Assembly (NCBI GenBank): GCA_014905635.1
Contig: JABVCE010000016.1
Location: 434,001-498,000, forward strand
Direction: 5' to 3'
Source: Scenedesmus sp. PABB004
Lineage: Eukaryota
Length of the DNA stretch: 64,000 nucleotides
Made by a program: the position numbers and the translations under genes. Under the pieces are notes generated by a model, which did not search any database, had not been told where the DNA came from, and was given only the letters and a program-made list of their open reading frames with translations. Below, piece after piece: positions 1 through 64,000 of this stretch (positions within the stretch are counted from its first letter, which is position 1; the number at the start of each line of letters is the position of its first letter).

Positions 1-1388
1 ACCGCACCCCGCCGCCGCACCAGCGCGGCCGGCAGACGGGCTGGCAGCCGGCGCGCGCCGGCCGCGCCCACCGGCGGCCGCGCACCGGCAGCACCAGCAG
101 CAGCGACATCGCGCCCGTGGCGGCCTGCTCCAGGCCCTTGCTGTTGCGCGCCACGGCGCAGTGGACCAGCGCCAGCCACGCGGCGGGCAGGCCCCACAGC
201 CCCGCGGCCGCGAGGAGGCCGGTGACCGCGGGGCTGCTGCCCAGCGCCGCCAGGCCGGGCCCGCCCGCCGCGTCCGCCGCGCCCGGCGCCGCACGGCGCA
301 GCGGCACGCCTGGCTGCTCCACGCGCGCGGCCGCGCCCGCCGCGAGAAGCTGGCGCGTCGCCAGCGCCAGGACGAGGCAGTTGGCCGCGTTCACGAGCAC
401 CACGTGGCAGCCCACGCGCAGGTGGGTCTTGAACCTGCGCGCGTGTGGGCACGAGGCACGGCGCGAGGCGGCCGCTCTCAGCGCGCTGGTGGCGCTGCTC
501 CCGCCGGCGACCCGCCCACCCGCCGCTGGCGCGGTTGTCGCGCGGTTGTCGCGCCGCTGCCGCGCCGCTGCCCCGCGCCGCGCGCCTGTTGATGAGGAAA
601 TAGAGGTGCTGCTTCTCCTCCGCGTGCTTGCGCCGGTAGTCGCACCCCAGGCGCGAGTGCACGCGCCAGCCAAACTGCGCGTGCGTGCGCCACGCGAGCC
701 ACGCGTGCGCGGCGCCGGCGAGCGCAAAGCCCGCGACGAGGCCGCCGCGCCACGCGGGCGGCCGCGCGTCGATGACCGCCTGTGCGTGTGTGTGTGGGGC
801 GTTGCACGCGCGGGTGAGGCCAGGGCACGCCGCCAACGCGCTGCCGTCGCACCGCCAGCACCCGGCGCGCGCGCGCACCACGAAGATCAGCCAGAGCGCG
901 GCCGAGCCGAGCGCGAGCAGCGTGGACACGCGCAGCTGGTAGTCGTTCTCCTCGCGTATGGCGTCGAGCGTGAGGTATGCGAGCGTGAGCTGCGCGACCA
1001 CGGTGGTGACCAACACCTGGCGCTGCTCAGCGCTGCAGAGCCGCCAGGGCGGCCCGGCGCCGCCGCCGCAGTCCGCCTGGGCGTGGGAGTGGGGGGAGGG
1101 GACAAGGGCCGGGCGGTCGGCGCGCGTGCGGGTGCGGCGCTGCCGGCGGCGGCCGTCGCCGACGGTGCAGCAGCAGCGGCGGCGTACTGCCGCGCGCACC
1201 TCGTCGCCGGGTCGCAGCGCCGCGCAGAGCAGGCCCCCCCAGGTGCCAGCAGACGCCAGCACCAGCGTCACCAGCAGCTTGGAGGCAAGCGGCAGGCTTT
1301 GCCACAGCGAGGATGGAGCTGTTTTGCTGGTCGATGCGGCGAACGCGGCGTAGGGAGCGCCATTGCGCAGTTTCGTGCCCTTGGCCAT
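1..1388 (-). CDS. Multi-pass membrane protein, possibly UPF0658 Golgi-membrane-like; spliced, 3' end runs off the window
   Basis: ATG at 1388 (MAKGTKLRNG...LLVTLVLASAGTWGGLL). Later exons give VLVTTVVAQLTLAYLTLDAIREENDYQL and AQFGWRVHSRLGCDYRRK, resembling the 'ENxxQL...FGWxxxxxxGxD' pattern I recall for UPF0658. Several hydrophobic helices. Confidence 0.55.
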   Translation of the reverse strand, partial: MAKGTKLRNGAPYAAFAASTSKTAPSSLWQSLPLASKLLVTLVLASAGTWGGLLCAALRPGDEVRAAVRRRCCCTVGDGRRRQRRTRTRADRPALVPSPHSHAQADCGGGAGPPWRLCSAEQRQVLVTTVVAQLTLAYLTLDAIREENDYQLRVSTLLALGSAALWLIFVVRARAGCWRCDGSALAACPGLTRACNAPHTHAQAVIDARPPAWRGGLVAGFALAGAAHAWLAWRTHAQFGWRVHSRLGCDYRRKHAEEKQHLYFLINRRAARGSGAAAARQPRDNRASGGWAGRRREQRHQRAESGRLAPCLVPTRAQVQDPPARGLPRGARERGQLPRPGAGDAPASRGGRGRARGAARRAAAPCGAGRGGRGGRARPGGAGQQPRGHRPPRGRGAVGPARRVAGAGPLRRGAQQQGPGAGRHGRDVAAAGAAGARPPVGAAGARRLPARLPAALVRRRGA

Positions 1389-1958
1389 GGCTGCTCACTC
1401 GAGGGCAGCACGCCGGACCTCGCCGCGCCTCAGGGCGCTGCCGCGGGCTCCCGCGCGCTCGCAGTCGGGGACATCGCGCACGGGCCGGCGCGCAGGGCGC
1501 GGGCGCGCTGGTGGGTTGAAGTCAGTGCGATGATGGACCGGCCGGCGGAGGGGCTGGCGGCGGGCAGGGGTTTGTCGGCGGGGCGCGGCCCCAGGCGCCG
1601 GACGCCGCCGCTGGCTCGGAGGGTGCGGCGCGGCGCCCGGCGCACCGGGTGGCGACCGCTGTCGCGTCTCGTGCTCGTACCCATCAGCCTCTCTCGCGCG
1701 CAGCGCGGCAGGGAGCTCACGGCAGCTGCGCCGGGCGCGGGGCGGCGGCGGGGAAGTGGGCGGTCACGTCTCGCCGCCGCCGCCGCGAGTGAGGCCTCGC
1801 GCCCCTCGCCCGCCAGCCACTCCCGGTCCGCTTTCGGGCGGCCGACAACCACGACCTGCGCAGCTCCAGGCGACGCGCAGCAGCACCGCGACCACCAGAC
1901 CACAGCCACGCTGGTGCTACAGCTGCTGGCGCCGGGCGTGCGAGACCCAGCCGATGGA

Positions 1959-4900
1959 ATGAACTCCTCCTCTCTCGGAGGCCAGCGCCGGGCGCTGGCG
2001 CTCTACCTTGCGCTGCTGCTCCTGACGCAGCGTGCGTGGTGGCGCCGGGGCGGGCGCGACGCGGCTGCAGCATTGCGCCGGGGCGCGCCAGGCGGCGCGG
2101 CGAGGCGCCATGCGCGCCACGGCGCCGGGGGGGCCCCATGCGGCAGCTCTCCCCACCTCCCCGGCCTCCCCGGCCGCCGCCGACCCGCGGCACCCCGCTG
2201 TTCCGCTCCGCCGTCGCAGTGGCAACGCCCGGCCGCGGCCATGCGGGCTGCGGGCACTCGCGCGTGGCGCACCAGGCCAAGGCCTGGAGCCAGCTGCACC
2301 GGCAGCACCGCGAGCTGCTCCAGCGCCGCCAGGACGCCGCGCAGGGCCTGCTGCTCGCACCGGCAGCCACGGGCGCCAACGGCAGCAGCACCAGCAGCAC
2401 CAGCGGGGACGCCGCCGCCGCGCCGGCGCTGCTGAGGGGCGGCGCGCGCGGCGCCGCCGCCGAGCGCGGGCGCGGCGCCGCCGCGCGGCGCGTGCCGCCG
2501 CGCCGCCTGGCCGAGACGCCCGAAAAGGTGCCCATCCGCATCTGGGTGGAGTACCAGGGCCTCGGCGCGCTCTCCGCCGACGGCAAGCGGCACCTCCAAA
2601 ACACCGTCAACATCGCGCTCGGCGTGCTGCAAAAGTTCTTCAAGGCGCGCGGCAGCGCGGCAGCGGGGGCAGCGCGGCGGCGCGACAGCGCGGCAGCAGC
2701 TGGCGCGGGGCGGCAGCTGGCGCAGCGCCAGCGCCGACGCCCGCGCCGTGCGCCCCCATCCCCGCGCAGGTGCGGCGCCCCGTGCCGGGCCGGCTGGGCG
2801 TGAAGCCCTTTTGCCGCATGTGGGACTCGGCCAACTACTGCAACCAGCACCAGCCCGACTTTCTCGGCGGCGGCGCGGACAACACGTGCGGCTCGGCGCT
2901 GATCAACTCCAGCCACATCGCAAAGTACACGCAGTGCAGCCTCGGCGGCTTCTCGTGCGACACCTACCCCGGTGCGCGCCGCCCCCGCGCGCCCCTGCGC
3001 GCCGCGCACCCCCGCGCGCCGCGCGCCTTCACGCCCCCGCGCCCCCGCGCGCCGCGCGCCCCCGCCGCCGCGCGCCCCACCTCGCGCCCCCACCACCTCG
3101 CGCCTCTCACGCCTCTCACGCCTCTCACGCCTCCCCGCTCCCCCCCCCCCCTTGAAGGCGGTGGCGGCGAGGCGACCGACTACTACCTCTACATCACCGC
3201 CCACCAGGACGAGCACTGCGCGAGCGGCGCGGTCGCGTGGGCGCTGCCCTGCCTCTACGACGACGCGACCAACCGCCCGCTGCTCGGCAGCGCCAACGTC
3301 TGCCCCGAGGCGCTGCTCAACGCCGACCCCGACGCCGGCGTCGCGGTGCTCGTGCACGAGCTCACGCACGCGCTGGGGTTTACCGACGACATGTTTGACA
3401 AGTTTATCGACGCCGACGGCGCGCCGCTGCCGGAGAGCGCGGTGGTGCAGGAGTACGTCGACGCGTACGGCCGCACCACGCCGATGATCATCACGCCGAC
3501 CGTCGCGGCCGAGGTGCGGTCGCAGTTTGGCTGCGACCGCCTGCCCGGCGCGGCGCTCGAGAACGAGGGCGGCCAGGGCAGCGCGATGGCGCACTGGGAG
3601 TACCGCTGGTTCCAGGTGCGCCGCGGCGCGGCGGCGGCGGGGGCGCGCGGGCGCGGCGCGGCGGCACGGGCGCGGCGGCGCGGCGGCGGCGCCGCGCTCG
3701 GCCCGCGGTGTGTGTGTGACCCGCGCGCGCGCCCCGCGCCCCGCGGCGCAGGGCGAGCTGATGGTCGCGACCAACCTGTTTGCCGTCTACGGCAAGCCCG
3801 CGACGATGAGCCGCATCACCCTCGCGTTCATGCAGGCGCGCCGACGGGCGGGGCGACGGGCGGGGCGCGGGGCGGGGCGCCGCGGCGCGCCGCGCCGCGC
3901 GCGGCCGGGGCTGCAGCGCGGTGTGCGCGCGCGCCGCGCCCACGCCCGCGCCGCCGCCGCCGCCGCCGCCGCGCGCCGCTCCGCCCGCCTGCCCCGCCCT
4001 CCTCCCTCGTCCCGCTCGCAGGACACGGGCTGGTACGACGTCGACTGGTCGGCCGCGGGGTTCCTCAACTGGGGCTACAAGGCGGGCTGCGACTTTGTGG
4101 CCAAGACCTGCGCCGACTACATCGCCGCGCACCCGGAGCAGCAGTACTACTGCTCGCCGGCCGAGTACGCGGACGACGTCAACACGGTCTGCACGTTTGA
4201 CGGCCTCGCGCGCGCAAAGTGCGAGGACGCGCAGTTTGCCGACGGCTGCATCATGAAGGTGCGTGTGCGCGTGCGTGTGCGTGCGTGTGCGTGCGCGCGT
4301 GCGTGCGCCGGCGGCGCGGCGCGCGGCGCGCTGCGCTGGGCTGGGCCGCCACCCGCGGCCGGGCTGTGCGTGCGCCGGCGCCGAGACGCGCGCCCGCCGC
4401 CGGCCGCGCGCGCGCGCGCGCCAGGTCGCGCTCGGGACGTCGCCCAACTGCCTGTCCAAGCAGTACGCGTCGGCGGCGGGCGACAAGTTTGGCTGGCGCA
4501 ACGGGCTGTCGAGCCGCTGCGCGCCGGTGACGTGGCTGTTCAACACGCACGCGTACCAGTTCCCCGACTCCTCCTACAAGGAGGGCTGGCGCGACAGCAT
4601 GTGCTACGCGTCGAGCTGCACCGACGGGTCGCTGCAGCTCGACGTCCTGGGCACCAAGGTGCCCTGCCCGAGCGGGCAGCGCGTCGACCTCGCCAAGGTG
4701 CTGCCGTCGCAGTTCCAGAAGGGCCTCATCGGCCCCTGCCCCGACAACGCGGCCTACTGCGGCGGCCTCGCGTGCGGCGAGGCGTGCACGGTCGGCGGGA
4801 CGTGCGTGGCGGGGCGGTGCTACTGCAACCTCGCGTACACGGGGCCGAGCTGCGGCCAGAAGCTCACCGCCGACGGCAACTACAGCGCATACGTGCCCGT

Positions 4901-6290
4901 CGTCGAGGACCCGACCTCGCCCACGCCCGCGGCGGTGGACGACGGCTTCCTCATGGTGCGCCGCCGCGGGGCTCTGGGGGGCAGTGAGGGTTCAGGGTTC
5001 AGGCAGAGCGTCAGGCCCTGGAGGGGGTGTGGGTTCGCTCGGCCCGCGCCCGCTCACGCGCGCCCGCGCCCGCCCCGCGCCGCCCGCGCCGCGCCGCGCC
5101 GCGCCGCGCCGCAGGTGTCGGCGCGCCTCTCCAACGACCAGGAGGCGCTCTACCTGGCGCTGGACAAGTACAAGGCCGCCGTGGCGCAGCTCGCGGGCGT
5201 CGCGACGAGCCGCGTCGCGGTGCTGTCCTTCCTAACCGACGCGCCGGCGACGAGCCTCATCGGCCGCCGCCGCGCGGCGCGGCGCCGCCTCGCGGCCGCC
5301 GGCGGCGGCGGCGACAGCGACGGCGACGCGCTGTGGGAGCCGCCGCTCGGCGGCGGCGCCGCAGGCGGCGTGCGCGGCGCGCTGCGGTCGCTGCTGCAGC
5401 GGTCGAGCGGGACGCTGGAGGTGTACAGCCGCGTCGCGACGATCTCCAAGTCGGACGCGGACGCGATCACGTCCCGCATCTCCAACGAGACGCGCCAGGC
5501 CGAGTTTGGCGCGGCGCTCGCGGCGGCGGGGCTGCGCCTCGTGGCCGGCTCGATCAGCGTGCGCTCCGCCGACGCGGGCGCGCCGGGGAGCGGCGGCTGG
5601 GGCCTGCCGCGGCTCAGCATGTCCGACCCGAGCACGCGGCGCATCATCATCATCGTCGCCGCGAGCGTCGGCGCGGGCCTGGTGCTCCTGCTCGCCGCCT
5701 GGGCGGTCAGCTGCTGCCTGCGGCGGCGGCGGCGCAGCCGCGCCGCGCCCGCGGGCGCTCCGTCGCAGCAGCAGTTCCTCACCAGCCCGCCTGGCGGCGG
5801 CGGCGGCTGGGCCGGCAGCGGCAGCGGCAGCGCGACGCCCGGCTCGAGCGGCAGCGGCGGCGGCCGCCCGGGCGGCGGCGGCGGCGGCCGGACGCTGTTC
5901 GGCGCGCGCGCCGCGCCCGCGGCGCCGCCGCCCGCGCCTGGCGGGCGTCCGGCCAACCCCTTCGCGGGCAGCAGCGGCGCGTTTGTCAGCGGCCTCGCGG
6001 GCGGCGGTGGGCGCGGCGGCAGCGCGGGCTACGCGCCGCCGCCGCCCGCCGCCGGCGGCGTCCCGGCCGGCGGCTTCACCGTCGCCGGGCAGACGTTTGC
6101 GACGCGGCGGGAGGCCGAGGAGTTTGCGCTCGCGACCGCGCTGCAGCGCAGCCTGCACGAGTCGGGGCCGCCGCAGCACTTCCTGCCGCACGCGAGCGCC
6201 GGCGGCGCCGCGCCGCCGCCCTGGCGGGCGGCGCCGGAGGGCCCGCAGCCCTATCCGAACATTCAGTACGCCCCGCAGCCGCGGCGGTGA
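1959..6290 (+). CDS. Leishmanolysin/GP63-like zinc metalloprotease (peptidase M8), type I membrane protein with EGF-like domain; ~8 exons
   Basis: Signal peptide (RRALALYLALLLL), propeptide CGH, zinc motif VLVHELTHALGF, LENEGGQGSAMAHWEYRWFQ/GELM, MSRITLAFMQ/DTGWY, EGF-like CTVGGTCVAGRCYCNLAYTGPSC, TM IIIIVAASVGAGLVLLLAAWAV, TGA at 6288-6290. Confidence 0.9.
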
Positions 6291-6375
6291 GGGCGCCGCC
6301 GGGCGGGGCGCGCGCGGCGCGACGCGCCGGAGCTGCAGCTGCAGGCGGCGGAGAGCTCGGCGTGGGGCTACAGGC

Positions 6376-6380
6376 TTACA
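6376..6380 (-). promoter_or_regulatory. Putative chlorophyte poly(A) signal TGTAA for CGLD27
   Basis: TTACA on + strand, ~610 nt past the CGLD27 stop; rare AT-rich word in this background. Confidence 0.35.
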
Positions 6381-6989
6381 GGGGCAGCGCTCCAAACGCC
6401 GGGGGGCGGGCGTAGCCGGGGCGGCGGGGCAGAGACGAGCGCGCGAGCACGTTGCGCCCGCCAGGCTTGACGGGAATTGGTGGTGCTCCACGCCACGTGA
6501 GACAGGCAGGCAGCGGTCTGAACGAGGCAGGCCCAACGCACGCGTGTAGATGTGGGCGCGGTTGCTTGACCCGCGCGTGGCCGCAGCACTGACCTTGCGC
6601 GCGCCTGGTCGCGCGCCGCCGCCGCCGGGGGGCCCCCGGCCCGCCTCTGCGCAAGAGGCGGCCGCGCACGCACCCCACTGCGCCGGCCCGCGACGGCGGC
6701 GGCCGCGCCGGCGCGCCGAAGAACCAACAAGCGAGGCTGCGCCTCTGCTCTGTCCCTATCTTTTGCTGCCGATGTTGCGGCGGCGGCAGGAGCCTGAGAG
6801 TAACTCGCTTACTCACGTCAAGCGACCGACCGCTCTCCGCGCACCTCACCCTGCACACCACAGCGCATCACCGCAAACCAGCAGCGCCCTCGCCACACCG
6901 GTGTGGTGAGGGCGGTACCGCCCTCCAAACAAACGCCCTCGCCCCAGACGCCGCTCGCTCTTATTCTGCAGCTCCCTGCCCCGCCCGCC

Positions 6990-8266
6990 TCACCGCCCGC
7001 CCGCGGACATGTGGGTGCGCAGGTCGTACGGCGGCGGCGCGTCGCCGCCGTCCGCCTCGTCCAGCGCCCAGGGCTCGTACGCCGCGACGGCGTCCTCGTA
7101 TGCGCGCGCGCCGCTGCCGCTGCTGCCGCTGCTGCCGCTGCTGCCGCTGCCGCTCGCGACGTACGCAGAGGGGTCATAATAGGGCGTGCCCGTCACCGGC
7201 GGCGGCGGCACCGCGGCGAGCAGCACCATCGCCGCGGCGAGCGAGCCTGCGCGCGCAGGGATGGCAGGTGGCGGCGGCGCGCTCAGCCGCGCCCCGGTAT
7301 CGCCTGCCCGCTGCCCGCGGGGCCGCCGACGCCGCCGGCGCCGCCTGCCCGCGCCGCACCGCCGAGGCCGAGCAGCGTGCGCTTGAGGCGGCCGAGGGCG
7401 GGCTTGACGCTGTAGTTGCACATCAGCCGGTCCCGCATGAGCATCTGCGGCGTCTTGACCCAAATTTGACCATCGTACCAACCCGACTCTTCGTATTCCA
7501 CCGTCGCGCTGATGAGGCGGTCGCCGACGTGGCGGAAGCCGAGGTAGAGGCGCCACACGAGCACCGTCACGACAAAGCTGCTCCCCGCGCTCGCGGCGGC
7601 GAGGCACTGCAGCAGCTGCGCGCGGCGGGGCGCCGCGCGGGGGCGCGGCAGGCGTCGGTGGCGGCGCGGCGGCAGCGCGGCGGCGGGCGGGGCGGCGCCG
7701 CGCACCTCCTTGTGCAGGTCAAACGTCACCGCGCTCACGGGCAGGCCGAGCGTGACGAAGAAGCCGAGCCACGCGGTGCCCAGCTTGGTCGCGAACAGGG
7801 GCAGCGGCATGGTGGCCCAGTCGAACAGGAACGTCTCCTGCGCGCCCGCGGCGCCGGCCGGCGGCGGCGGGCGGCGGCGGGCGGCGGCGGCGGTCGGGCG
7901 CCGCCGCGGCGCGACGCCAGCCGGCGGCCGCGCGGGAGGAGCGAGGGGCGGCGCCGGGCGCCACGACAGGCCCCAGATCGGGCCCGCCCGGGCGCGGCAT
8001 GGGGCGTGGCAGCAGCAGCAAGACGCTCATCTCCCGCGCACCTGCAGCTCCTTGAGCTGGCTCAGCGGCTGCTGCTCGCTGGGCACCGGGCACTGGACGG
8101 TGTCCAGCAGGTCGTTGAAGCGCTCGTCGCCACCCGCGGCCCGGCACAGAACGCGCGCGTGCTGCTGCCGGCCACGTGCCGGGCACGCCGCGGCCGCCGC
8201 GGCCGGCGCGCCGCGCCATGCCATCAGGCCGGCCGGCGACCGACGGGCGAGCAGGCACGTGGCCAT
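6990..8266 (-). CDS. CGLD27: CGLD27 / Ycf36 (DUF1230) plastid protein; spliced
   Basis: CPVPSEQQPLSQLKEL and HVGDRLISATVEYEESGWYDGQIWVKTPQMLMRDRL are family hallmarks; transit-peptide-like N-terminus (MATCLLARR, ATG at 8266; an alternative in-frame ATG lies further upstream). Confidence 0.9.
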
Positions 8267-8746
8267 GGCGCGCCGCTGCCGCGCGGCGCTCGCTGCTGCC
8301 GCTGCTGGTGTGCCGCCGCCGCCGCCGCGGCAAGCACCTGTGCTGGTGGGCGTGGTGGTGGGCTGGTTGTTGTGAGCCTGACACATGGGCGGGCGGGCAG
8401 GGCCCGTTCGCGCCGGCGCGAGGCGTGCGCGCGGCGGCGAAGCGCGAGGGTTCGCCTCCGCCGCCGCCGTCGCTCGACCTCGACGCCCTGACGGTGCAGT
8501 GCTGCAGAGAGTGAGCCTCCCGTCTCCGCCCGCCGCGCGCACGTCGGCCGCCGCCGGCGCGCGCACCGCCGCGAGCAGCGGCGCCGCTCCGGCCGCCGCG
8601 CCTGCAGCGCGGGCCGCCGGCCGCGGCGCGCCGGCATCCACGCGACGCACATGCCGCGGCCCTAGCCTCCGCGCCGTTCGCAGCGCCGCGCCGGGCGGCG
8701 GCGTGGAGTGCAGCCCGGCCGCGCCATCCGCGCGGCGTCGGCGGCG

Positions 8747-13128
<4,382 letters not shown>

Positions 13129-13366
13129 GGCCGCGACTGCCAGCAAGCGGCGGGGGCGAGCGGGGGTGCGGCGCTGCCGGGCGTGACCGTGCCGCGGGCG
13201 CGCGTCGTGCGCGCGCGTGATCAAGAGCGGGGCGCGGCGTCGCGCGTGCGAGGCGGTTACGCGGGGCCTTTGCGACCGCCTGCACCGGCGAATGCAACTC
13301 CCGAGTGGTCCGGCGCGCCCCCGCCGGCGCGCCCCCGAGCCGCCGCCGCCGCCGCCTCGGCCTCGG

Positions 13367-16300
13367 TCAGTAGCCGCCGCCCTCGCGCACGTCGACCGAC
13401 GAGCCCGGCCGCATGTGCCGGAACGTGCAGGCGTCGCCCTTGGGGCAGCCGCCGCGGCTGAAAAACTTGCAGGGCCGCCCCGTGCGCCACGCCTCGCCAC
13501 CGGGCGGCGGCGTGGCGCGGTACGCGGGCGCCTGTTCGCGGGCCCAGTAGGTGCCCTCGGCCGCCGGCGGCGCGTAGGTGTGGTGGTGGTGCTGCTGCTG
13601 CTGCTGCATCGGCGGCGGCGCATGCGCGTGCGCGTACCCCGGGTGCTGCGGCGGCGCGTACGCCGCGTGCTGCTGCATCGGCTGCATCGGCGGCGGCGGC
13701 TGCTGCGCCTGCATCGGCATCTGCAGCACCTGCTGCTGCGGCTGCCCCGGCTGCTGCACCAGCACCATGCCCGGCGGCAGCGCGAGCTGCTGCCCCGGCT
13801 GGCCCTGGAGCAGCACCATGCCCTGCGGGCCCTGCACGACCACGCCCTGGCCCATGCCCGGCATGCTGAGCGGCATGCTCATGGGCATCCCCCCCGACAC
13901 GGCCACGTACTGCTGCGGCGCGCTGCCCGGCGGCGGCGCCGGCTGCTGCTGCTGCTGCTGTGGCGGCGCCGCCGCCATCGGCGCGGGCGCCGCGGGCTGC
14001 GCCTGCGCCGCCGCTGCCGCCGCCGGCGGCGGGCCCAGCACGCCCTGCAGCGATGCGAGCGCCGCCAGCAGCGCGGCCTGGCTGTTGCCGCCGCTTGCCG
14101 GGCCCGACGACGATGCGGGCGCCCCAAACGGCTGCTGCTGCTGCTGCGGCTGCTGCTGCTGTTGCTGCGGCGGCGGCGGCTGCTGCTGCGGCTGCTGCGG
14201 CGGCAGTGAATGCATCATGAGCTGCGGCGCCTGCTGCTGCGGCGCCTGCTGCTGCGGCGCCAGCTGCTGCAGCACCAGGCCCTGCTGCCCCGGGCCCTGC
14301 TGGAGCACGTACTGCGGCGCCGCGTGCTGCTGCTGCTGCGGCTGCTGCATCAGCACGACCTGCTGCTGCTGCCCCGGCGCCGCCTGCCCCGGCTGCTGCA
14401 GCACCACCAGCTGCGGCTGGGGCTGCTGCTGCGGCGCCGCCGCCGGCGCGGCCAGCGGGATGATCCGGACGTTGCGGTCGTGATAGGGAACATTGAACAG
14501 CGCGCTCTGCGGCACGAGCAGCTGGGGCGTCTCCAGCGCCCCGCCACCGCCGGCCGGGGGCCGAGGCATCTCCAGCGCCCGCGGGCTGAACAGCGCGCCC
14601 AGGTCGCCGGCCGCGGCCTGGCTCGGCGCCATGGTGCTGCCCTCGCCGGCGGCGACCTGCGGTCGGCGGCGCGGCGGCGGTCGGCGGGGCGCGCTCGGCG
14701 CGCCAGCCCGGGCGCGCCGCACAGCGCACTCGGCGCACTCGGCGCACTCGGCGCACTCGGCGCACACACCTGCCAGCTCGGGTCGAGCGGCACCGCCGGC
14801 GGCTGCACCCAGTCGGTGCCGGGCTGCATCGCGCCGATGGCCTCGCGCATGCGTGCCGCCGCGGCCTCAGCCTCGCGGTGGTGCTGCTCGATGATCTGGC
14901 GCTCGCGCGCGTGCTCCATGCGCGCCGCCTGGTCAAACGCGGCGTGCCCCGTCCGCGCGTGCCCCACCGCGAGCTCGCGCAGCTGCTCGTCGGTGAGGTG
15001 CGCGTCCTTGCAGGCCTGCGCGGCGGGCGGTGCGGGCGGCGCGGCGGCGGCGGTGAGCGCGCCCGCGCCGGCGGGGGCGGGCCCGGGCCGCGCCGCGCGC
15101 GCGGGGCTGCGTGCGCGGCGCATGCGCATGCGCGCCGCGGGTGCCGGCGGCGGCGTACGCTGGCGGGCGGGTCGTCCTTGATGAACCACCTCACTGCCAC
15201 GAGCTCACGCTCGGCCCGCCAGCACACGCGCCGCCGGGGGCGCGCCTTGCCCTCCTTGCCCTCCTTGGCCTCCTTGCCCTCCTTGGCCTCCTTGGTCCCC
15301 GCGGCGCCGGCGGCAGGCGCGGCAGGCGCGCCGCCGGCGCCGCCCGCGCCGCCGCCGGCCCACGCGCCGCCGAGCAGGGCCGCGATGCCGCCGGCGCCGG
15401 GCTCCACCACCGCGCCCGTCGCGCCGCGCAGGCCCGCGCCAAACGCGAGGCGGCGCGAGCCGGGCGCGCGCGCGAGGCTGCTGGTGGTCGGCGGCCCGCG
15501 CGGCGCGCCGCCGGGCTGCTGCTGCGCAGCGGGCGCCGGCTGCGCCACGGTGAGCAGCAGCTGCACGCGCTCCTCACCCACCACCAGCTGCACCTGCACG
15601 CGTGGCTCCTGCGGCGCCGGCGCGGTCGCGCCGGCGCCGGCAGCCCCTGGCGCCGCCGCCGCCGGCTGCTGCTGCTGCCTGCCGCCCATGAGCCGGCCTG
15701 CCTCGGCGGCGTCGATGGTCTGCACCAGGTTGCTCTGCAGCGCCGCGGGCAGCGCCGCGCCGGCGCGGCGTGAGCAGCGGCGCAGCAGCGTGGCGGCGCG
15801 CGCGCGAGGGGGAGAAGGGAGCGCACGCGCAGGGGTGCTGGGCGCGTGCCCGCCCGCGCGCCCGGCCGGGCCCCACGCCGTGGCCACGCCGCTCACCCGC
15901 TTCTGCGCAGCCTTGCCGCCCACGCCCGGCCGCGCCTGCAGCGGCTTGGGCTTGGCGGCGCCGCCCGCGGCGGCCGCGGCGGCTCCGGGCCTGAACAGGT
16001 CACCGTCGCTGACCACGTGAATGCCTGCGCCGCCGGCCGCGACGCCGCCGGGGCGCGCCAGCGGCGACGGGGCGCCGGCGCCGGCGGCGCGCTGCTGCTG
16101 CTGCTGCTGCTGCGGCCCCCCAGACGCGGGGGCGCCGGCCGTCGCCTGCGCAGCGGGCGGGGCGGTGCCGAGCGGGGCGGCGGCGGTCAGGGCGCAGCGT
16201 CGTGCGACCCCGACGTGCGGCAGTCTCGCGTGGCGCTGCCAACAACAGCACAACACATCTAGATGCTAGCACCCCTTGCAGGCAGGCTCAGAACCAGGCC

Positions 16301-18074
16301 ACCCTGGTTTGTGGTGTGGCGTCGCGGCGTGCTGCCGCGCGTGCGCGCCACTTGGCGGCGTGGGGCGCAGGGCGCGCCCCTGCCAGGCTCAGCCCCTGCC
16401 TGCCACTTGGCACAAGTGGCAGGACGAGCCTCGGCAGGTTCACACGGCTCGCTCAGGCGGCTTGCTCGCGCGCTCGCTCAGGCGGCTGCTGGCGCGGCCG
16501 CCAGCCGCGCTGCGGAGCTGCGGGCTCAGTCCAGGCCGCTCAGCCGTGCGCGCGCGCGGCAGCTGTTGCACCCTTTGCTTGCGCTGGGCTGCAGACTCGC
16601 GGTGCTCGCGGTGCTCGCGAACAGCCAGTCGCGGGGCAACACGTCGCGTGCAAGCTATGTGCGCCGCTGTGCTGACGCGGCGCGCGGCACTCGCGCGCAG
16701 GCAGCGCATCGGCCAAGCACCACATCGCTCGACACAGGCCGCGACGCCGCACGCCGCATGCAACGCACGGCCCAGCACTGCGCTCGGGGCCACAGCCGCG
16801 CTGTACCTGGCCTGCGGTCTTCACGCGCTTGGCCGCCGCGTCCGCTGCCGCCTGGCGCTCCCCGGCGGGCTTGGCGCTGCGGCGGCGGGGCGGCGGCGCG
16901 GCGTTCGCCGCAGGCGCTGCGCGGGCGCGCGGCCGAGGCTGCGCGCCGGCGGGCACACTGGCCGGCAGCCGCGCCGGCCGGCGGCGCCGCCCCGCGCACC
17001 TGCTGCCGCCGGCGCCGGCCTTGGCGCCCGCCGGCGGGAGGGTGCGCATCCACGCGGCCACGACGTCGCGCGCGAGGCGGCGCACGTCGCCGCTGTCGTG
17101 CTTGCGCAGCGCGCCGACGACCTTGGCCGACTTGGTCGCCTGCACAAACGCCCGGCTCACGGGCAGGGCCTTGAGCAGCGCGAGCGCCTCGACCAGGAAC
17201 GCCGCCGCCTCGTCAGACTCCTCCTCCATCGCCGCGAGCATCCAGCCGCTCACCACGTCCACGCCGCCGCGCGCCATGAACTCCGACAGCACCGCCGGCG
17301 CGCTCAGGCCGAGCACCGTCACGGGCAGCGTGCGCGCGAGCGCCGAGCCAAACGCCGGCAGCGCGCGCAGCAGCGGCGCGACCGACGCGGGGTCGCTCAC
17401 GGCGCCGGCGCTGTTGATGTAGGGCAGCAGCAGGTCGGTGTACTTGTCCACGTCGCCGCCGGGGCCGGCGGCGGCGCCGCCGCCGCTGCCGCTGCCGCGC
17501 GGCGCGGGCGCCCGGGGCGGCGCGGCGCCCTTGCGCGCCTCCTTCATCATCTTTTCGCGCACGGTGAGGCAGGCCTTTTTGAGGTGCGGGTTGACGCACG
17601 TGTGGCAGCGCCCGCAGCGCTGGCTCTTGCGGATCTGCGGGAACAGGCTGCGCCGGCGCTTGCGGCTCGAGGAGCGCGAGCCGCTGCGCCCGCCCGCGCC
17701 GTCGTCGTCGTCGTCGCTGTCCTCGCTGCCGCGGCGCCGCTTGGCGCGCGGGCCGGCCCCGGGCCCGCCGTCATCGCTCGGCCCCCCGCCCGCGCCGCGC
17801 GTGAGGCTCTTGGCCCGATCGGCCAGGCTCAGGCCGTCGTCGTCGGAGCTGGACTCGGAGCCGCTGTCGCTGCCGGAGCCGCTGTAGGAGCCGCTGTCGG
17901 ACGCGCTGCCGCTCGAGCCTGCGCGCGGCGACGACGCGGCGCGGCGCGGGGCGGGCGGGCGGCGTGAGGAGGAGGCCGGGGATCGACCGCACCCGGCCGC
18001 CGCGCGGCGCCGCGCAGCCGCGATCGCGCGGCGCGGGGGCCGCGGGCGGCGCGCGCGCAGCAGCGGCGGCGGCA

Positions 18075-18105
<31 letters not shown>

Positions 18106-18286
18106 GCCCGGCGCCAAGGCCCGCGCGCCGCACCCCGCGCGCCCGCACCCACCACCACGCACCTGAGGATCGCTCGGACATGGGCGCGTCGCTCGCGCGC
18201 CGCGCGCGCTCGGCCTCGTCCGGCGTCGGCGCGCCGCCGCCGCTGCTGTCTGCCGCCGCCGCGGCGCCCGCGCCGCGCGGCATCAT
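13367..18286 (-). CDS. PNUTS/PPP1R10-like PP1 regulatory subunit: Cys4 motif, TFIIS N-terminal domain, RVxW motif, Q/P-rich region, C-terminal CCCH finger; ~7 exons
   Basis: Exons join in frame: RCGRCHTCVNPHLKKAC; TND (FMARGGVDVVSGWM...LKALPVS...KVVGALRKH...LARDVVAAW); RRRVCWRAERELVAVRWF; ARMEHARER; CKFFSRGGCPKGDACTFRH. Domain order matches PNUTS. Confidence 0.75.
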
Positions 18287-19306
18287 CGTCGTTCCGCGCC
18301 GCTGCTGCTCGATCGGGGCGGCCGCGGCGCCGGTCCGGCGCTGGGGCGCGCGCTCAGGCGGTGGCGCGGCCCGTGCGGAGCGCGCCGGGCATCGCGGCCG
18401 CGCGGCGGCCGCGCGCGCGCTGCGCCGGCGCCGCCGGCGCCCGGCGCCGCTCGGCGGCGCTCGTCCCGGCGGCGGGTGGCGCCTCGGCCGGGGCGGGGCG
18501 CGCGCTGCGGCGATCGGGGGGCGCGGCGGGCGCGCTCGCGGGGCCTCGCGCCTTCGCGTCCGCGCGGGGCGGCCGCCTGCGCTGCGGGGCGCGTGTGCGT
18601 GCGGGCCGCGGCGCTTTGGGGGCGCGGGACTGGGCGGGGGGCGGCGGGCGGGCGCGTTTTGGGCAGCGAGCGGGCGCGCGCTGAGACCTCGCTGGCCAGA
18701 GCGCCTCCGCATGCGCGCAGCCCGAGGCGACGACGCAGCCCGCCACACGCGCTCCCGCCGCCGCCACCGCCGCACGCCGCGACTGCGCGCCGGCCCGCAG
18801 CTCCGCCAGCTCGCTCCTCTCCGCGGGGCTGCTCTCCCCCGCGCCCGGCACAAGCCCAGCGCCTGTCTGCATCCACCACCAGCGCCCGGGCCCCGCGGGC
18901 GGGCAGCGGAGGCGGGACTCCCAGGCCGACGCAACCGCATCGCCTCCGCGCGGCGCACCGCGGCCCCCGCTCGGCACGGCGCCCCGCAGGCGCCGCCCAG
19001 GCCGCCGCCGGCCACCCGGACCGCCGCCGCGGCCGCCCGGCGCCAGGAGCGCCCCCGCCTGGCAGGTGTGGGGCGCGCCGCTGCCGCGCGCGCGCCGCCG
19101 CCGCGGGGCCGGCCCCCGGGCGCCAGGGCGCGCCGGCGGTCGGCCCGCCCGACCTCGGCGCGGGCGCGCCCGCGGGCCGCGCGGCGCAGCGAGCGCGCGC
19201 GCGTACGGCCCGGCAGCGGCGGCAGCTGCCGCGCCGCGGGCCGCCCACGCGCGCGCCCCGCGCCCCGCGCCGATCGCGCGCAGCGCCGGCGCGGCGCAAC
19301 GGCGCG

Positions 19307-21753
19307 ATGAGCGGGGTGCAGCCGCCGGCCAACCCGGACCCGCTGCGCGAGACGGCGCGCTACACAAAGGTCGCCGACCTCAGCCACGGCAGCTTTGGCT
19401 TCGTGCAGCTCGCGCGCAACACGGAGACGCAGGAGCTGGTGGCGATCAAGTTCATCGAGCGCGGCGACCGCGTCAACAGGCGCGCGCGCGCGCGTCGCGG
19501 CGGCGGCGGCCGCAGCGCCGGCGCGCAGGGGCGCCGGGGCCTGTGCTGGCCCTGCTGGCCGCGCGCCCCGCCGCCGCCCACGCGCTCGCCCCCTGCCCCC
19601 GGACCCGCAGGTATGTCGAGGCGGAGATCCTGAACCACCGCATGCTGCGGCACCCGCACGTCATCGAGTTCAAGGAGGTCTTCATCACGAGCGAGTACAT
19701 CTGCATTGCCATGGAGTTTGCCAGCGGCGGCAGCCTCTTCACGTGAGCCCCCGCGCGCGCCGGGGCAGCAGTGGGCGCGGGGAGCAGCAGCGGGCGCGGT
19801 GGCGGCGCGGCGCGAGGAGCAGCGGCGCGAGCAGCGCGCGGAGGGCGCGGGGCGCTCACGCGCCGGCCGCCGGCCGCGCGCCGCGCAGGTACGTGCAGCG
19901 CGCGGTGCGCTTGAAAGAGGCGGCGAGCCGCTGGTTCTTCCAACAGCTCATCATCGGCCTCGACTACTGCCACCGCCGCGGCGTGGTCAACCGGGACATC
20001 AAGCTGGAGAACACGCTGCTGCAGGCGCGCCGCGGCGGCGCGGCCAGCTGCCAGCTCGCAGCGCGAGCGGCGCGGCGCTGGCAGCGGCGCGGCGCCGGTT
20101 GCGCCGCCCCGACCGCCGAGCGCCGCCCGCCCGCCGCGCGGCCGCCGCGCCGGCCGCCGCAGATGGTGCAGGGCCTGCCGCTGCCGCTGCTGAAGATCTG
20201 CGACTTTGGCTACAGCAAGGCGCACTTCATGAGCGCGCCCAAGTCCAAGGCGCGCTGCGCCGCGCGCGCGCCGGCCCGCGCGCCGGCTCGCGCGCGGGCT
20301 CACGCGCCGCGCCTCTCCCCGCGCGCCCCGCCCCAGGTCGGCACGCTCGCGTACATGGCGCCCGAGATCATCCGCGCGACCGGCAACTACGACGGCAAGA
20401 AGGCTGACATCTGGTGCGCCGCGCCGCGCCGCGCACCCACCTGACGCGCGCGCGGCGGCGCGCGCCGGGCGCGGGGGGAGGGCGCGCCCGCGCATGCCCG
20501 CGCGCCCGTCGCGGCGGCGCGCTCTCGCGGCGCGCGGCGCGTGCGTGTGACCTGTGTGTGTCTCCCCGCGCGCGCGCAGGAGCTGCGGCGTGATGCTGTA
20601 CGTGATGCTGTTTGGGCAGTACCCGTTTGAGACGCAGCAGCCGGGCGGGCCCAAGCTCGAGCCGGACCGGCGCATCCGGACGATGATGGACCGCATCGTC
20701 AACATGCAGGTGGCCTGGGGCTTTGAACGCAGCTTTGAACGGGCGGGCCGCGGGCTCAGGGTTCAGGGCTCAGGGTTCAGGCTCAAGGGGTCCTGGAGAG
20801 GACCGGCGGGGCGCGCGGCTCGCCCGCCCTCACGCGCGCCGCCGCGCGCCGCCGCCGCGGCCGCCGCCGCCGCAGTGGGCCATCCCAGGCGGCATCGAGA
20901 TCAGCGCCGAGTGCCGCGACCTGCTCGGCCGCATGCTCGTGCGCGCGCCGGACGAGCGCATCACGATGGCAGAGATCCACCGCCACCCCTGGTTCACCGC
21001 CAACCTGCCCGTCGAGGTGCGGCGGCGGCGCGTGCCGGCGGCGCGGCGCGGCGGTGGCGGGAGGGGCGCGGGCTCGCGCGCGCGCGCACGCGCGCGTCGC
21101 GCGCCGCCGCCGCCGACCGCCCTCACCGCTGCCGCTCTGCCCCCCCCCCCACCCCTAAACCCTACCCCCCCCCTAAACCCCGCAGGCGGTGTCGATGAAC
21201 GACAGCTACCTCAACGACGAGGACTACAGCGCCGTGCAGGCGCGCGCGCACGCACACGCCCGCCCGCCCGCCCTCTCTCGCCCTCTCTCGCCCTCCCCCT
21301 CTCTCGCCCTCCCCCTCTCCCTCTCTCCCTCTCTCCCTCGCTCCCTCTCTCCCTCTCTCCCTGCTCAACCCTCAACCCTTGGCCCCCGCCCCCCGCCCCG
21401 CCGCTGCCGCCGCGCGCAGAGCGAGGCCGACATCAAGCGCATCCTCAGCGAGGCGCAGACGCCGGGGCCGAACAAGTACAACTTTGACAGCGCCGGCGGC
21501 GAGGGCTACGAGGACGGCATGATCGACGACGCGATCGACGAGGAGTTCAACGAGAACGAGCAGTCGTTCAACCCGGTGCGCGCCGCGTGCGTGCTGCGTG
21601 CGCGCGTGTGCATGTTGTTGCGTGTGCACGCCGCGTGCGTGTGTGTGTTGCGTGTGCGTGTGCGTGTGTTGTGTTGTTGTTTGTTGTGCGTGTGCGACGC
21701 GGCAGAGCACGGTGCGCCCCGGCCGCAGGCAGGCCTGCTGACGCGCCGCCCGC

Positions 21754-21793
<40 letters not shown>

Positions 21794-21837
21794 AGGCCCT
21801 GCGCGCGCAGCAGCGCGGCGTCGCGATGCAGTCGTGA
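19307..21837 (+). CDS. SnRK2-family Ser/Thr kinase (algal SNRK2.1/SAC3-like); 10 exons
   Basis: LSHGSFG, VAIKFIERG, EILNHRMLRHPHVIEFKEVF, NRDIKLEN, LKICDFGYSK, PKSK/VGTLAYMAPE, YDGKKADIWSCGVMLYVML, QSEADIKRILSEA (SnRK2 box), acidic tail. Confidence 0.93.
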
Positions 21838-22485
21838 GAGGCCGCGCGGCCCGGGCGCCCCGCTGCGCGCGCCGGCGGCCGCTGCAACAGCGGCGGCGGG
21901 CGCGCCGCGGGGCGCCGCGGGCGGGGGCGGGGGCGAGAGGGCCTAGGCCAGAACTACCAGGGGCAGGCAGGGCGCTCGCGCCGAACGGCCGCGCCGCTCT
22001 GCGCGCCGCGCCAGCGCCGCGCGCGCGGGCGGGCGGCGGCGATTGACGCGCTGTCGGGCGGCGGGCGAGCGCCGGGGGCGGCGGGCGCCGGCTCCTTGTG
22101 CAGGCAGGTTGGCGCCGTCGGCGGCGCGCGCGGGCGGCGCGCGGCTCCCGGCTGGCCCACGGCTGGCAGCCGCGCGCGCGCACGCCCGCCCCGGCGGCGT
22201 GGCGGGCGCGGGCGACCGCGTGGCGGGCGCGGGTGAATTGGCGGGCGGGCCCGCCCCCGCTGCTGCATGTGCGCGCGCGCCGGGCGGGGGCGTGGCCGTC
22301 CAGGCGCGCCGACGCGGCGGCGGCGCGGGGGGCGAGCGACGGTGGGGGCGCGCGTCCCCCTTGTGTGTTTTGCGGGCCGCGCTGTGTTTCCCGTCTCTCT
22401 CGTACGTCTCATATGCTCTGCGCCGCGCGGCGGTCATCACTGGTAAACGCGTTGCTGCACGCGTAGACGCCGGCCAGGCCGCCCG

Positions 22486-22924
22486 CGCGATGCTGCTGCT
22501 CATCAGCCCCAGCTCCACGCCGGCAAAGGTGGTCACCGCAAAGGCGCAGAGCCAGACGATGAAGTCGCGCAGGTGCAGCTTGAACAGCTCGATCGCCACG
22601 CCCACCTCCACGAGCTGGCTGACGCCGATGATGATGATCGCGCCTGCCAACATGGGCGGCGGCACCGGGGCGGGCGACGGGTTAGCGGGAGGGTTCAGCG
22701 CGGGGTCCCGTAACCAAGAAAACTCAACCCAAAGCGCCTGCAAACTTGCCCATTGTGTTGTACGGCATCAGACGGAAGATGCGCGTCGCGAAGAGCAGCA
22801 CGCACATCACGACCATGCTGCGCAGCGGGCGGCGCGGGGCGGCCGGGCGCAAGAGAGGTTGGGCTCGGGGCGAGGCGGGGCATGGGTGAAGTGGGGCGGG
22901 GCGACAGCCGAGGCGCGCGGGGCG
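22486..22924 (-). pseudogene. Inverted partial copy of the SULTR gene (intron end, exon, GC-AG intron, exon)
   Basis: Reverse complement matches ~40911-41352 and ~46076-46516 with few differences; encodes [23 protein letters not shown] / [14 protein letters not shown]...ELGLMSSSIA (one extra AGC). The rest of the gene is absent. Confidence 0.9.
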
Positions 22925-22979
22925 GTTAACGCGTTGCTGCTGGGCGCACCGCGACAGCCCTGCCAGCACACGCCCGCGG

Positions 22980-24311
22980 TCAGCGCTGGCTGAACCCCAG
23001 GCAGCACACGTAGACGCCGACCAGGCCGCCAGCGAGCGCCGCCGCGGCGGCGAGGGCGGCGAGCGCGCCACGGCGGCGCAGGCGGCATCGCGAGAGCAGC
23101 CAGAGCCAGAATGCCAGCCCGCTCGCGTCGCCCGCCATGAGCATCACGTCCCGCGCGTTGACCGTTGACGCGGCCGCGGCCGGCAGCAGCAGGCCCCAGA
23201 GCACGCGCTCCCGCAGCGCGAGCGCCACGTGCGCCGACGCGACGGCGAGGCCCGCGACCGGCGCGGCCGGCGCGTGGCCGGGGTCGGCGGCCGCGCCGCT
23301 GAGCAGGGCTTGCAGGGCCTGGCGGTCGAGCAGCGACCAGAGGATGCGCACCGGCACGAGCTCAGTCAGCTGGAAGAACAGCTGGCTGAGCAGCATGGGG
23401 TAAAACCTGGCGGCGGTGGACGGCCCGGGCCGTCAGCGGGCTGACGCGCCGCGCCGGCCGGCCGCGCTGCAGCTGCAGCGCGCCGACCTGTCGTTCAGGT
23501 AGTTGGCGACGCACCAGGCGCCTGCGGGTCGGGAGGGGCACGGCGGCGGCGGCGCCGGCGGGCGCGCAGTCGGGCGGGCCAGGCCGCCGCGCGGCCTGCC
23601 AGGCTGCGTGCGGCCCGGGGGCTGCGGCTGGCCCGCGCGCGCGCGCGCTGCGCGCGCCGGCGGCGCCCGCCTGACAGCCGCATGGTGAGCTCGAGCTCGA
23701 GCTCGAGCTTTGAGCTCACCATAGAAGAGAGGGTAGAAGGACAGCAGCGCGGGCGGCACCGCGGCCCAGCTCAGCCGCCCGCCGCGCTGCAGCGCCACCA
23801 GGCGGCGCATCGCCGCGCCGAGGCCGTGCGTCCAGAGCGCCACCCAGGCCAGGATGACCGCCGTGCGCAGCTCGATGTTGAAGTAGATCGACTTGGCGCC
23901 GCCGGTCGCGTGCCGGCCCTGCGGCGGCGGCGGGCTGGTCTCAGCTGGCACGCGCGCGTGCGACGGTCGCGCAGCGCGCTGCCGTGGCGTGAGTCACGCC
24001 GGCTGGGGCCTGTGACGCGCCTTGAAGCGCCCGTCCCAACAGTCGCAGGTGCAGTCGTCGCCGGCGGTGCGCCCGGACGACGCCGGTGCGCTCGTCACCC
24101 AAACGCCCGCGCACAGCACCGCTAGCGGCGCCAGTGGGACCGCAAACGACGCCAGCGTGGCCGCCACGGCGCGTGCGGCGGTCGGCGCAGGCCGCTGCAG
24201 CGCGCCGCCGAGCAGCTGCGCAGCTTTGCCGGGGCCGGCGCCCCCGGGTCCGCCGCCCGCCCAACTGGTGCGCAGTAGCGGCAAGGTGTGCGGAGCGCGC
24301 GGGGGAGCCAT
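22980..24311 (-). CDS. Uncharacterised multi-pass membrane protein (CxCxCWD...YFN...NYLND...QLFFxxTE family); spliced
   Basis: ATG at 24311; exons DDCTCDCWDGRFK / GRHATGGAKSIYFNIELRT...FYPLFYG / AWCVANYLNDR / FYPMLLSQLFFQLTELVP...RDVMLMAGD; several TM helices. Confidence 0.7.
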
Positions 24312-24532
24312 GCGGGGGGAGCTGGGCACGGCCGCGCCACTTGGCGGCAGCGCGCGCTCCAACGCCGTGGCGACTTGGCGAGCGCTGCGGCTGAGCGCTG
24401 CTGCAGCAGTTGGAGAGCTTGCGGGATCGGGGTCGACTCTCACAGCCGCTGAGCTGGCCGTGCACTGCGCGGCGCACACGTGACGGCGGCGTGCCCAGAA
24501 CCTCCGCGCCCCGGCCGGTTCAGCAACAACTC

Positions 24533-25141
24533 TCACACGTCGCTGCGCCAGGCGTGCGCGCAGGTCGCGCACACATACTTCTGGATGGTCGAGCGCTCTT
24601 GGGCGTAGGTTCCGCCGCTCATGATGGTGTGCACCTGCGCCCGCTTCTCGCCGCACGCGGGGCAGCGCACCTCGGTGCTCACGTGCGTCCCGCCGCCGCC
24701 GACGCTCTGGCCCATCAGCTCCTCCCACACGCGCTCCGCGCGCAGCTCCTCGGCGCGCCGCGCCGCGCGCGCCGCCTGCTGCGACGCGGGCGCGAGCGCG
24801 GCGGCGCCGAGCCGCGCAACCTCGGCGACGCCCCGCTGCCCCGCGAGCAGCGCGGCCGCGACGCCGTCGGCATGGCGCAGCCCCGCGGAGAGCGTGCGGC
24901 AGCGGGCCTTATAATCGGCGCTGCCGCCGCACGCGGCGTGCAGCTCCGCCTCGAGCGCGGCCGCCAGCTCTTGCAGCCGCGAGGCCGGCGGCGGCGGCGC
25001 CGCGCGCGCCGGCGTGGCGCCGTCCTGCAGCTGCGCCGCCACCGCTGCGACGTGCGCCGCCAGCGCAGCTCGCAGCATCTCCACGACGCGCGCGCGCAGC
25101 CCTGCCTCGATGCCCCGCTGCGACTCCTGCTGATGCTTCTG

Positions 25142-25217
<76 letters not shown>

Positions 25218-26196
25218 GCCTGCTCCTGCTGCTTGGCCTTGGCAGCCGCCGCTGCTGCGGCCGCCACCTGCGCCCGCCAGGCCGACACCACCTCCGCGGC
25301 CAGCGCGCGGACCTGTGGGTGCGGGTGGTGCGACTTGAGCGCCGAGAGCTGCTTGCCCGCGCCCGTGGCGCGCAGCAGCTCCGCCGAGACTGGCCACATC
25401 AGCAGCCGCCGCAGCAGGCCCAGCGTGCCGTGCGCGTCGCCGGCGTCCGCGCCGCCGGCCTCGGCGCCGGCGGGCCGGCCCGCCTGCTGCTGCGCCGGCG
25501 CCGCGGCGCGCGGCAGGCGGTCGCAGAGCTCGCGCAGGCCCGACGCGACCTGGCGGCGCTGCCGGCTCGCCAGCGCGGCGTTGGCGGCGGCGATGACATC
25601 CGACAGCGGCCGCCCGCGCGCGCCTGCGCGTCGGCGCTCGGCCGGCCGGCCCTGCCGGCCTTGCCGCCGCCGCCGTCGTGGCCGGTGGCCAGGCGGAGCG
25701 ACATCAGCGGCGGCCCCGCCGGCTGCAGCGCCACGGGCCCCGACCACGCCTCCTCCAGGTCCACCACGCGCACCGCCGCGTTGAGCGCGCGCTGCAGCCC
25801 CGCGAGGCCGCCGTGCCCCGGCCGCTGCTGCTCGCCCTGCTGCCCCCGGCCGCCGCCGCCTGCGGCGCGCCCTCGGCCGCGCCGGCCGCCGGCGGCGGCG
25901 GCGGCGCCTCGGCCAGGCGCGCCATCCAGGCGAAGCGGCCGCTCGCCGCCGCTCGCTCGCGGCGCTGCCGCCGCGCGGCCAGCTCGGCCAGCAGCGCAGA
26001 GGCAAATGCGAGCGGCAGCTCCAGCTTCTCGGTGCGCAGCTGCGTGCACAGCGTGGTGTAGGTGTTGAGGTCGCTCGAGACGGCGTCCTGCACGTCCGGC
26101 GGCAGCGTGCCCACCAGCGCCGCGACGCCGCGCACGCTGAGCGCCGCGAGCGCACCACCCAGCGGCGGCGCCGCCGCCGGCGCGCCCTGCTGCTCC

Positions 26197-26251
<55 letters not shown>

Positions 26252-27160
26252 GCGCGATGTGCGCGGCGAGCGCGGCGCGCGCGCCCGCCGCGGCCGCGGC
26301 GGGCTGCAGCACCTCGAGCAGCCGCGCGAGCGCGCCGTCCTGCGCGGCAGACTGTCGCCGGCGCCTGGCGGGCACGCCGCTGCAAAAGGTCGTTGTGCCA
26401 GCATACTCGCCCACGCTGTCGCGGACCGAGCCGACAGAATTGACAAAGTCCACCACCAGCGGCTGCACGCGCGGCGGGTCGCCCCCGCCGGCGCGGCGAG
26501 GGCAGGGGCGGGTGACGCGGCCCAGTACCTGCACCGCGCGCGCGCCAGACAGCGCCCTGCGGCGGCGGAGCGGCGCGGCCGGCAGCGTTGGGCGCCGAGC
26601 GGGCGGGCGGGCGGGCCTTCCCCGGGCGCGCGGCCGGGGCACGCGGGGTGTCCCGCGCCGCGCGCGCCGCGCTGCGCGGGTCAACCAACCGGTCAATGAA
26701 GAGCGCCTTGAGTCGGGGGTCGTCGTAGCCAGTCTCAAACTTGCTGCACACGACCAGCAGCCGCGCGTCGCCGGGGCGCACGCCGCGGGGGTTGATGTCG
26801 CGCTCGCTCACCGCCACGGCCCCCGCCTCGCCCGCCGCCTCGCGCTCGCGCTCGCGCTCGCCGCCGGCGTCCGCGCCCACCTCCGCCTGCTCCGACCCGC
26901 CCTCGCGCTCGCTGTCCAGCTCGCTGCCGGGCTCCCCCGGCGGCTGCGCGCCGGGCGCGCTGCAGGACAGCGTGGACGCGTCGCGGCGCGGCCGCTTCCG
27001 CGCGCCGCCCGGCGGGGCCAGCTCCAGCCGCTCGGGCTGCTGGCCGCTGCCAGGCCCCGGGCCGCCCTCCTCCTCCGAGGCGGTGCCGAGGCCGTCGCTG
27101 CCGGCGGCGTTGCTGTCGCCGCCGCTGCTGCTGAGGCCGTCGCTGCCCACGCTCTCGCCC

Positions 27161-27215
<55 letters not shown>

Positions 27216-29498
27216 CCTCGTCGGCCGAGCCCGGCTCGGGCTCACTGCCTGCACCGCAGCCGCTGCTCTCGCCGCCGCTGCTCCTGGTGGTGGCGGCGCT
27301 CGCGCCCGCGCGCGCGGCGCTGTCGCAGGTGTTGCTGCGCCGCGCGCTGGCCGCGCCGCCGGCGCTCTGGCTGCCGCGCCGCGCCGGTGCCGGCTCCTGC
27401 CGTGCTTCCTGCTCCTGCTGCTGCTGCGCCGCCTGCTGCTCATCAAACGCGGCCAGCGCGGCGTCCCAGCCGCCCGTGGTGCGGCGGCGCTGCCGCGACG
27501 CGCCGCCGCTGCTGGCGGCGCGCTTGCGGCCGCCGCTCGGCGCGCCGCCGCCCGCGCCCTCCGCCGCTGCTGCGGCCAGGGGCGGGTAGGCGCCGCGCGT
27601 GAGCGCGTCCGCGTCCGCAGGCGAGACGGTCACGCTGCCGCTGAATGCGCCGTAAACCAGGGGCGCCGCGTCGCCGCGCGCCAGCGCCTCGGCGGCCGCC
27701 AGGTCCTCGCGCTCGCCTGCGGCGCGGGCGGCGCCCGGCGGCGTCGGCGTCGGCGTCGGCGGTGCCCGCCCCTGCCGCCGCGCGCGCCCCGCCCTGCGCC
27801 CGCGCCGCGTGCGCGGCCGCACCTGCGCGCCGCAGCGCTGCGGCCGCGACGTCCGCACGCGCGCCGAGCAGGCGGCGCAGCTCGGCAGCGTACCACGCGA
27901 CGTGCTGGCGCGAGCGCACGACCAGCATCGCCCGAAACTCCCCGAGCCCGGCGTCCTCGGCCTCGGCCCACGCCGCCATGAACCGCTCCGCCACCGCTGC
28001 TGCTTTGACCGCCACGAGCGTGCGGCTGGCGCTCGCCGCGGCGACGAGCAGCTCCGCGGCCAGGCCGCCGCCGCTGCCACCGCCGCCGGGGCCGCCGACG
28101 CCGGGGCCGCCGCCATCCCGCGCCTCGGCGGCTTCGAGCCGCGCGAGCGCGGCGCGCTGGTCGGGCCCGAGCGCGGCCGCGTCGATGTGGAAGCGGGGCG
28201 TGAGGGACACGAAGCGCCCGAGCGGGTTGAGCACCAGCCCGTCCCCGGCCGCGGCGGCGAGGGAGTACGTGTGGAAGGGCTCGTGCTGCGTCGCCGGCGT
28301 GAGGCGCTCGGGCGGGTGCGCGTCGTCGCCGGCGGCGCCCGGCGGCGCCGGCGCCGGCGCGGGTACGACGCCGCCGAGCGCGTCGAGCAGCACGGCGCGG
28401 CGCACGCCAAAGAGCTGCAGCGCGCGCGGGCTGGGCGTGGCGGTGAAGCCGACGTAGGTGAGCCACGGCGGCTGCTGCGCCGCGAGCGCGTCGCTGCCGC
28501 TGCTCGCCGGCGCCGCGGGCGCTGCGGCGCCGCCTGCCGCGAACGCGGCGAGGATGGCGGCGATTTGCTGGCTGCTGCTGCCGCCGTGGTGGCGGTGCGC
28601 CTCGTCGGCGATGATGACGACACGCCCGGGCCGCGCCGGCGCGGCGGCGGCGCCCCCCGACGCGGCCGCGCGCGCGGCCGCCAGCGTGGGGCCGCGGGCC
28701 GCGCCGCCGCCGGCCGCGCCCTGCTGCGCCGCCGAGTCGCCGCCGCCACTGGCGCCGCTGGCGCCCTGCCGGCGCGCCTGGCCGTGGCGCCAGAGCGCCG
28801 TGAGCTTCTGGATCGTCGTGAGCACCACGGCCGGGCGCCGCGGGTCGCCCAGCGGCGCCGCGAGGTGCTGCGCGAGCGCGGCGCTGCTCGCCGCGCGCGC
28901 GACGGCGCGGGCCGGGAGGCCGTTGCCTGCGGATGCGCGCGCGGGCGGGCGCGCGGGCGTGTCGCCGCCGCCGCACAGCACAGCGCGGCGCCCGGCTCCC
29001 CGCACGCGCACACGCGCACCTTGCAGGAACGCCGCGAGCGTGTCGCCGAGCTGCGCATCGAGCTGCAGGCGATCATTTACGACCAGCACGGTGTCGACGC
29101 GCCGCCCATCGCCGTCGGCCGTGCGCAGTAGCGCCGCCGCGAGCGCCGCGATGGTCAGGCTCTTGCCGCTGCCCGTCGCGTGCTGCAGCAGGTAGTTGAC
29201 GCCGCCCCCGCGGCGCGCTGGCGCGCCAGGCTGCTGGTCGGACGACCGCAGCGCCTTCACCAGCGCCACCACGGCGTCCACCTGCGGTTGTGGCGGCGGC
29301 GGCGGCGTCGCGCGCGCACGCGACGCCCAGCAGCGGCGCTGGCCACGCAGCGCAGTGGCGCGCCTGGTGCGGCCGCCCTGCGCCGCCGGCGGTGCCCGCC
29401 GCGAAGAGATGCTCTACAGCACGCCAGAGCGCATCAGCCTCGGTCGGCAGCTCCGCCGGCGGGCCGCCGGGGCCGTGCGCGGCGGTCGCCAGCGTTGG
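24533..29498 (-). CDS. Type I restriction R-subunit (HsdR)-like SF2 helicase/translocase apparently fused to a TFIIS-like module; spliced; start codon unresolved
   Basis: RPHQ/VDAV, NYLLQHATGSGKS, VLVVNDRLQLDAQL, TTIQK, IIADEAH, YVGFTATP, FHTYSL, AMLVVRSR, AFSG, LLVVCSKFETGYDDPRL..LFIDR/ALSG..AVQVLGRVTR, VVDF; then LRRLLMWPVSAELLRATGAGK...VVSAWR, LEAELH...YKARCRTL and CPAC-x27-CATC..WR. Confidence 0.85.
25138..25216 (-). repeat. (CAG)n polyglutamine tract between the TFIIS N-terminal and central domains
   Basis: Long (CTG)n run on + strand. Confidence 0.9.
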
Positions 29499-29799
29499 CT
29501 GCGGCGCGCGCGCTCGCGCCGCGCGGCAGGCTGCCGGCGTCGCGCCGGCGTCGAGTGCGGGGCGCGGCTGTGGGGGCGTCGGCAGCGTTGCGCGGCAATT
29601 CGCGCGGGCCAATGTTGCTGCGACCGCCCGACTCGCAGGTGACTGCTCGCGCACCGAGCAGGAGGGCCCCCCGCAATGCCACGGCCGCTTTCACTGCGTC
29701 GATCGTTCCGTTCCGACCGCCCCGCACCGCCGCAGCTCCCACCTCGACAGGCGCCGGCGGCGAGCAGACGCGCGCGCCGGCCTGCCCGCACCGCGCGCG

Positions 29800-32700
29800 A
29801 TGGCGCTGCGTGCGGCGCAGCCGCAGCTGGGACTGGCATCGCGCCGGGCAACGCCCCGCGCCGTGGGCCGCGTGGCGCGGCCGTCTGCTGCGCCATGCCC
29901 CGCCGTCGGCGCGGGCCGCCGCTGGCCCGCTCGCCTCCGGGCCGCGGCCCCGGAGGCGCCCGAGGTTGATGCGCCGCTGGAGGTGCGCGGTGGCCAATCG
30001 GGGGCGCGCCCAGCGCGCCAGGCGGGCGGCGAATGGGGGCGCCCGCCTGGGGCCGCGCCATTCGCGGCGCGGCGCCCCGCGTGGCGCGGGGGGCGCGGCC
30101 CTGGGTCCTCCTGGGCGCCAGGCAGGCATCCGGCATTGCTGCGGGCGGCCCGGCGCCGCGGCGGCGCCGCGGCGCGCCCCGCCGCGCGGGCAGCAGCGGC
30201 GGCCGGCCGCCGACCGCGCCGCGCCGCCGCCAGATCCCCACCACCGAGGAGAGCACCAAGCCCTTCCCCTACGAGCTGCCGCTCGACCCCAACACCAAGG
30301 CGCTCGCGAGCGTGCCGCTGCCGCTGTTCTACCCCGGCGTGCTCGCCCTCGCCGCCGTGGCCGGCCTCGCCGGCGCGACGGTCGGCCGCGGGCTCCCCGG
30401 TGCGCGCCGACTGCAGCGCGGCGGCTGCAGCGCGGCGGCGGCGGCGGCCGGGCGGGCGCGGGGCCGGGGCGGCGAGGGAGGCACACGCCCGCAGCCGCGG
30501 CAGCGCGGCGCCCGCCGCGGCGCCGCCCGACCCCCGCGCGCGCCGCGCCGCCCCCCGCGCAGTCTCGCCCGAGGCCAAGCCCATCACGGCCGCGCTCGTG
30601 GGCGCCGCGCTCGGCGCGGGCGCGCTGTACGCGGGCTACCAGGCCAAGCAGAAGCGCGACGGCGCGGCGGTCATAGACCTCTACAACTACATCGTCGAGG
30701 TGTGGCCGCGCATTGCTGCTGCGCATTGCTGCCGCGCATTGCTGCCCCGGCAGCGGCGGCGGCCGCGCGCATTGTGCTGCTGCCGGCGGCGGCCGCGCGC
30801 GTTGCTGTCGGTGGGGCGTGCGGGCGCCGCCGCGCATTGCCGGCGCGCACCGCCGGCGGCCCCGCCCCGCCCGCGCCCTCACCCCGCCCTCACCCCGCGC
30901 CGCCGCGCCCGCCGCGTGCGCCGCAGCTGGACGACCCGACCGAGCTCACGCTCGACGCGGTCGCGGCGGTGGGGTCGCGCTACGGCATCGACATGCACAA
31001 GTCCCAGCTCGAGGGCCTGCAGAAGATCTACGGCCAGTACCTCGAGACCATCATCCCCACTGGCGACGCGCAGCTCACGTGAGACCCCGCTGGCCGCGCT
31101 GCGCCGCGCGGGCCGCGCCGCCGCGGCCGGGCGCCCGCGCCTCTGCGCGCGCCGCCGCCTCTGCGCCGCGGCGGCCGACCCGGCCCGCCTGCTGCCGCGC
31201 CGCGTCGCGCCGCAGCGGGGACGAGGCGGCCAAGGTGCGGCTGTTCAAGGACGTGCTCGGCCTCGCCGACGAGGACGCGGCGCCGGTGCACATCGAGGTC
31301 GGGCGCCGCCTGAGCCGCATCGGGTTCGAGTACAAGGACCGCACCGCGCAGGTGTGAAGCCCCGACCCGCACCGCACCGCACCGCACCGCACCGCACCGC
31401 CGCGCGCGGGACCACGCGCCGCCGCGGCGCCGCCGCGGGGCGGGGCCAGCCGCCGCCGCCGCCGCCGCGCCCGGCGCGCACGGTCGCCGCCCCCGGGCCG
31501 CGCGCCGCGCCCGAACCCGTCGCGGCGCGCCTCTCGCGTCGCGCGCAGTTTGAGCAGCGCAAGGCCTTCCAGCGCCTCGTGTACCTGAGCTACATCGTAT
31601 TCGGCGACCAGAAGGCCGCCTTCCTGCTGCCCTGGCGCCGCGTGTTCAACCTCACCGACGCGCAGCTCTTTGTCGCGCGCCGCGACAACGCGCGCGCGAT
31701 CTTCACCGGCCACCTCGCCGCGCGCGGCGGCGACTTCCCCGCCGAGCGGTGCGCGCCCGCGGCGGCGGCGGCGGCGGCTGGGAGCGCGCGCACGGCCTCC
31801 TGCGCCGCCCGGCGCAGCAGCGGCCCCGCGCCGCGTGCGCCGCGCGCGCCGCCGAGCCCCGCGCCGCCGCCCCCTGTCGCCGCGCGCCGCCCGCCGCGCA
31901 GGCAGTTCCTGCGCGAGCTGCGTGACTACCAGACGGCGATCAAGCTCTTTGACGAGAGCGCGGAGGAGGCGGTGCGGGCGGCGATGCGCGGCGTCGTCGA
32001 GGCGTCGCTCGCGCGCGCGGTCGAGATCACGCGCGCGCCCGGCAAGGCGCGCGACCCTGCGGCGATCGTCGAGGTGCGGCGGCGGCCGGCCGCGGCCGCG
32101 GCGGCGGTCAGCCCTGCCCCTGGCGCAGCGCGCGCGCGGGGGAGCCCGCCGTGCTCCCAGCCCGGCACACCACACCACCACCACCACCACCACCCACCGC
32201 CGCCGCGCGCGCGCCGTCGCACCACACACAACACACGCAGGCGCTGGGGCACGTGCTCGACTACAGCCGCAAGATGGCGCGCCTCGCCAACGACGACGAC
32301 CTGGTGCCGGGGCTGGGCCTGCCCACGATCCACGGCGGGCCGTGGGACGTCGAGACGCGGCGCCGCGACGTGCGCGACGCGTACAAGTGAGCGCGCGCGC
32401 GCGCGCGCGCGAGCGCGAGCGCGAGGGGAGCAGAAGCCGGGCCGCGGCGGCGCGGGCGACACGCCTCGTCGCTCGGGGACTGCCCAGCGCCGCCGACAGC
32501 AGCAACCCCCGAGCGCACGCGCTCGACACACACACCCACGCGCGCCACGCCGCGCCGCGCCGCCCCGCCGCGCCGCCCCGCGCAGGGCGTACGCCGAGGA
32601 GGTGGTGTCGCGCGAGGGGGGCTGACGCCGGCGATCGACGCCGACCTGAAGGAGCTCGCCGTCATCCTCTGCCTCGGCGCCAAGGAGGCCGGCGAGGTGC

Positions 32701-35210
32701 GGCGCCTCGGCCTGCGCGTGTGCGGCCCCCGCGCTGCGCCTGCTGTGTATGGTCTCCGCGCTGGCCCTGCCGTCCCCGCAGCGGCTGCGCCTGCTGCGCC
32801 TGCTGCGTGTTCTTGCGCTCGCCCCTCGCGCCGCGCCTCACGCGCACGCGGCCGCCCGCCCGCGCCGCACGCCGCGCCGCGCAGGTCCGCAGCAACATCG
32901 CTGGCGCGCTGTACAAGCGCCTCCTGCGCGAGGCGGTGACGACCCGGCGCATTGACGAGGCCGCCTCGCCCGCACAGGTGCGCGGCGCGCGCGCCCTCCC
33001 GCCCGCCGCGCGCCTGGGCCGCCGCCTGCCGCCCGCCGCCCGCGCCCCGTCCCTCCCTCCCGCCCACGCCCGCACCGATCCCGCCCACGCCCGCCCGCAC
33101 CGACCAATGCGCGCCCGCCGGCCGCGCCAGGTGCTGGGCGAGCTGGTCGAGCGGTCGGGCTACTCACCCCAGGCCGCGGCGGAGCTGCACAAGAGCCTCT
33201 ACCGCACCAAGCTCGGCCAGCTGGTCGCCAAGAAGAAGCTCACGCCGGAGGAGCAGGAGGAGCTCAAGCGCATCCGCCGCATCCTCTGCATCCCCGGCGA
33301 CGCCGCCGCGCAGGTGCGTGCGCGTGCGCGACCGCGTGCGCGCGACCGCGTGCGCGTGTTTGTGTGCGTGCGCGCGCCTTGGCTGCCGTCGCCGCCCTCC
33401 TCACCCTCGCACCCACGCCCCGCGCAAATCACTCGCACGCGGCTTGCACGCACGCGCCCCACCCCCCGCCGCCGCGCGCGCCCCTCGCCCGCGCCGCCGC
33501 CGCACGCGCGCCTCACCGGCGCCACCGCGCTCAACCCTTCTCCCGCCAGGTGCTGCGCGGCACCGCGGGCCGCGTGCTGGAGGAGGTGCTGGCCGACATC
33601 TACCTCATGGGCGCCAAGCCGGTCGGCGAGTACGAGGCGGAGCGCGTCGACGCGACCGTGCGCGACCTGGCGCTCGACCGCTCCGTCGCGCTCGACGTGC
33701 TCAAGGCGCGCCGGCGCGGGAGGGAGGGGGGGGGAGGGCCGGCGGGAGGGAGGGAGGGGCGGCGGGAGGGAGGGAGGGGCGGCGCGGCGCGGCGGCGGCG
33801 GGGCGAGGCGGCGGCGGGGGGCGAGGGAGCGAGCGAGCGGGCGCGTGGGGAGGAGTGCGCGGGGGCGGGCGCCGACCGGGCGCCGGCTGCCGCGCCGCGC
33901 CGCGCAGGACGTGACGCGGCAGCGCTTCAAGGCGTACGTGCAGCAGGCGCAGAAGGAGCGCGACCGGCGCAGCGCGGCGCAGGTGCTCAAGAAGCTCGTC
34001 CAGGTGCGGCGGCGCGCGCCGGGCCCCGCCGCGCCTGCAGCGCGCCGTCGCCGCCCGCCCAGCACGCCCCACGGCCTCGCCGCGTGCGTGGCTAAACTCA
34101 ACCCCCGCCGCGCCGCGCCGCCGCCGCTGCGCTGAATTGAATTGACTGAACCACAGTTCAACGCGCTCGTCGTCACGCCGATCCTTGAGAAGGTCAAGGG
34201 CGCGGGCAACGAGGCCGCCAAGAAGGAGCTGGCGGACCTGCTGGTGCAGGCCGCGGAGAAGGCCAAGCAGGAGGAGGCGGCCGAGGCGGCGGCCAAGGCC
34301 AAGGAGGCGGGCGAGGCGGCGCCGGCCGGCGCCGAGGCGAGCAGCAGCGGCGCCGACGCGGGCGCGGCGGAGAGCAGCAGCAGCAGCAGCAGCAGCGCGC
34401 CGGAGGGCGAGCAGCCCAAGGAGCTGCAGGTGCGGCGCCGCGGCGCCGCGCGCACGCGCCCGCGCCTGCCTCGCCGCCCCCCTGTCTGCACCCCCCTCCA
34501 CCTCCTCCTCGCGCCCGCCCCTCCCCGCGCCCGCCCCCCCTTCTCACCCGCCCTCCTCTCGCGCCCGCCCCTCCCCCCTCCCCTGCCCCGCCAGGTCAAG
34601 GCGGAGGAGGGCGCGGCGGAGAGCGTGAAGAAAATGATTGCCGCGCAGCGCGGCGAGTTTGGGGACGAGGAGCGCAAGGGCCAAAAGGAGATCACGCTCG
34701 GCGACGACCTCGAGCCCCCCGTGCGGTGAGCCGCGCGACGCGGCGGCGGGGTTCAGGGTTGAGGGTTCAGGGGGGGGGGGGGGGTCGCTCGCTCGCTCGC
34801 TCGCCTCCCCCGTCCCTCGAGCGCGCTTGGCCCCACCACAACTCACTCCTTGCTGCTCGCTCAAACTGCTCGCTCAAACTGCCCGGCCCGCCGACCCTGA
34901 CTCGCCCAACCAATCAACCGACCGACCAACCGCTGTTCAAACGCTGTTCAAACGCCGCAGCGCTGAGCTGTACAAGAACTACCTCATGTACAGCATGAGC
35001 GGCGACGTGGTGGAGCTGCCCGTCGGCGGCGTCATCCGCAAGAAGAGCTCCCTCGTCACGCGCCAGGTGCGTGCATCGTGCGTGTGCGTGTGTGTGTGTG
35101 TGCGCGTGCGCGCGTGTGGGGCGGGGCGCGGGGCGTGCGGGGGCTGCGGGGCGGCGCGCGGGGAGGGGGGAGCGGGAGGTGGAGAGAGGGGGGCGCGCCC
35201 CTCTGGGCGC

Positions 35211-35246
<36 letters not shown>

Positions 35247-37166
35247 GACCGCGCGCGCGTCGCGCGGCGCGTCCCCGCGCCCGCGCCGCGCAGGCGGAGA
35301 TGGCGCGGCTGCAGCAGCTGGGCGACCTGCTGGGCATGGGCATGCCAGAGGTGGCCGCCGTGCACAACGACCTCGCGGAGCAGGCGTACCGCAGCCAGGC
35401 GCGCGCGCGCGGCGCGGCACCGGCCCTGCGCCCGCCCGCGCGCCGCCCCGCTCAGCGCGCGCCGGCGCCGCCAGCACACCGCCGCGCGCCTCCCCCGCAC
35501 GGCGCGTGCTGACACACACAGACGCGCCCCGCGCGCGCGCGCAGGCCCAGGACGTGCTGCGCGGCAGCGGGTCGCTGAGCGAGGAGCGCAAGACGTACCT
35601 GGAGGAGCTGCGCGCGCAGCTTAACATCGGCAAGGAGGCGGCAGACAAGATCATCCGGTGCGCGGGGGCGCGGAGGCGTGGAGGGTGCAGGCCGCGTGCA
35701 GGGGCGGGGGCCGCAGGGCCCTCGGACGCGGCCGGCGCCGCGCGGGCGCCGGCCCCCGCCGCCGCGCCCGCCACGCGGCGCGCGCCGCCGCCCACGCGCG
35801 CGCCCCTGCGCGCCCCTGCGCGCCCGCAGCGAGGTGCGCACCGAGGTGCTCGGCGCCGCCGCCGCGCTCGAGGGCGAGGAGCGGTGGACGATCGACAAGG
35901 TGCGCACGCGCACGCGCGCCCGCGGCGCGGCGCGGCGCGGCGCCCGTCCGCCGCCTCCCGCGCCTCTGCCGCCCCGCGGCCCGTGAACGGCCGTCAGCAC
36001 CGGCGGCGGCGGTCCGGCACCACGTGCGCCGACCCGAAACCCTAAACCCTCGCCCCGCCGCGCCGCGCCCCGCCGCGCCGCGCCGCGCCGCGCCGCGCCG
36101 CGCCAGGTGCTGGGCATGCACAAGGAGGGCGTGTCCATCCCCAAGATGCTCGAGGAGCCGCAGCGCCGCATGCTGCTGCGCAAGGAGATTGACCGCCGCC
36201 TCAACGACGGCAAGGGTGAGCGCGCCGCGCCGCGCCGCGCCTCGCTCCCCCCCCCTCGCTGCTTGCGCGCGCCGCGCACCTGGGCCGCGACGCCCGCGAC
36301 GCCCGCGACGCCCGCCCCGCCCCTGCGTGCGCGCGCGCGCGCAGGCGAGTTTGACGCCGACCTCCTGCTGCGCGAGCTGCCGGCGGTGCTAGACATCGAG
36401 GACCGCCGCGTGCGCATGCTCATAAAGGAGCTCGTCGGCGCGCGCAAGTGAGCGGCCGCGCACGGCGCGCGCGCGGCGGGGTGTAGGGGCGAGCGGGGGC
36501 CTGGACCGGCTTGGACCGGCCCGGTCCGGCAGCGGTCCAGGCGGGCTCGGGGCGCCGGCCGGCGCTCGAGGGCTCAGCGGCGGCCGCCCGGGGGCGCGGC
36601 CGGGGGCGCGCCCGCCGCCGCCGCCGCTGCACGCGCGGCCGCCGACCCGGCGCCGGCGCCGGCGGTCCGCGCGCGCCCCGCAGGCGCATGCTGCTGGTGC
36701 AGGCGGTCTCGCAGCACCGCCAGCGGCGCCCGGGCGACGCGGTGACCTCGCTGCTCAACCTGGTGTCGGCGTACCGCGCAGCGCCGGAGGAGTCCGCGCC
36801 CGGCGCGGGCAGCGTGGGCGTGGTGCAGTGGGGCGAGCGCGAGGAGCTGAAGGACCTGTACGGCATCTTTGCCGCCAAGGTGAGGCCGCCGGGGAGCGGC
36901 GGGGCTTGGGGTTGAGGGTTTAGGAGGGGAGGGCCCCCGCGTTTGGCGGGGCGCGTCGGTCGCTGCGGTGTCCGCGGCGTCTGCGCCGCCGCCGACCCCG
37001 CCCCGCCGCGCCGCGCCGCGCCGCGCAGGTCGCGGACGCCGCGAAGCGCGAGGAGCTCGCGGGGCTGTTTGGCCTGAGCCCAGAGGACACGGCCGACATC
37101 CTCGCGAGCAGCGGCAAGACCGCGGACAAGCTGCGCGTGGAGGCGGAGGAGGAGGCGTTCTTCTGA
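29800..37166 (+). CDS. TIC110: Chloroplast inner-envelope translocon TIC110; many exons; one apparent 1-nt frameshift at 32616-32621
   Basis: Transit peptide, two N-terminal TM helices, HIEVGRRL, EQRKAFQRLVYLSYIVFGDQKAAFLLPWRRVFNLTDAQLFVARRDNA, QKEITLGDDL, LYKNYLMY, LLVQAVSQHRQR, ends EEEAFF*. Confidence 0.93.
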
Positions 37167-38213
37167 GCCGGCAAGGGGAGCCTGAGCCGGCGAGGGGAGC
37201 CTGAGCCGGCGAGGAGAGCCGGCGCGCGCGCCCCGCGCGCTGCGCGGCCCGGCGCTGCGCGGCCCGTCGCGGCGGCGAGCCGGCGGCGGCCGGGGGGGCC
37301 GCGGGCGCGGCGCGGGCCCGCGGCGCGCGGCCGCGCGGGAGGGCGGGAGGGCGGGCGGTGCTGTGCGGCGGGGCGGGGCGGGGCGGGGAGGGTAGGTAGG
37401 GCAGGGGGCCTGCCCCCAGGGGTTGCTGGGGCGGCCGGGGCCTTCCTGGCCCCGCGCTCTCTCTCGCCCTCTCTCTCTCTCTCTCTCCGTTCACATGTTT
37501 CGCGGCCGCGCAGCTGGCTCTCTATTTCGGGGGCGGCATGCGGGCAGCACTGGCGGGCCGGCCCGCAGGCGTGGTGACAGCGGGCGAGGGGCGGCGGCGG
37601 CGGCGGCGGCGCAGCAGCAGCAGGTGGCGTGCGTGGGGTGAGCACTGTCTGCACCGCCAGCGGGCTGGGCGCCTTGCGCGCGGCCCAGAGTAAAACTGTG
37701 CGTCTGCGCGTGGTCGGCGCCTCCGCCGCGCGCGGCGCTGTCCGTCAGGCCGCCCGCAGCGCCGCCCAGGCCAGGCCAGGGCGGCAGCCGCCGACGCCGC
37801 CGTCAGCGCCAGCCAGCAGCAGCCGCCGGCGGCCCCGCTGCTGGAACGGCCGAGCACGCTGCCGGGGCCGCCGTATCTGCGCGGTGCACCACGCCAAGCG
37901 CCGTGCCAGAGCGCCGCAGCGCCACAGCGCGGCAGCGCGGAGATCAAGAGGGGAACGGCGGGGTCCCGCGTGCCTGAACACCGTGCCGCGCACCCGTGCC
38001 CTCGCGCGGCGCGCCCCCGGCGCCATTGCCCCGCCGCGCCCCCGCACTCGCCGTTCCCTCGTCCGCCACACTCCCCGCCGCGCGACCGCGCCGGGACCGC
38101 CCGCAGAGCGGCCGCCAGGGGCCGAAACAGCAGCCGCCCTCCCCGCATCGCCCAGCGCGCCGCGCTGCGCCTCCGCACACCCCGCGCCGCGCTCTCTGGG
38201 CCTTGACGGTGCC

Positions 38214-41200
38214 ATGGAGCGCACGTTTGAGAATGTGGACAGCAAGGCGTGCGGCTCCAAGGCCAACAGCCGGCGCGTGTCGTCGGTGGGCGGCGCCGGG
38301 CCCGAGTACTCTGCGCCCCTCGACTTCCCCTGGCCGCACCCGCCGACCTCGCGCGGCGGCGCGCCCTGGAGCGGGCGGGAGGAGATCGACGCCATCAAGG
38401 GCTGGCTCGCGGGCCGCAGGACCAGGTGCGCCAGGGCGCGCCCGCGCGGAGGCCTGGCCGAGGCTCCGCGGAGCTGCTGGGCGCGCCCGCTCGCGGCGTG
38501 GCGGAGCCAGGCGGCGCGCTCACCGACCTCCGGGGCGCCGCGCTCGCACCGCCGCGCAGGCGCGCCCGCCAGAAGCGCAGCGCATGGGGCTATGCCTCCG
38601 CCCTGCTTCCCTGCCTCCAGTGGCTGCGTGGCTACAACCTCAAGAGCTGGCTGCTGGTGCGGCGAGGCGCGGGCGGCGCGGCCGGCCCGACCAGCCCCGA
38701 TCCAACCGACCTGCTGCGCACCACGCTGGCCGCTCACCCGCCGCCACCTCCCGCAGTTCGACATCCTCGCCGGCATCGCCGTCGGCTTCACCGTCGTGCC
38801 GCAGGTGCGCGCGCGGCGCCCGCCGCCGCGCAGCACGCGCGCGCGCCACCGCCGCTGGGCGGCCGCGACTGACGAGGCCGCTGCCGCCCGCTGCCGCCCG
38901 CTGCCGCGCGCGGCGCACGGTCAGGGCATGAGCTACGCCAACATCGCCGGCGTGCCCGCGGTCATGGGGCTGTACGGTGCGCGCCGCACAGCACACAGCG
39001 CGCAGCGCGCAGCACGCATCGCACAGCGCGCAGCTCGCCACGCGCGTTGCGCACACCCGCCGCCTCTTGACCCGCGCGCCCGCTGCCTGCCACACACGCA
39101 CGCCCGGCAGGCGCGTTCACGCCGGTGCTCATTTACTCCCTGTTTGGCAGCAGCCGCCAGCTCGGCGTGGGCCCGGTCGCGGTCACGAGCGGCCTCATCT
39201 TCAGCGGCATGGCCGGCGTGGTCCCCGGCTATGACGCCATCACAGACCCCAACGACCCGGGGCCCGAGCTCGCCGCCGTGCAGGCGCGCCGCCGCGCCGC
39301 CGCGGCTTGACTGCAAAGCAGTGCCGCCGTCTGGCCGCTGGGCTGACGTGCGCGCACCCCGGCTGAACCCTGTCTGCCTGAACCCCGCCACAGGCCGAGT
39401 ATAACAGGAACGTCATCCAGCTCGCCTTCCTCGTCGCCTGCCTCTACACCGCGGTGCGACGCGCGCGCTGCAGCGCCTGCGCCCTCGCCCGCTGCAGGCG
39501 CACGGCTCATGGGCCGTGCTGCTGCCGGCGCGCGCCGCTGCCGACGCGCGCGCTGCGCGGTGCTGCTGCTGCCGCCCTGCACCGCCGCCAGGTGGGCCTG
39601 TTCCGGCTGGGCTTCCTCATTCGCTTCCTCAGCCACCCTGTCATCACCGGTGCGCCTCGCGCAGCGCCGAGGGGCCGCTGCCACTGCAACCAGCCCCGCG
39701 CCGCGCGATGTGGCGCGCCGCGCCGCCCGCTGGCCTCGAGCCACACCGCACCGCACCTGCCGCGCCCGCAGGCTTCACGAGCGGCGCTGCGCTCGTCATT
39801 GCGACGGGCCAGGTCAAGTACATCCTGGGGGTGAGTTGACAGCGCCGCCCCGTCCGCCTGCCTGCCTGCCTGCGGCCACGCGCGCCACGCACACCGGGCC
39901 CTGAGCCTCCTGCCGCGTGCGCTGCCGCTGCCAGGTGAGCTACAAGAAGCAGGACACGCTGCAGGGTGAGCTGTCCAACATCATCGCCCAGCTGTCAGCC
40001 GGCAAGTTCAAGTACCAAGAGTTCCTCATGGGCATGGCCATGCTGGGCTTCCTCATCAGCCTCAAATACATCCAGCGCAAGTGAGCCAGACCCTGCGCAC
40101 GCCGTTGCAGCCGCCGCGCGCTCACTCTGGGCTCTCAAGCTCACACCCCCGGCGCCGCCCCGCCGCCGGCCGGTCAGGTGGCCGCGCACGCTCTTCCTGA
40201 AGGCGCTGGGGCCCTTCATTGCCTGCGTGGTCGGCATCGCCGTCGTTGCGGGCTTTGGCTGGGGCAACGGCAAGGGCCCGATCAAGATCGTCAAGACCAT
40301 TCCCTCGGGTGCGGGCCGCCGCACCACACGGCGCTGACCAGCGCGCCGCACAGCGCTCAGAGGGCCCAGGGCCAGCGCCTGCTGGCCGGCAGAGCCTGCT
40401 CTGCCTCTGCTCTACCTCTGGCCTGGCCTAACACACCACGCACCGCCCTGCCGCCGCGGCCGCAGGCCTGCCGCCGGTCAGCATCGGTCTGTGGGCGCCC
40501 ATCAGCAACCTGGGCAAGCTGCTGCCCCTCGCGTTCATCGTCATGGCCGTCGACATGCTTGAGAGCACCTCCATCGCCCGCGCGCTCGCACGCAAGAACG
40601 GCTACGAGCTCAACTACAACCAGGAGATCACCGGCCTGGGGCTCGCCAACTTTGCGGGTGCGCGGCAGCGCGGCCGCTCGGGCCGCCTGCTGCGCAGCAC
40701 CTGCACGCGCGGCGCCTGTGCCTCAGCCGCCAGCGCGACGGCGGCCTAACCTGACTGCCGCGCCCGGATGCGTGTACGCCGCCGCCCAGGTGCCATGTTT
40801 TCCTCCTATACCACCACCGGCAGCTTCAGCCGCTCCGCAATCAACAACAGCTGCGGCGCGCGCACGCCGCTCGCGGGCTTTGTCACCAGGTGAGTGCCGC
40901 CATCAGCACTCGCCCCGCGCGCCTCGGCACTCGCGCCGCCCCACTCCAGCCCTCACGCTGCCCCGCCTCGCCCCGCGCCCAACCTCTCTTGCGCCCGGCC
41001 ACCCCGCACCGCCCGCCGCGCAGCATGGTCGTGATGTGCGTGCTGCTCTTCGCGACGCGCATCTTCCGTCTGATGCCGTACAACACAATGGGCAAGTTTA
41101 CAGGCCCTTTGGGTTGAGTTTTCTTGGTTACGGGACCCCGCGCTGAACCCTCCCGCTAACCCGTCGCCCGCCCCGGTGCCGCCGCCCATGTTGGCAGGCG

Positions 41201-42547
41201 CGATCATCATCATCGGCGTCAGCCAGCTCGTGGAGGTGGGCGTGGCAATCGAGCTGTTCAAGCTGCACCTGCGCGACTTCATCGTCTGGCTCTGCGCCTT
41301 TGCTGTGACCACCTTTGCCGGCGTGGAGCTGGGGCTGATGAGCAGCATCGCGTGAGTGGACCCCTGACGCCAGCGGGCGCGGGGGCGCTGCGCGCGCCGC
41401 CGCCGGCTGGGCGCGCCGCACGCCGCACGCGCCGACCCTCGCTGCGGCTCCTCCTGCGCCCCCGCAGGCTGAGCCTGGTCATCCTCGTCCTGGAGGCCTC
41501 CTTCCCCCACACCGCCGTGCTGGGCCGCATCGGCAAGACCAACGTGTACAGGCGCGCCGCGGCTGCGGCGGCTGCTGCCACCTCCGCTGCTGCTGCTGCC
41601 GCCTCCGCTGCGGCTGCTGCCGCCGCGCCCGGCCGCCGTCGTGTCCAGCCGCCACCATGCCCAGCCCGCACCGAGTCTCACAGCAGCGTGTGACACCCCG
41701 CCCGCGCGCGCCGCCGCCGCCGCCGCAGGTCCGTGTCCAAGTACGAGGGCGCCGAGACGACGCCGGGCATCGTCGTGGTGCGGCTGGACGCGCCTCTGTT
41801 CTTTGCCAACACGGTGCACTTTGAGTCTGCCATCACACACTACCTGGCCGACGGCGACGACGCAGCGCGCGAGGCTGGACGTGAGCTGCCGCTGCCGCCC
41901 GCCCGCGCGCGCGCCGCTGCCGCGCGCGCGCGGCTCTGCTCTTTTTGCCAGCTCGCCCACACCGCCGCCGCTGCCCCGGTCAACCCGTGGCTCCCTCCCT
42001 CACCACACGCGCGCTGCAGTGAGCGGCGTGAAGTTCCTGGTCCTGGACCTCACGCCCGTGACGCGCAGCGACAGCAGCGGCGCGCACATGCTGCGCGACC
42101 TCGCCACCGAGTGCACCGAGCGCGGCGTGCAGCTGGTGCTGTGCAACCCCAACGACAAGGTGGGCAGAGCCGCTGCAGCCGCTGCGCCGTGCGCACGCCG
42201 GGGCGGACTGGGGGGCCAGCAGCAGCGGGCGCGTACCGCACGCCCCGCCGCAGCTCACCGCCGCCGCGGGCTGCTCCGCTCCGTTCCGCTCCGCTCTGCT
42301 CCGCTCTGCTCGGCTGTGCTGCGCTCAGCTCGTCTCGATGCTCGAGCGCATCGCCATCTACGACGTGCTGCCCCGCGCCTGGGTCTTTGTGCACACGCAC
42401 GACGGCGTGCGCGCCGCCGCGGCCGCGCTGCACGGCGGCGAGCTCGGCGGCCTCGCCGGCGCCGCGCTGCCGCGCGACGGCGCCGACCTCGGCAAAGACG
42501 TGGACATGGTGCTCCTGCCGCGCGCCTCCAAGGACGGCCGCGAGTGA
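38214..42547 (+). CDS. SulP/SLC26 H+/sulfate transporter with STAS domain, copy 1; spliced
   Basis: [101 protein letters not shown] and DSSG. Confidence 0.95.
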
Positions 42548-45500
42548 GCTGACGGCGGACTGATCTGGACCAATGGGTGGGGAGCAGCAACTGACGTGCT
42601 GCGTGCGTTTGCTTTGCCCGGGCGCAACCTGTTTGGTAGAGGCTTGACCAGCGGGTTGGGCTTTCCATGATCCCTTTGTTGGCCGCGCGCAGGCTGCAGC
42701 TGCGCGCGGCGCGCCCGCACCCCACACGTGTGCGGCGCGCTACGTTGTGACGGGCGCGGCAGACTCTGTCGAGGCGCAGAAATGTGCGCCGGTGCCGCGC
42801 GCGAGCTGGGCGCGCGAGCTGGGCGGCCTCTGTTCTGGACGTGCGGGGGCTCGACTCATCATCACTGCGCTGCGCTCAGCAGTCGTTCTGCGGCGGTCAG
42901 GCTCGGACGGTCGGAGAGAGCTGCTGCGCCGCAGCGAGGCCGTGGGGGCTGGGCGTCGAGTTGCCGGGCAACCAGCGCGCGCGTCAACGTTCGCCCACCG
43001 GGCGCCGTGCCCAGCTCCAGCTCGCTGCGCGCCCGCTCCAGGTCCAGCGCTCCAGCTCCAGCTCGCTGGCACGCTCAGCACTGGTCACGCACGGCGCGGC
43101 AGGCACCAGAAGCCGCGACGCGCGGCGGCTCGCCGCGCCGCGCGCCGCGTGCCGCGCCTCGGCGCCGCCTCGACAGGCGTCCGGGCCCACCAGCGCCCGG
43201 GGGACGCAGGCGGGCGGCCGCACGCGGCAAAACCCGCTCGTCACGCTGGAACTCGACGTTCCAAGCCCAAGCTTCGGCGCTGGGTCTTCCCCGCCGCGCC
43301 GCTCCCGCGCGTGCGCGTTCCGTCGTCGCGCGACACACCCAGGCGTCGCGCGGACCCCTGCCGAGCGGCCGCCAGAGACAACCACACCCGCCCGCCGCCC
43401 CGCCCTGCGCGCTCGAGCTGCCGCTCGGGCGGCATGGAGCGCACATTCGAGCACGTCGACAGCCGGACGCCCAGCATCAGGCGGCCGTCGGTGACGGCGC
43501 CGGACTACGGGCCCCCGCTCGACTTTCCATTCCCGCACCCCCAGGGCGGCGCCGCGCCCTGGAGCGGGCGGGAGGAGATCGAGTCCATCAAGGGCGTGCT
43601 AGCCGGGCGCAAGACCAGGTGCGCCAGGGGGTGAGCCGGCGGTGGCCGCAACGCGGCGGCGCTCGCTCACCGCGCCGCGCCGCGCTCGCACCGCCGCGCA
43701 GACGCGCCCGCCAGAAGCGCGGCGCATGGGGCTACGCCTCTGCCCTGCTGCCCTGCCTCCAGTGGCTGCGTGGCTACAACCTCAAGAGCTGGCTGCTGGT
43801 GCGGCGAGGCGCGGGCGGCGCGGCCGGCCCGACCAGCCCCGATCCAACCGACCTGCTGCGCACCACGCTGGCCGCTCACCCGCCGCCACCTCCCGCAGTT
43901 CGACATCCTCGCCGGCATCGCCGTCGGCTTCACCGTCGTGCCGCAGGTGCGCGCGGGGCGCCCGCCGCCGCGCAGCACGCGCGCGCGCCACCGCCGCTGG
44001 GCGGCCGCGACTGACGAGGCCGCTGCCGCCCGCTGCCGCCCGCTGCCGCGCGCGGCGCACGGTCAGGGCATGAGCTACGCCAACATCGCCGGCGTGCCTG
44101 CGGTCATGGGGCTGTACGGTGCGCCTCGCACAGCACAGCGCGCAGCACGCAGCACGCAGCACGCAGCGCGCAGCGCACAGCTCGCCACGCGCGTCGCGCG
44201 CCCCCGCCGCCTCCTGACCCGCGCGCCCGCTGCCCGCCACACACGCACGCCCGGCAGGCGCGTTCACGCCGGTGCTCATTTACTCCCTGTTTGGCAGCAG
44301 CCGCCAGCTCGGCGTGGGCCCGGTCGCGGTCACGAGCGGCCTCATCTTCAGCGGCATGGCCGGCGTGGTCCCCGGCTATGACGCCATCACAGACCCCAAC
44401 GACCCGGGGCCCGAGCTCGCCGCCGTGCAGGCGCGCCGCCGCGCCGCCGCGGCTTGACTGCAAAGCAGTGCCGCCGTCTGGCCGCTGGGCTGACGTGCCA
44501 GCCGGCGCATCAGCCGCGGCGCCCCGGCTGAACCCTGTCTGCCTGAACCCCGCCACAGGCCGAGTATAACAGGAACGTCATCCAGCTCGCCTTCCTCGTC
44601 GCCTGCCTCTACACCGCGGTGCGACGCGCGCGCTGCAGCGCCTGCGCCCTCGCCCGCTGCAGGCGCACGGCTCATGGGCCGTGCTGCTGCCGGCGCGCGC
44701 CGCTGCCGACGCGCGCGCTGCGCGGTGCTGCTGCTGCCGCCCTGCACCGCCGCCAGGTGGGCCTGTTCCGGCTGGGCTTCCTCATTCGCTTCCTCAGCCA
44801 CCCTGTCATCACCGGTGCGCCGCGCGCAGCGCCGAGGGGCCGCTGCCACTGCAACCAGCCCCGCGCCGCGCGATGTGGCGCGCCGCGCCGCCCGCTGGCC
44901 TCGAGCCACACCGCACCGCACCTGCCGCGCCCGCAGGCTTCACGAGCGGCGCTGCGCTCGTCATTGCGACGGGCCAGGTCAAGTACCTCCTGGGGGTGAG
45001 CTAGCAGCGCCGCCTCGGCTCGCCTGCCTGCGCGCGCCACGAACACCGGGCCCTGAGCCTCCTGCCGCGTGCGCTGCCGCTGCCAGGTGAGCTACAAGAA
45101 GCAGGACACGCTGCAGGGTGAGCTGTCCAACATCATCGCCCAGCTGTCAGCCGGCAAGTTCAAGTACCAAGAGTTCCTCATGGGCATGGCCATGCTGGGC
45201 TTCCTCATCAGCCTCAAATACATCCAGCGCAAGTGAGCCAGACCCTGCGCACGCCGTTGCAGCCGCCGCGCGCTCACTCTGGGCTCTCAAGCTCACACCG
45301 CGCGCGCCCCGGCGCCGCCCCGCCGCCCCGCCGGTCAGGTGGCCGCGCACGCTCTTCCTGAAGGCGCTGGGGCCCTTCATTGCCTGCGTGGTCGGCATCG
45401 CCGTCGTTGCGGGCTTTGGCTGGGGCAACGGCAAGGGCCCGATCAAGATCGTCAAGACCATTCCCTCGGGTGCGGGCCGCCGCACCGCACGGCGCTGACC

Positions 45501-47720
45501 AGCGCGCCGCACAGCGCTCAGAGGGCCCAGGGCCAGCGCCTGCTGGCCGGCAGAGCCTGCTCTGCCTCTGCTCTACCTCTGGCCTGGCCTAACACACCAC
45601 GCACCGCCCTGCCGCCGCGGCCGCAGGCCTGCCGCCGGTCAGCATCGGTCTGTGGGCGCCCATCAGCAACCTGGGCAAGCTGCTGCCCCTCGCGTTCATC
45701 GTCATGGCCGTCGACATGCTTGAGAGCACCTCCATCGCCCGCGCGCTCGCACGCAAGAACGGCTACGAGCTCAACTACAACCAGGAGATCACCGGCCTGG
45801 GGCTCGCCAACTTTGCGGGTGCGCGGCAGCGCGGCCGCTCGGGCCGCCTGCTGCGCAGCACCTGCACGCGCGGCGCCTGTGCCTCAGCCGCCAGCGCGAC
45901 GGCGGCCTAACCTGACTGCCGCGCCCGGATGCGTGTACGCCGCCGCCCAGGTGCCATGTTTTCCTCCTATTCCACCACCGGCAGCTTCAGCCGCTCCGCA
46001 ATCAACAACAGCTGCGGCGCGCGCACGCCGCTCGCGGGCTTTGTCACCAGGTGAGTGCCGCCGCCATCAGCACTCGCCCCGCGCGCCTCGGCACTCGCGC
46101 CGCCCCACTCCAGCCCTCACGCTGCCCCGCCTCGCCCCGCGCCCAACCTCTCTTGCGCCCGGCCACCCCGCACCGCCCGCCGCGCAGCATGGTCGTGATG
46201 TGCGTGCTGCTCTTCGCGACGCGCATCTTCCGTCTGATGCCGTACAACACAATGGGCAAGTTTACAGGCCCTTTGGGTTGAGTTTTCTTGGTTACGGGAC
46301 CCCGCGCTGAACCCTCCCGCTAACCCGTCGCCCGCCCCGGTGCCGCCGCCCATGTTGGCAGGCGCGATCATCATCATCGGCGTCAGCCAGCTCGTGGAGG
46401 TGGGCGTGGCAATCGAGCTGTTCAAGCTGCACCTGCGCGACTTCATCGTCTGGCTCTGCGCCTTTGCTGTGACCACCTTTGCCGGCGTGGAGCTGGGGCT
46501 GATGAGCAGCATCGCGTGAGTGGACCCCTGACGCCAGCGGGCGCGGGGGCGCTGCGCGCGCCGCCGCCGGCTGGGCGCGCCGCACGCCGCACGCGCCGAC
46601 CCTCGCTGCGGCTCCTCCTGCGCCCCCGCAGGCTGAGCCTGGTCATCCTCGTCCTGGAGGCCTCCTTCCCCCACACCGCCGTGCTGGGCCGCATCGGCAA
46701 GACCAACGTGTACAGGCGCGCCGCGGCTGCGGCGGCTGCTGCCACCTCCGCTGCTGCTGCTGCCGCCTCCGCTGCGGCTGCTGCCGCCGCGCCCGGCCGC
46801 CGTCGTGTCCAGCCGCCACCATGCCCAGCCCGCACCGAGTCTCACAGCAGCGTGTGACACCCCGCCCGCGCGCGCCGCCGCCGCCGCCGCAGGTCCGTGT
46901 CCAAGTACGAGGGCGCCGAGACGACGCCGGGCATCGTCGTGGTGCGGCTGGACGCGCCTCTGTTCTTTGCCAACACGGTGCACTTTGAGTCTGCCATCAC
47001 ACACTACCTGGCCGACGGCGACGACGCAGCGCGCGAGGCTGGACGTGAGCTGCCGCTGCCGCCCGCCCGCGCGCGCGCCGCTGCCGCGCGCGCGCGGCTC
47101 TGCTCTTTTTGCCAGCTCGCCCACAGCGCCGCCGCTGCCCCGGCCGACCCGTGGCTCCCTGCCTCCCCGCACGCGCGCTGCAGTGAGCGGCGTGAAGTTC
47201 CTGGTCCTGGACCTCACGCCCGTGACGCGCAGCGACAGCAGCGGCGCGCACATGCTGCGCGACCTCGCCACCGAGTGCACCGAGCGCGGCGTGCAGCTGG
47301 TGCTGTGCAACCCCAACGACAAGGTGGGCAGAGCCGCTGCAGCCGCTGCGCCGTGCGCACGCCGGGGCGGACTGGGGGGCCAGCAGCAGCGGGCGCGTAC
47401 CGCACGCCCCGCCGCAGCTCACCGCCGCCGCGGGCTGCTCCGCTCCGTTCCGCTCCGCTCTGCTCCGCTCTGCTCGGCTGTGCTGCGCTCAGCTCGTCTC
47501 GATGCTCGAGCGCATCGCCATCTACGACGTGCTGCCCCGCGCCTGGGTCTTTGTGCACACGCACGACGGCGTGCGCGCCGCCGCGGCTGCGCTGCACGGC
47601 GGCGAGCTCGGCGGCCTCGCCGGCGCCGCGCTGCCGCACGACAGCAAGGACTCCAACGGCAAAGACGTGGACATGGTGCTCCTGCCGCGCGCCTCCAAGG
47701 ACGGCCGCGAGTGAGCTGAC
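38555..47720 (+). repeat. ~4 kb near-identical tandem duplication (~38555-42553 vs ~43695-47720), including introns
   Basis: Visual alignment shows long identical stretches with scattered SNPs and small indels. Confidence 0.92.
43434..47714 (+). CDS. SulP/SLC26 H+/sulfate transporter with STAS domain, copy 2 (tandem duplicate); spliced
   Basis: Same exon structure and motifs as copy 1; first exon and C-terminal end differ. Confidence 0.95.
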
Positions 47721-48190
47721 CGGCTGACTGGTCTGCACAGCTTGTGATGGGCGGCCGCCGACGGGGCCGCCGTCGTGTTTGCTTTGCCCCCTGGGCGCAG
47801 CGCAACCTGTTTGGTAGAGGCTTGACCAGCGGGCTTTCCTTGAATAACTCGCCCCCACGGACGCGGCTCGGAAACTTCTTTTGCCCCTGCACAGGCAGCG
47901 CCGCTGCGCACGGCTTGTCGCTCCCGTGTGCTGCGTGCTGCGTGTGTGGTGTGCTGCGCGCGGCAGCGGCGAGGCGTGCACCTGTGCCGCACCGGCCCTG
48001 CGTGGGCGGGCTTTCGATGGATCGCCAACACTGCAATGAATGAATGCAGCAGGCTGCACAGCCTGCCTGGCACGTGACAGGCAGTGTACCTACGCAGGCG
48101 CGGATGACCGGGGCGAGGAAGAGGCACGCTGCGCTTTGGTGGAACTGCTGCTGGCCCTTGGGAGTTGTGTTGGCGGGCCACTCGCCCGCG

Positions 48191-48195
48191 TGTAA
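48191..48195 (+). promoter_or_regulatory. Putative poly(A) signal TGTAA for SULTR copy 2
   Basis: TGTAA ~475 nt after the stop, in an AT-richer 3' region. Confidence 0.4.
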
Positions 48196-48290
48196 AGCAA
48201 GCGCAAACGCAGCGTGTTACCCTCGCCGCAGCCCCGCCACCCCGCCTGTCTAGCTGCTGCCCCGCGCGCGACCTCTGCCTAAAGGCACCG

Positions 48291-48331
48291 GCCTGCTTGC
48301 ACCAGCCTGCTTGCACCAGCCTGCTTGCACC
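48291..48331. repeat. 14-bp tandem repeat (CCTGCTTGCACCAG) x~3
   Basis: cctgcttgcaccag cctgcttgcaccag cctgcttgcacc. Confidence 0.85.
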
Positions 48332-48510
48332 CGCCGCGGCCGCCGAATCGCGCGCCACGGAGCGCGCGGCGCCGCGCTGACCCTTGGCCGCACCAATCAT
48401 TCGCTGACCGGACCTGCGCCGGCCGGCGCCCCAGCTCCAGCTCGGGCTCATGCCGCAAGCCACCTCCGGAGGCTGGATCCAGCTCCACCTCCACCTCGAC
48501 AGCTCCCAGC

Positions 48511-51475
48511 TCAGTAGTACTTGAGCACGAGCGTGTGCGAGCGGTTGTCGGTGGTGACGACGCGCACCGACACGCAGTCGCCGCGCGCGGCGCTGCGGCT
48601 CGTCGTGCGCAGCGAGTAGGTCCCGCCGACGCCGGCCGCGCACGCCTCGGCGCCCCACGTGCGCGCGCGCTTGTACTCGAGGCGCTCAAACTCGGCGCCG
48701 CGCGGGCAGGTCACGGTCTTGGCGGCGTCCATGTCGAGCTCCTGGATCACGCGCACACCCGCGGGCGGGCACGCGCCGCCCTTGAGCAGCAGGGGCAGCT
48801 CCACGGTGCCCATGCGCGGGACCTCAAAGTTGCCCGACACGCCAAACTCGACCGCCCAGCGGCAGGCCGAAAAGCCGCCGGCGAGCGTCTGCGCCTCAAA
48901 GCCGCGGCCCGCCGCGCAGGAGCACGCCGAGTTGCTCTCGCGCGCCTTGGTGCCGAGCGCGGCGGAGCAGGCGCAGCCGTCGCGCGCGCTGCAGAGGCCG
49001 GGAACCTCGCAGGTGCCCCAGATCTCCACGCCGCAGCGCGTGGTCTTGGGCTCGGCCGCGGCCTTGGCGGCGGCGGCCTTGCCCTCAGCGATGGCCTTGG
49101 CGTTGGCCGCGGCCTTAGCGTCCGCGGCGGCCTTGGCCTCGGCGGCCGCCTGGGCGTCCGCGGCGGCCTTGGCCGCGTCGGCGGCGGACACGGCCTCGTC
49201 GGCGGCGGCCGCGCTCTGGTCCTCGGCGGCCAGCGCCTCATCGGCAGACGCCACGGCCTCGTCCGAAGCGGCCTGGGCGCCGTCGGCGGCGCCCGCCTGG
49301 GCGGCGGCCGCCTGGGCGGCGGCCGCAGCCGCGGCGGCCTGGCGCTTGGCGGTCAGGCTGCGGGCGGGCGGGTGGCAGCGGTGCGTCAGCGGTCAGTCGC
49401 AGGAGCCAGAGGCCAGCCGGGAAGCAGCCGCAGCGGTCTGACCGCTCACCCCGCGGGCTCCAGGAGGGACTGCGCGGCGGCGGCGGGCGCCGGCGCGGCC
49501 GGCGCCGCCACGGGCGCGGCGGGCGTGGTCGTCGGCGCCGCCACGGGCGCGGCGGGCGTGGTCGTCGGCGCCGCCGCCGCGGGCGCGGCGGGCGTCGGCT
49601 CCGCGTGCTGCACGGAGCCGTGGGGCTCAGTGGTCACGGGCGTCACGGGCACAGCGGCGACGGGCTGCACCGGCGCCGCCGGGGTGGCAGGCGCCACGGG
49701 CGACGCTGCGGCAGGCGTCGCCGGGGTGGTGGGCGCAGCCGCAGCGGGCGTCGCAGCCGGCGCGGTCGCAGCAGGGGCGGACGCCGTCGCCACGGGCTGC
49801 GTGGCCGCGGCGGCGGGCGTGGGCGCGGGCTTGGCCGGGGGCACCGCCACCGGCTGCGCGGCGGGCGCGGGCGCGGCGGGCTTCGCCGCCGGGGCAGCCG
49901 GCTCCCTGCGCGGCGCGGCGGCGGCGAGCGGTCGGTGGGTCGGTCGGTGGGCGGCCGGCCCGCCGAGCGCGCGCGCGCGCGCGCGTGCAGCAGTCGCCGC
50001 CCGCCCCCCGCCGGCCCGCCGCGGCCCGCCGCACGGGCACGCACTGCAGGGCCGCCTGCGCGGGCGCGGGCGCGCCGAGGAAAGGCGCGAGCAGGCCCAT
50101 GTCGGGGATGACGGGGGCGGGCTCGGTGGCGGGGTCGTAGAAGGGCACGGCGATGAGGCGCCCGCTCGCGTCGCGGCGATAGGTCACCAGGTTGGCAAAG
50201 GGATCAGACGCAGATGCGGCGGGCACGCTGCGCGCGTCGGCCGGCGCGCGGCCGCGGGCGGGCGGCGCGGCGCGGCAGTGAGTGAGCTGGCGCGGCGCGG
50301 CGGCGGCGGCGCGGCATCGCGCTCGCGAGGGCGGCCGCGCTCACCCGGCCGCGGGCGCGGGCGCGGGCGCGAGGGGGCTGGGCGCGCCAAAGCCCATGTC
50401 CTCCGCGTCCCACGACGGCATGACGTCGACCAGCTGCGCAGCGCCGTCGGGCGCGGCGCCGCCCGCGGCGGCGGCGGCGCCCGCGGTGGCGGCCTTGGCG
50501 GCGGCGGGCCGGGCGGCCCGGCGCGGCATGACCACCACCTCACTGTCGGTGTGGGGCCCCGCGCCGCCCATCACGGCGGCGCGGACGGGCTTGGCGCCGG
50601 GCGCGGCCTTGCGGCCGGCGGCGGGCTGCGGCGCGGCCTTGCGCCGCGCCGCGGGCTGCGCCTTGGTGGCCGCGGGCTTGCTGTCGGCCGCAGGCTTGCT
50701 GTCGGCCGCAGGCTTGCTGTCGGCCGCGGGCTTGGGCGCGGCAGCCGCAGCCGCAACGCTGGCCGTGGGCTGCGGTGCAGCGGCCGCGGGCTTGCTGTCG
50801 GCCGCAGGCTGCGGTGCAGCGGCCGCGGGCTTGCTCTCGGCCGCAGGCTGCGGTGCAGCGGCCGCGGGCTTGGTCTCGGCCGCGGGCGCGGCGGTCGCAG
50901 CCGCAACGCTAGCTGCGGGCTGCGGGGCGGGCGCGCTGCAGGGGCGGTGCGGCGGCACGCGGCGGGGGTGAGGGCCTGGGCGCGAGGCCTGCAGGCGGGG
51001 CCGCGTGCGTACGCGGCCGCACCTCTTGACCTCAGTTGCGGCGGCGGGAGCCGCGGCCAGCGGCTGGACCGGGGCCTGGATTGGGGCCAGGGGCTGGGGA
51101 TCTGCGGCGCCCCGCAGGGTGGGTGTGTGAGCCGCACGCGCGGCAGTACGCGCGGGAGCCTCCGCGCAGCTCGCAGCGCCGATCTGGCCCGAAGCAGCTC
51201 GTCTGAGCTCGTCAGCGCGGCGCAGCAGCGCGTGGGGCTCCCAGCACAGCCGCCAGGCGGCGTTAGGTGCGCGCTGCCAGCGCCGCCGCGGACGGCCCCC
51301 CAGGCGGCCCAGGACGCGCCGCGCCCGTGCGAGTGAGCTCACCGTGCTGCGGGTGGTCCACCACGACGCTGAGCGGGACCTGCGCGCTCGGCGCGGGCTC
51401 CGCGCCCAGCGCGCCAAACGCCGACGCGGCCAGCAGCAGCACCACGGCGCCCAGCGCCGCGCGGGAGCGCCTCAT
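48511..51475 (-). CDS. Secreted Ala/Pro/Lys-rich repeat protein with a Cys-rich, beta-rich C-terminal domain; spliced
   Basis: Signal peptide MRRSRAALGAVVLLLAASAFGALG; KPAADS and PAAAAPQ repeats, PAAP/TTPAAP repeats, Ala-rich helix, C-terminal CGVEIWGTCEVPGLC...CVSVRVVTTDNRSHTLVLKYY*. Confidence 0.7.
50675..50925 (-). repeat. Coding minisatellite: 18-bp (KPAADS) and 39-bp (KPAAAAPQPAAxS) units
   Basis: Repeated ggcttgctgtcggccgca and ggctgcggtgcagcggccgcgggcttg units. Confidence 0.8.
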
Positions 51476-51754
51476 CGCGATGATTGCGCGAGACGGGAGC
51501 AGCGCCTGACGCGGCTCACGAGCGCAGGTGTTTCGGCCGTCTGTTTCTGCGCCGCACAGCGCCCGCGCTGTGCTTACCCTGGAGTCGAGTCGAGCTGGGC
51601 AACGGATACCTGCACGCGCGGCCGCGCCACTGATGGCAGCCTGCGGTGCGCACGCGGCGGCACGGCACGCTGGCGTGACGGTCACTCGGGGCGGCGCTCC
51701 CCAGCTCCCCAGCTCCCCAGATTGAGCGCCACCCTGCCTCCCGGGCGCCTTCTC

Positions 51755-54700
51755 TCAGCCCTGCCAGCCCCGCGCGCCGCCGGCGCGCGCGCCGCCGCCC
51801 TTGACGCCGACCTGGCCGCGCGCTGGCGGCGGCGGCGGCGGCGCGCCGTACGCCCCCGCGCCGCTCGCCCAGGCCCCGCCCGCCCAGGCCGCCGGCGCAA
51901 GGGCATAGGGCTGAGGGAACCCCATGCCCATGCCCATCATCGGCAGCAGCCCCGGCCCCGCCATCGGCATCCCCCCGGGCAGCATGAAGCCCGGCGGCAG
52001 CATGCCGCCCGCAAACTGCAGCGCCGCGCCGCCCGCCGGGGCGGCGCCGCGCCCCGCCGGCGCGGCCCGCCCGCCGCGCGCCCCGCCGGCAGCTGCCGCG
52101 CCGCCAGGCACGAGCGCGAGCCCGGGCGGAAGGAAGCCAGGCGGCATGAACCGAGCCAGCGCCGCCGCCGGCAGCCCACCAGCGAGCGCGGCCGGGCCGC
52201 CGCGGCCCGCGCCGGGCCGCCCGGGCCCAGCGACCTGCCCCGGTGCCAGGTGCCCCGGCGCGCCGTGCATCAGCATCAGGCTCAGCAGCGCGGGGTTGGC
52301 CATGCCCGCCGCTGGGGCCGCCAGCTGGCCGCCGAGCTGCTGCTTCCACGCGGGCACGAACCCGCCCCACACGCCCGGCGCGGGCGGGCCGCCGACGGCG
52401 CCGCCGCCGCCGCCGAGCGCGGCATGGCTGCCCGCCGCCGCCAGCGCCGCGGCGGTGGGCGCGGCGGCGTGGCCGCCGCCCCTGGGCGCGGCCTTGCCCG
52501 GCACCGGCGACCCGCGCGGCGCGCCGGCGCCGGGCGCGAGCCTGCCCGGCGCCGGTGCAGGCGCGGGCGCGGCCGCGCTCGCGCGCGGGCTCGAGCGGCC
52601 CGCCGCGGGGCGCGGGCTGCCGCGGCCGCCCGCCAGCGCCCCGTGCTTGGACTTGAGCGCCGCCCCGGCGCTGCCCGCGACAGCGTTGGCTGACGCAAAC
52701 GTGCCCACCGCCACGTCCAGCGCCGCCAGGCCGCCGTCGGTGGAGGAGCGCCGCCCCGCGGTGGCGCCCGCGGCGGCCACCCGCGTGGTGGCACCGGAGC
52801 CGAGCTTCACCGGCAGCGGCGGCTTGCGCACCACCACGCCGCCGCCCTGCTCGCCCGCCTGCCCGGCCCCGCCCACCTGCGAGCGCTGGCGCCGCAGGCT
52901 GCGGCTGCCAGCAGCGCGCCACGGGCCACCGGCGCCCGAAGACGACGGCGACGGCGGCTGCGCCTCGCCGCGCGCCGGGGCGGCGGCGCCGTACCCGCCG
53001 CCGCGGCCGTAGCCGCCGCCCGGCGCGTGCCAGGCGCGCGGCGGCGCCTGCTGGTGCCGCTGCTCCGCCTCGCCGTACGGCGCCTGCGCCAGCTGGCGCT
53101 CGCTGCCGATGCCGCTGCGGTCCGCCGCTGCGGGCGGGCTCCCGAGCGCCGAGCTCGCGGCGCTGCTGTACGCGTAGCTCGGCGGCTCGCCCGGCGTGCC
53201 GCCGGCGCCTGGAGAATAGCTGTAGCTCGGCGGCTCGCTGGGCGTGCCGCCGGCCGGCGCGTAGCTGTAGCTGGCGTGCAGCTGGAAGCCGAGCGAGGGG
53301 TCGAGGGCGTGCGGCGCGTACGCGCCGGCCGCGCGGCCGGGCGAGCCGTACCTGCGCGCGCGTGCGCAGGCGGCGCCGGCGGCGGCGGCGGCGCACGGGC
53401 AGCCGTGGGCTGCGGCCGCCAAGGGGCGCCGCCGCGCCGCGCTGCCGTCGACGACGCAGCCTGGCCGCCGCGCCGCGCGCACCTGTGCGCCTCGCCGCCG
53501 GCGCTGCGCAGGTAGGGCGACCCCGGCGCGGCGGCGGGGCTGAGCGCGCCCGCCGGCGACTTGGCGGGCGAGGGCGGGCCCATGCTGCCGCGGCTGCCGA
53601 TGTTCCAGTTGAGCCCAGCCCGGCTGCTCCTGATGCTGCCGGGCGTCGCGTCGCCCGGCTCGTGGCGCGCTTGTGCGTCGGTGCCGGCAACGGGGCCGCC
53701 CCGGCCCAGGTCCAGGCCGCCGGGGGCGCCGCCGTCTGCACCGCCGGCCAGCCCCGACGGCTCCACGAGGGCGCGGCTGGCGGCCTGGGCCATCGCCGCG
53801 TCCACGCCGCCCAAGAGGGCGCTGAGCGGCACGACGTGGCGCCCCTGCCGCCCGTCCTCCTCCTCCGTTGCCTCCTCCTGCTCCGCCGCGCCGCCGCCGC
53901 CGCCCGCCTCGCCGCTCGCGACCATCTGCAGCGACATCTTGATCGCGCGCTGCTGCAGCACCTGGCTCTGCTGCTGCAGCCGCCGCGACTCCTCCTGTGC
54001 CGGGCGGCGCGCGAGGCAGGCGCGGGCGGGGGTGAGGCGCCCGAGCAGCAGCGGGGCGGCGGGGGGTGAAGGGGAGGGGCGTGCACACGCGTGCCTGCGC
54101 GCGCGCGGCCGCGGCCAGTCCCCCAGCGCTCACGTGCAGCTGCGCCAGCTGCGACGCGATCGCGCGCGAGCGCTCGTCGCCGTCGTCGCCGTCCTGCCCG
54201 CCCGCGCCGGCCGCGTACGCTGCGAGCTCGGCGTCCAGGCCAAACGGCAGCGCGGCCGGCTGCGCGCCGGCGGCGGCGGAGCCCCCCGCCGCGCCAAAGC
54301 CGGTGCCGGCCGCGGCGGCGGCGGCCGCCGCGGCCGAGCCGGCGGTGGGGCTGCAGGCGCTGGCGCCGGCGCTCGAGTCCTGGCCCAACAGCTCCCGCCT
54401 GATCTGCGGCGAGTCCGGCCACGGCGAGACCCTGCGGCGCACGGCGGTCAGGCGGCCGCGCACGAGCACAGGCCAGCTCCCGCGCGCGCCCTGCGCTGGC
54501 CCCACCTGCTGGCCTCCGCCGCCACGGGGTCGTACGAGCCGTGGTCGCTGCCGCCCGCCGCCGGCGGCGCGGCGCGGCCGGGCGCGGCGCCCGCGACGCC
54601 GGCCGCGCCGGCTGGCTGCGCCGCCGCAGCTGCCGCCGGCGCCGGCGAAGCGGCCGCGCCGCCCGCGGAGCCTGGCGCGGCCGCGGGGGGCAGCGCCAGC

Positions 54701-55673
54701 GGCGGCCGGGCGCTGCCGGCGGCGTCGACGGCGTCGCTGCGGCGCGGCGCGGCTGGCGGGGGCGGGGCACAGCCGTCTTCGTCGCTGTCGTCGGCCTCTC
54801 CGCCCGTGCCGTGAATCTCGCTGAAAATCTTCTGAATCTCTTCGGCCTCGCCGGCGTCGGCCGCGCCGCCGTCCAGCGCGCCGTGCATCTGCGCCGGCGG
54901 CCGGCTGCCTGCAGGCGGCGCAGGCGGAGCAGGAGGGGGGAACGAGGCGGGGGGAGCTCAGACACCGCGCGCGGGCGCACCCGGCCGACCGGCCCAACGG
55001 CGCGTGCACGCGTGTGCGGCCGCCCGGCCGCTCACCCGGCAGCTCGCTGCCCTCGGCGGAGAGCGCGTCCAGCGCGCTGCCCTCCGCCAGCAGCGCGCGC
55101 AGCCGGCGGCTGCCGTGGCTGCTGCTGCCCACGTGCGCGCCCAGACTGCCCGCGGGCGCCGCCGCCGCGTCGCCGTCGGCGGCCGGCGCCAGCTTGCGCT
55201 TGGGCGGCGGCGCCGCGCCCGCCGCGCCCGCCGCGCCGGCCGTGCCGGCCGTGCCGGCCGCCGCTGCCGGCCCAGGCCTGGCCGCCACCGCGCGCGGCTT
55301 CCTCTTGGCCGGCGCCGCCACGGGCGCTGCCGGCTGGCCCGCGGGCTCGGCCGCGGCAGGCTCGGCCGTCGGCGCGGCCGCGGCCTCGGCGGCGGGCTCG
55401 GCTGCAGGCTCGGCGGCCGCCGGAGCCGGCGGCTTGGCCGACGCCCTGGCCGGCGCCGGCCGGCGCTTCGCGGGCGGCTTGGCCGGCGGCGCCGGCGCCG
55501 GCGCCGGCGCGGCGGCCGCGGGCTCGGGCGCCTGCGCGCGCAGCAGCGTCGTGGGCGGCTGGGCGGCGTCGCGCGCGCGCGCCGCCCGCAGCTCGTGTTA
55601 GCTCCCAGGGGCCTCCCCGCACCTGGTCAGGCGCGCCGCCAGGCCCGCCGTCGACGGCGGCGCCCGGGTCCAT
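51755..55673 (-). CDS. Large low-complexity, probably disordered hypothetical protein; spliced
   Basis: ATG at 55673 (MDPGAAVDGG); coding-like exons (SRRLRALLAEG, EEIQKIFSEIHG, QIRRELLG, RAIKMSLQM, SYSY repeats, GMLPPGFMLPG) bounded by splice-like sites; no domain recognised. Confidence 0.55.
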
Positions 55674-56117
55674 TTCGGCCGGCGCGCCGCGCTGCTCGCC
55701 GCCGGCCGGCGGCTCCGCCGTGGCTCGCCTGCGGCTCAGGCAGCTCACCCAGCGCTTCTCTCGGCCAGGCGTGGAGCGTGGCGCGGGGGCGCCGCGCGTG
55801 GTGGCTGCGGGCGCGCGCTGGTCCGCGCTGGTCGCCGCGCGCCGCAGCGAGAGGGGCGCGGGCGAGCCGCTGCTCAGCGGCGCTGGCGAGAGGTGTGGTG
55901 ACGAAGCCGAGCTCCTGGCGAGCTCGGTGGGCGGGGCACGCGGTCTCATGCCCCGCGCGCGCTGTGCAGCTGCCAAAGCACCTGCCTGCGCTCGGTCACG
56001 ACCCTCGTCACGCTCGGTCACGAACCTCGCCAAGCGCAGCGCCGCAGCGACCCCACGCGCCGGCTGCTGCTGCTCCTGCGCCAGCCAGATCGCGCGGCGC
56101 CCTCATTGGCGGCCGAC

Positions 56118-57417
56118 ATGCAGCTCGCAATGCCTGGGCCCGCCTGCCGGGCCGGCGCCCGCAGCGGCCCGCCCAGCGCGCGCGCGGGCCTGCGCGCGAT
56201 GCCGGGGCGCGCGGCGGGCGCCCTGCGGGCCCTGCCGACGGGCGCTGACGACAAGGCGCGACGGGGATGACGCTGTCGCGGCCTCGCCGCGCAGCAGCGG
56301 GCCCTGCGGCGCCCGCGGTGCTGCCGCCGCCGCTGCGGCCGCTGCTGCCGCCGCCGCCGCTCACCGCCGCGCCGGCGGCCGCCGCCGCAGGCGCTGGAGG
56401 CGGCGGCGCTGGAGATGGGCCTGGCCGACCTCGCCCGCCAGGCGCTGAGCGCCGACCCGGAGGCCGCGGCGCAGCTCGCGCGCTACGAGGCCGCGGTCGT
56501 GCGGCTGGAGAAGGCCAAGGCGGCCGAGAAGGAGCTGGAGGCCATCATGAAGGTGCGACCGCGGGAGCTGCTGGCGCTGGCAGCGCAGAGTGGGCTCGCA
56601 TGACAGCCCGGGGGGCGCGCCTGCGCCGGCAGAGAGGGGGCCGCGCCGGCCGCCGGCCGCGACCGCCGCCGGCGCGCGCCCGCACAGGACGCGATGACCG
56701 CGGCGGTCGAGCAGGACGCGGCGGCGGCCGCGGACGCGCGCAGCCGCGCCGACCAGCTGCTCGCCGAGGCCGAGGTCGCGGCGGCGGAGCGCATGCTGCA
56801 GGCGGCGCAGATCGAGTACGGCGCCGCGGCGTCGGAGCAGCGCCGCCTGAGCGCGGCGCTCGGGCAGGTGCGCGCCGCGCCGCGCCGCGCTCGCCGCGGG
56901 CGCGGGCGCGGGGGCGCGCAGCAGCAGCGCGGGCGGCGGCAGCCCGAGCCGCCGCACCGCCGCGCGCGCGCGCCGCGCGCAGGACGGCGAGCGCGTCGAG
57001 TCGGGCAAGGCCGCGGCGCTCGCGGCGGCGGGCGGGCTGCTCGGCGCGCTGCCGTTCCTGCTCGCGTCGCCGGCGCCGGGGCTGGGTGCCGCGCTGTCGC
57101 TCGCGGGCAGCGTGGCGGGCTGCGTGCTCATGGGCGTGACGTACCGCTACGCGGTGCGGCAGGACGACACCAACGCGCAGCTGCGCGGCGGCGTGGTCGC
57201 CGCGTTTGCGCTGGTCAAGGCCGCGGGCGCGGCCGACGCGCTGCAGGCGGGCGCCGCGGCCGACGGCGCCGCGCCGCTGAGCGCCGAGGTGCTCGGCACG
57301 GCCGCGCTGTACGCGGGGCAGAGCATGCTGCTGTTCGGCTTTGCCGCCGCCGCGCTGGAGGCGGGCTTTGCCAACGGCCTCGTGCGGCGCATGCCCGGCC
57401 GGCAGCAGGCGGAGTGA
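56118..57417 (+). CDS. Conserved plastid-type membrane protein with coiled coil and ERxESxK...GVTYRY motif; 4 exons
   Basis: Transit-peptide-like exon 1, coiled-coil exons 2-3, then GERVESGKAAAL...GVTYRYAVRQDDTNAQLRGGVVAAFALV, resembling a cyanobacterial/plant uncharacterised family from recall. Confidence 0.7.
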
Positions 57418-57920
57418 GCGGCGGGACGGGACGGGCGCAGGATGGCGGCAGGATGGCGGCGCCCGGCGTCCGCATCTGGCGTGGCGGGCGGGCGGCAGTG
57501 AACTACGCCATCCGTGTAGCTAGCGGCCGCGCGGGCGCGGGCGCGCGGTGTGTGTGTGTAGCTTTAAACCTGCAAGGCCATGCCGGCGCGGCGCCCAGCC
57601 TCGTGCGCACGAGCGCGCGGCAGCACCGCGGAGGACCCCTCCGCGCCAGCAGTGGGCGCGGGAGCGGCGCGGCGCCGCCGGCGCCCTGGGCGGCAGCACG
57701 GCGGCGGCGCGCGCAGGGCCGCCTTATATCGAGCGACCGACGGCCGCTCCGAGCAGTCCGGCCTCGCAACAAACGCAAGTGCGCCCAGCCGCCCCAGCAC
57801 ACCGCACGCATGCGCGGCGCGCCCCGACCGGCAGCAATGCTGCAGCAGCAATGCTCTCCCGAATCACTGCTCCCCAACGCCGCGCCGCCAAACCACGGGC
57901 AGGGGCGCGACCGGGGCCGC

Positions 57921-60573
57921 CTAGTGCGCGCTGCCGCGCGCGGCGGCGGCCGCGGCGGCCGCGCCGCCGCCACTGTGCACCTCCTCCAGCTCTTCACGAG
58001 ACCAGCTGGAGGCCTCCGACTGCCGCGCGTCGTGGTACTCCGTCTGCGTTGACGCGGCGCCGCCGATGCTGCTGCCGAGCTCCCCGCCGCCCGACCACCC
58101 GCCGCCGCTGCGCGGGCCGGCCGCGGCCGCGCGCGCGGCCGCGGGGCCGCCGCCCGCCACAAACCCGGCGCCGCCGGGCGCCGCGCCGGCGCGCGGGCTC
58201 GTGAGCTGCAGTTCGCTGCCGACGAGCGGCTGCTGCGGCTGCGGCTGCAGCGCCTGCTTGCCGCCGCCGCCGCCGCCGGCAGCGGCGGCAGCACCGCTGT
58301 TGCCGTTGCTCAGCGCCGGCAGGTCGACGCTCACGTGCTCCGGCGCGACCGGCGGCAGCCACTGGTGCGCGGGCGCCTGCAGCACGCCGTCCGCGCCGCC
58401 GCCACCGCCGCCGAGCGCCGGCGGCCCGTCGCCGGGGCGGGCCGCCCAGTTGTCGCTGCGCCCGCCGGTGCGGTCGATGGGCGCCTGGCGGCCCTGCTCG
58501 GTGAGCGAGTCGTAGCCCTGCGCCGCCTCGGGGACGGCCGCGCCGAGCGCGCCGCGCTGCGCCGCGGCGCCGCCGCCGGCGAGCCCCGCGTCGAGCGCGT
58601 CGGCCAGCGCGGGGCTGTGCGCGCCGCCGTGCGCGCCGCCGCTGCCGCCGCTGCCGTCCAGCGGGCCGGGGCTGCGCATCGGGCTCAGCGCGGCCGCGCT
58701 CCAGTCCGGGTAACCCATCTCCACGGGCACCTTCTTGACCTCGTCCACAAACGCCCTGCGCGCCAGCGGGCCGGCACCGACGACGCCGCGCTCGGCGCGC
58801 CGCCGCCGCGGCGCGCGCGCGCCGCGCCGCCGCCATCTCGCTCGCGCTCTCTCACCTGAACTGCACCTTGCTCGGCGGCACCGGCACGCACCACACGCTC
58901 GCGCAGTTGCGCAGCACGCCCTGGTCGTACGGGTTTGGCACCGCGCTGTGGTTGTACCTGCGGCGAGCGGGGGCGCCGGGCGCGGGCGGCGCGCGTCGCG
59001 GCGGCGGCCCCGCGCGTCGCCTGCCGCGCCGCGCCGCGCCGCGCCGCGCCGCGCCGCGCTGCCCGCGCTGCGCCGCCTCGCACCTGAAATTTTCGTACGT
59101 CGTCTGGTTGGTCGCGACGAGCCAGGTGTGGAAGCCCGAGAGGCCGAAGACAAACCAGAAGAATATGAAGGTGAAGATCATCAGCGCGATCGCGGCCCCG
59201 CTCTGGCCTGGAGGCGGCGGGACGTTCAAACGCGCGGGGCGGGCGCGCGGCGCGATTCGAAAACCGGCGCTCGTGCGCGGCGGCGCGCGACGCCCCGGCG
59301 CGCGGCCCCGCGTGCCCGCGCGCGTGCCGCGTGCTCACTCAGCGTCTGCAGCCAGAGGTTGGTGGCGGGGCCGTCGGCGGCGCCGCCGCCGGCGGCCGCC
59401 GCGGCGGCGACGAGCTCGCGGTGGCGCACGAAGAGCGAGCCGAGCGAGACGCCAAAGGTCCAGGCGATGTAGGCGCTGGTGCTGTAGATGAAGAGCAGGA
59501 AGGTGCGGTAGTTGCGCTGCGGGTGCGCGCGGCCGCAGCGGGGCGCCGGGGTTTAGGGTTCAGGGTTCAGGGTTTTGGGAGTGGGCAGGGCGGGGCGCGC
59601 CCGTGTGTGTGTGGGGGGGGGGGGGGGGGGGCAGGTGCGTGCGCCGGCGGCGCGCCGCCGCCGCGGCCCGCCTGCTGCTGCCACGCACCTTGCCGATGGT
59701 GGTGCCCACCCAGGGGCAGTGGTGGTCGAAGCGCTCGATGCAGTTGTCGTTCACGCTGCAGTGGTGCGCGCGGGGCGGCTGGTAAAAGTGGCACGTGTCG
59801 TTGTACCGAACCGTCACGCGCTGGCCGTTGACCGCCACGTCCTTGGCCCTGCCGGCGGCGGCGGCCGGCGAGCGCGCGGCGGTCAGCGAGCGGCGGCGGC
59901 GGGCGGGCAGGCGGGCGGGCGGCGCCGGGGAGCCTGCTGCAGCGGCTGCGTTGCCCGCTGACTGACGATGCAGCGGCCGAGCGGCGCACCGCGGCTTGCG
60001 GCTCTGCAGCCACTCCTCGTCCGGCTCCTGGCGCGGGAGGATGCCTGGGTCCCGGCACGACGTGAGCAGCAGCATCACCGCGCACACGCACGGCAGCACG
60101 CAGCTGCGGCGGCGCGGCGCGGCGGCGGCGGGCGTCGCTCGGCGGCGCGCCGACGGCCGCTGGCGCGCGGACGCGGTTGGCGCCGCTGGTTGCGCGCCCT
60201 CGCCGCCGGCGGCGCCTGCGCGGGCGCCGCCGCGCCGCACCTGACCACCAGGATGGCGGGCGAGACGCGCGCGGCCATGTAGGGCGCGACCAGCACCAGG
60301 AAGACCGCCGTCGGCGCCGCCAGCAGCACGAGCGAGCCCAGCCCGCTCTTCCAGCTGGGGCCCGTCACGCAGTGGCCCCAGCAGAAGAATCGCTGCGGCG
60401 GCGGCAGCGGCGGCGGCAGCGGCAGCGTGGGCGGCGCGCGCGTGCTGCCCGGCGCTCGGCGCGCTCGGCGCACGCGCTGCGCTGGCCCCCGGCGTGTGCA
60501 GGCGGCGCACCTCATTGCCCTGCCACTGCTCGTACACCCGCAGGCGGCGGGCGTCGGCGCGTTTGCTCGCCAT
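57921..60573 (-). CDS. DHHC protein S-acyltransferase (plant PAT / Erf2-like); spliced
   Basis: RVYEQWQGNE/RFFCWG..GP, TSCRDPGILPR, PPRAHHCS..DNCIERFDHHCPWVG..IGK/RNYR.F, FHTWLVATNQTTYENFR/Y, NPYDQG..RNC. Confidence 0.93.
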
Positions 60574-61442
60574 CAGGCAGCTGCCCTAGTCATACAGCGT
60601 CTCCACGGCGCACACGCAGCGGTGCACGGGTCCAGCGCACTTGGGGCCGTGCTCCGGACCGCCCAGCGAGGCGGACAGGGACGCCAGGCCTGGCGCGGGC
60701 GGGGCGCAGGCCGGCCCGCTGCTGTCGGGCGCGCGGGCCTGCAGGCCGAGCGACAGATCAGGCACGCCGTGAGGCGCCGGAGGGTGGGCCACGAGCGCGT
60801 AGGCGCGCGAGGCGGAGAGCGGCGACAGGAAGGCCTCGGGCGTTCTGCCGCTGCTCAGCGCCTCCATCCGGCCTGACGCATAGCTTCGGCGGTGGAGCGT
60901 GTCGTGCTGCCGGCGGTGGGCGAGGCGGGGCGGCCGCAGGCGCGATCGCGGGGGCGCTTGGGGCGGACTGCCGAACCGGGCGACTGGGGCTGCAGCAGCG
61001 CTGGGCGGGGCCGCGGCTTGTCCAACCGTGGAGGGGGGACGGCGGCGCTGCTGTCGAGCAGTGAGCGGGGCGGGCGGGCGCAGGCCCCGCAGGGGCGGGG
61101 CGCCGCCGCTGCACCGCCGCTGCTGCGACAACTGACAGCGCGGCGGTCAGCGCCCGGCCAGGCGCATGATACCACCCTCGATCCTGATCTGGGCGCAGGC
61201 AGGACACCCGGCTCGCGCCGCACGCGCGCACGCAGCAGCGCCCGTCGCGAGCGCTCGCGCCGCCACCGCTGCTGGCTCGGCCGTGGATGCTGCTGGCCGC
61301 CGGCGCCGCAGCCAGCAGCAGCAGGCGGGCGCTGCTCGCGGTCGCGTGCGCCGCAGCGCCCGGCCGGCGCGGGGCGGCGGCGGCAGCGGCATCGCCGGCG
61401 GCGCGGCAGCAGCGCCGCGGCGGCGGCCGCGCGCACCGCGCG

Positions 61443-63034
61443 ATGGACGCCCCGCAGCAGCCGGCCCCCGCCGGCGCCGACGGCCGCGGCGGGCCGCCAA
61501 AGAAGACCTTCACGGTGCGCCGCCGGCCTGCGACGGAGGCGGTCGCGCAGGCTGGCCGCGGCCGCGCACGCGCGCGACCGCCGCTGCCCGGGCGCAGATC
61601 GCGGTCGAGGGCTGCTGCCACGGCGAGCTGGACAACATCTACGCCACGCTCGCCCACCTGGAGCGCGCCGAGGGGCGCAAGGTCGACCTGCTCATCTGCT
61701 GCGGCGACTTCCAGGCGCGCGCGGGCGCGGCGCCCGCGCGGCGCCGCACCCCCCGCGCCGCGCGGCCGGTCGCGCTGCGCCGCGCCCGGCGGCGCGCCCG
61801 GAAGTCGCAGCGCCGCGACCTGCGCCGCGCGCCGCGCTGCTGCTGCGCGCGCGCAGGCGGTGCGCAACCTGGACGACCTGGAGACTATGAGCGTGCCGGT
61901 CAAGTACCGGCAGCTGATGACGTTTTGGAAGTACTACAGCGGCGCCGCGGTCGCGCCCGTGCCGACGCTGTTCAGTGAGCACCCGCGCGCACCGCGCGGC
62001 GGCGGCGCGGCGGCGGCGGCGGCGGCGCGGCGGCGGCGGCGCGGCGGGCCGGCGCGGGTGCGGGTGCGAGGCGCGCGCGACCACCACGCCGCGCAGTCGG
62101 CGGCAACCACGAGGCCACCAACTACCTGTGGGAGCTGCACTACGGCGGCTGGGCGGCGCCAAACATCTACTTCCTGGGCTATTCCGGTGCGCCGCGTGCG
62201 CCGGGCCCCCAGTGGTCGAGCCGCGCCGGGCTGAGCGGCCGGGCGCGGCGGCCGCGCGCCACGCCGCGCGCCGCGCCGCCATGCCGCGCGCCGTGCTGCC
62301 ACGCGCCGCGCCGCGCCGCAGGCGCGGTGCGCTTCGGCGGGCACCGCATTGCGGGACTGTCGGGCACGTTTGTCGCGCCCCACTTTGGCTGGGGGCACCA
62401 CGAGGCGCTGCCGTACGACGAGCGGTGCGTGAAGAGCGCTTACCACGTGCGCGCACTGCACGTCCACCGCCTCATGCAGGTGCGCCCGCGCGGCCGGCCG
62501 CCCGCGCGGCCGGCCGCCCGCGCGGCCGCGCGCCTGCTGGTGGCGGCTGCTCCGGCGCGGGCCCGGCACGCCGCGTGCCGCTCGCTGAGCCGCGCCTCGC
62601 CGCGCAGCTGCGGGAGCCGACGAGCGTGTTCCTGAGCCACGACTGGCCCAACCTCATCACGCGCCACGGCAACGCGGCGTGGCTGTTCAAGAAAAAGCCC
62701 TACTTCCAGAAGGAGGTGCGCCCGCGGCGGCGCCTGCGGCGGCGCGCGCGGCGGCGCGCGCGACGGCGGCGCGCGCGGCAGCGCCCGCGGCGGCGGCGCG
62801 CGGCGGCGGCGCGCGCGGGCGGCGCGCGGGAGGAGCAAGCCCGCCGTGCGGCGCGCCGCGTCCGCAGGCGGAGCGCGGCGACCTCGGCAGCCCGCCCAAC
62901 CAGGCGCTGCTGGAGGCGCTGCAGCCGGACTACTACTTTGCGGCGCACCTGCACGTCAAGTTCCCCGCGGTCGTGCGCCACGGCGGCGGCGCCGGCGGCG
63001 GCGTGCCGGGCGCGGCGCAGCCGGCGCCGGGCGC

Positions 63035-63072
<38 letters not shown>

Positions 63073-64000
63073 CGGCGGCGGCGGGCGCGGGGCAGCAGCA
63101 GGCGGCGGCGGGCGCTGGCGGCGGGGAGCGGGTGACGCGCTTCCTCGCGCTGGACAAGTGCCTGCCGGGGCGCGACTTCCTGCAGGCGAGCGCGCGCGCC
63201 GCACGGCGCGTCGCCGCGCGCCGCGCCGCGCCGCGCCGCGCTGCGTGGGCGGGCGCGCGCTCACGCGCTGCCTGCGCGGCGCGTTGCGCGGTGGCGCTTA
63301 GGTGGTCGAGCTCGAGGCGCGCGGCCCGCTGGAGCTGAGCTACGACGCCGAGTGGCTCGCCGTGCTGCGCAGCACGCACGGCCTCATGTCGACCAGCAAG
63401 CACGCGCCGCCGCTGCCGCCAGACTGGGGCGGCCGCGCGGGTGCGGCGCGGCGGCGGCGGCAGCGGGCGGCGCGGCCGGGGCCGGGCCCCCATTGCTAGC
63501 TCGGCCCGCCGGCCGCTCTCCCCCGACGCTGCGCCGCCGGCGCCGCCGCGCCGCGCGGCGCGCGCAGGGCCGGCGCCCGAGGACGTCGCGCACGTGGAGC
63601 GCCTGCTGTCCGAGCGCGGCAGCGCGGCGATTCCGCACAACTTTGCCCCGACCGCGCCGGCGTTCGACCCCGTCGCGGGGCGCGTGCGCGGCGCGATGCC
63701 GCGTTCCGACCTGCGCAACCCGCAGACCGTCGCGCTGCTCGACTGGCTGGGCCTGCCGTACAACCTCGACCACGCCGCCAACGCGCGCGGCGGCGGCGGC
63801 GGCGGCGGCGGCGGCTGGGCGCGGCGGCCAGGTGCGAGGGCGGGGCGCGCGGGCGCGCGGGCGCGCGGGCGCGCCGCGCCGCCGACGCGCCGCCGACGCG
63901 CGCGCGCCGTCGCCGCGCCGCCCGCGCAGCCGTCGCCGCGGCGGGGGCCGGCCCCGCGTACGCGGCGCCGCGCGGGCTGCTCTCGCAGCAGCAGGGCGGC
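61443..64000 (+). CDS. DBR1: RNA lariat debranching enzyme; spliced, truncated by the window end
   Basis: [79 protein letters not shown]. Confidence 0.95.

What the first reader, a model, noticed from the sequence alone, without database searches (positions are those of the whole stretch)
24533..29498. Eukaryotic, intron-containing HsdR-type restriction motor fused to a TFIIS-like module
Seen: after removing four introns (29363-29282, 29019-28927, 27822-27717, 26689-26557), one frame carries all SF2 motifs in the Type I restriction R-subunit style: RPHQVDAV, NYLLQHATGSGKS, NDRLQLDAQL, TTIQK, DEAH, GFTATP, FHTYSL, AFSG, KFETGYD.P.L..LFIDR, AVQVLGRVTR, VVDF. Directly downstream on the same strand, with no start codon of its own before its first domain, is a TFIIS N-terminal domain, a polyQ linker, a TFIIS central domain and a C4 Zn-ribbon. 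There is little room for the HsdR N-terminal PD-(D/E)xK nuclease domain before TIC110, and no hsdM/hsdS in the window. Known: HsdR is a prokaryotic dsDNA translocase; TFIIS central and ribbon domains bind Pol II and enter its secondary channel. Inference: a horizontally acquired restriction motor was domesticated and tethered to Pol II, possibly acting like Mfd/CSB on stalled or backtracked polymerase, or in defence against foreign transcription. I know of no described protein with this architecture.
Basis: partly seen in the sequence, partly recalled or inferred. Interest (0 to 1): 0.93.

Follow-up and report, generated by a model that had tools for sequence, protein, structure and literature searches.

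The report
HsdR-type DNA motor fused to TFIIS
A green-algal gene joins a restriction-enzyme-type DNA-pulling motor, without its nuclease, to a copy of the RNA polymerase II rescue factor TFIIS that has lost its acidic catalytic pair; the same unstudied fusion is conserved in other green algae and in haptophytes, so it is probably a DNA motor tethered to the polymerase.

Summary
On the minus strand (about 29450 to 24533) lies one multi-exon gene. It encodes an HsdR-type SF2 motor (PF18766, ResIII, T1R_D3) with no room for a nuclease. This is followed in order by TFIIS domains I, II and III. These three points cannot be settled without transcripts or re-sequencing.

The fusion is real at the family level. 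It is annotated in four Volvocales and in Cymbomonas. It sits in one ORF in what looks like a Flechtneria transcriptome record. It is one uninterrupted ORF on four environmental contigs.

The motor is not a recent algal acquisition. It belongs to a nuclease-less eukaryotic clade, separate from the canonical HsdR sampled here. In that clade the same motor carries WW (oomycetes), Surp (Amoebozoa) or TAGT (a dinoflagellate).

The zinc ribbon is kept but the RSADE acidic hairpin is not, so transcript-cleavage stimulation is unlikely.

Best reading: a DNA translocase docked on the Pol II jaw. Seven literature searches found no description of it. The function is inferred, not shown.

The parts
29364..29450 (-). 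Leader exon ending in RPHQ (Q motif). The 5' end and the start codon are unresolved.
   Evidence: The frame matches orthologue leaders. There is no Met in the 108 codons upstream, and the only ATG (29434) is out of frame.
29282..29363 (-). Intron 1, 82 nt, GC-AG (donor CAG|GCGCGCC).
   Evidence: It joins RPHQ|VDAV exactly as in P0005 and P0006.
29020..29281 (-). Exon with Walker A (GSGKS) and motif Ia.
   Evidence: PF18766 and ResIII hits. The family's invariant columns are kept.
28927..29019 (-). Intron 2, 93 nt, GT-AG, in frame.
   Evidence: Removing it gives the same spacing as P0001 between the AF.. and ..APLG motifs. GC3 periodicity drops to about 0 here.
27823..28926 (-). Exon with TTIQK, DEAH, GFTATP and FHTYSL: the end of lobe 1 and the start of lobe 2.
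27717..27822 (-). Intron 3, 106 nt, GT-AG.
26690..27716 (-). Exon with AFSG, a long Ser/Gly/acidic low-complexity insert, and motif V (KFETGYDDPRL).
   Evidence: Weak T1R_D3 hit. Collinear with P0006 and P0007.
26557..26689 (-). Intron 4, 133 nt, GT-AG.
   Evidence: It joins FIDR|ALSGARAVQVLGR as in the orthologues.
25906..26556 (-). Exon with motif VI (QVLGRVTR), VVDF and the helical domain after the motor.
   Evidence: Aligns to P0188 at 41% identity through ..GRFAWMARLAEAPPPP.
25800..25905 (-). Unresolved frame change 1 (needs length = 2 mod 3): a GC-AG intron or one missing base.
   Evidence: No GT in the stretch; many GC..AG combinations fit. The periodicity switches here.
25691..25799 (-). 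Conserved linker strand (..VVDLEEAWSGPVALQP..).
   Evidence: Aligns to P0188, P0001 and P0006. It is a beta strand in the model of the L005 orthologue.
25625..25690 (-). Unresolved frame change 2 (needs length = 2 mod 3). At 66 nt it is too short for an intron like the other four, so an indel is more likely.
25265..25417 (-). TFIIS domain I (TND / Med26 helical bundle).
   Evidence: Med26 at E 2e-10. Foldseek to the Arabidopsis TFIIS LW domain gives TM 0.83.
25142..25231 (-). PolyQ linker, a (CAG)n run.
24782..25114 (-). TFIIS domain II-like central domain, with the YKARCR basic motif.
   Evidence: TIGR01385 alignment. TCEA1 alignments. Bye1 TLD TM 0.78. Motif count.
24545..24676 (-). C4 zinc ribbon (domain III) with SGGTYAQER in place of the RSADE hairpin.
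24533..24535 (-). TGA stop codon.

Best explanation
This is the local orthologue of a conserved but uncharacterised protein of green algae and haptophytes.

What it is made of:
- The N-terminal two thirds form a Type I restriction R-subunit (HsdR) style SF2 dsDNA translocase. It has lost the PD-(D/E)xK nuclease and has no methyltransferase partner nearby.
- The C-terminal third is a complete TFIIS (domains I, II and III) whose ribbon has lost the acidic DE pair.

Likely mechanism (inferred):
1. Domain II, with its linker and ribbon, docks on the Rpb1 jaw, funnel and pore of RNA polymerase II, as TFIIS does, but without stimulating transcript cleavage.
2. Domain I links to other elongation factors.
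3. Pol II then plays the part that the methylase core plays in a Type I enzyme: it is the anchor against which the motor reels in double-stranded DNA.
4. The jaw lines the downstream DNA channel, so the motor should act on DNA ahead of the polymerase.
5. It would either feed DNA into a paused or backtracked polymerase and clear obstacles, or dislodge a polymerase that cannot restart.

Shown here: the architecture, its conservation, the single ORF in relatives, the loss of the nuclease and of the DE pair, and retention of the helicase motifs and the domain II basic motif.

Inferred: Pol II binding, which DNA is engaged, the direction of movement and the outcome.
For: Motor identity:
- PF18766 and ResIII on the window's exon.
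- Profiles of the family reach EcoR124I HsdR at E 3.2e-18 and 1.8e-18. No other helicase passes E 0.001 among the 33 PDB sequences listed.
- A model of the compact orthologue (pLDDT 72) has EcoR124I HsdR at Foldseek ranks 1-10.
- The window keeps all 36 invariant columns of alignment A1 and motifs V and VI.

TFIIS identity:
- TCEA1 is matched over residues 4-302 of 304 at E 3.2e-36, and yeast TFIIS at 5e-22.
- The window's own module models at pLDDT 84.6 and best matches Pol II-bound TFIIS chains, the Bye1 TLD and the TFIIS LW domain.

Fusion is real:
- Same domain order in 4 Volvocales models, and in the compact P0007; the Cymbomonas-cluster representative P0006 is cut off inside Med26, and its 1120-aa member P0157 was placed with the fusion from its sequence tail (TFIIS-like end and ribbon), not by a domain scan.
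- Also in P0020, P0048, P0057 and P0070.
- A Flechtneria rotunda ORF of 1820 aa, named like a transcript-derived ORF, carries both parts.
- 8 of 70 metagenome loci carry both parts. In 4 of these 8 both lie in one uninterrupted ORF (L002, L003, L005, L011).

Pol II docking surface:
- A Y-[KR]-x-[RKQ]-x-R motif in domain II is found in 18 of 21 fusion proteins, including the window.
- It aligns with YKNRVR of TCEA1 and YKARYR of yeast TFIIS.
- That these residues bind Pol II is my recollection (Awrey et al. 1998, not read here).
- TFIIS binds through domain II and the RSADE module to the jaw and funnel (PMC4100922, passages).

Precedent:
- RECQ5 docks a TFIIS-domain-II-like module on the Rpb1 jaw, which places its helicase on incoming DNA (PMC7073763, passages).

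Sister fusions:
- The same motor clade carries WW (5 proteins) and Surp (4 proteins) among 53 scanned.
- As I recall, both modules occur in factors tied to the Pol II CTD or to splicing.
Against: - There are no expression or protein data for this gene.
- As assembled, the reading frame is broken twice between motor and TFIIS part, and no start codon is in frame. This copy could therefore be damaged.
- Pfam TFIIS_M and TFIIS_C do not hit the window's own sequence. The TIGR01385 and TIGR00348 scores are far below their cut-offs (60 vs 237 bits; 39 vs 285 bits).
- The domain II basic motif is absent or shifted in 3 of 21 proteins: Cymbomonas P0157, P0020 and P0070. The middle Arg is Gln in 3 Volvocales.
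- The hairpin that makes TFIIS work is gone in 13 of 13 ribbons, so ribbon insertion into the pore is not guaranteed.
- As I recall, HsdR alone is inactive without the methylase core, and no loader is identified here.
- The TAGT fusions in the same clade (3 of 53) point to DNA-base modification rather than transcription.
- The full-length model has pTM 0.53, so it says nothing about how the domains pack.
Confidence: 0.5

Rival explanations
1. It is a brake rather than a pusher. A cleavage-dead TFIIS occupies the jaw and pore, blocks real TFIIS, and parks a bulky helicase on incoming DNA. This would slow or stop Pol II, for example at replication or repair sites, as proposed for RECQ5. ATP-driven translocation would be secondary.
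For: The DE pair is lost in 13 of 13 ribbons, while the four Cys are kept. RECQ5's jaw-binding module competes with TFIIS and its helicase blocks elongation sterically (PMC7073763, passages). As I recall, TFIIS acidic-loop mutants are dominant-negative; I did not read this here.
Against: All ATPase and translocase motifs are strictly conserved across the family. That argues that motor activity is under selection.
Confidence: 0.2
2. The TFIIS module does not dock on Pol II itself. Its domain I (TND) plugs the motor into the network of elongation factors. Or the module serves Pol I or Pol III, or another ribbon-accepting enzyme.
For: Med26/TND is the strongest and most constant Pfam hit in the TFIIS part. 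The domain II basic motif is missing in 3 of 21 proteins. TFIIS and Bye1 are also found on Pol III genes (PMC4100922, passages).
Against: Domains II and III are kept in full and in order: 20 of 21 proteins have a ribbon, and the TCEA1 alignment is end to end.
Confidence: 0.1
3. One reading: a defence or silencing device, in which the motor is aimed at polymerases that transcribe foreign or transposon DNA.
For: The motor's ultimate ancestry is a restriction system. The distribution among protists is patchy.
Against: There is no nuclease and no methylase or specificity gene. No relative was confirmed in viral contigs: 29 pattern matches, 0 confirmed. The gene sits beside housekeeping Tic110 in uniform GC. 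There is no target-recognition domain.
Confidence: 0.07
4. In this genome the gene is decaying. The two internal frame breaks and the missing start codon are real mutations, so at most a truncated motor is made.
For: Three places each need one extra base (or a 2 mod 3 deletion), and none holds a GT. At about 80% GC, open frames are no evidence of function: there are 108 ORFs of 300 aa or more in 64 kb.
Against: Every invariant residue of the motor is intact, as are the four ribbon Cys, W125 and the YKARCR motif. The TFIIS module is 38% identical over its whole length to the Flechtneria ORF. GC3 periodicity continues in the expected frame on both sides of each break. The three errors all go the same way, which fits assembly deletions.
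Confidence: 0.13
5. It is a gene-model artefact: two neighbouring genes, a helicase and a TFIIS paralogue.
For: No transcript evidence exists for this locus.
Against: Relatives have single uninterrupted ORFs (L002 at 1085 aa, L005 at 946 aa). There is a one-ORF Flechtneria record. The TFIIS frame has no Met before the middle of domain I. Conserved linker motifs bridge the two parts.
Confidence: 0.03

Closest known systems
HsdR of Type I restriction enzymes (EcoR124I; TIGR00348; PF18766 + PF04851 + PF22679)
   Same: The two RecA lobes carry HsdR-style motifs, followed by a helical domain. It is the only helicase reached in the PDB by profile and the top Foldseek match.
   Different: There is no N-terminal nuclease and no HsdM/HsdS. 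It falls in a separate clade (99* and 100* support). It carries long low-complexity inserts and a TFIIS module at the C-terminus. It scores 39 bits against a cut-off of 285.
TFIIS / TCEA1 / Dst1
   Same: Domains I, II and III are in the same order and aligned end to end. The YKxRxR-type motif and the C4 ribbon are kept.
   Different: It sits at the end of a protein of more than 1,000 residues that is mostly motor. The RSADE hairpin is replaced by SGGTYAQER (D to Q). A polyQ linker is present. It scores 60 bits against a cut-off of 237.
RECQ5 (RECQL5)
   Same: It is an SF2 DNA helicase carrying a module that resembles TFIIS domain II. That module binds the Rpb1 jaw and competes with TFIIS, which puts the helicase on incoming DNA (PMC7073763, passages). 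This is the nearest known working principle.
   Different: The motor family differs (RecQ). The docking module is a KIX-like mimic, not a true TFIIS. RECQ5 has no ribbon and no domain I. It is an animal protein.
Bye1 / PHF3 / DIDO TFIIS-like domain proteins
   Same: A TFIIS domain II is reused as a Pol II jaw anchor in a larger protein (PMC4100922, passages). Foldseek TM is 0.78 to the Bye1 TLD.
   Different: Those proteins lack domain III and any motor. They pair the anchor with PHD and SPOC readers.
Mfd, CSB/Rad26, RapA, CLSY-Pol IV (polymerase-tethered translocases; recalled, except that CLSY-Pol IV appeared in the listing)
   Same: A dsDNA translocase is held on an RNA polymerase in order to move or remove it.
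   Different: The motors are unrelated (RecG-like or Snf2). The docking sites differ. As I recall, Mfd and CSB act from the upstream side.
Uncharacterised orthologues: Pleodorina starrii PLESTB_001101100, Chlamydomonas incerta HXX76_015515, C. schloesseri HYH02_011939, Edaphochlamys debaryana HYH03_001241, Cymbomonas tetramitiformis CYMTET_28904
   Same: The architecture is the same. Identity to the window is 40-53% in the motor. The ribbon motif SGGTYAQER is identical.
   Different: They are only database entries named 'hypothetical' or 'TFIIS N-terminal domain-containing protein'. No function has been assigned.

Membership tests
Type I restriction R subunit (HsdR) | SF2 motor of the HsdR type (PF18766/ResIII lobes, T1R_D3) | tested here: met
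   (E 1.8e-15 and 5e-11; T1R_D3 only at 0.0079 in the window but above cut-off in several compact orthologues). PDB profile hits to HsdR only. Foldseek ranks 1-10.
Type I restriction R subunit (HsdR) | N-terminal PD-(D/E)xK nuclease domain (HSDR_N) | tested here: not met
   No HSDR_N hit in the window pieces or in the 11 TFIIS-fused proteins scanned. Leaders are about 16-104 residues. HSDR_N was found in 6 canonical hits of the same scan.
Type I restriction R subunit (HsdR) | Curated whole-protein score (TIGR00348) | tested here: not met
   39.3 bits against a cut-off of 284.55, measured on single exon pieces.
Type I restriction R subunit (HsdR) | Partner hsdM and hsdS genes | tested here: not met
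   No N6_Mtase or Methylase_S in 102 window ORFs of 300 aa or more at E <= 1e-5. Short or heavily spliced genes would be missed. The rest of the genome could not be searched.
Type I restriction R subunit (HsdR) | ATP-driven dsDNA translocation | not testable with these tools
   The motifs are intact. Activity needs an assay.
Eukaryotic nuclease-less HsdR-like clade (defined here) | Groups with the TFIIS-, WW-, Surp- and TAGT-fused eukaryotic proteins, apart from canonical HsdR | tested here: met
   FastTree on 90 rows gives a 100* split of 42 vs 48. IQ-TREE quick on 52 rows puts 15 canonical rows on one side at 99*. The root was not inferred, and only the top 150 representatives were sampled.
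TFIIS | Domain I (TND / LW helical bundle) | tested here: met
   Med26 at 2e-10. TM 0.83 to the Arabidopsis TFIIS LW domain.
TFIIS | Domain II (central domain) with the basic YKxRxR motif | tested here: met
   TIGR01385 alignment. TCEA1 alignments. YKARCR in the window. Pfam TFIIS_M misses the window itself but hits the orthologues.
TFIIS | Domain III C4 zinc ribbon | tested here: met
   The CxxC...CxxC pattern is kept in 13 of 13 proteins. Strands are modelled. Foldseek matches to TFIIS and Rpb9-type ribbons are weak. Pfam TFIIS_C gave no hit.
TFIIS | Acidic RSADE hairpin (the catalytic D-E pair) | tested here: not met
   The window has YAQE where TCEA1 has SADE. No DE is present in 13 of 13 ribbons; one has EE.
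TFIIS | Curated whole-protein score (TIGR01385) | tested here: not met
   60 bits against a cut-off of 237.1.
TFIIS | Binding to the Pol II jaw, funnel and pore | not testable with these tools
   No eukaryotic Pol II reference can be given to the complex predictor, and Rpb1 exceeds its size limit.
Mfd / CSB-type polymerase-displacing translocases | Homologous motor and polymerase-interaction domain | not tested
   Considered only as a working analogy. No Snf2 or Mfd family hit came up in Pfam for the window.

The most novel reading that the evidence does not exclude
Eukaryotes hold a so far undescribed, patchily distributed family of restriction-derived dsDNA translocases. These have been wired to the transcribing Pol II complex several times over: by a whole TFIIS in green algae and haptophytes, by WW in oomycetes, and by Surp in Amoebozoa.

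In the TFIIS form, a cleavage-dead ribbon recognises the open pore of a backtracked polymerase. The HsdR motor, anchored on the jaw, reels downstream DNA into it. This would be a eukaryotic counterpart of Mfd that works from the front. It would rescue or evict arrested Pol II without cutting the transcript.
Probability: 0.25. Interest if true: 0.88.

Novelty: new variant of a known kind. Interest (0 to 1): 0.68.

Why it matters
How cells deal with arrested Pol II is a central question. The known answers are transcript cleavage (TFIIS), pushing from behind (CSB/Rad26; Mfd in bacteria), and degradation.

A conserved protein that pairs the TFIIS docking apparatus, minus its chemistry, with a loop-extruding restriction motor would be a fourth solution. 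It would also be a clean natural experiment on what the TFIIS ribbon does apart from catalysis.

It further shows that Type I restriction motors, usually taken to be strictly prokaryotic, have a eukaryotic branch with transcription-linked partners.

The compact 938-1085 residue forms have few low-complexity inserts and look suitable for biochemistry and cryo-EM with Pol II.

Tried and rejected
- Sequencing runs for 24400-29800: none was listed and no RNA holder was listed. Read laying was therefore not used, and the splice junctions remain untested.
- Whole genome: none is held for this window. Paralogues, a canonical TFIIS gene and hsdM/S elsewhere could not be searched.
- Single-sequence phmmer of the helicase exon against the PDB gave 0 hits at E <= 0.01. 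Only the family profiles reached HsdR.
- Enumeration of GT/GC-AG introns for the first unresolved frame change gave 95 stop-free candidates, all with GC donors. It was not decisive. A donor at 25922 shares the heptamer GCGCGCC with intron 1. I rejected it after the Flechtneria alignment showed coding sequence continuing to about 25905.
- A 45-nt intron from the ATG at 29434 (29422-29378) would give an in-frame start. I set it aside because it is half the size of the other introns and loses the RPHQ match.
- Viral contigs: 29 pattern matches, none confirmed.
- The first tree attempt on full-length proteins timed out in MAFFT. I replaced it with an HMM-guided alignment.
- Earlier findings of this scan: nothing was found, by place or by words.
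- Literature: seven searches found no paper describing an HsdR-type helicase fused to TFIIS, or this eukaryotic clade. Only listings and abstracts were seen, apart from passages of PMC4100922 and PMC7073763. Subscription journals are not covered.
- A search for a Chlamydomonas reinhardtii orthologue by name returned none in the length range searched. This is not evidence of absence.
- Complex prediction was not used: no eukaryotic Pol II reference is offered and Rpb1 is too large.

Full report
**What is in the sequence**

The window is 71-83% G+C throughout, so open frames alone mean little: 108 stop-free stretches of 300 codons or more occur in 64 kb.

Domain scans on unaltered exon pieces gave:
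- Piece 27446-29413: PF18766 (the HsdR-type 'SWI2_SNF2' lobe) at E 1.8e-15 and ResIII at 5e-11.
- Piece 26560-27720: a sub-threshold T1R_D3 hit.
- Piece 24536-25651: Med26/TFIIS-N at 2e-10.
- NCBIfam: hsdR at 2.9e-10 and TFSII at 2.8e-16. The TFSII match covers model positions 22-270 of 300. Both scores are far below the curated whole-protein cut-offs.

Pfam TFIIS_M and TFIIS_C did not hit the window itself.

**Gene model**

They end in CCGCAG|G-like acceptors and restore collinearity with the orthologues. GC3-GC2 periodicity falls to about zero inside them.

The first intron (29363-29282, 82 nt) has a GC donor (CAG|GCGCGCC). It produces exactly the RPHQ|VDAV junction found in orthologues, so I accept it.

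- Compact orthologues align in order across frames -1, -2, -3, -2, -1.
- The alignment to a Flechtneria ORF narrows the two extra frame changes to about 25905-25800 and 25690-25625.
- Neither stretch contains a GT. Both need a length of 2 mod 3, that is, one missing base or an odd intron.
- The second stretch, at 66 nt, is too short for an intron like the other four.

The start is also open:
- The leader frame has no Met in the 108 codons before RPHQ.
- The only ATG on this strand between 29800 and 29282 (at 29434) is one base out of frame and meets a stop after six codons.
- One extra base would again cure it.

Three same-direction defects fit deletion errors in the assembly. Real frameshifts cannot be excluded. 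No sequencing run could be listed and no genome is held (see Tried and rejected).

**Is the fusion real?**

At the family level, yes.
- A word-indexed search returned four Volvocales gene models of 1744-1992 residues: Pleodorina starrii, Chlamydomonas incerta, C. schloesseri and Edaphochlamys debaryana. All have PF18766/ResIII, then T1R_D3, then Med26, then TFIIS_M in that order. Two compact proteins came with them.
- One of the compact proteins is in a cluster with a 1120-residue Cymbomonas tetramitiformis protein, from a different class of Chlorophyta.
- Of 53 further representatives scanned, 4 more carry the TFIIS domains.
- A 1820-residue ORF from Flechtneria rotunda (Sphaeropleales) carries both parts. 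Its record name has the form of a transcriptome-assembly ORF, which is my reading of the name. It holds the DEAH/TATP motor and a TFIIS module 38% identical to the window's over its whole length. Its ribbon is nearly identical to the window's.
- A scan of metagenome contigs gave 70 loci. With my own HMMs, 8 of them carry both helicase and TFIIS module.
- In 4 of these 8 the two lie in one uninterrupted ORF. L002 (1085 aa) and L005 (946 aa) are complete through the ribbon. L003 and L011 are cut by the contig end.
- A cluster of the compact forms includes Phaeocystis antarctica fragments, so haptophytes have the fusion too.

In the window, the TFIIS frame has no Met before the middle of domain I. 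Conserved linker motifs (..LEEAWSGP....RPLSDVIAAANAAL..) bridge the two halves as in the single-ORF relatives.

**What kind of motor**

- Family profiles reach EcoR124I HsdR at E 3.2e-18 and 1.8e-18. No other helicase appears among the PDB sequences passing the threshold.
- A single-sequence search found nothing.
- An AlphaFold model of the L005 orthologue (pLDDT 72.1, pTM 0.53) has EcoR124I HsdR at Foldseek ranks 1-10 (E 5e-14 to 3e-12). RadD and a Type ISP enzyme come next.
- The nuclease is absent. Leaders before the Q motif are about 16-104 residues. No TFIIS-fused protein has HSDR_N, while 6 canonical hits in the same scan do.
- The window keeps all 36 invariant columns of the family alignment.

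**Where it came from**

The exhaustive representative search found 656 proteins at E <= 1e-3, of which 150 were listed. For the trees I kept proteins of at least 560 residues with a Walker A match. I left out fragments and four near-duplicates or truncated entries.
- FastTree on 90 rows and 517 columns splits 42 nuclease-less proteins from 48 canonical HsdR at 100*.
- A quick IQ-TREE on a hand-picked 52 rows puts the 15 canonical rows on one side at 99*.
- Named members of the nuclease-less side are all eukaryotes:
  - dictyostelids, Pelomyxa, Entamoeba, Thecamoeba and Balamuthia, several with a C-terminal Surp module;
  - the oomycetes Pythium, Lagenidium and Aphanomyces, with an N-terminal WW domain;
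  - the dinoflagellate Durusdinium, with a TAGT glycosyltransferase;
  - and the TFIIS forms.
- Many members are unnamed environmental proteins. One 650-residue cluster inside the clade is of unknown origin.
- The trees are unrooted and sample only the best 150 hits.

It is not a recent gain by this alga.

The TFIIS-fused rows are not resolved as one clade. Four label changes are needed, and starred branches force at least two. One of these comes from a 724-residue entry that is probably truncated.

**The TFIIS part**

- The window's module aligns with human TCEA1 from residue 20 to 299.
- The family profile matches TCEA1 over 4-302 of 304 at E 3.2e-36, and yeast TFIIS at 5e-22.
- The AlphaFold model of the window's own exon (pLDDT 84.6) best matches TFIIS chains from Pol II complexes (E 2e-6 to 6e-4). 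Separately, it matches the Arabidopsis TFIIS LW domain (TM 0.83) and the Bye1 TFIIS-like domain (TM 0.78).
- A Y-[KR]-x-[RKQ]-x-R motif in domain II lines up with YKNRVR of TCEA1. It is present in 18 of 21 fusion proteins, and reads YKARCR in the window. That these residues contact Pol II is my recollection and was not checked here.
- The four ribbon cysteines are kept in 13 of 13 proteins examined. The RSADE hairpin is not: chlorophytes have SGGTYAQER (one has ..AEER), and the compact marine forms have an unrelated loop.
- TFIIS needs the RSADE module, together with domain II, to act on the jaw and funnel and to stimulate cleavage (PMC4100922, passages). This protein should therefore not reactivate arrested Pol II by cleavage.

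**How it probably works**

What is shown is an intact, conserved HsdR-type motor permanently joined to a complete TFIIS docking apparatus that lacks the DE pair. The rest is inference.
- TFIIS domain II and the Bye1 TLD bind the Rpb1 jaw (PMC4100922, passages).
- RECQ5 uses a domain-II-like module on the same site. This places its helicase on DNA entering the cleft, and it competes with TFIIS (PMC7073763, passages).
- By analogy, the algal motor should sit on downstream DNA.
- As I recall, an HsdR motor reels DNA towards its anchor. With Pol II as the anchor, it would feed DNA into a stalled polymerase or strain it off the template.
- The WW and Surp fusions in the sister groups fit a transcription-coupled role for the whole clade. 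The TAGT fusions do not.

I put about 0.5 on a Pol II-tethered translocase, with the direction and outcome open. I put about 0.2 on a mainly inhibitory, RECQ5-like role.

**Novelty and limits**

The architecture is in public databases only as hypothetical proteins. Seven full-text searches found no paper on it; subscription journals are not covered. Polymerase-tethered DNA motors are a known kind. A restriction-type motor joined to a whole, cleavage-dead TFIIS is a new variant, and the eukaryotic clade around it appears undescribed.

For this particular locus, expression, the start codon and two junctions remain unproven.

Noticed in passing
window 16543-18282 (-): A second ORF with a TFIIS-N/Med26 helical bundle (E 3.8e-8) lies about 6 kb downstream on the same strand. 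It is preceded by a Cys-rich RCGRCHTC..C stretch. It is a different gene from the fusion. No TFIIS_M or ribbon was seen in it.
   Followed up: partly
window 29200-34132 (+): Tic110 (E 2.6e-31 and 1e-22 on two ORF pieces) is transcribed divergently from the fusion gene. The shared upstream region is only a few hundred bases and holds a single minus-strand ATG.
   Followed up: partly
window 41473-42549 (+) and 46637-47716 (+): Two ORFs have near-identical STAS-domain hits (E about 1e-10 each, at the same positions in each ORF). This looks like a tandem duplication of a SulP-type transporter gene.
   Followed up: no
window 2026-4984 (+); 8954-11425 (+); 19311-20441 (+); 59563-60585 (-): Other recognisable genes: leishmanolysin-like Peptidase_M8, a WW-domain protein, a protein kinase and a DHHC palmitoyltransferase.
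   Followed up: no
window 29363-29282 (-): A GC-AG intron with donor GCGCGCC sits in a gene whose other three confirmed introns are GT-AG. All four acceptors read CGCAG|G. The introns are 83-92% G+C.
   Followed up: partly
proteins P0024, P0042, P0071, P0072, P0118; P0083, P0102, P0103, P0153; P0034, P0061, P0075: The same nuclease-less HsdR-like motor is fused to an N-terminal WW domain in oomycetes, to a C-terminal Surp module in Amoebozoa, and to a TET-associated glycosyltransferase in a dinoflagellate and in unnamed records. A Balamuthia member also has armadillo repeats.
   Followed up: partly
protein cluster of P0053 (650 aa): A compact nuclease-less member lies inside the eukaryotic clade. 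It is known only from short environmental contigs, and one source calls it 'type I restriction enzyme R subunit'. Its origin (eukaryote, virus or bacterium) is unknown, and it could bear on where the clade came from.
   Followed up: no
window 27160-27230 (-) and 25142-25231 (-): There are long pure trinucleotide runs inside the coding sequence: (AGC)n encoding poly-Ser in the motor's insert and (CAG)n encoding polyQ between TFIIS domains I and II. The (AGC)n run misleads GC3-based frame calling.
   Followed up: no

Follow-up and report, generated by a model that had tools for sequence, protein, structure and literature searches.

Even conservative changes of its Asp-Glu pair are known to inactivate TFIIS, and engineered eukaryotic TFIIS with a mutated pair is a polymerase inhibitor, the same effect as that of archaeal TFS4. 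According to the available parts of two accounts (PMC7111264, PMC9860460), domain II of TFIIS lies on the Rpb1 jaw and the linker enters the funnel, and at the tip of domain III residues D290 and E291 hold the cleavage metal in place, with R287 possibly stabilising the transition state; portions of PMC7111264 and PMC5715097 describe both acidic residues as a conserved catalytic pair. In Sulfolobus, as set out in excerpts from PMC5715097, the cleavage-factor paralogue TFS4 has lost the acidic pair at its ribbon tip, does not stimulate cleavage and inhibits RNAP via the secondary channel, and swapping the tips of TFS1 and TFS4 exchanges their activities. RECQL5, in the accessible text of PMC12440807, is an SF2 helicase positioned on the jaw at the TFIIS site whose braking of Pol II requires helicase activity, and in Bye1, PHF3 and DIDO a reused TFIIS domain II seats the protein on Pol II without any cleavage (PMC12139180). 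A TFIIS homologue in Chlamydomonas reinhardtii is mentioned in the available part of PMC8886746. We found no published description of a helicase–TFIIS fusion or of its hairpin in the literature on TFIIS paralogues, helicases, HsdR and green algae (main texts): the TFIIS-family review PMC12139180 holds no occurrence of helicase, alga, Chlamydomonas, ATPase or restriction, and a second family survey, PMC13289920, none of helicase or Chlorophyta.

The window, by which we mean the whole 64,000-nucleotide stretch analysed, ranges from 71 to 83% G+C and carries intron-split eukaryotic genes. Among the neighbours of the gene described below are a protein kinase (19395-21500, plus strand; PF00069, E 1.1e-15) and, in head-to-head orientation with it, a Tic110 gene (about 30000-36000, plus strand; PF16940, E 2.5e-31), whose product is a chloroplast envelope protein. 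Intron-split eukaryotic genes together with Tic110 therefore identify the window as nuclear DNA of a plastid-bearing, green-alga-like organism. The gene under study is about 5 kb long, contains introns and, in a model built from homology, runs on the minus strand from about 29.5 kb down to 24536 (Table 1). Its zinc ribbon is best explained, from sequence comparison, as domain III of a TFIIS paralogue, which would make up the last third of a large protein of chlorophytes; the N-terminal two thirds are best explained, from profile matches, as an HsdR-type SF2 motor without a nuclease domain.

Table 1. Coordinates of the helicase–TFIIS gene and its parts within the window, in the direction of transcription
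Feature	Position	Strand	Evidence
Probable 5' coding part (ALWRAVEHLF, 29403-29432)	29282..29476, approximate	-	tblastn of P0011 extends to 29476
Motor N-lobe	27866..29281	-	PF18766 E 4.2e-15, PF04851 E 1.2e-10
Motif I, HATGSGKS	29159-29182	-	translation
Motif II, IADEAHRH	28589-28612	-	translation
Motif III, GFTATP	28433-28450	-	translation
Motor C-lobe, HsdR-type domain 3	26430..26808	-	tblastn, profiles
C-lobe segment LVVCSKFETGYDDP	26716-26757	-	translation
Motif VI, QVLGRVTRP	26505-26531	-	translation
C-lobe VVDFVNSVG	26430-26456	-	translation
Family-specific conserved segments between motor and TND: LELPLAFASALL..., VRVVDLEEAWSG, RPLSDVIAAANA	25577..26024	-	tblastn collinearity with P0006, P0007, P0011; frames change
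TFIIS N-terminal domain (TND, Med26 type)	25265..25417	-	PF08711 E 4.5e-10, 39.6 bits (cut-off 20.6), P0001 residues 344-394
Low-complexity stretch of poly-Ala and poly-Gln separating the TND from domain II	25103..25264	-	sequence
TFIIS central domain (domain II), including YKARCRTLSAGLRH and LAPA	24782..25102	-	PF07500, VIA
Interdomain linker with conserved W-E and GGGGTH motif	24665..24781	-	aligned to TFIIS linker (GGT in TCEA1)
C4 zinc ribbon, TFIIS domain III type, CPAC-x27-CATC-x3-WR	24545..24664	-	sequence, PF01096, hhalign, model
CPAC	24653-24664	-	translation
Hairpin tip SGGTYAQER in place of QTRSADEP; D replaced by Q, E kept, three residues longer	24593..24619	-	alignments, model
CATC	24560-24571	-	translation
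Stop codon	24533-24535	-	translation

The same architecture occurs in Pleodorina starrii (P0007, 1798 aa) and Edaphochlamys debaryana (P0011, KAG2501461.1, 1744 aa), with fragments from Tetrabaena socialis and Chlamydomonas sp. UWO 241, and a transcript-derived ORF of another alga (P0006, EukProt GHRR01006055) runs from the motor C-lobe through the ribbon; the named algal relatives are annotated just as hypothetical or as 'TFIIS ... domain-containing'. In tblastn, the Pleodorina and Edaphochlamys proteins give collinear minus-strand matches from 29476 down to 24539, in which changes of frame mark introns. An earlier, sequence-only reading of this stretch had coupled the ribbon to a motor; that the two belong to one gene and that the motor is of the SF2 type is borne out by the collinearity and the PF18766 and PF04851 matches, and motifs I, II, III and VI of the motor are all intact. 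A free-standing TFIIS gene beside a separate helicase gene was considered and rejected: the segments are collinear with single Pleodorina and Edaphochlamys proteins and with the transcript ORF. Because GC-rich DNA leaves nearly every frame open, it might also be supposed that the ribbon is an artefact, left by a pseudogene in decay or by Cys codons falling into a pattern by chance where the GC content is 78%. Conservation at the protein level, shared along the entire gene with named proteins of algae, the transcript-derived ORF covering motor C-lobe to ribbon, and the invariance of the motifs all stand against such an artefact, which we regard as extremely improbable.

The motor itself is placed by NCBIfam in the family of HsdR, the motor subunit of type I restriction enzymes. 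Bacterial HsdR proteins are its nearest prokaryotic relatives, and share with it the motor lobes and domain 3 (PF18766, PF04851, PF22679). The domain 3 profile (T1R_D3-like, PF22679) is weak on the window (E 0.038) and exceeds its cut-off in P0038 and P0065, two other fusions of the family, and the HsdR profile TIGR00348 aligns from profile positions 246-674 only, that is, over the motor without the nuclease part. Where the bacterial relatives do carry the N-terminal nuclease PF04313, this domain is missing from the algal gene, which is eukaryotic and has introns; no PF04313 match was found in the four full-length fusions scanned (P0007, P0011, P0038 and P0065). The motor region of the gene also holds Ala-, Gly- and Ser-rich inserts, and the segments LELPLAFASALLAEL...GRFAW, VRVVDLEEAWSG and RPLSDVIAAANA (25577-26024, minus strand), which have no Pfam match, are common to P0002, P0005, P0006 and P0007. 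Nuclease-less HsdR-type motors occur elsewhere among eukaryotes (the P0112-P0114 set), as proteins of about 820 aa that lack TFIIS domains in Entamoeba and, in the oomycete Hyaloperonospora brassicae, joined to a WW domain (PF00397); the WW fusion may be another way of linking an HsdR-type motor to the transcription machinery.

Beyond the motor, the order of TFIIS is complete in one gene, with N domain, central domain, linker and C4 ribbon following one another, and as judged from profiles and a structural model the module is a complete TFIIS comprising domains I, II and III. The translated minus-strand frame 24533-26446 ends in ...STEVRCPACGEKRAQVHTIMSGGTYAQERSTIQKYVCATCAHAWRSDV followed by the stop, a C-terminal stretch also given as GGGGTHVSTEVRCPACGEKRAQVHTIMSGGTYAQERSTIQKYVCATCAHAWRSDV and stop, and the ribbon (CPAC...CATC...WR) makes up the final 40 residues of the gene; the TFIIS N domain lies farther upstream in this frame. 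The central domain scores below the PF07500 cut-off in the window (E 4.8e-5, 24.2 bits, cut-off 29.2); orthologues score 33.9, 31.7 and 55.1 bits, with P0011 and P0007 exceeding the cut-off. In structure comparison with VIA-align, the model matches TFIIS domain II in 8uis_S with Z 12.2 (rmsd 2.8, 114 residues), and the domain II of Bye1 and PHF3 with Z 11.2-11.7. An in-frame poly-Gln run of more than 20 Q, flanked by poly-Ala, occupies about 25103-25264 (minus strand).

The ribbon fold and its homology to TFIIS are supported by several comparisons, in sequence and in the predicted structure, though the curated Pfam cut-off is not reached (PF01096 on the window ribbon gives 14.1-17.6 bits against a cut-off of 21, E 0.003-0.04). 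Queried as a single sequence, the ribbon region of the window finds its closest PDB counterpart in the archaeal ribbon 1qyp (E 0.0077); RPA12 and RPC10 come next. A six-member family profile run against PDB sequences yields 12 matches at E <= 1, of which the top eight are TFIIS, including TCEA1 (9eh1_S, E 6.4e-4) and Dst1, and the alignment is collinear across the second half of domain II, the linker with its common GG-T motif, and the ribbon. Profile-profile comparison by hhalign of 13 family sequences with three canonical TFIIS sequences gives a probability of 98.2% (E 3.4e-14), and TIGR01385 (TFSII) matches the relative P0065 at E 6.6e-22. An AlphaFold model of the last 198 residues, built with a 36-row alignment, has a mean pLDDT of 91.8 and pTM of 0.71, and each of its seven Foldseek matches at E <= 0.001 is a TFIIS chain from a Pol II complex (best 7unc_O, E 1.4e-7). 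Taken by itself, the ribbon of the model (residues 147-198) aligns in VIA-align to RPA12 with Z 6.4 (4c2m, 48 residues, rmsd 2.3) and, with Z 5.8, to 48 of the 50 residues of the TFIIS ribbon 1tfi. The domain recognised in the sequence-only reading as a TFIIS-like zinc ribbon is thus supported by profiles, Foldseek and VIA as a TFIIS/RPA12-type ribbon C-terminal to a TFIIS central domain, and it can be modelled as such.

That reading had also held that the canonical QTRSADEP hairpin is replaced by a slightly longer loop with AQE and that the catalytic acidic pair is lacking; the first of these claims is upheld in full and the second in part. The Cys spacing is C-x2-C-x27-C-x2-C, compared with x24 in the canonical TFIIS sequences recovered here, so that the loop is three residues longer; the Asp-Glu acidic hairpin that marks TFIIS membership (QTRSADEP) is absent, the tip reading AQE. 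In the model the tip comprises residues 172-179 (GGTYAQER) between strands 164-171 and 180-187. All four Cys are invariant in the 36 aligned relatives, and because of this, and because the loop is kept in orthologues, a chance Cys pattern can be dismissed. An exhaustive profile search recovered 73 representatives at E <= 0.001, 25 of them at E <= 1e-10. Loops were counted over the profile-search hits, the first hits and the window, restricted to complete GGTYA-type loops (n=24, some of them near-duplicates such as P0003/P0008); in this set GGTYA, the Glu and the following Arg are kept in every loop, and the residue preceding the Glu is Q in 19, I in two and E in three. What has gone from the acidic pair is therefore the Asp, which occupies that position in none of the 24 complete family loops, whereas the Glu is invariant and a sister clade (P0033, P0038 and P0046) carries EE instead of QE. 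Two outcomes that the sequence-only reading had named as refuting it, a loop that varies among orthologues and a ribbon that defies modelling on TFIIS, did not occur.

The alignment of this tip to the canonical one depends on the method used. HMMER and hhalign place AQE over ADE, with two extra residues ahead and one behind and with Gly at the canonical Arg position, and MAFFT places ER over DE; the register is ambiguous, yet as aligned a single carboxylate is left in either case. The counterpart of Arg R287 is apparently gone too if the HMM register is followed. Eight fragments from other assemblies (P0016, P0018-P0021, P0028, P0030 and P0042) break off at GGTYAQV, as if in those species the Gln codon of the hairpin tip were followed by an intron that the gene models run into; in the window the tip is uninterrupted, CAA GAG CGC being read straight through.

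Fusions of the motor with TFIIS domains were seen in 17 proteins including that of the window, and they fall into several classes by tip. Four (the window, P0006, P0007 and P0011) have GGTYAQER and one (P0038) has GGTYAEER; nine (P0065, P0101-104, P0106-108 and P0110) have NSMGAVHLT(S/A)VPD or a close variant, with QSMG in P0106, NSLG in P0110 and VPDI in P0107; two (P0115 and P0117) have other tips and one (P0111) an irregular tip. SADE is present in none of the 17 helicase–TFIIS fusions, and loss of the canonical acidic hairpin therefore goes with fusion. Free-standing TFIIS paralogues (P0049, P0059 and P0073, 160-312 aa) show another non-canonical tip, MKGGWISSEKE or similar; P0049 and P0059, which were scanned, contain TND and domain II, and in metagenome assemblies the P0049 cluster numbers 29 members. 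A tree of domain II and ribbon, built by a quick method from 127 columns and 29 of the 36 rows after the seven shortest fragments had been dropped, recovers a QE/IE clade (SH-aLRT 97) adjoined by the EE pair (SH-aLRT 96-97). NSMGAV fusions, standalone paralogues and canonical TFIIS form an open fork in this tree, and for that reason it does not settle whether the fusion had a single or multiple origins.

It is conceivable that such a tip still stimulates cleavage, with the Glu and the Gln (or a second Glu) positioning metal B or the attacking water and the motor coupled to RNA cleavage and restart. The Glu retained in 24/24 loops, with EE in 3/24 (P0033, P0038 and P0046), is compatible with residual or altered catalysis; the position of the EE clade next to the QE clade on the quick tree is compatible with a DE to EE to QE series, and a tip so strongly conserved over its full length implies that it makes a specific contact. 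Against a remodelled catalytic tip, Asp is found in none of the 24 loops and Q or I takes its place in 21, Gly stands at the Arg-equivalent position (HMM register), the tip is three residues longer, and both acidic residues make up the conserved catalytic pair in the available portions of PMC7111264 and PMC5715097. On balance we consider retained cleavage stimulation quite unlikely. The conserved loop without the catalytic Asp instead suggests that the module probably serves as an anchor rather than in cutting RNA.

It might also be that the ribbon no longer enters the polymerase pore, acting as a structural zinc, surface or nucleic-acid-binding module like the C-ribbon of Rpb9, or serving Pol I, Pol III or a plant-type Pol IV/V, with polymerase binding through domain II alone as in Bye1 and PHF3. 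The ribbon alone does match RPA12, RPB9 and RPC10 in structure no worse than it matches TFIIS; Bye1 and PHF3 (Z 11.2-11.7 above) show that domain II can bind alone, and several unrelated tip sequences occur among the fused forms. However, the linker GGT motif and the ribbon are kept in all clades, proteins that use domain II only have lost the ribbon, and the tips are tightly kept within each clade, as in the P0065-type ribbons, where seven of nine have NSMGAVHLT(S/A)VPD and the other two differ by 1-2 substitutions. Such tight clade-wise conservation argues for a specific buried contact, and a ribbon outside the pore seems to us unlikely, if somewhat less so than a catalytic tip. We infer Pol II as the partner polymerase solely from the TFIIS and TND ancestry of the module.

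Returning to the non-cleaving anchor, we would give roughly even chances, by analogy with the systems outlined above, to a module that holds both pore and jaw and so tethers a putative DNA translocase to Pol II, close to RECQL5 in arrangement and to TFS4 in the logic of its tip. Under such a mechanism domain II would bind the Rpb1 jaw, and linker and ribbon would follow the TFIIS route into the funnel and pore of Pol II, where the longer, altered tip would fail to complete the cleavage active site; against this, a tip with three more residues may not fit the pore. A non-cleaving tip would make of the module an anchor, sensor or plug competing with canonical TFIIS, and an ATP-driven translocase placed near the downstream DNA could brake, push or dislodge a stalled Pol II. 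The fuller proposal is more tentative and, in our estimate, falls clearly short of an even chance: that green algae and some metagenome relatives possess a Pol II-directed translocase, a domesticated, nuclease-less type I restriction motor aimed by a complete but catalytically disabled TFIIS. On stalled or backtracked Pol II, its dead hairpin would sense the pore or plug it as the motor pulls on the DNA downstream, and the polymerase would thereby be braked, restarted or evicted.

Each of the described systems shares a part of this design and departs from it in another. TFIIS (Dst1/TCEA1) is the best match in sequence and structure, with the same three-domain order, linker motif and C4 ribbon fold; its tip is QTRSADEP where the algal one is SGGTYAQER, without Asp, without Arg (HMM register) and with three more residues, and it is a free factor of about 300 aa, whereas the algal module is the C-terminal part of a motor protein of 1,700-1,800 aa (as seen in the two full-length named relatives). 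TFS4 of Sulfolobus, as far as the available text of PMC5715097 describes it, is likewise a cleavage-factor paralogue with the acidic pair lost at the ribbon tip, but has a shorter tip with three lysines and two ribbons, and has neither TFIIS domains I/II nor a motor; a shortened tip with three lysines of the TFS4 type is absent from the algal ribbon (GGTYAQER, three residues longer), and the resemblance would be one of function only. RECQL5 (PDB 9hvo) is an SF2 helicase held on the Rpb1 jaw where TFIIS domain II docks, but its motor is of the RecQ rather than the HsdR type, it sends no linker and ribbon into the pore, and it comes from animals. Domain II of our model (residues 1-92, equivalent to 24854-25129 on the minus strand of the window) matches the RECQL5 KIX/IRI (9hvo_O) with Z 7.9, rmsd 2.4 over 76 residues. 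A RecQ core with an IRI (brake helix plus KIX) was not matched in the algal gene, whose motor is HsdR-type, the jaw-binding fold alone being similar; RECQL5 is an analogue, not a relative. Bye1, PHF3 and DIDO have no TFIIS-type ribbon whose conserved hairpin enters the pore, and combine domain II with PHD and SPOC domains, not with a motor (PMC12139180).

A natural, conserved eukaryotic TFIIS paralogue with an altered tip, hard-wired to an ATP-driven restriction-type motor, would parallel archaeal TFS4, and if the module docks in the pore, stalled Pol II would be resolved or regulated in a manner new to the field. Direct tests are feasible in Chlamydomonas-type algae. If the proposal is true, the algal protein would clearly exemplify how the transcription machinery can domesticate a motor from defence, and would be a eukaryotic counterpart of Mfd and RECQL5 built from different parts.
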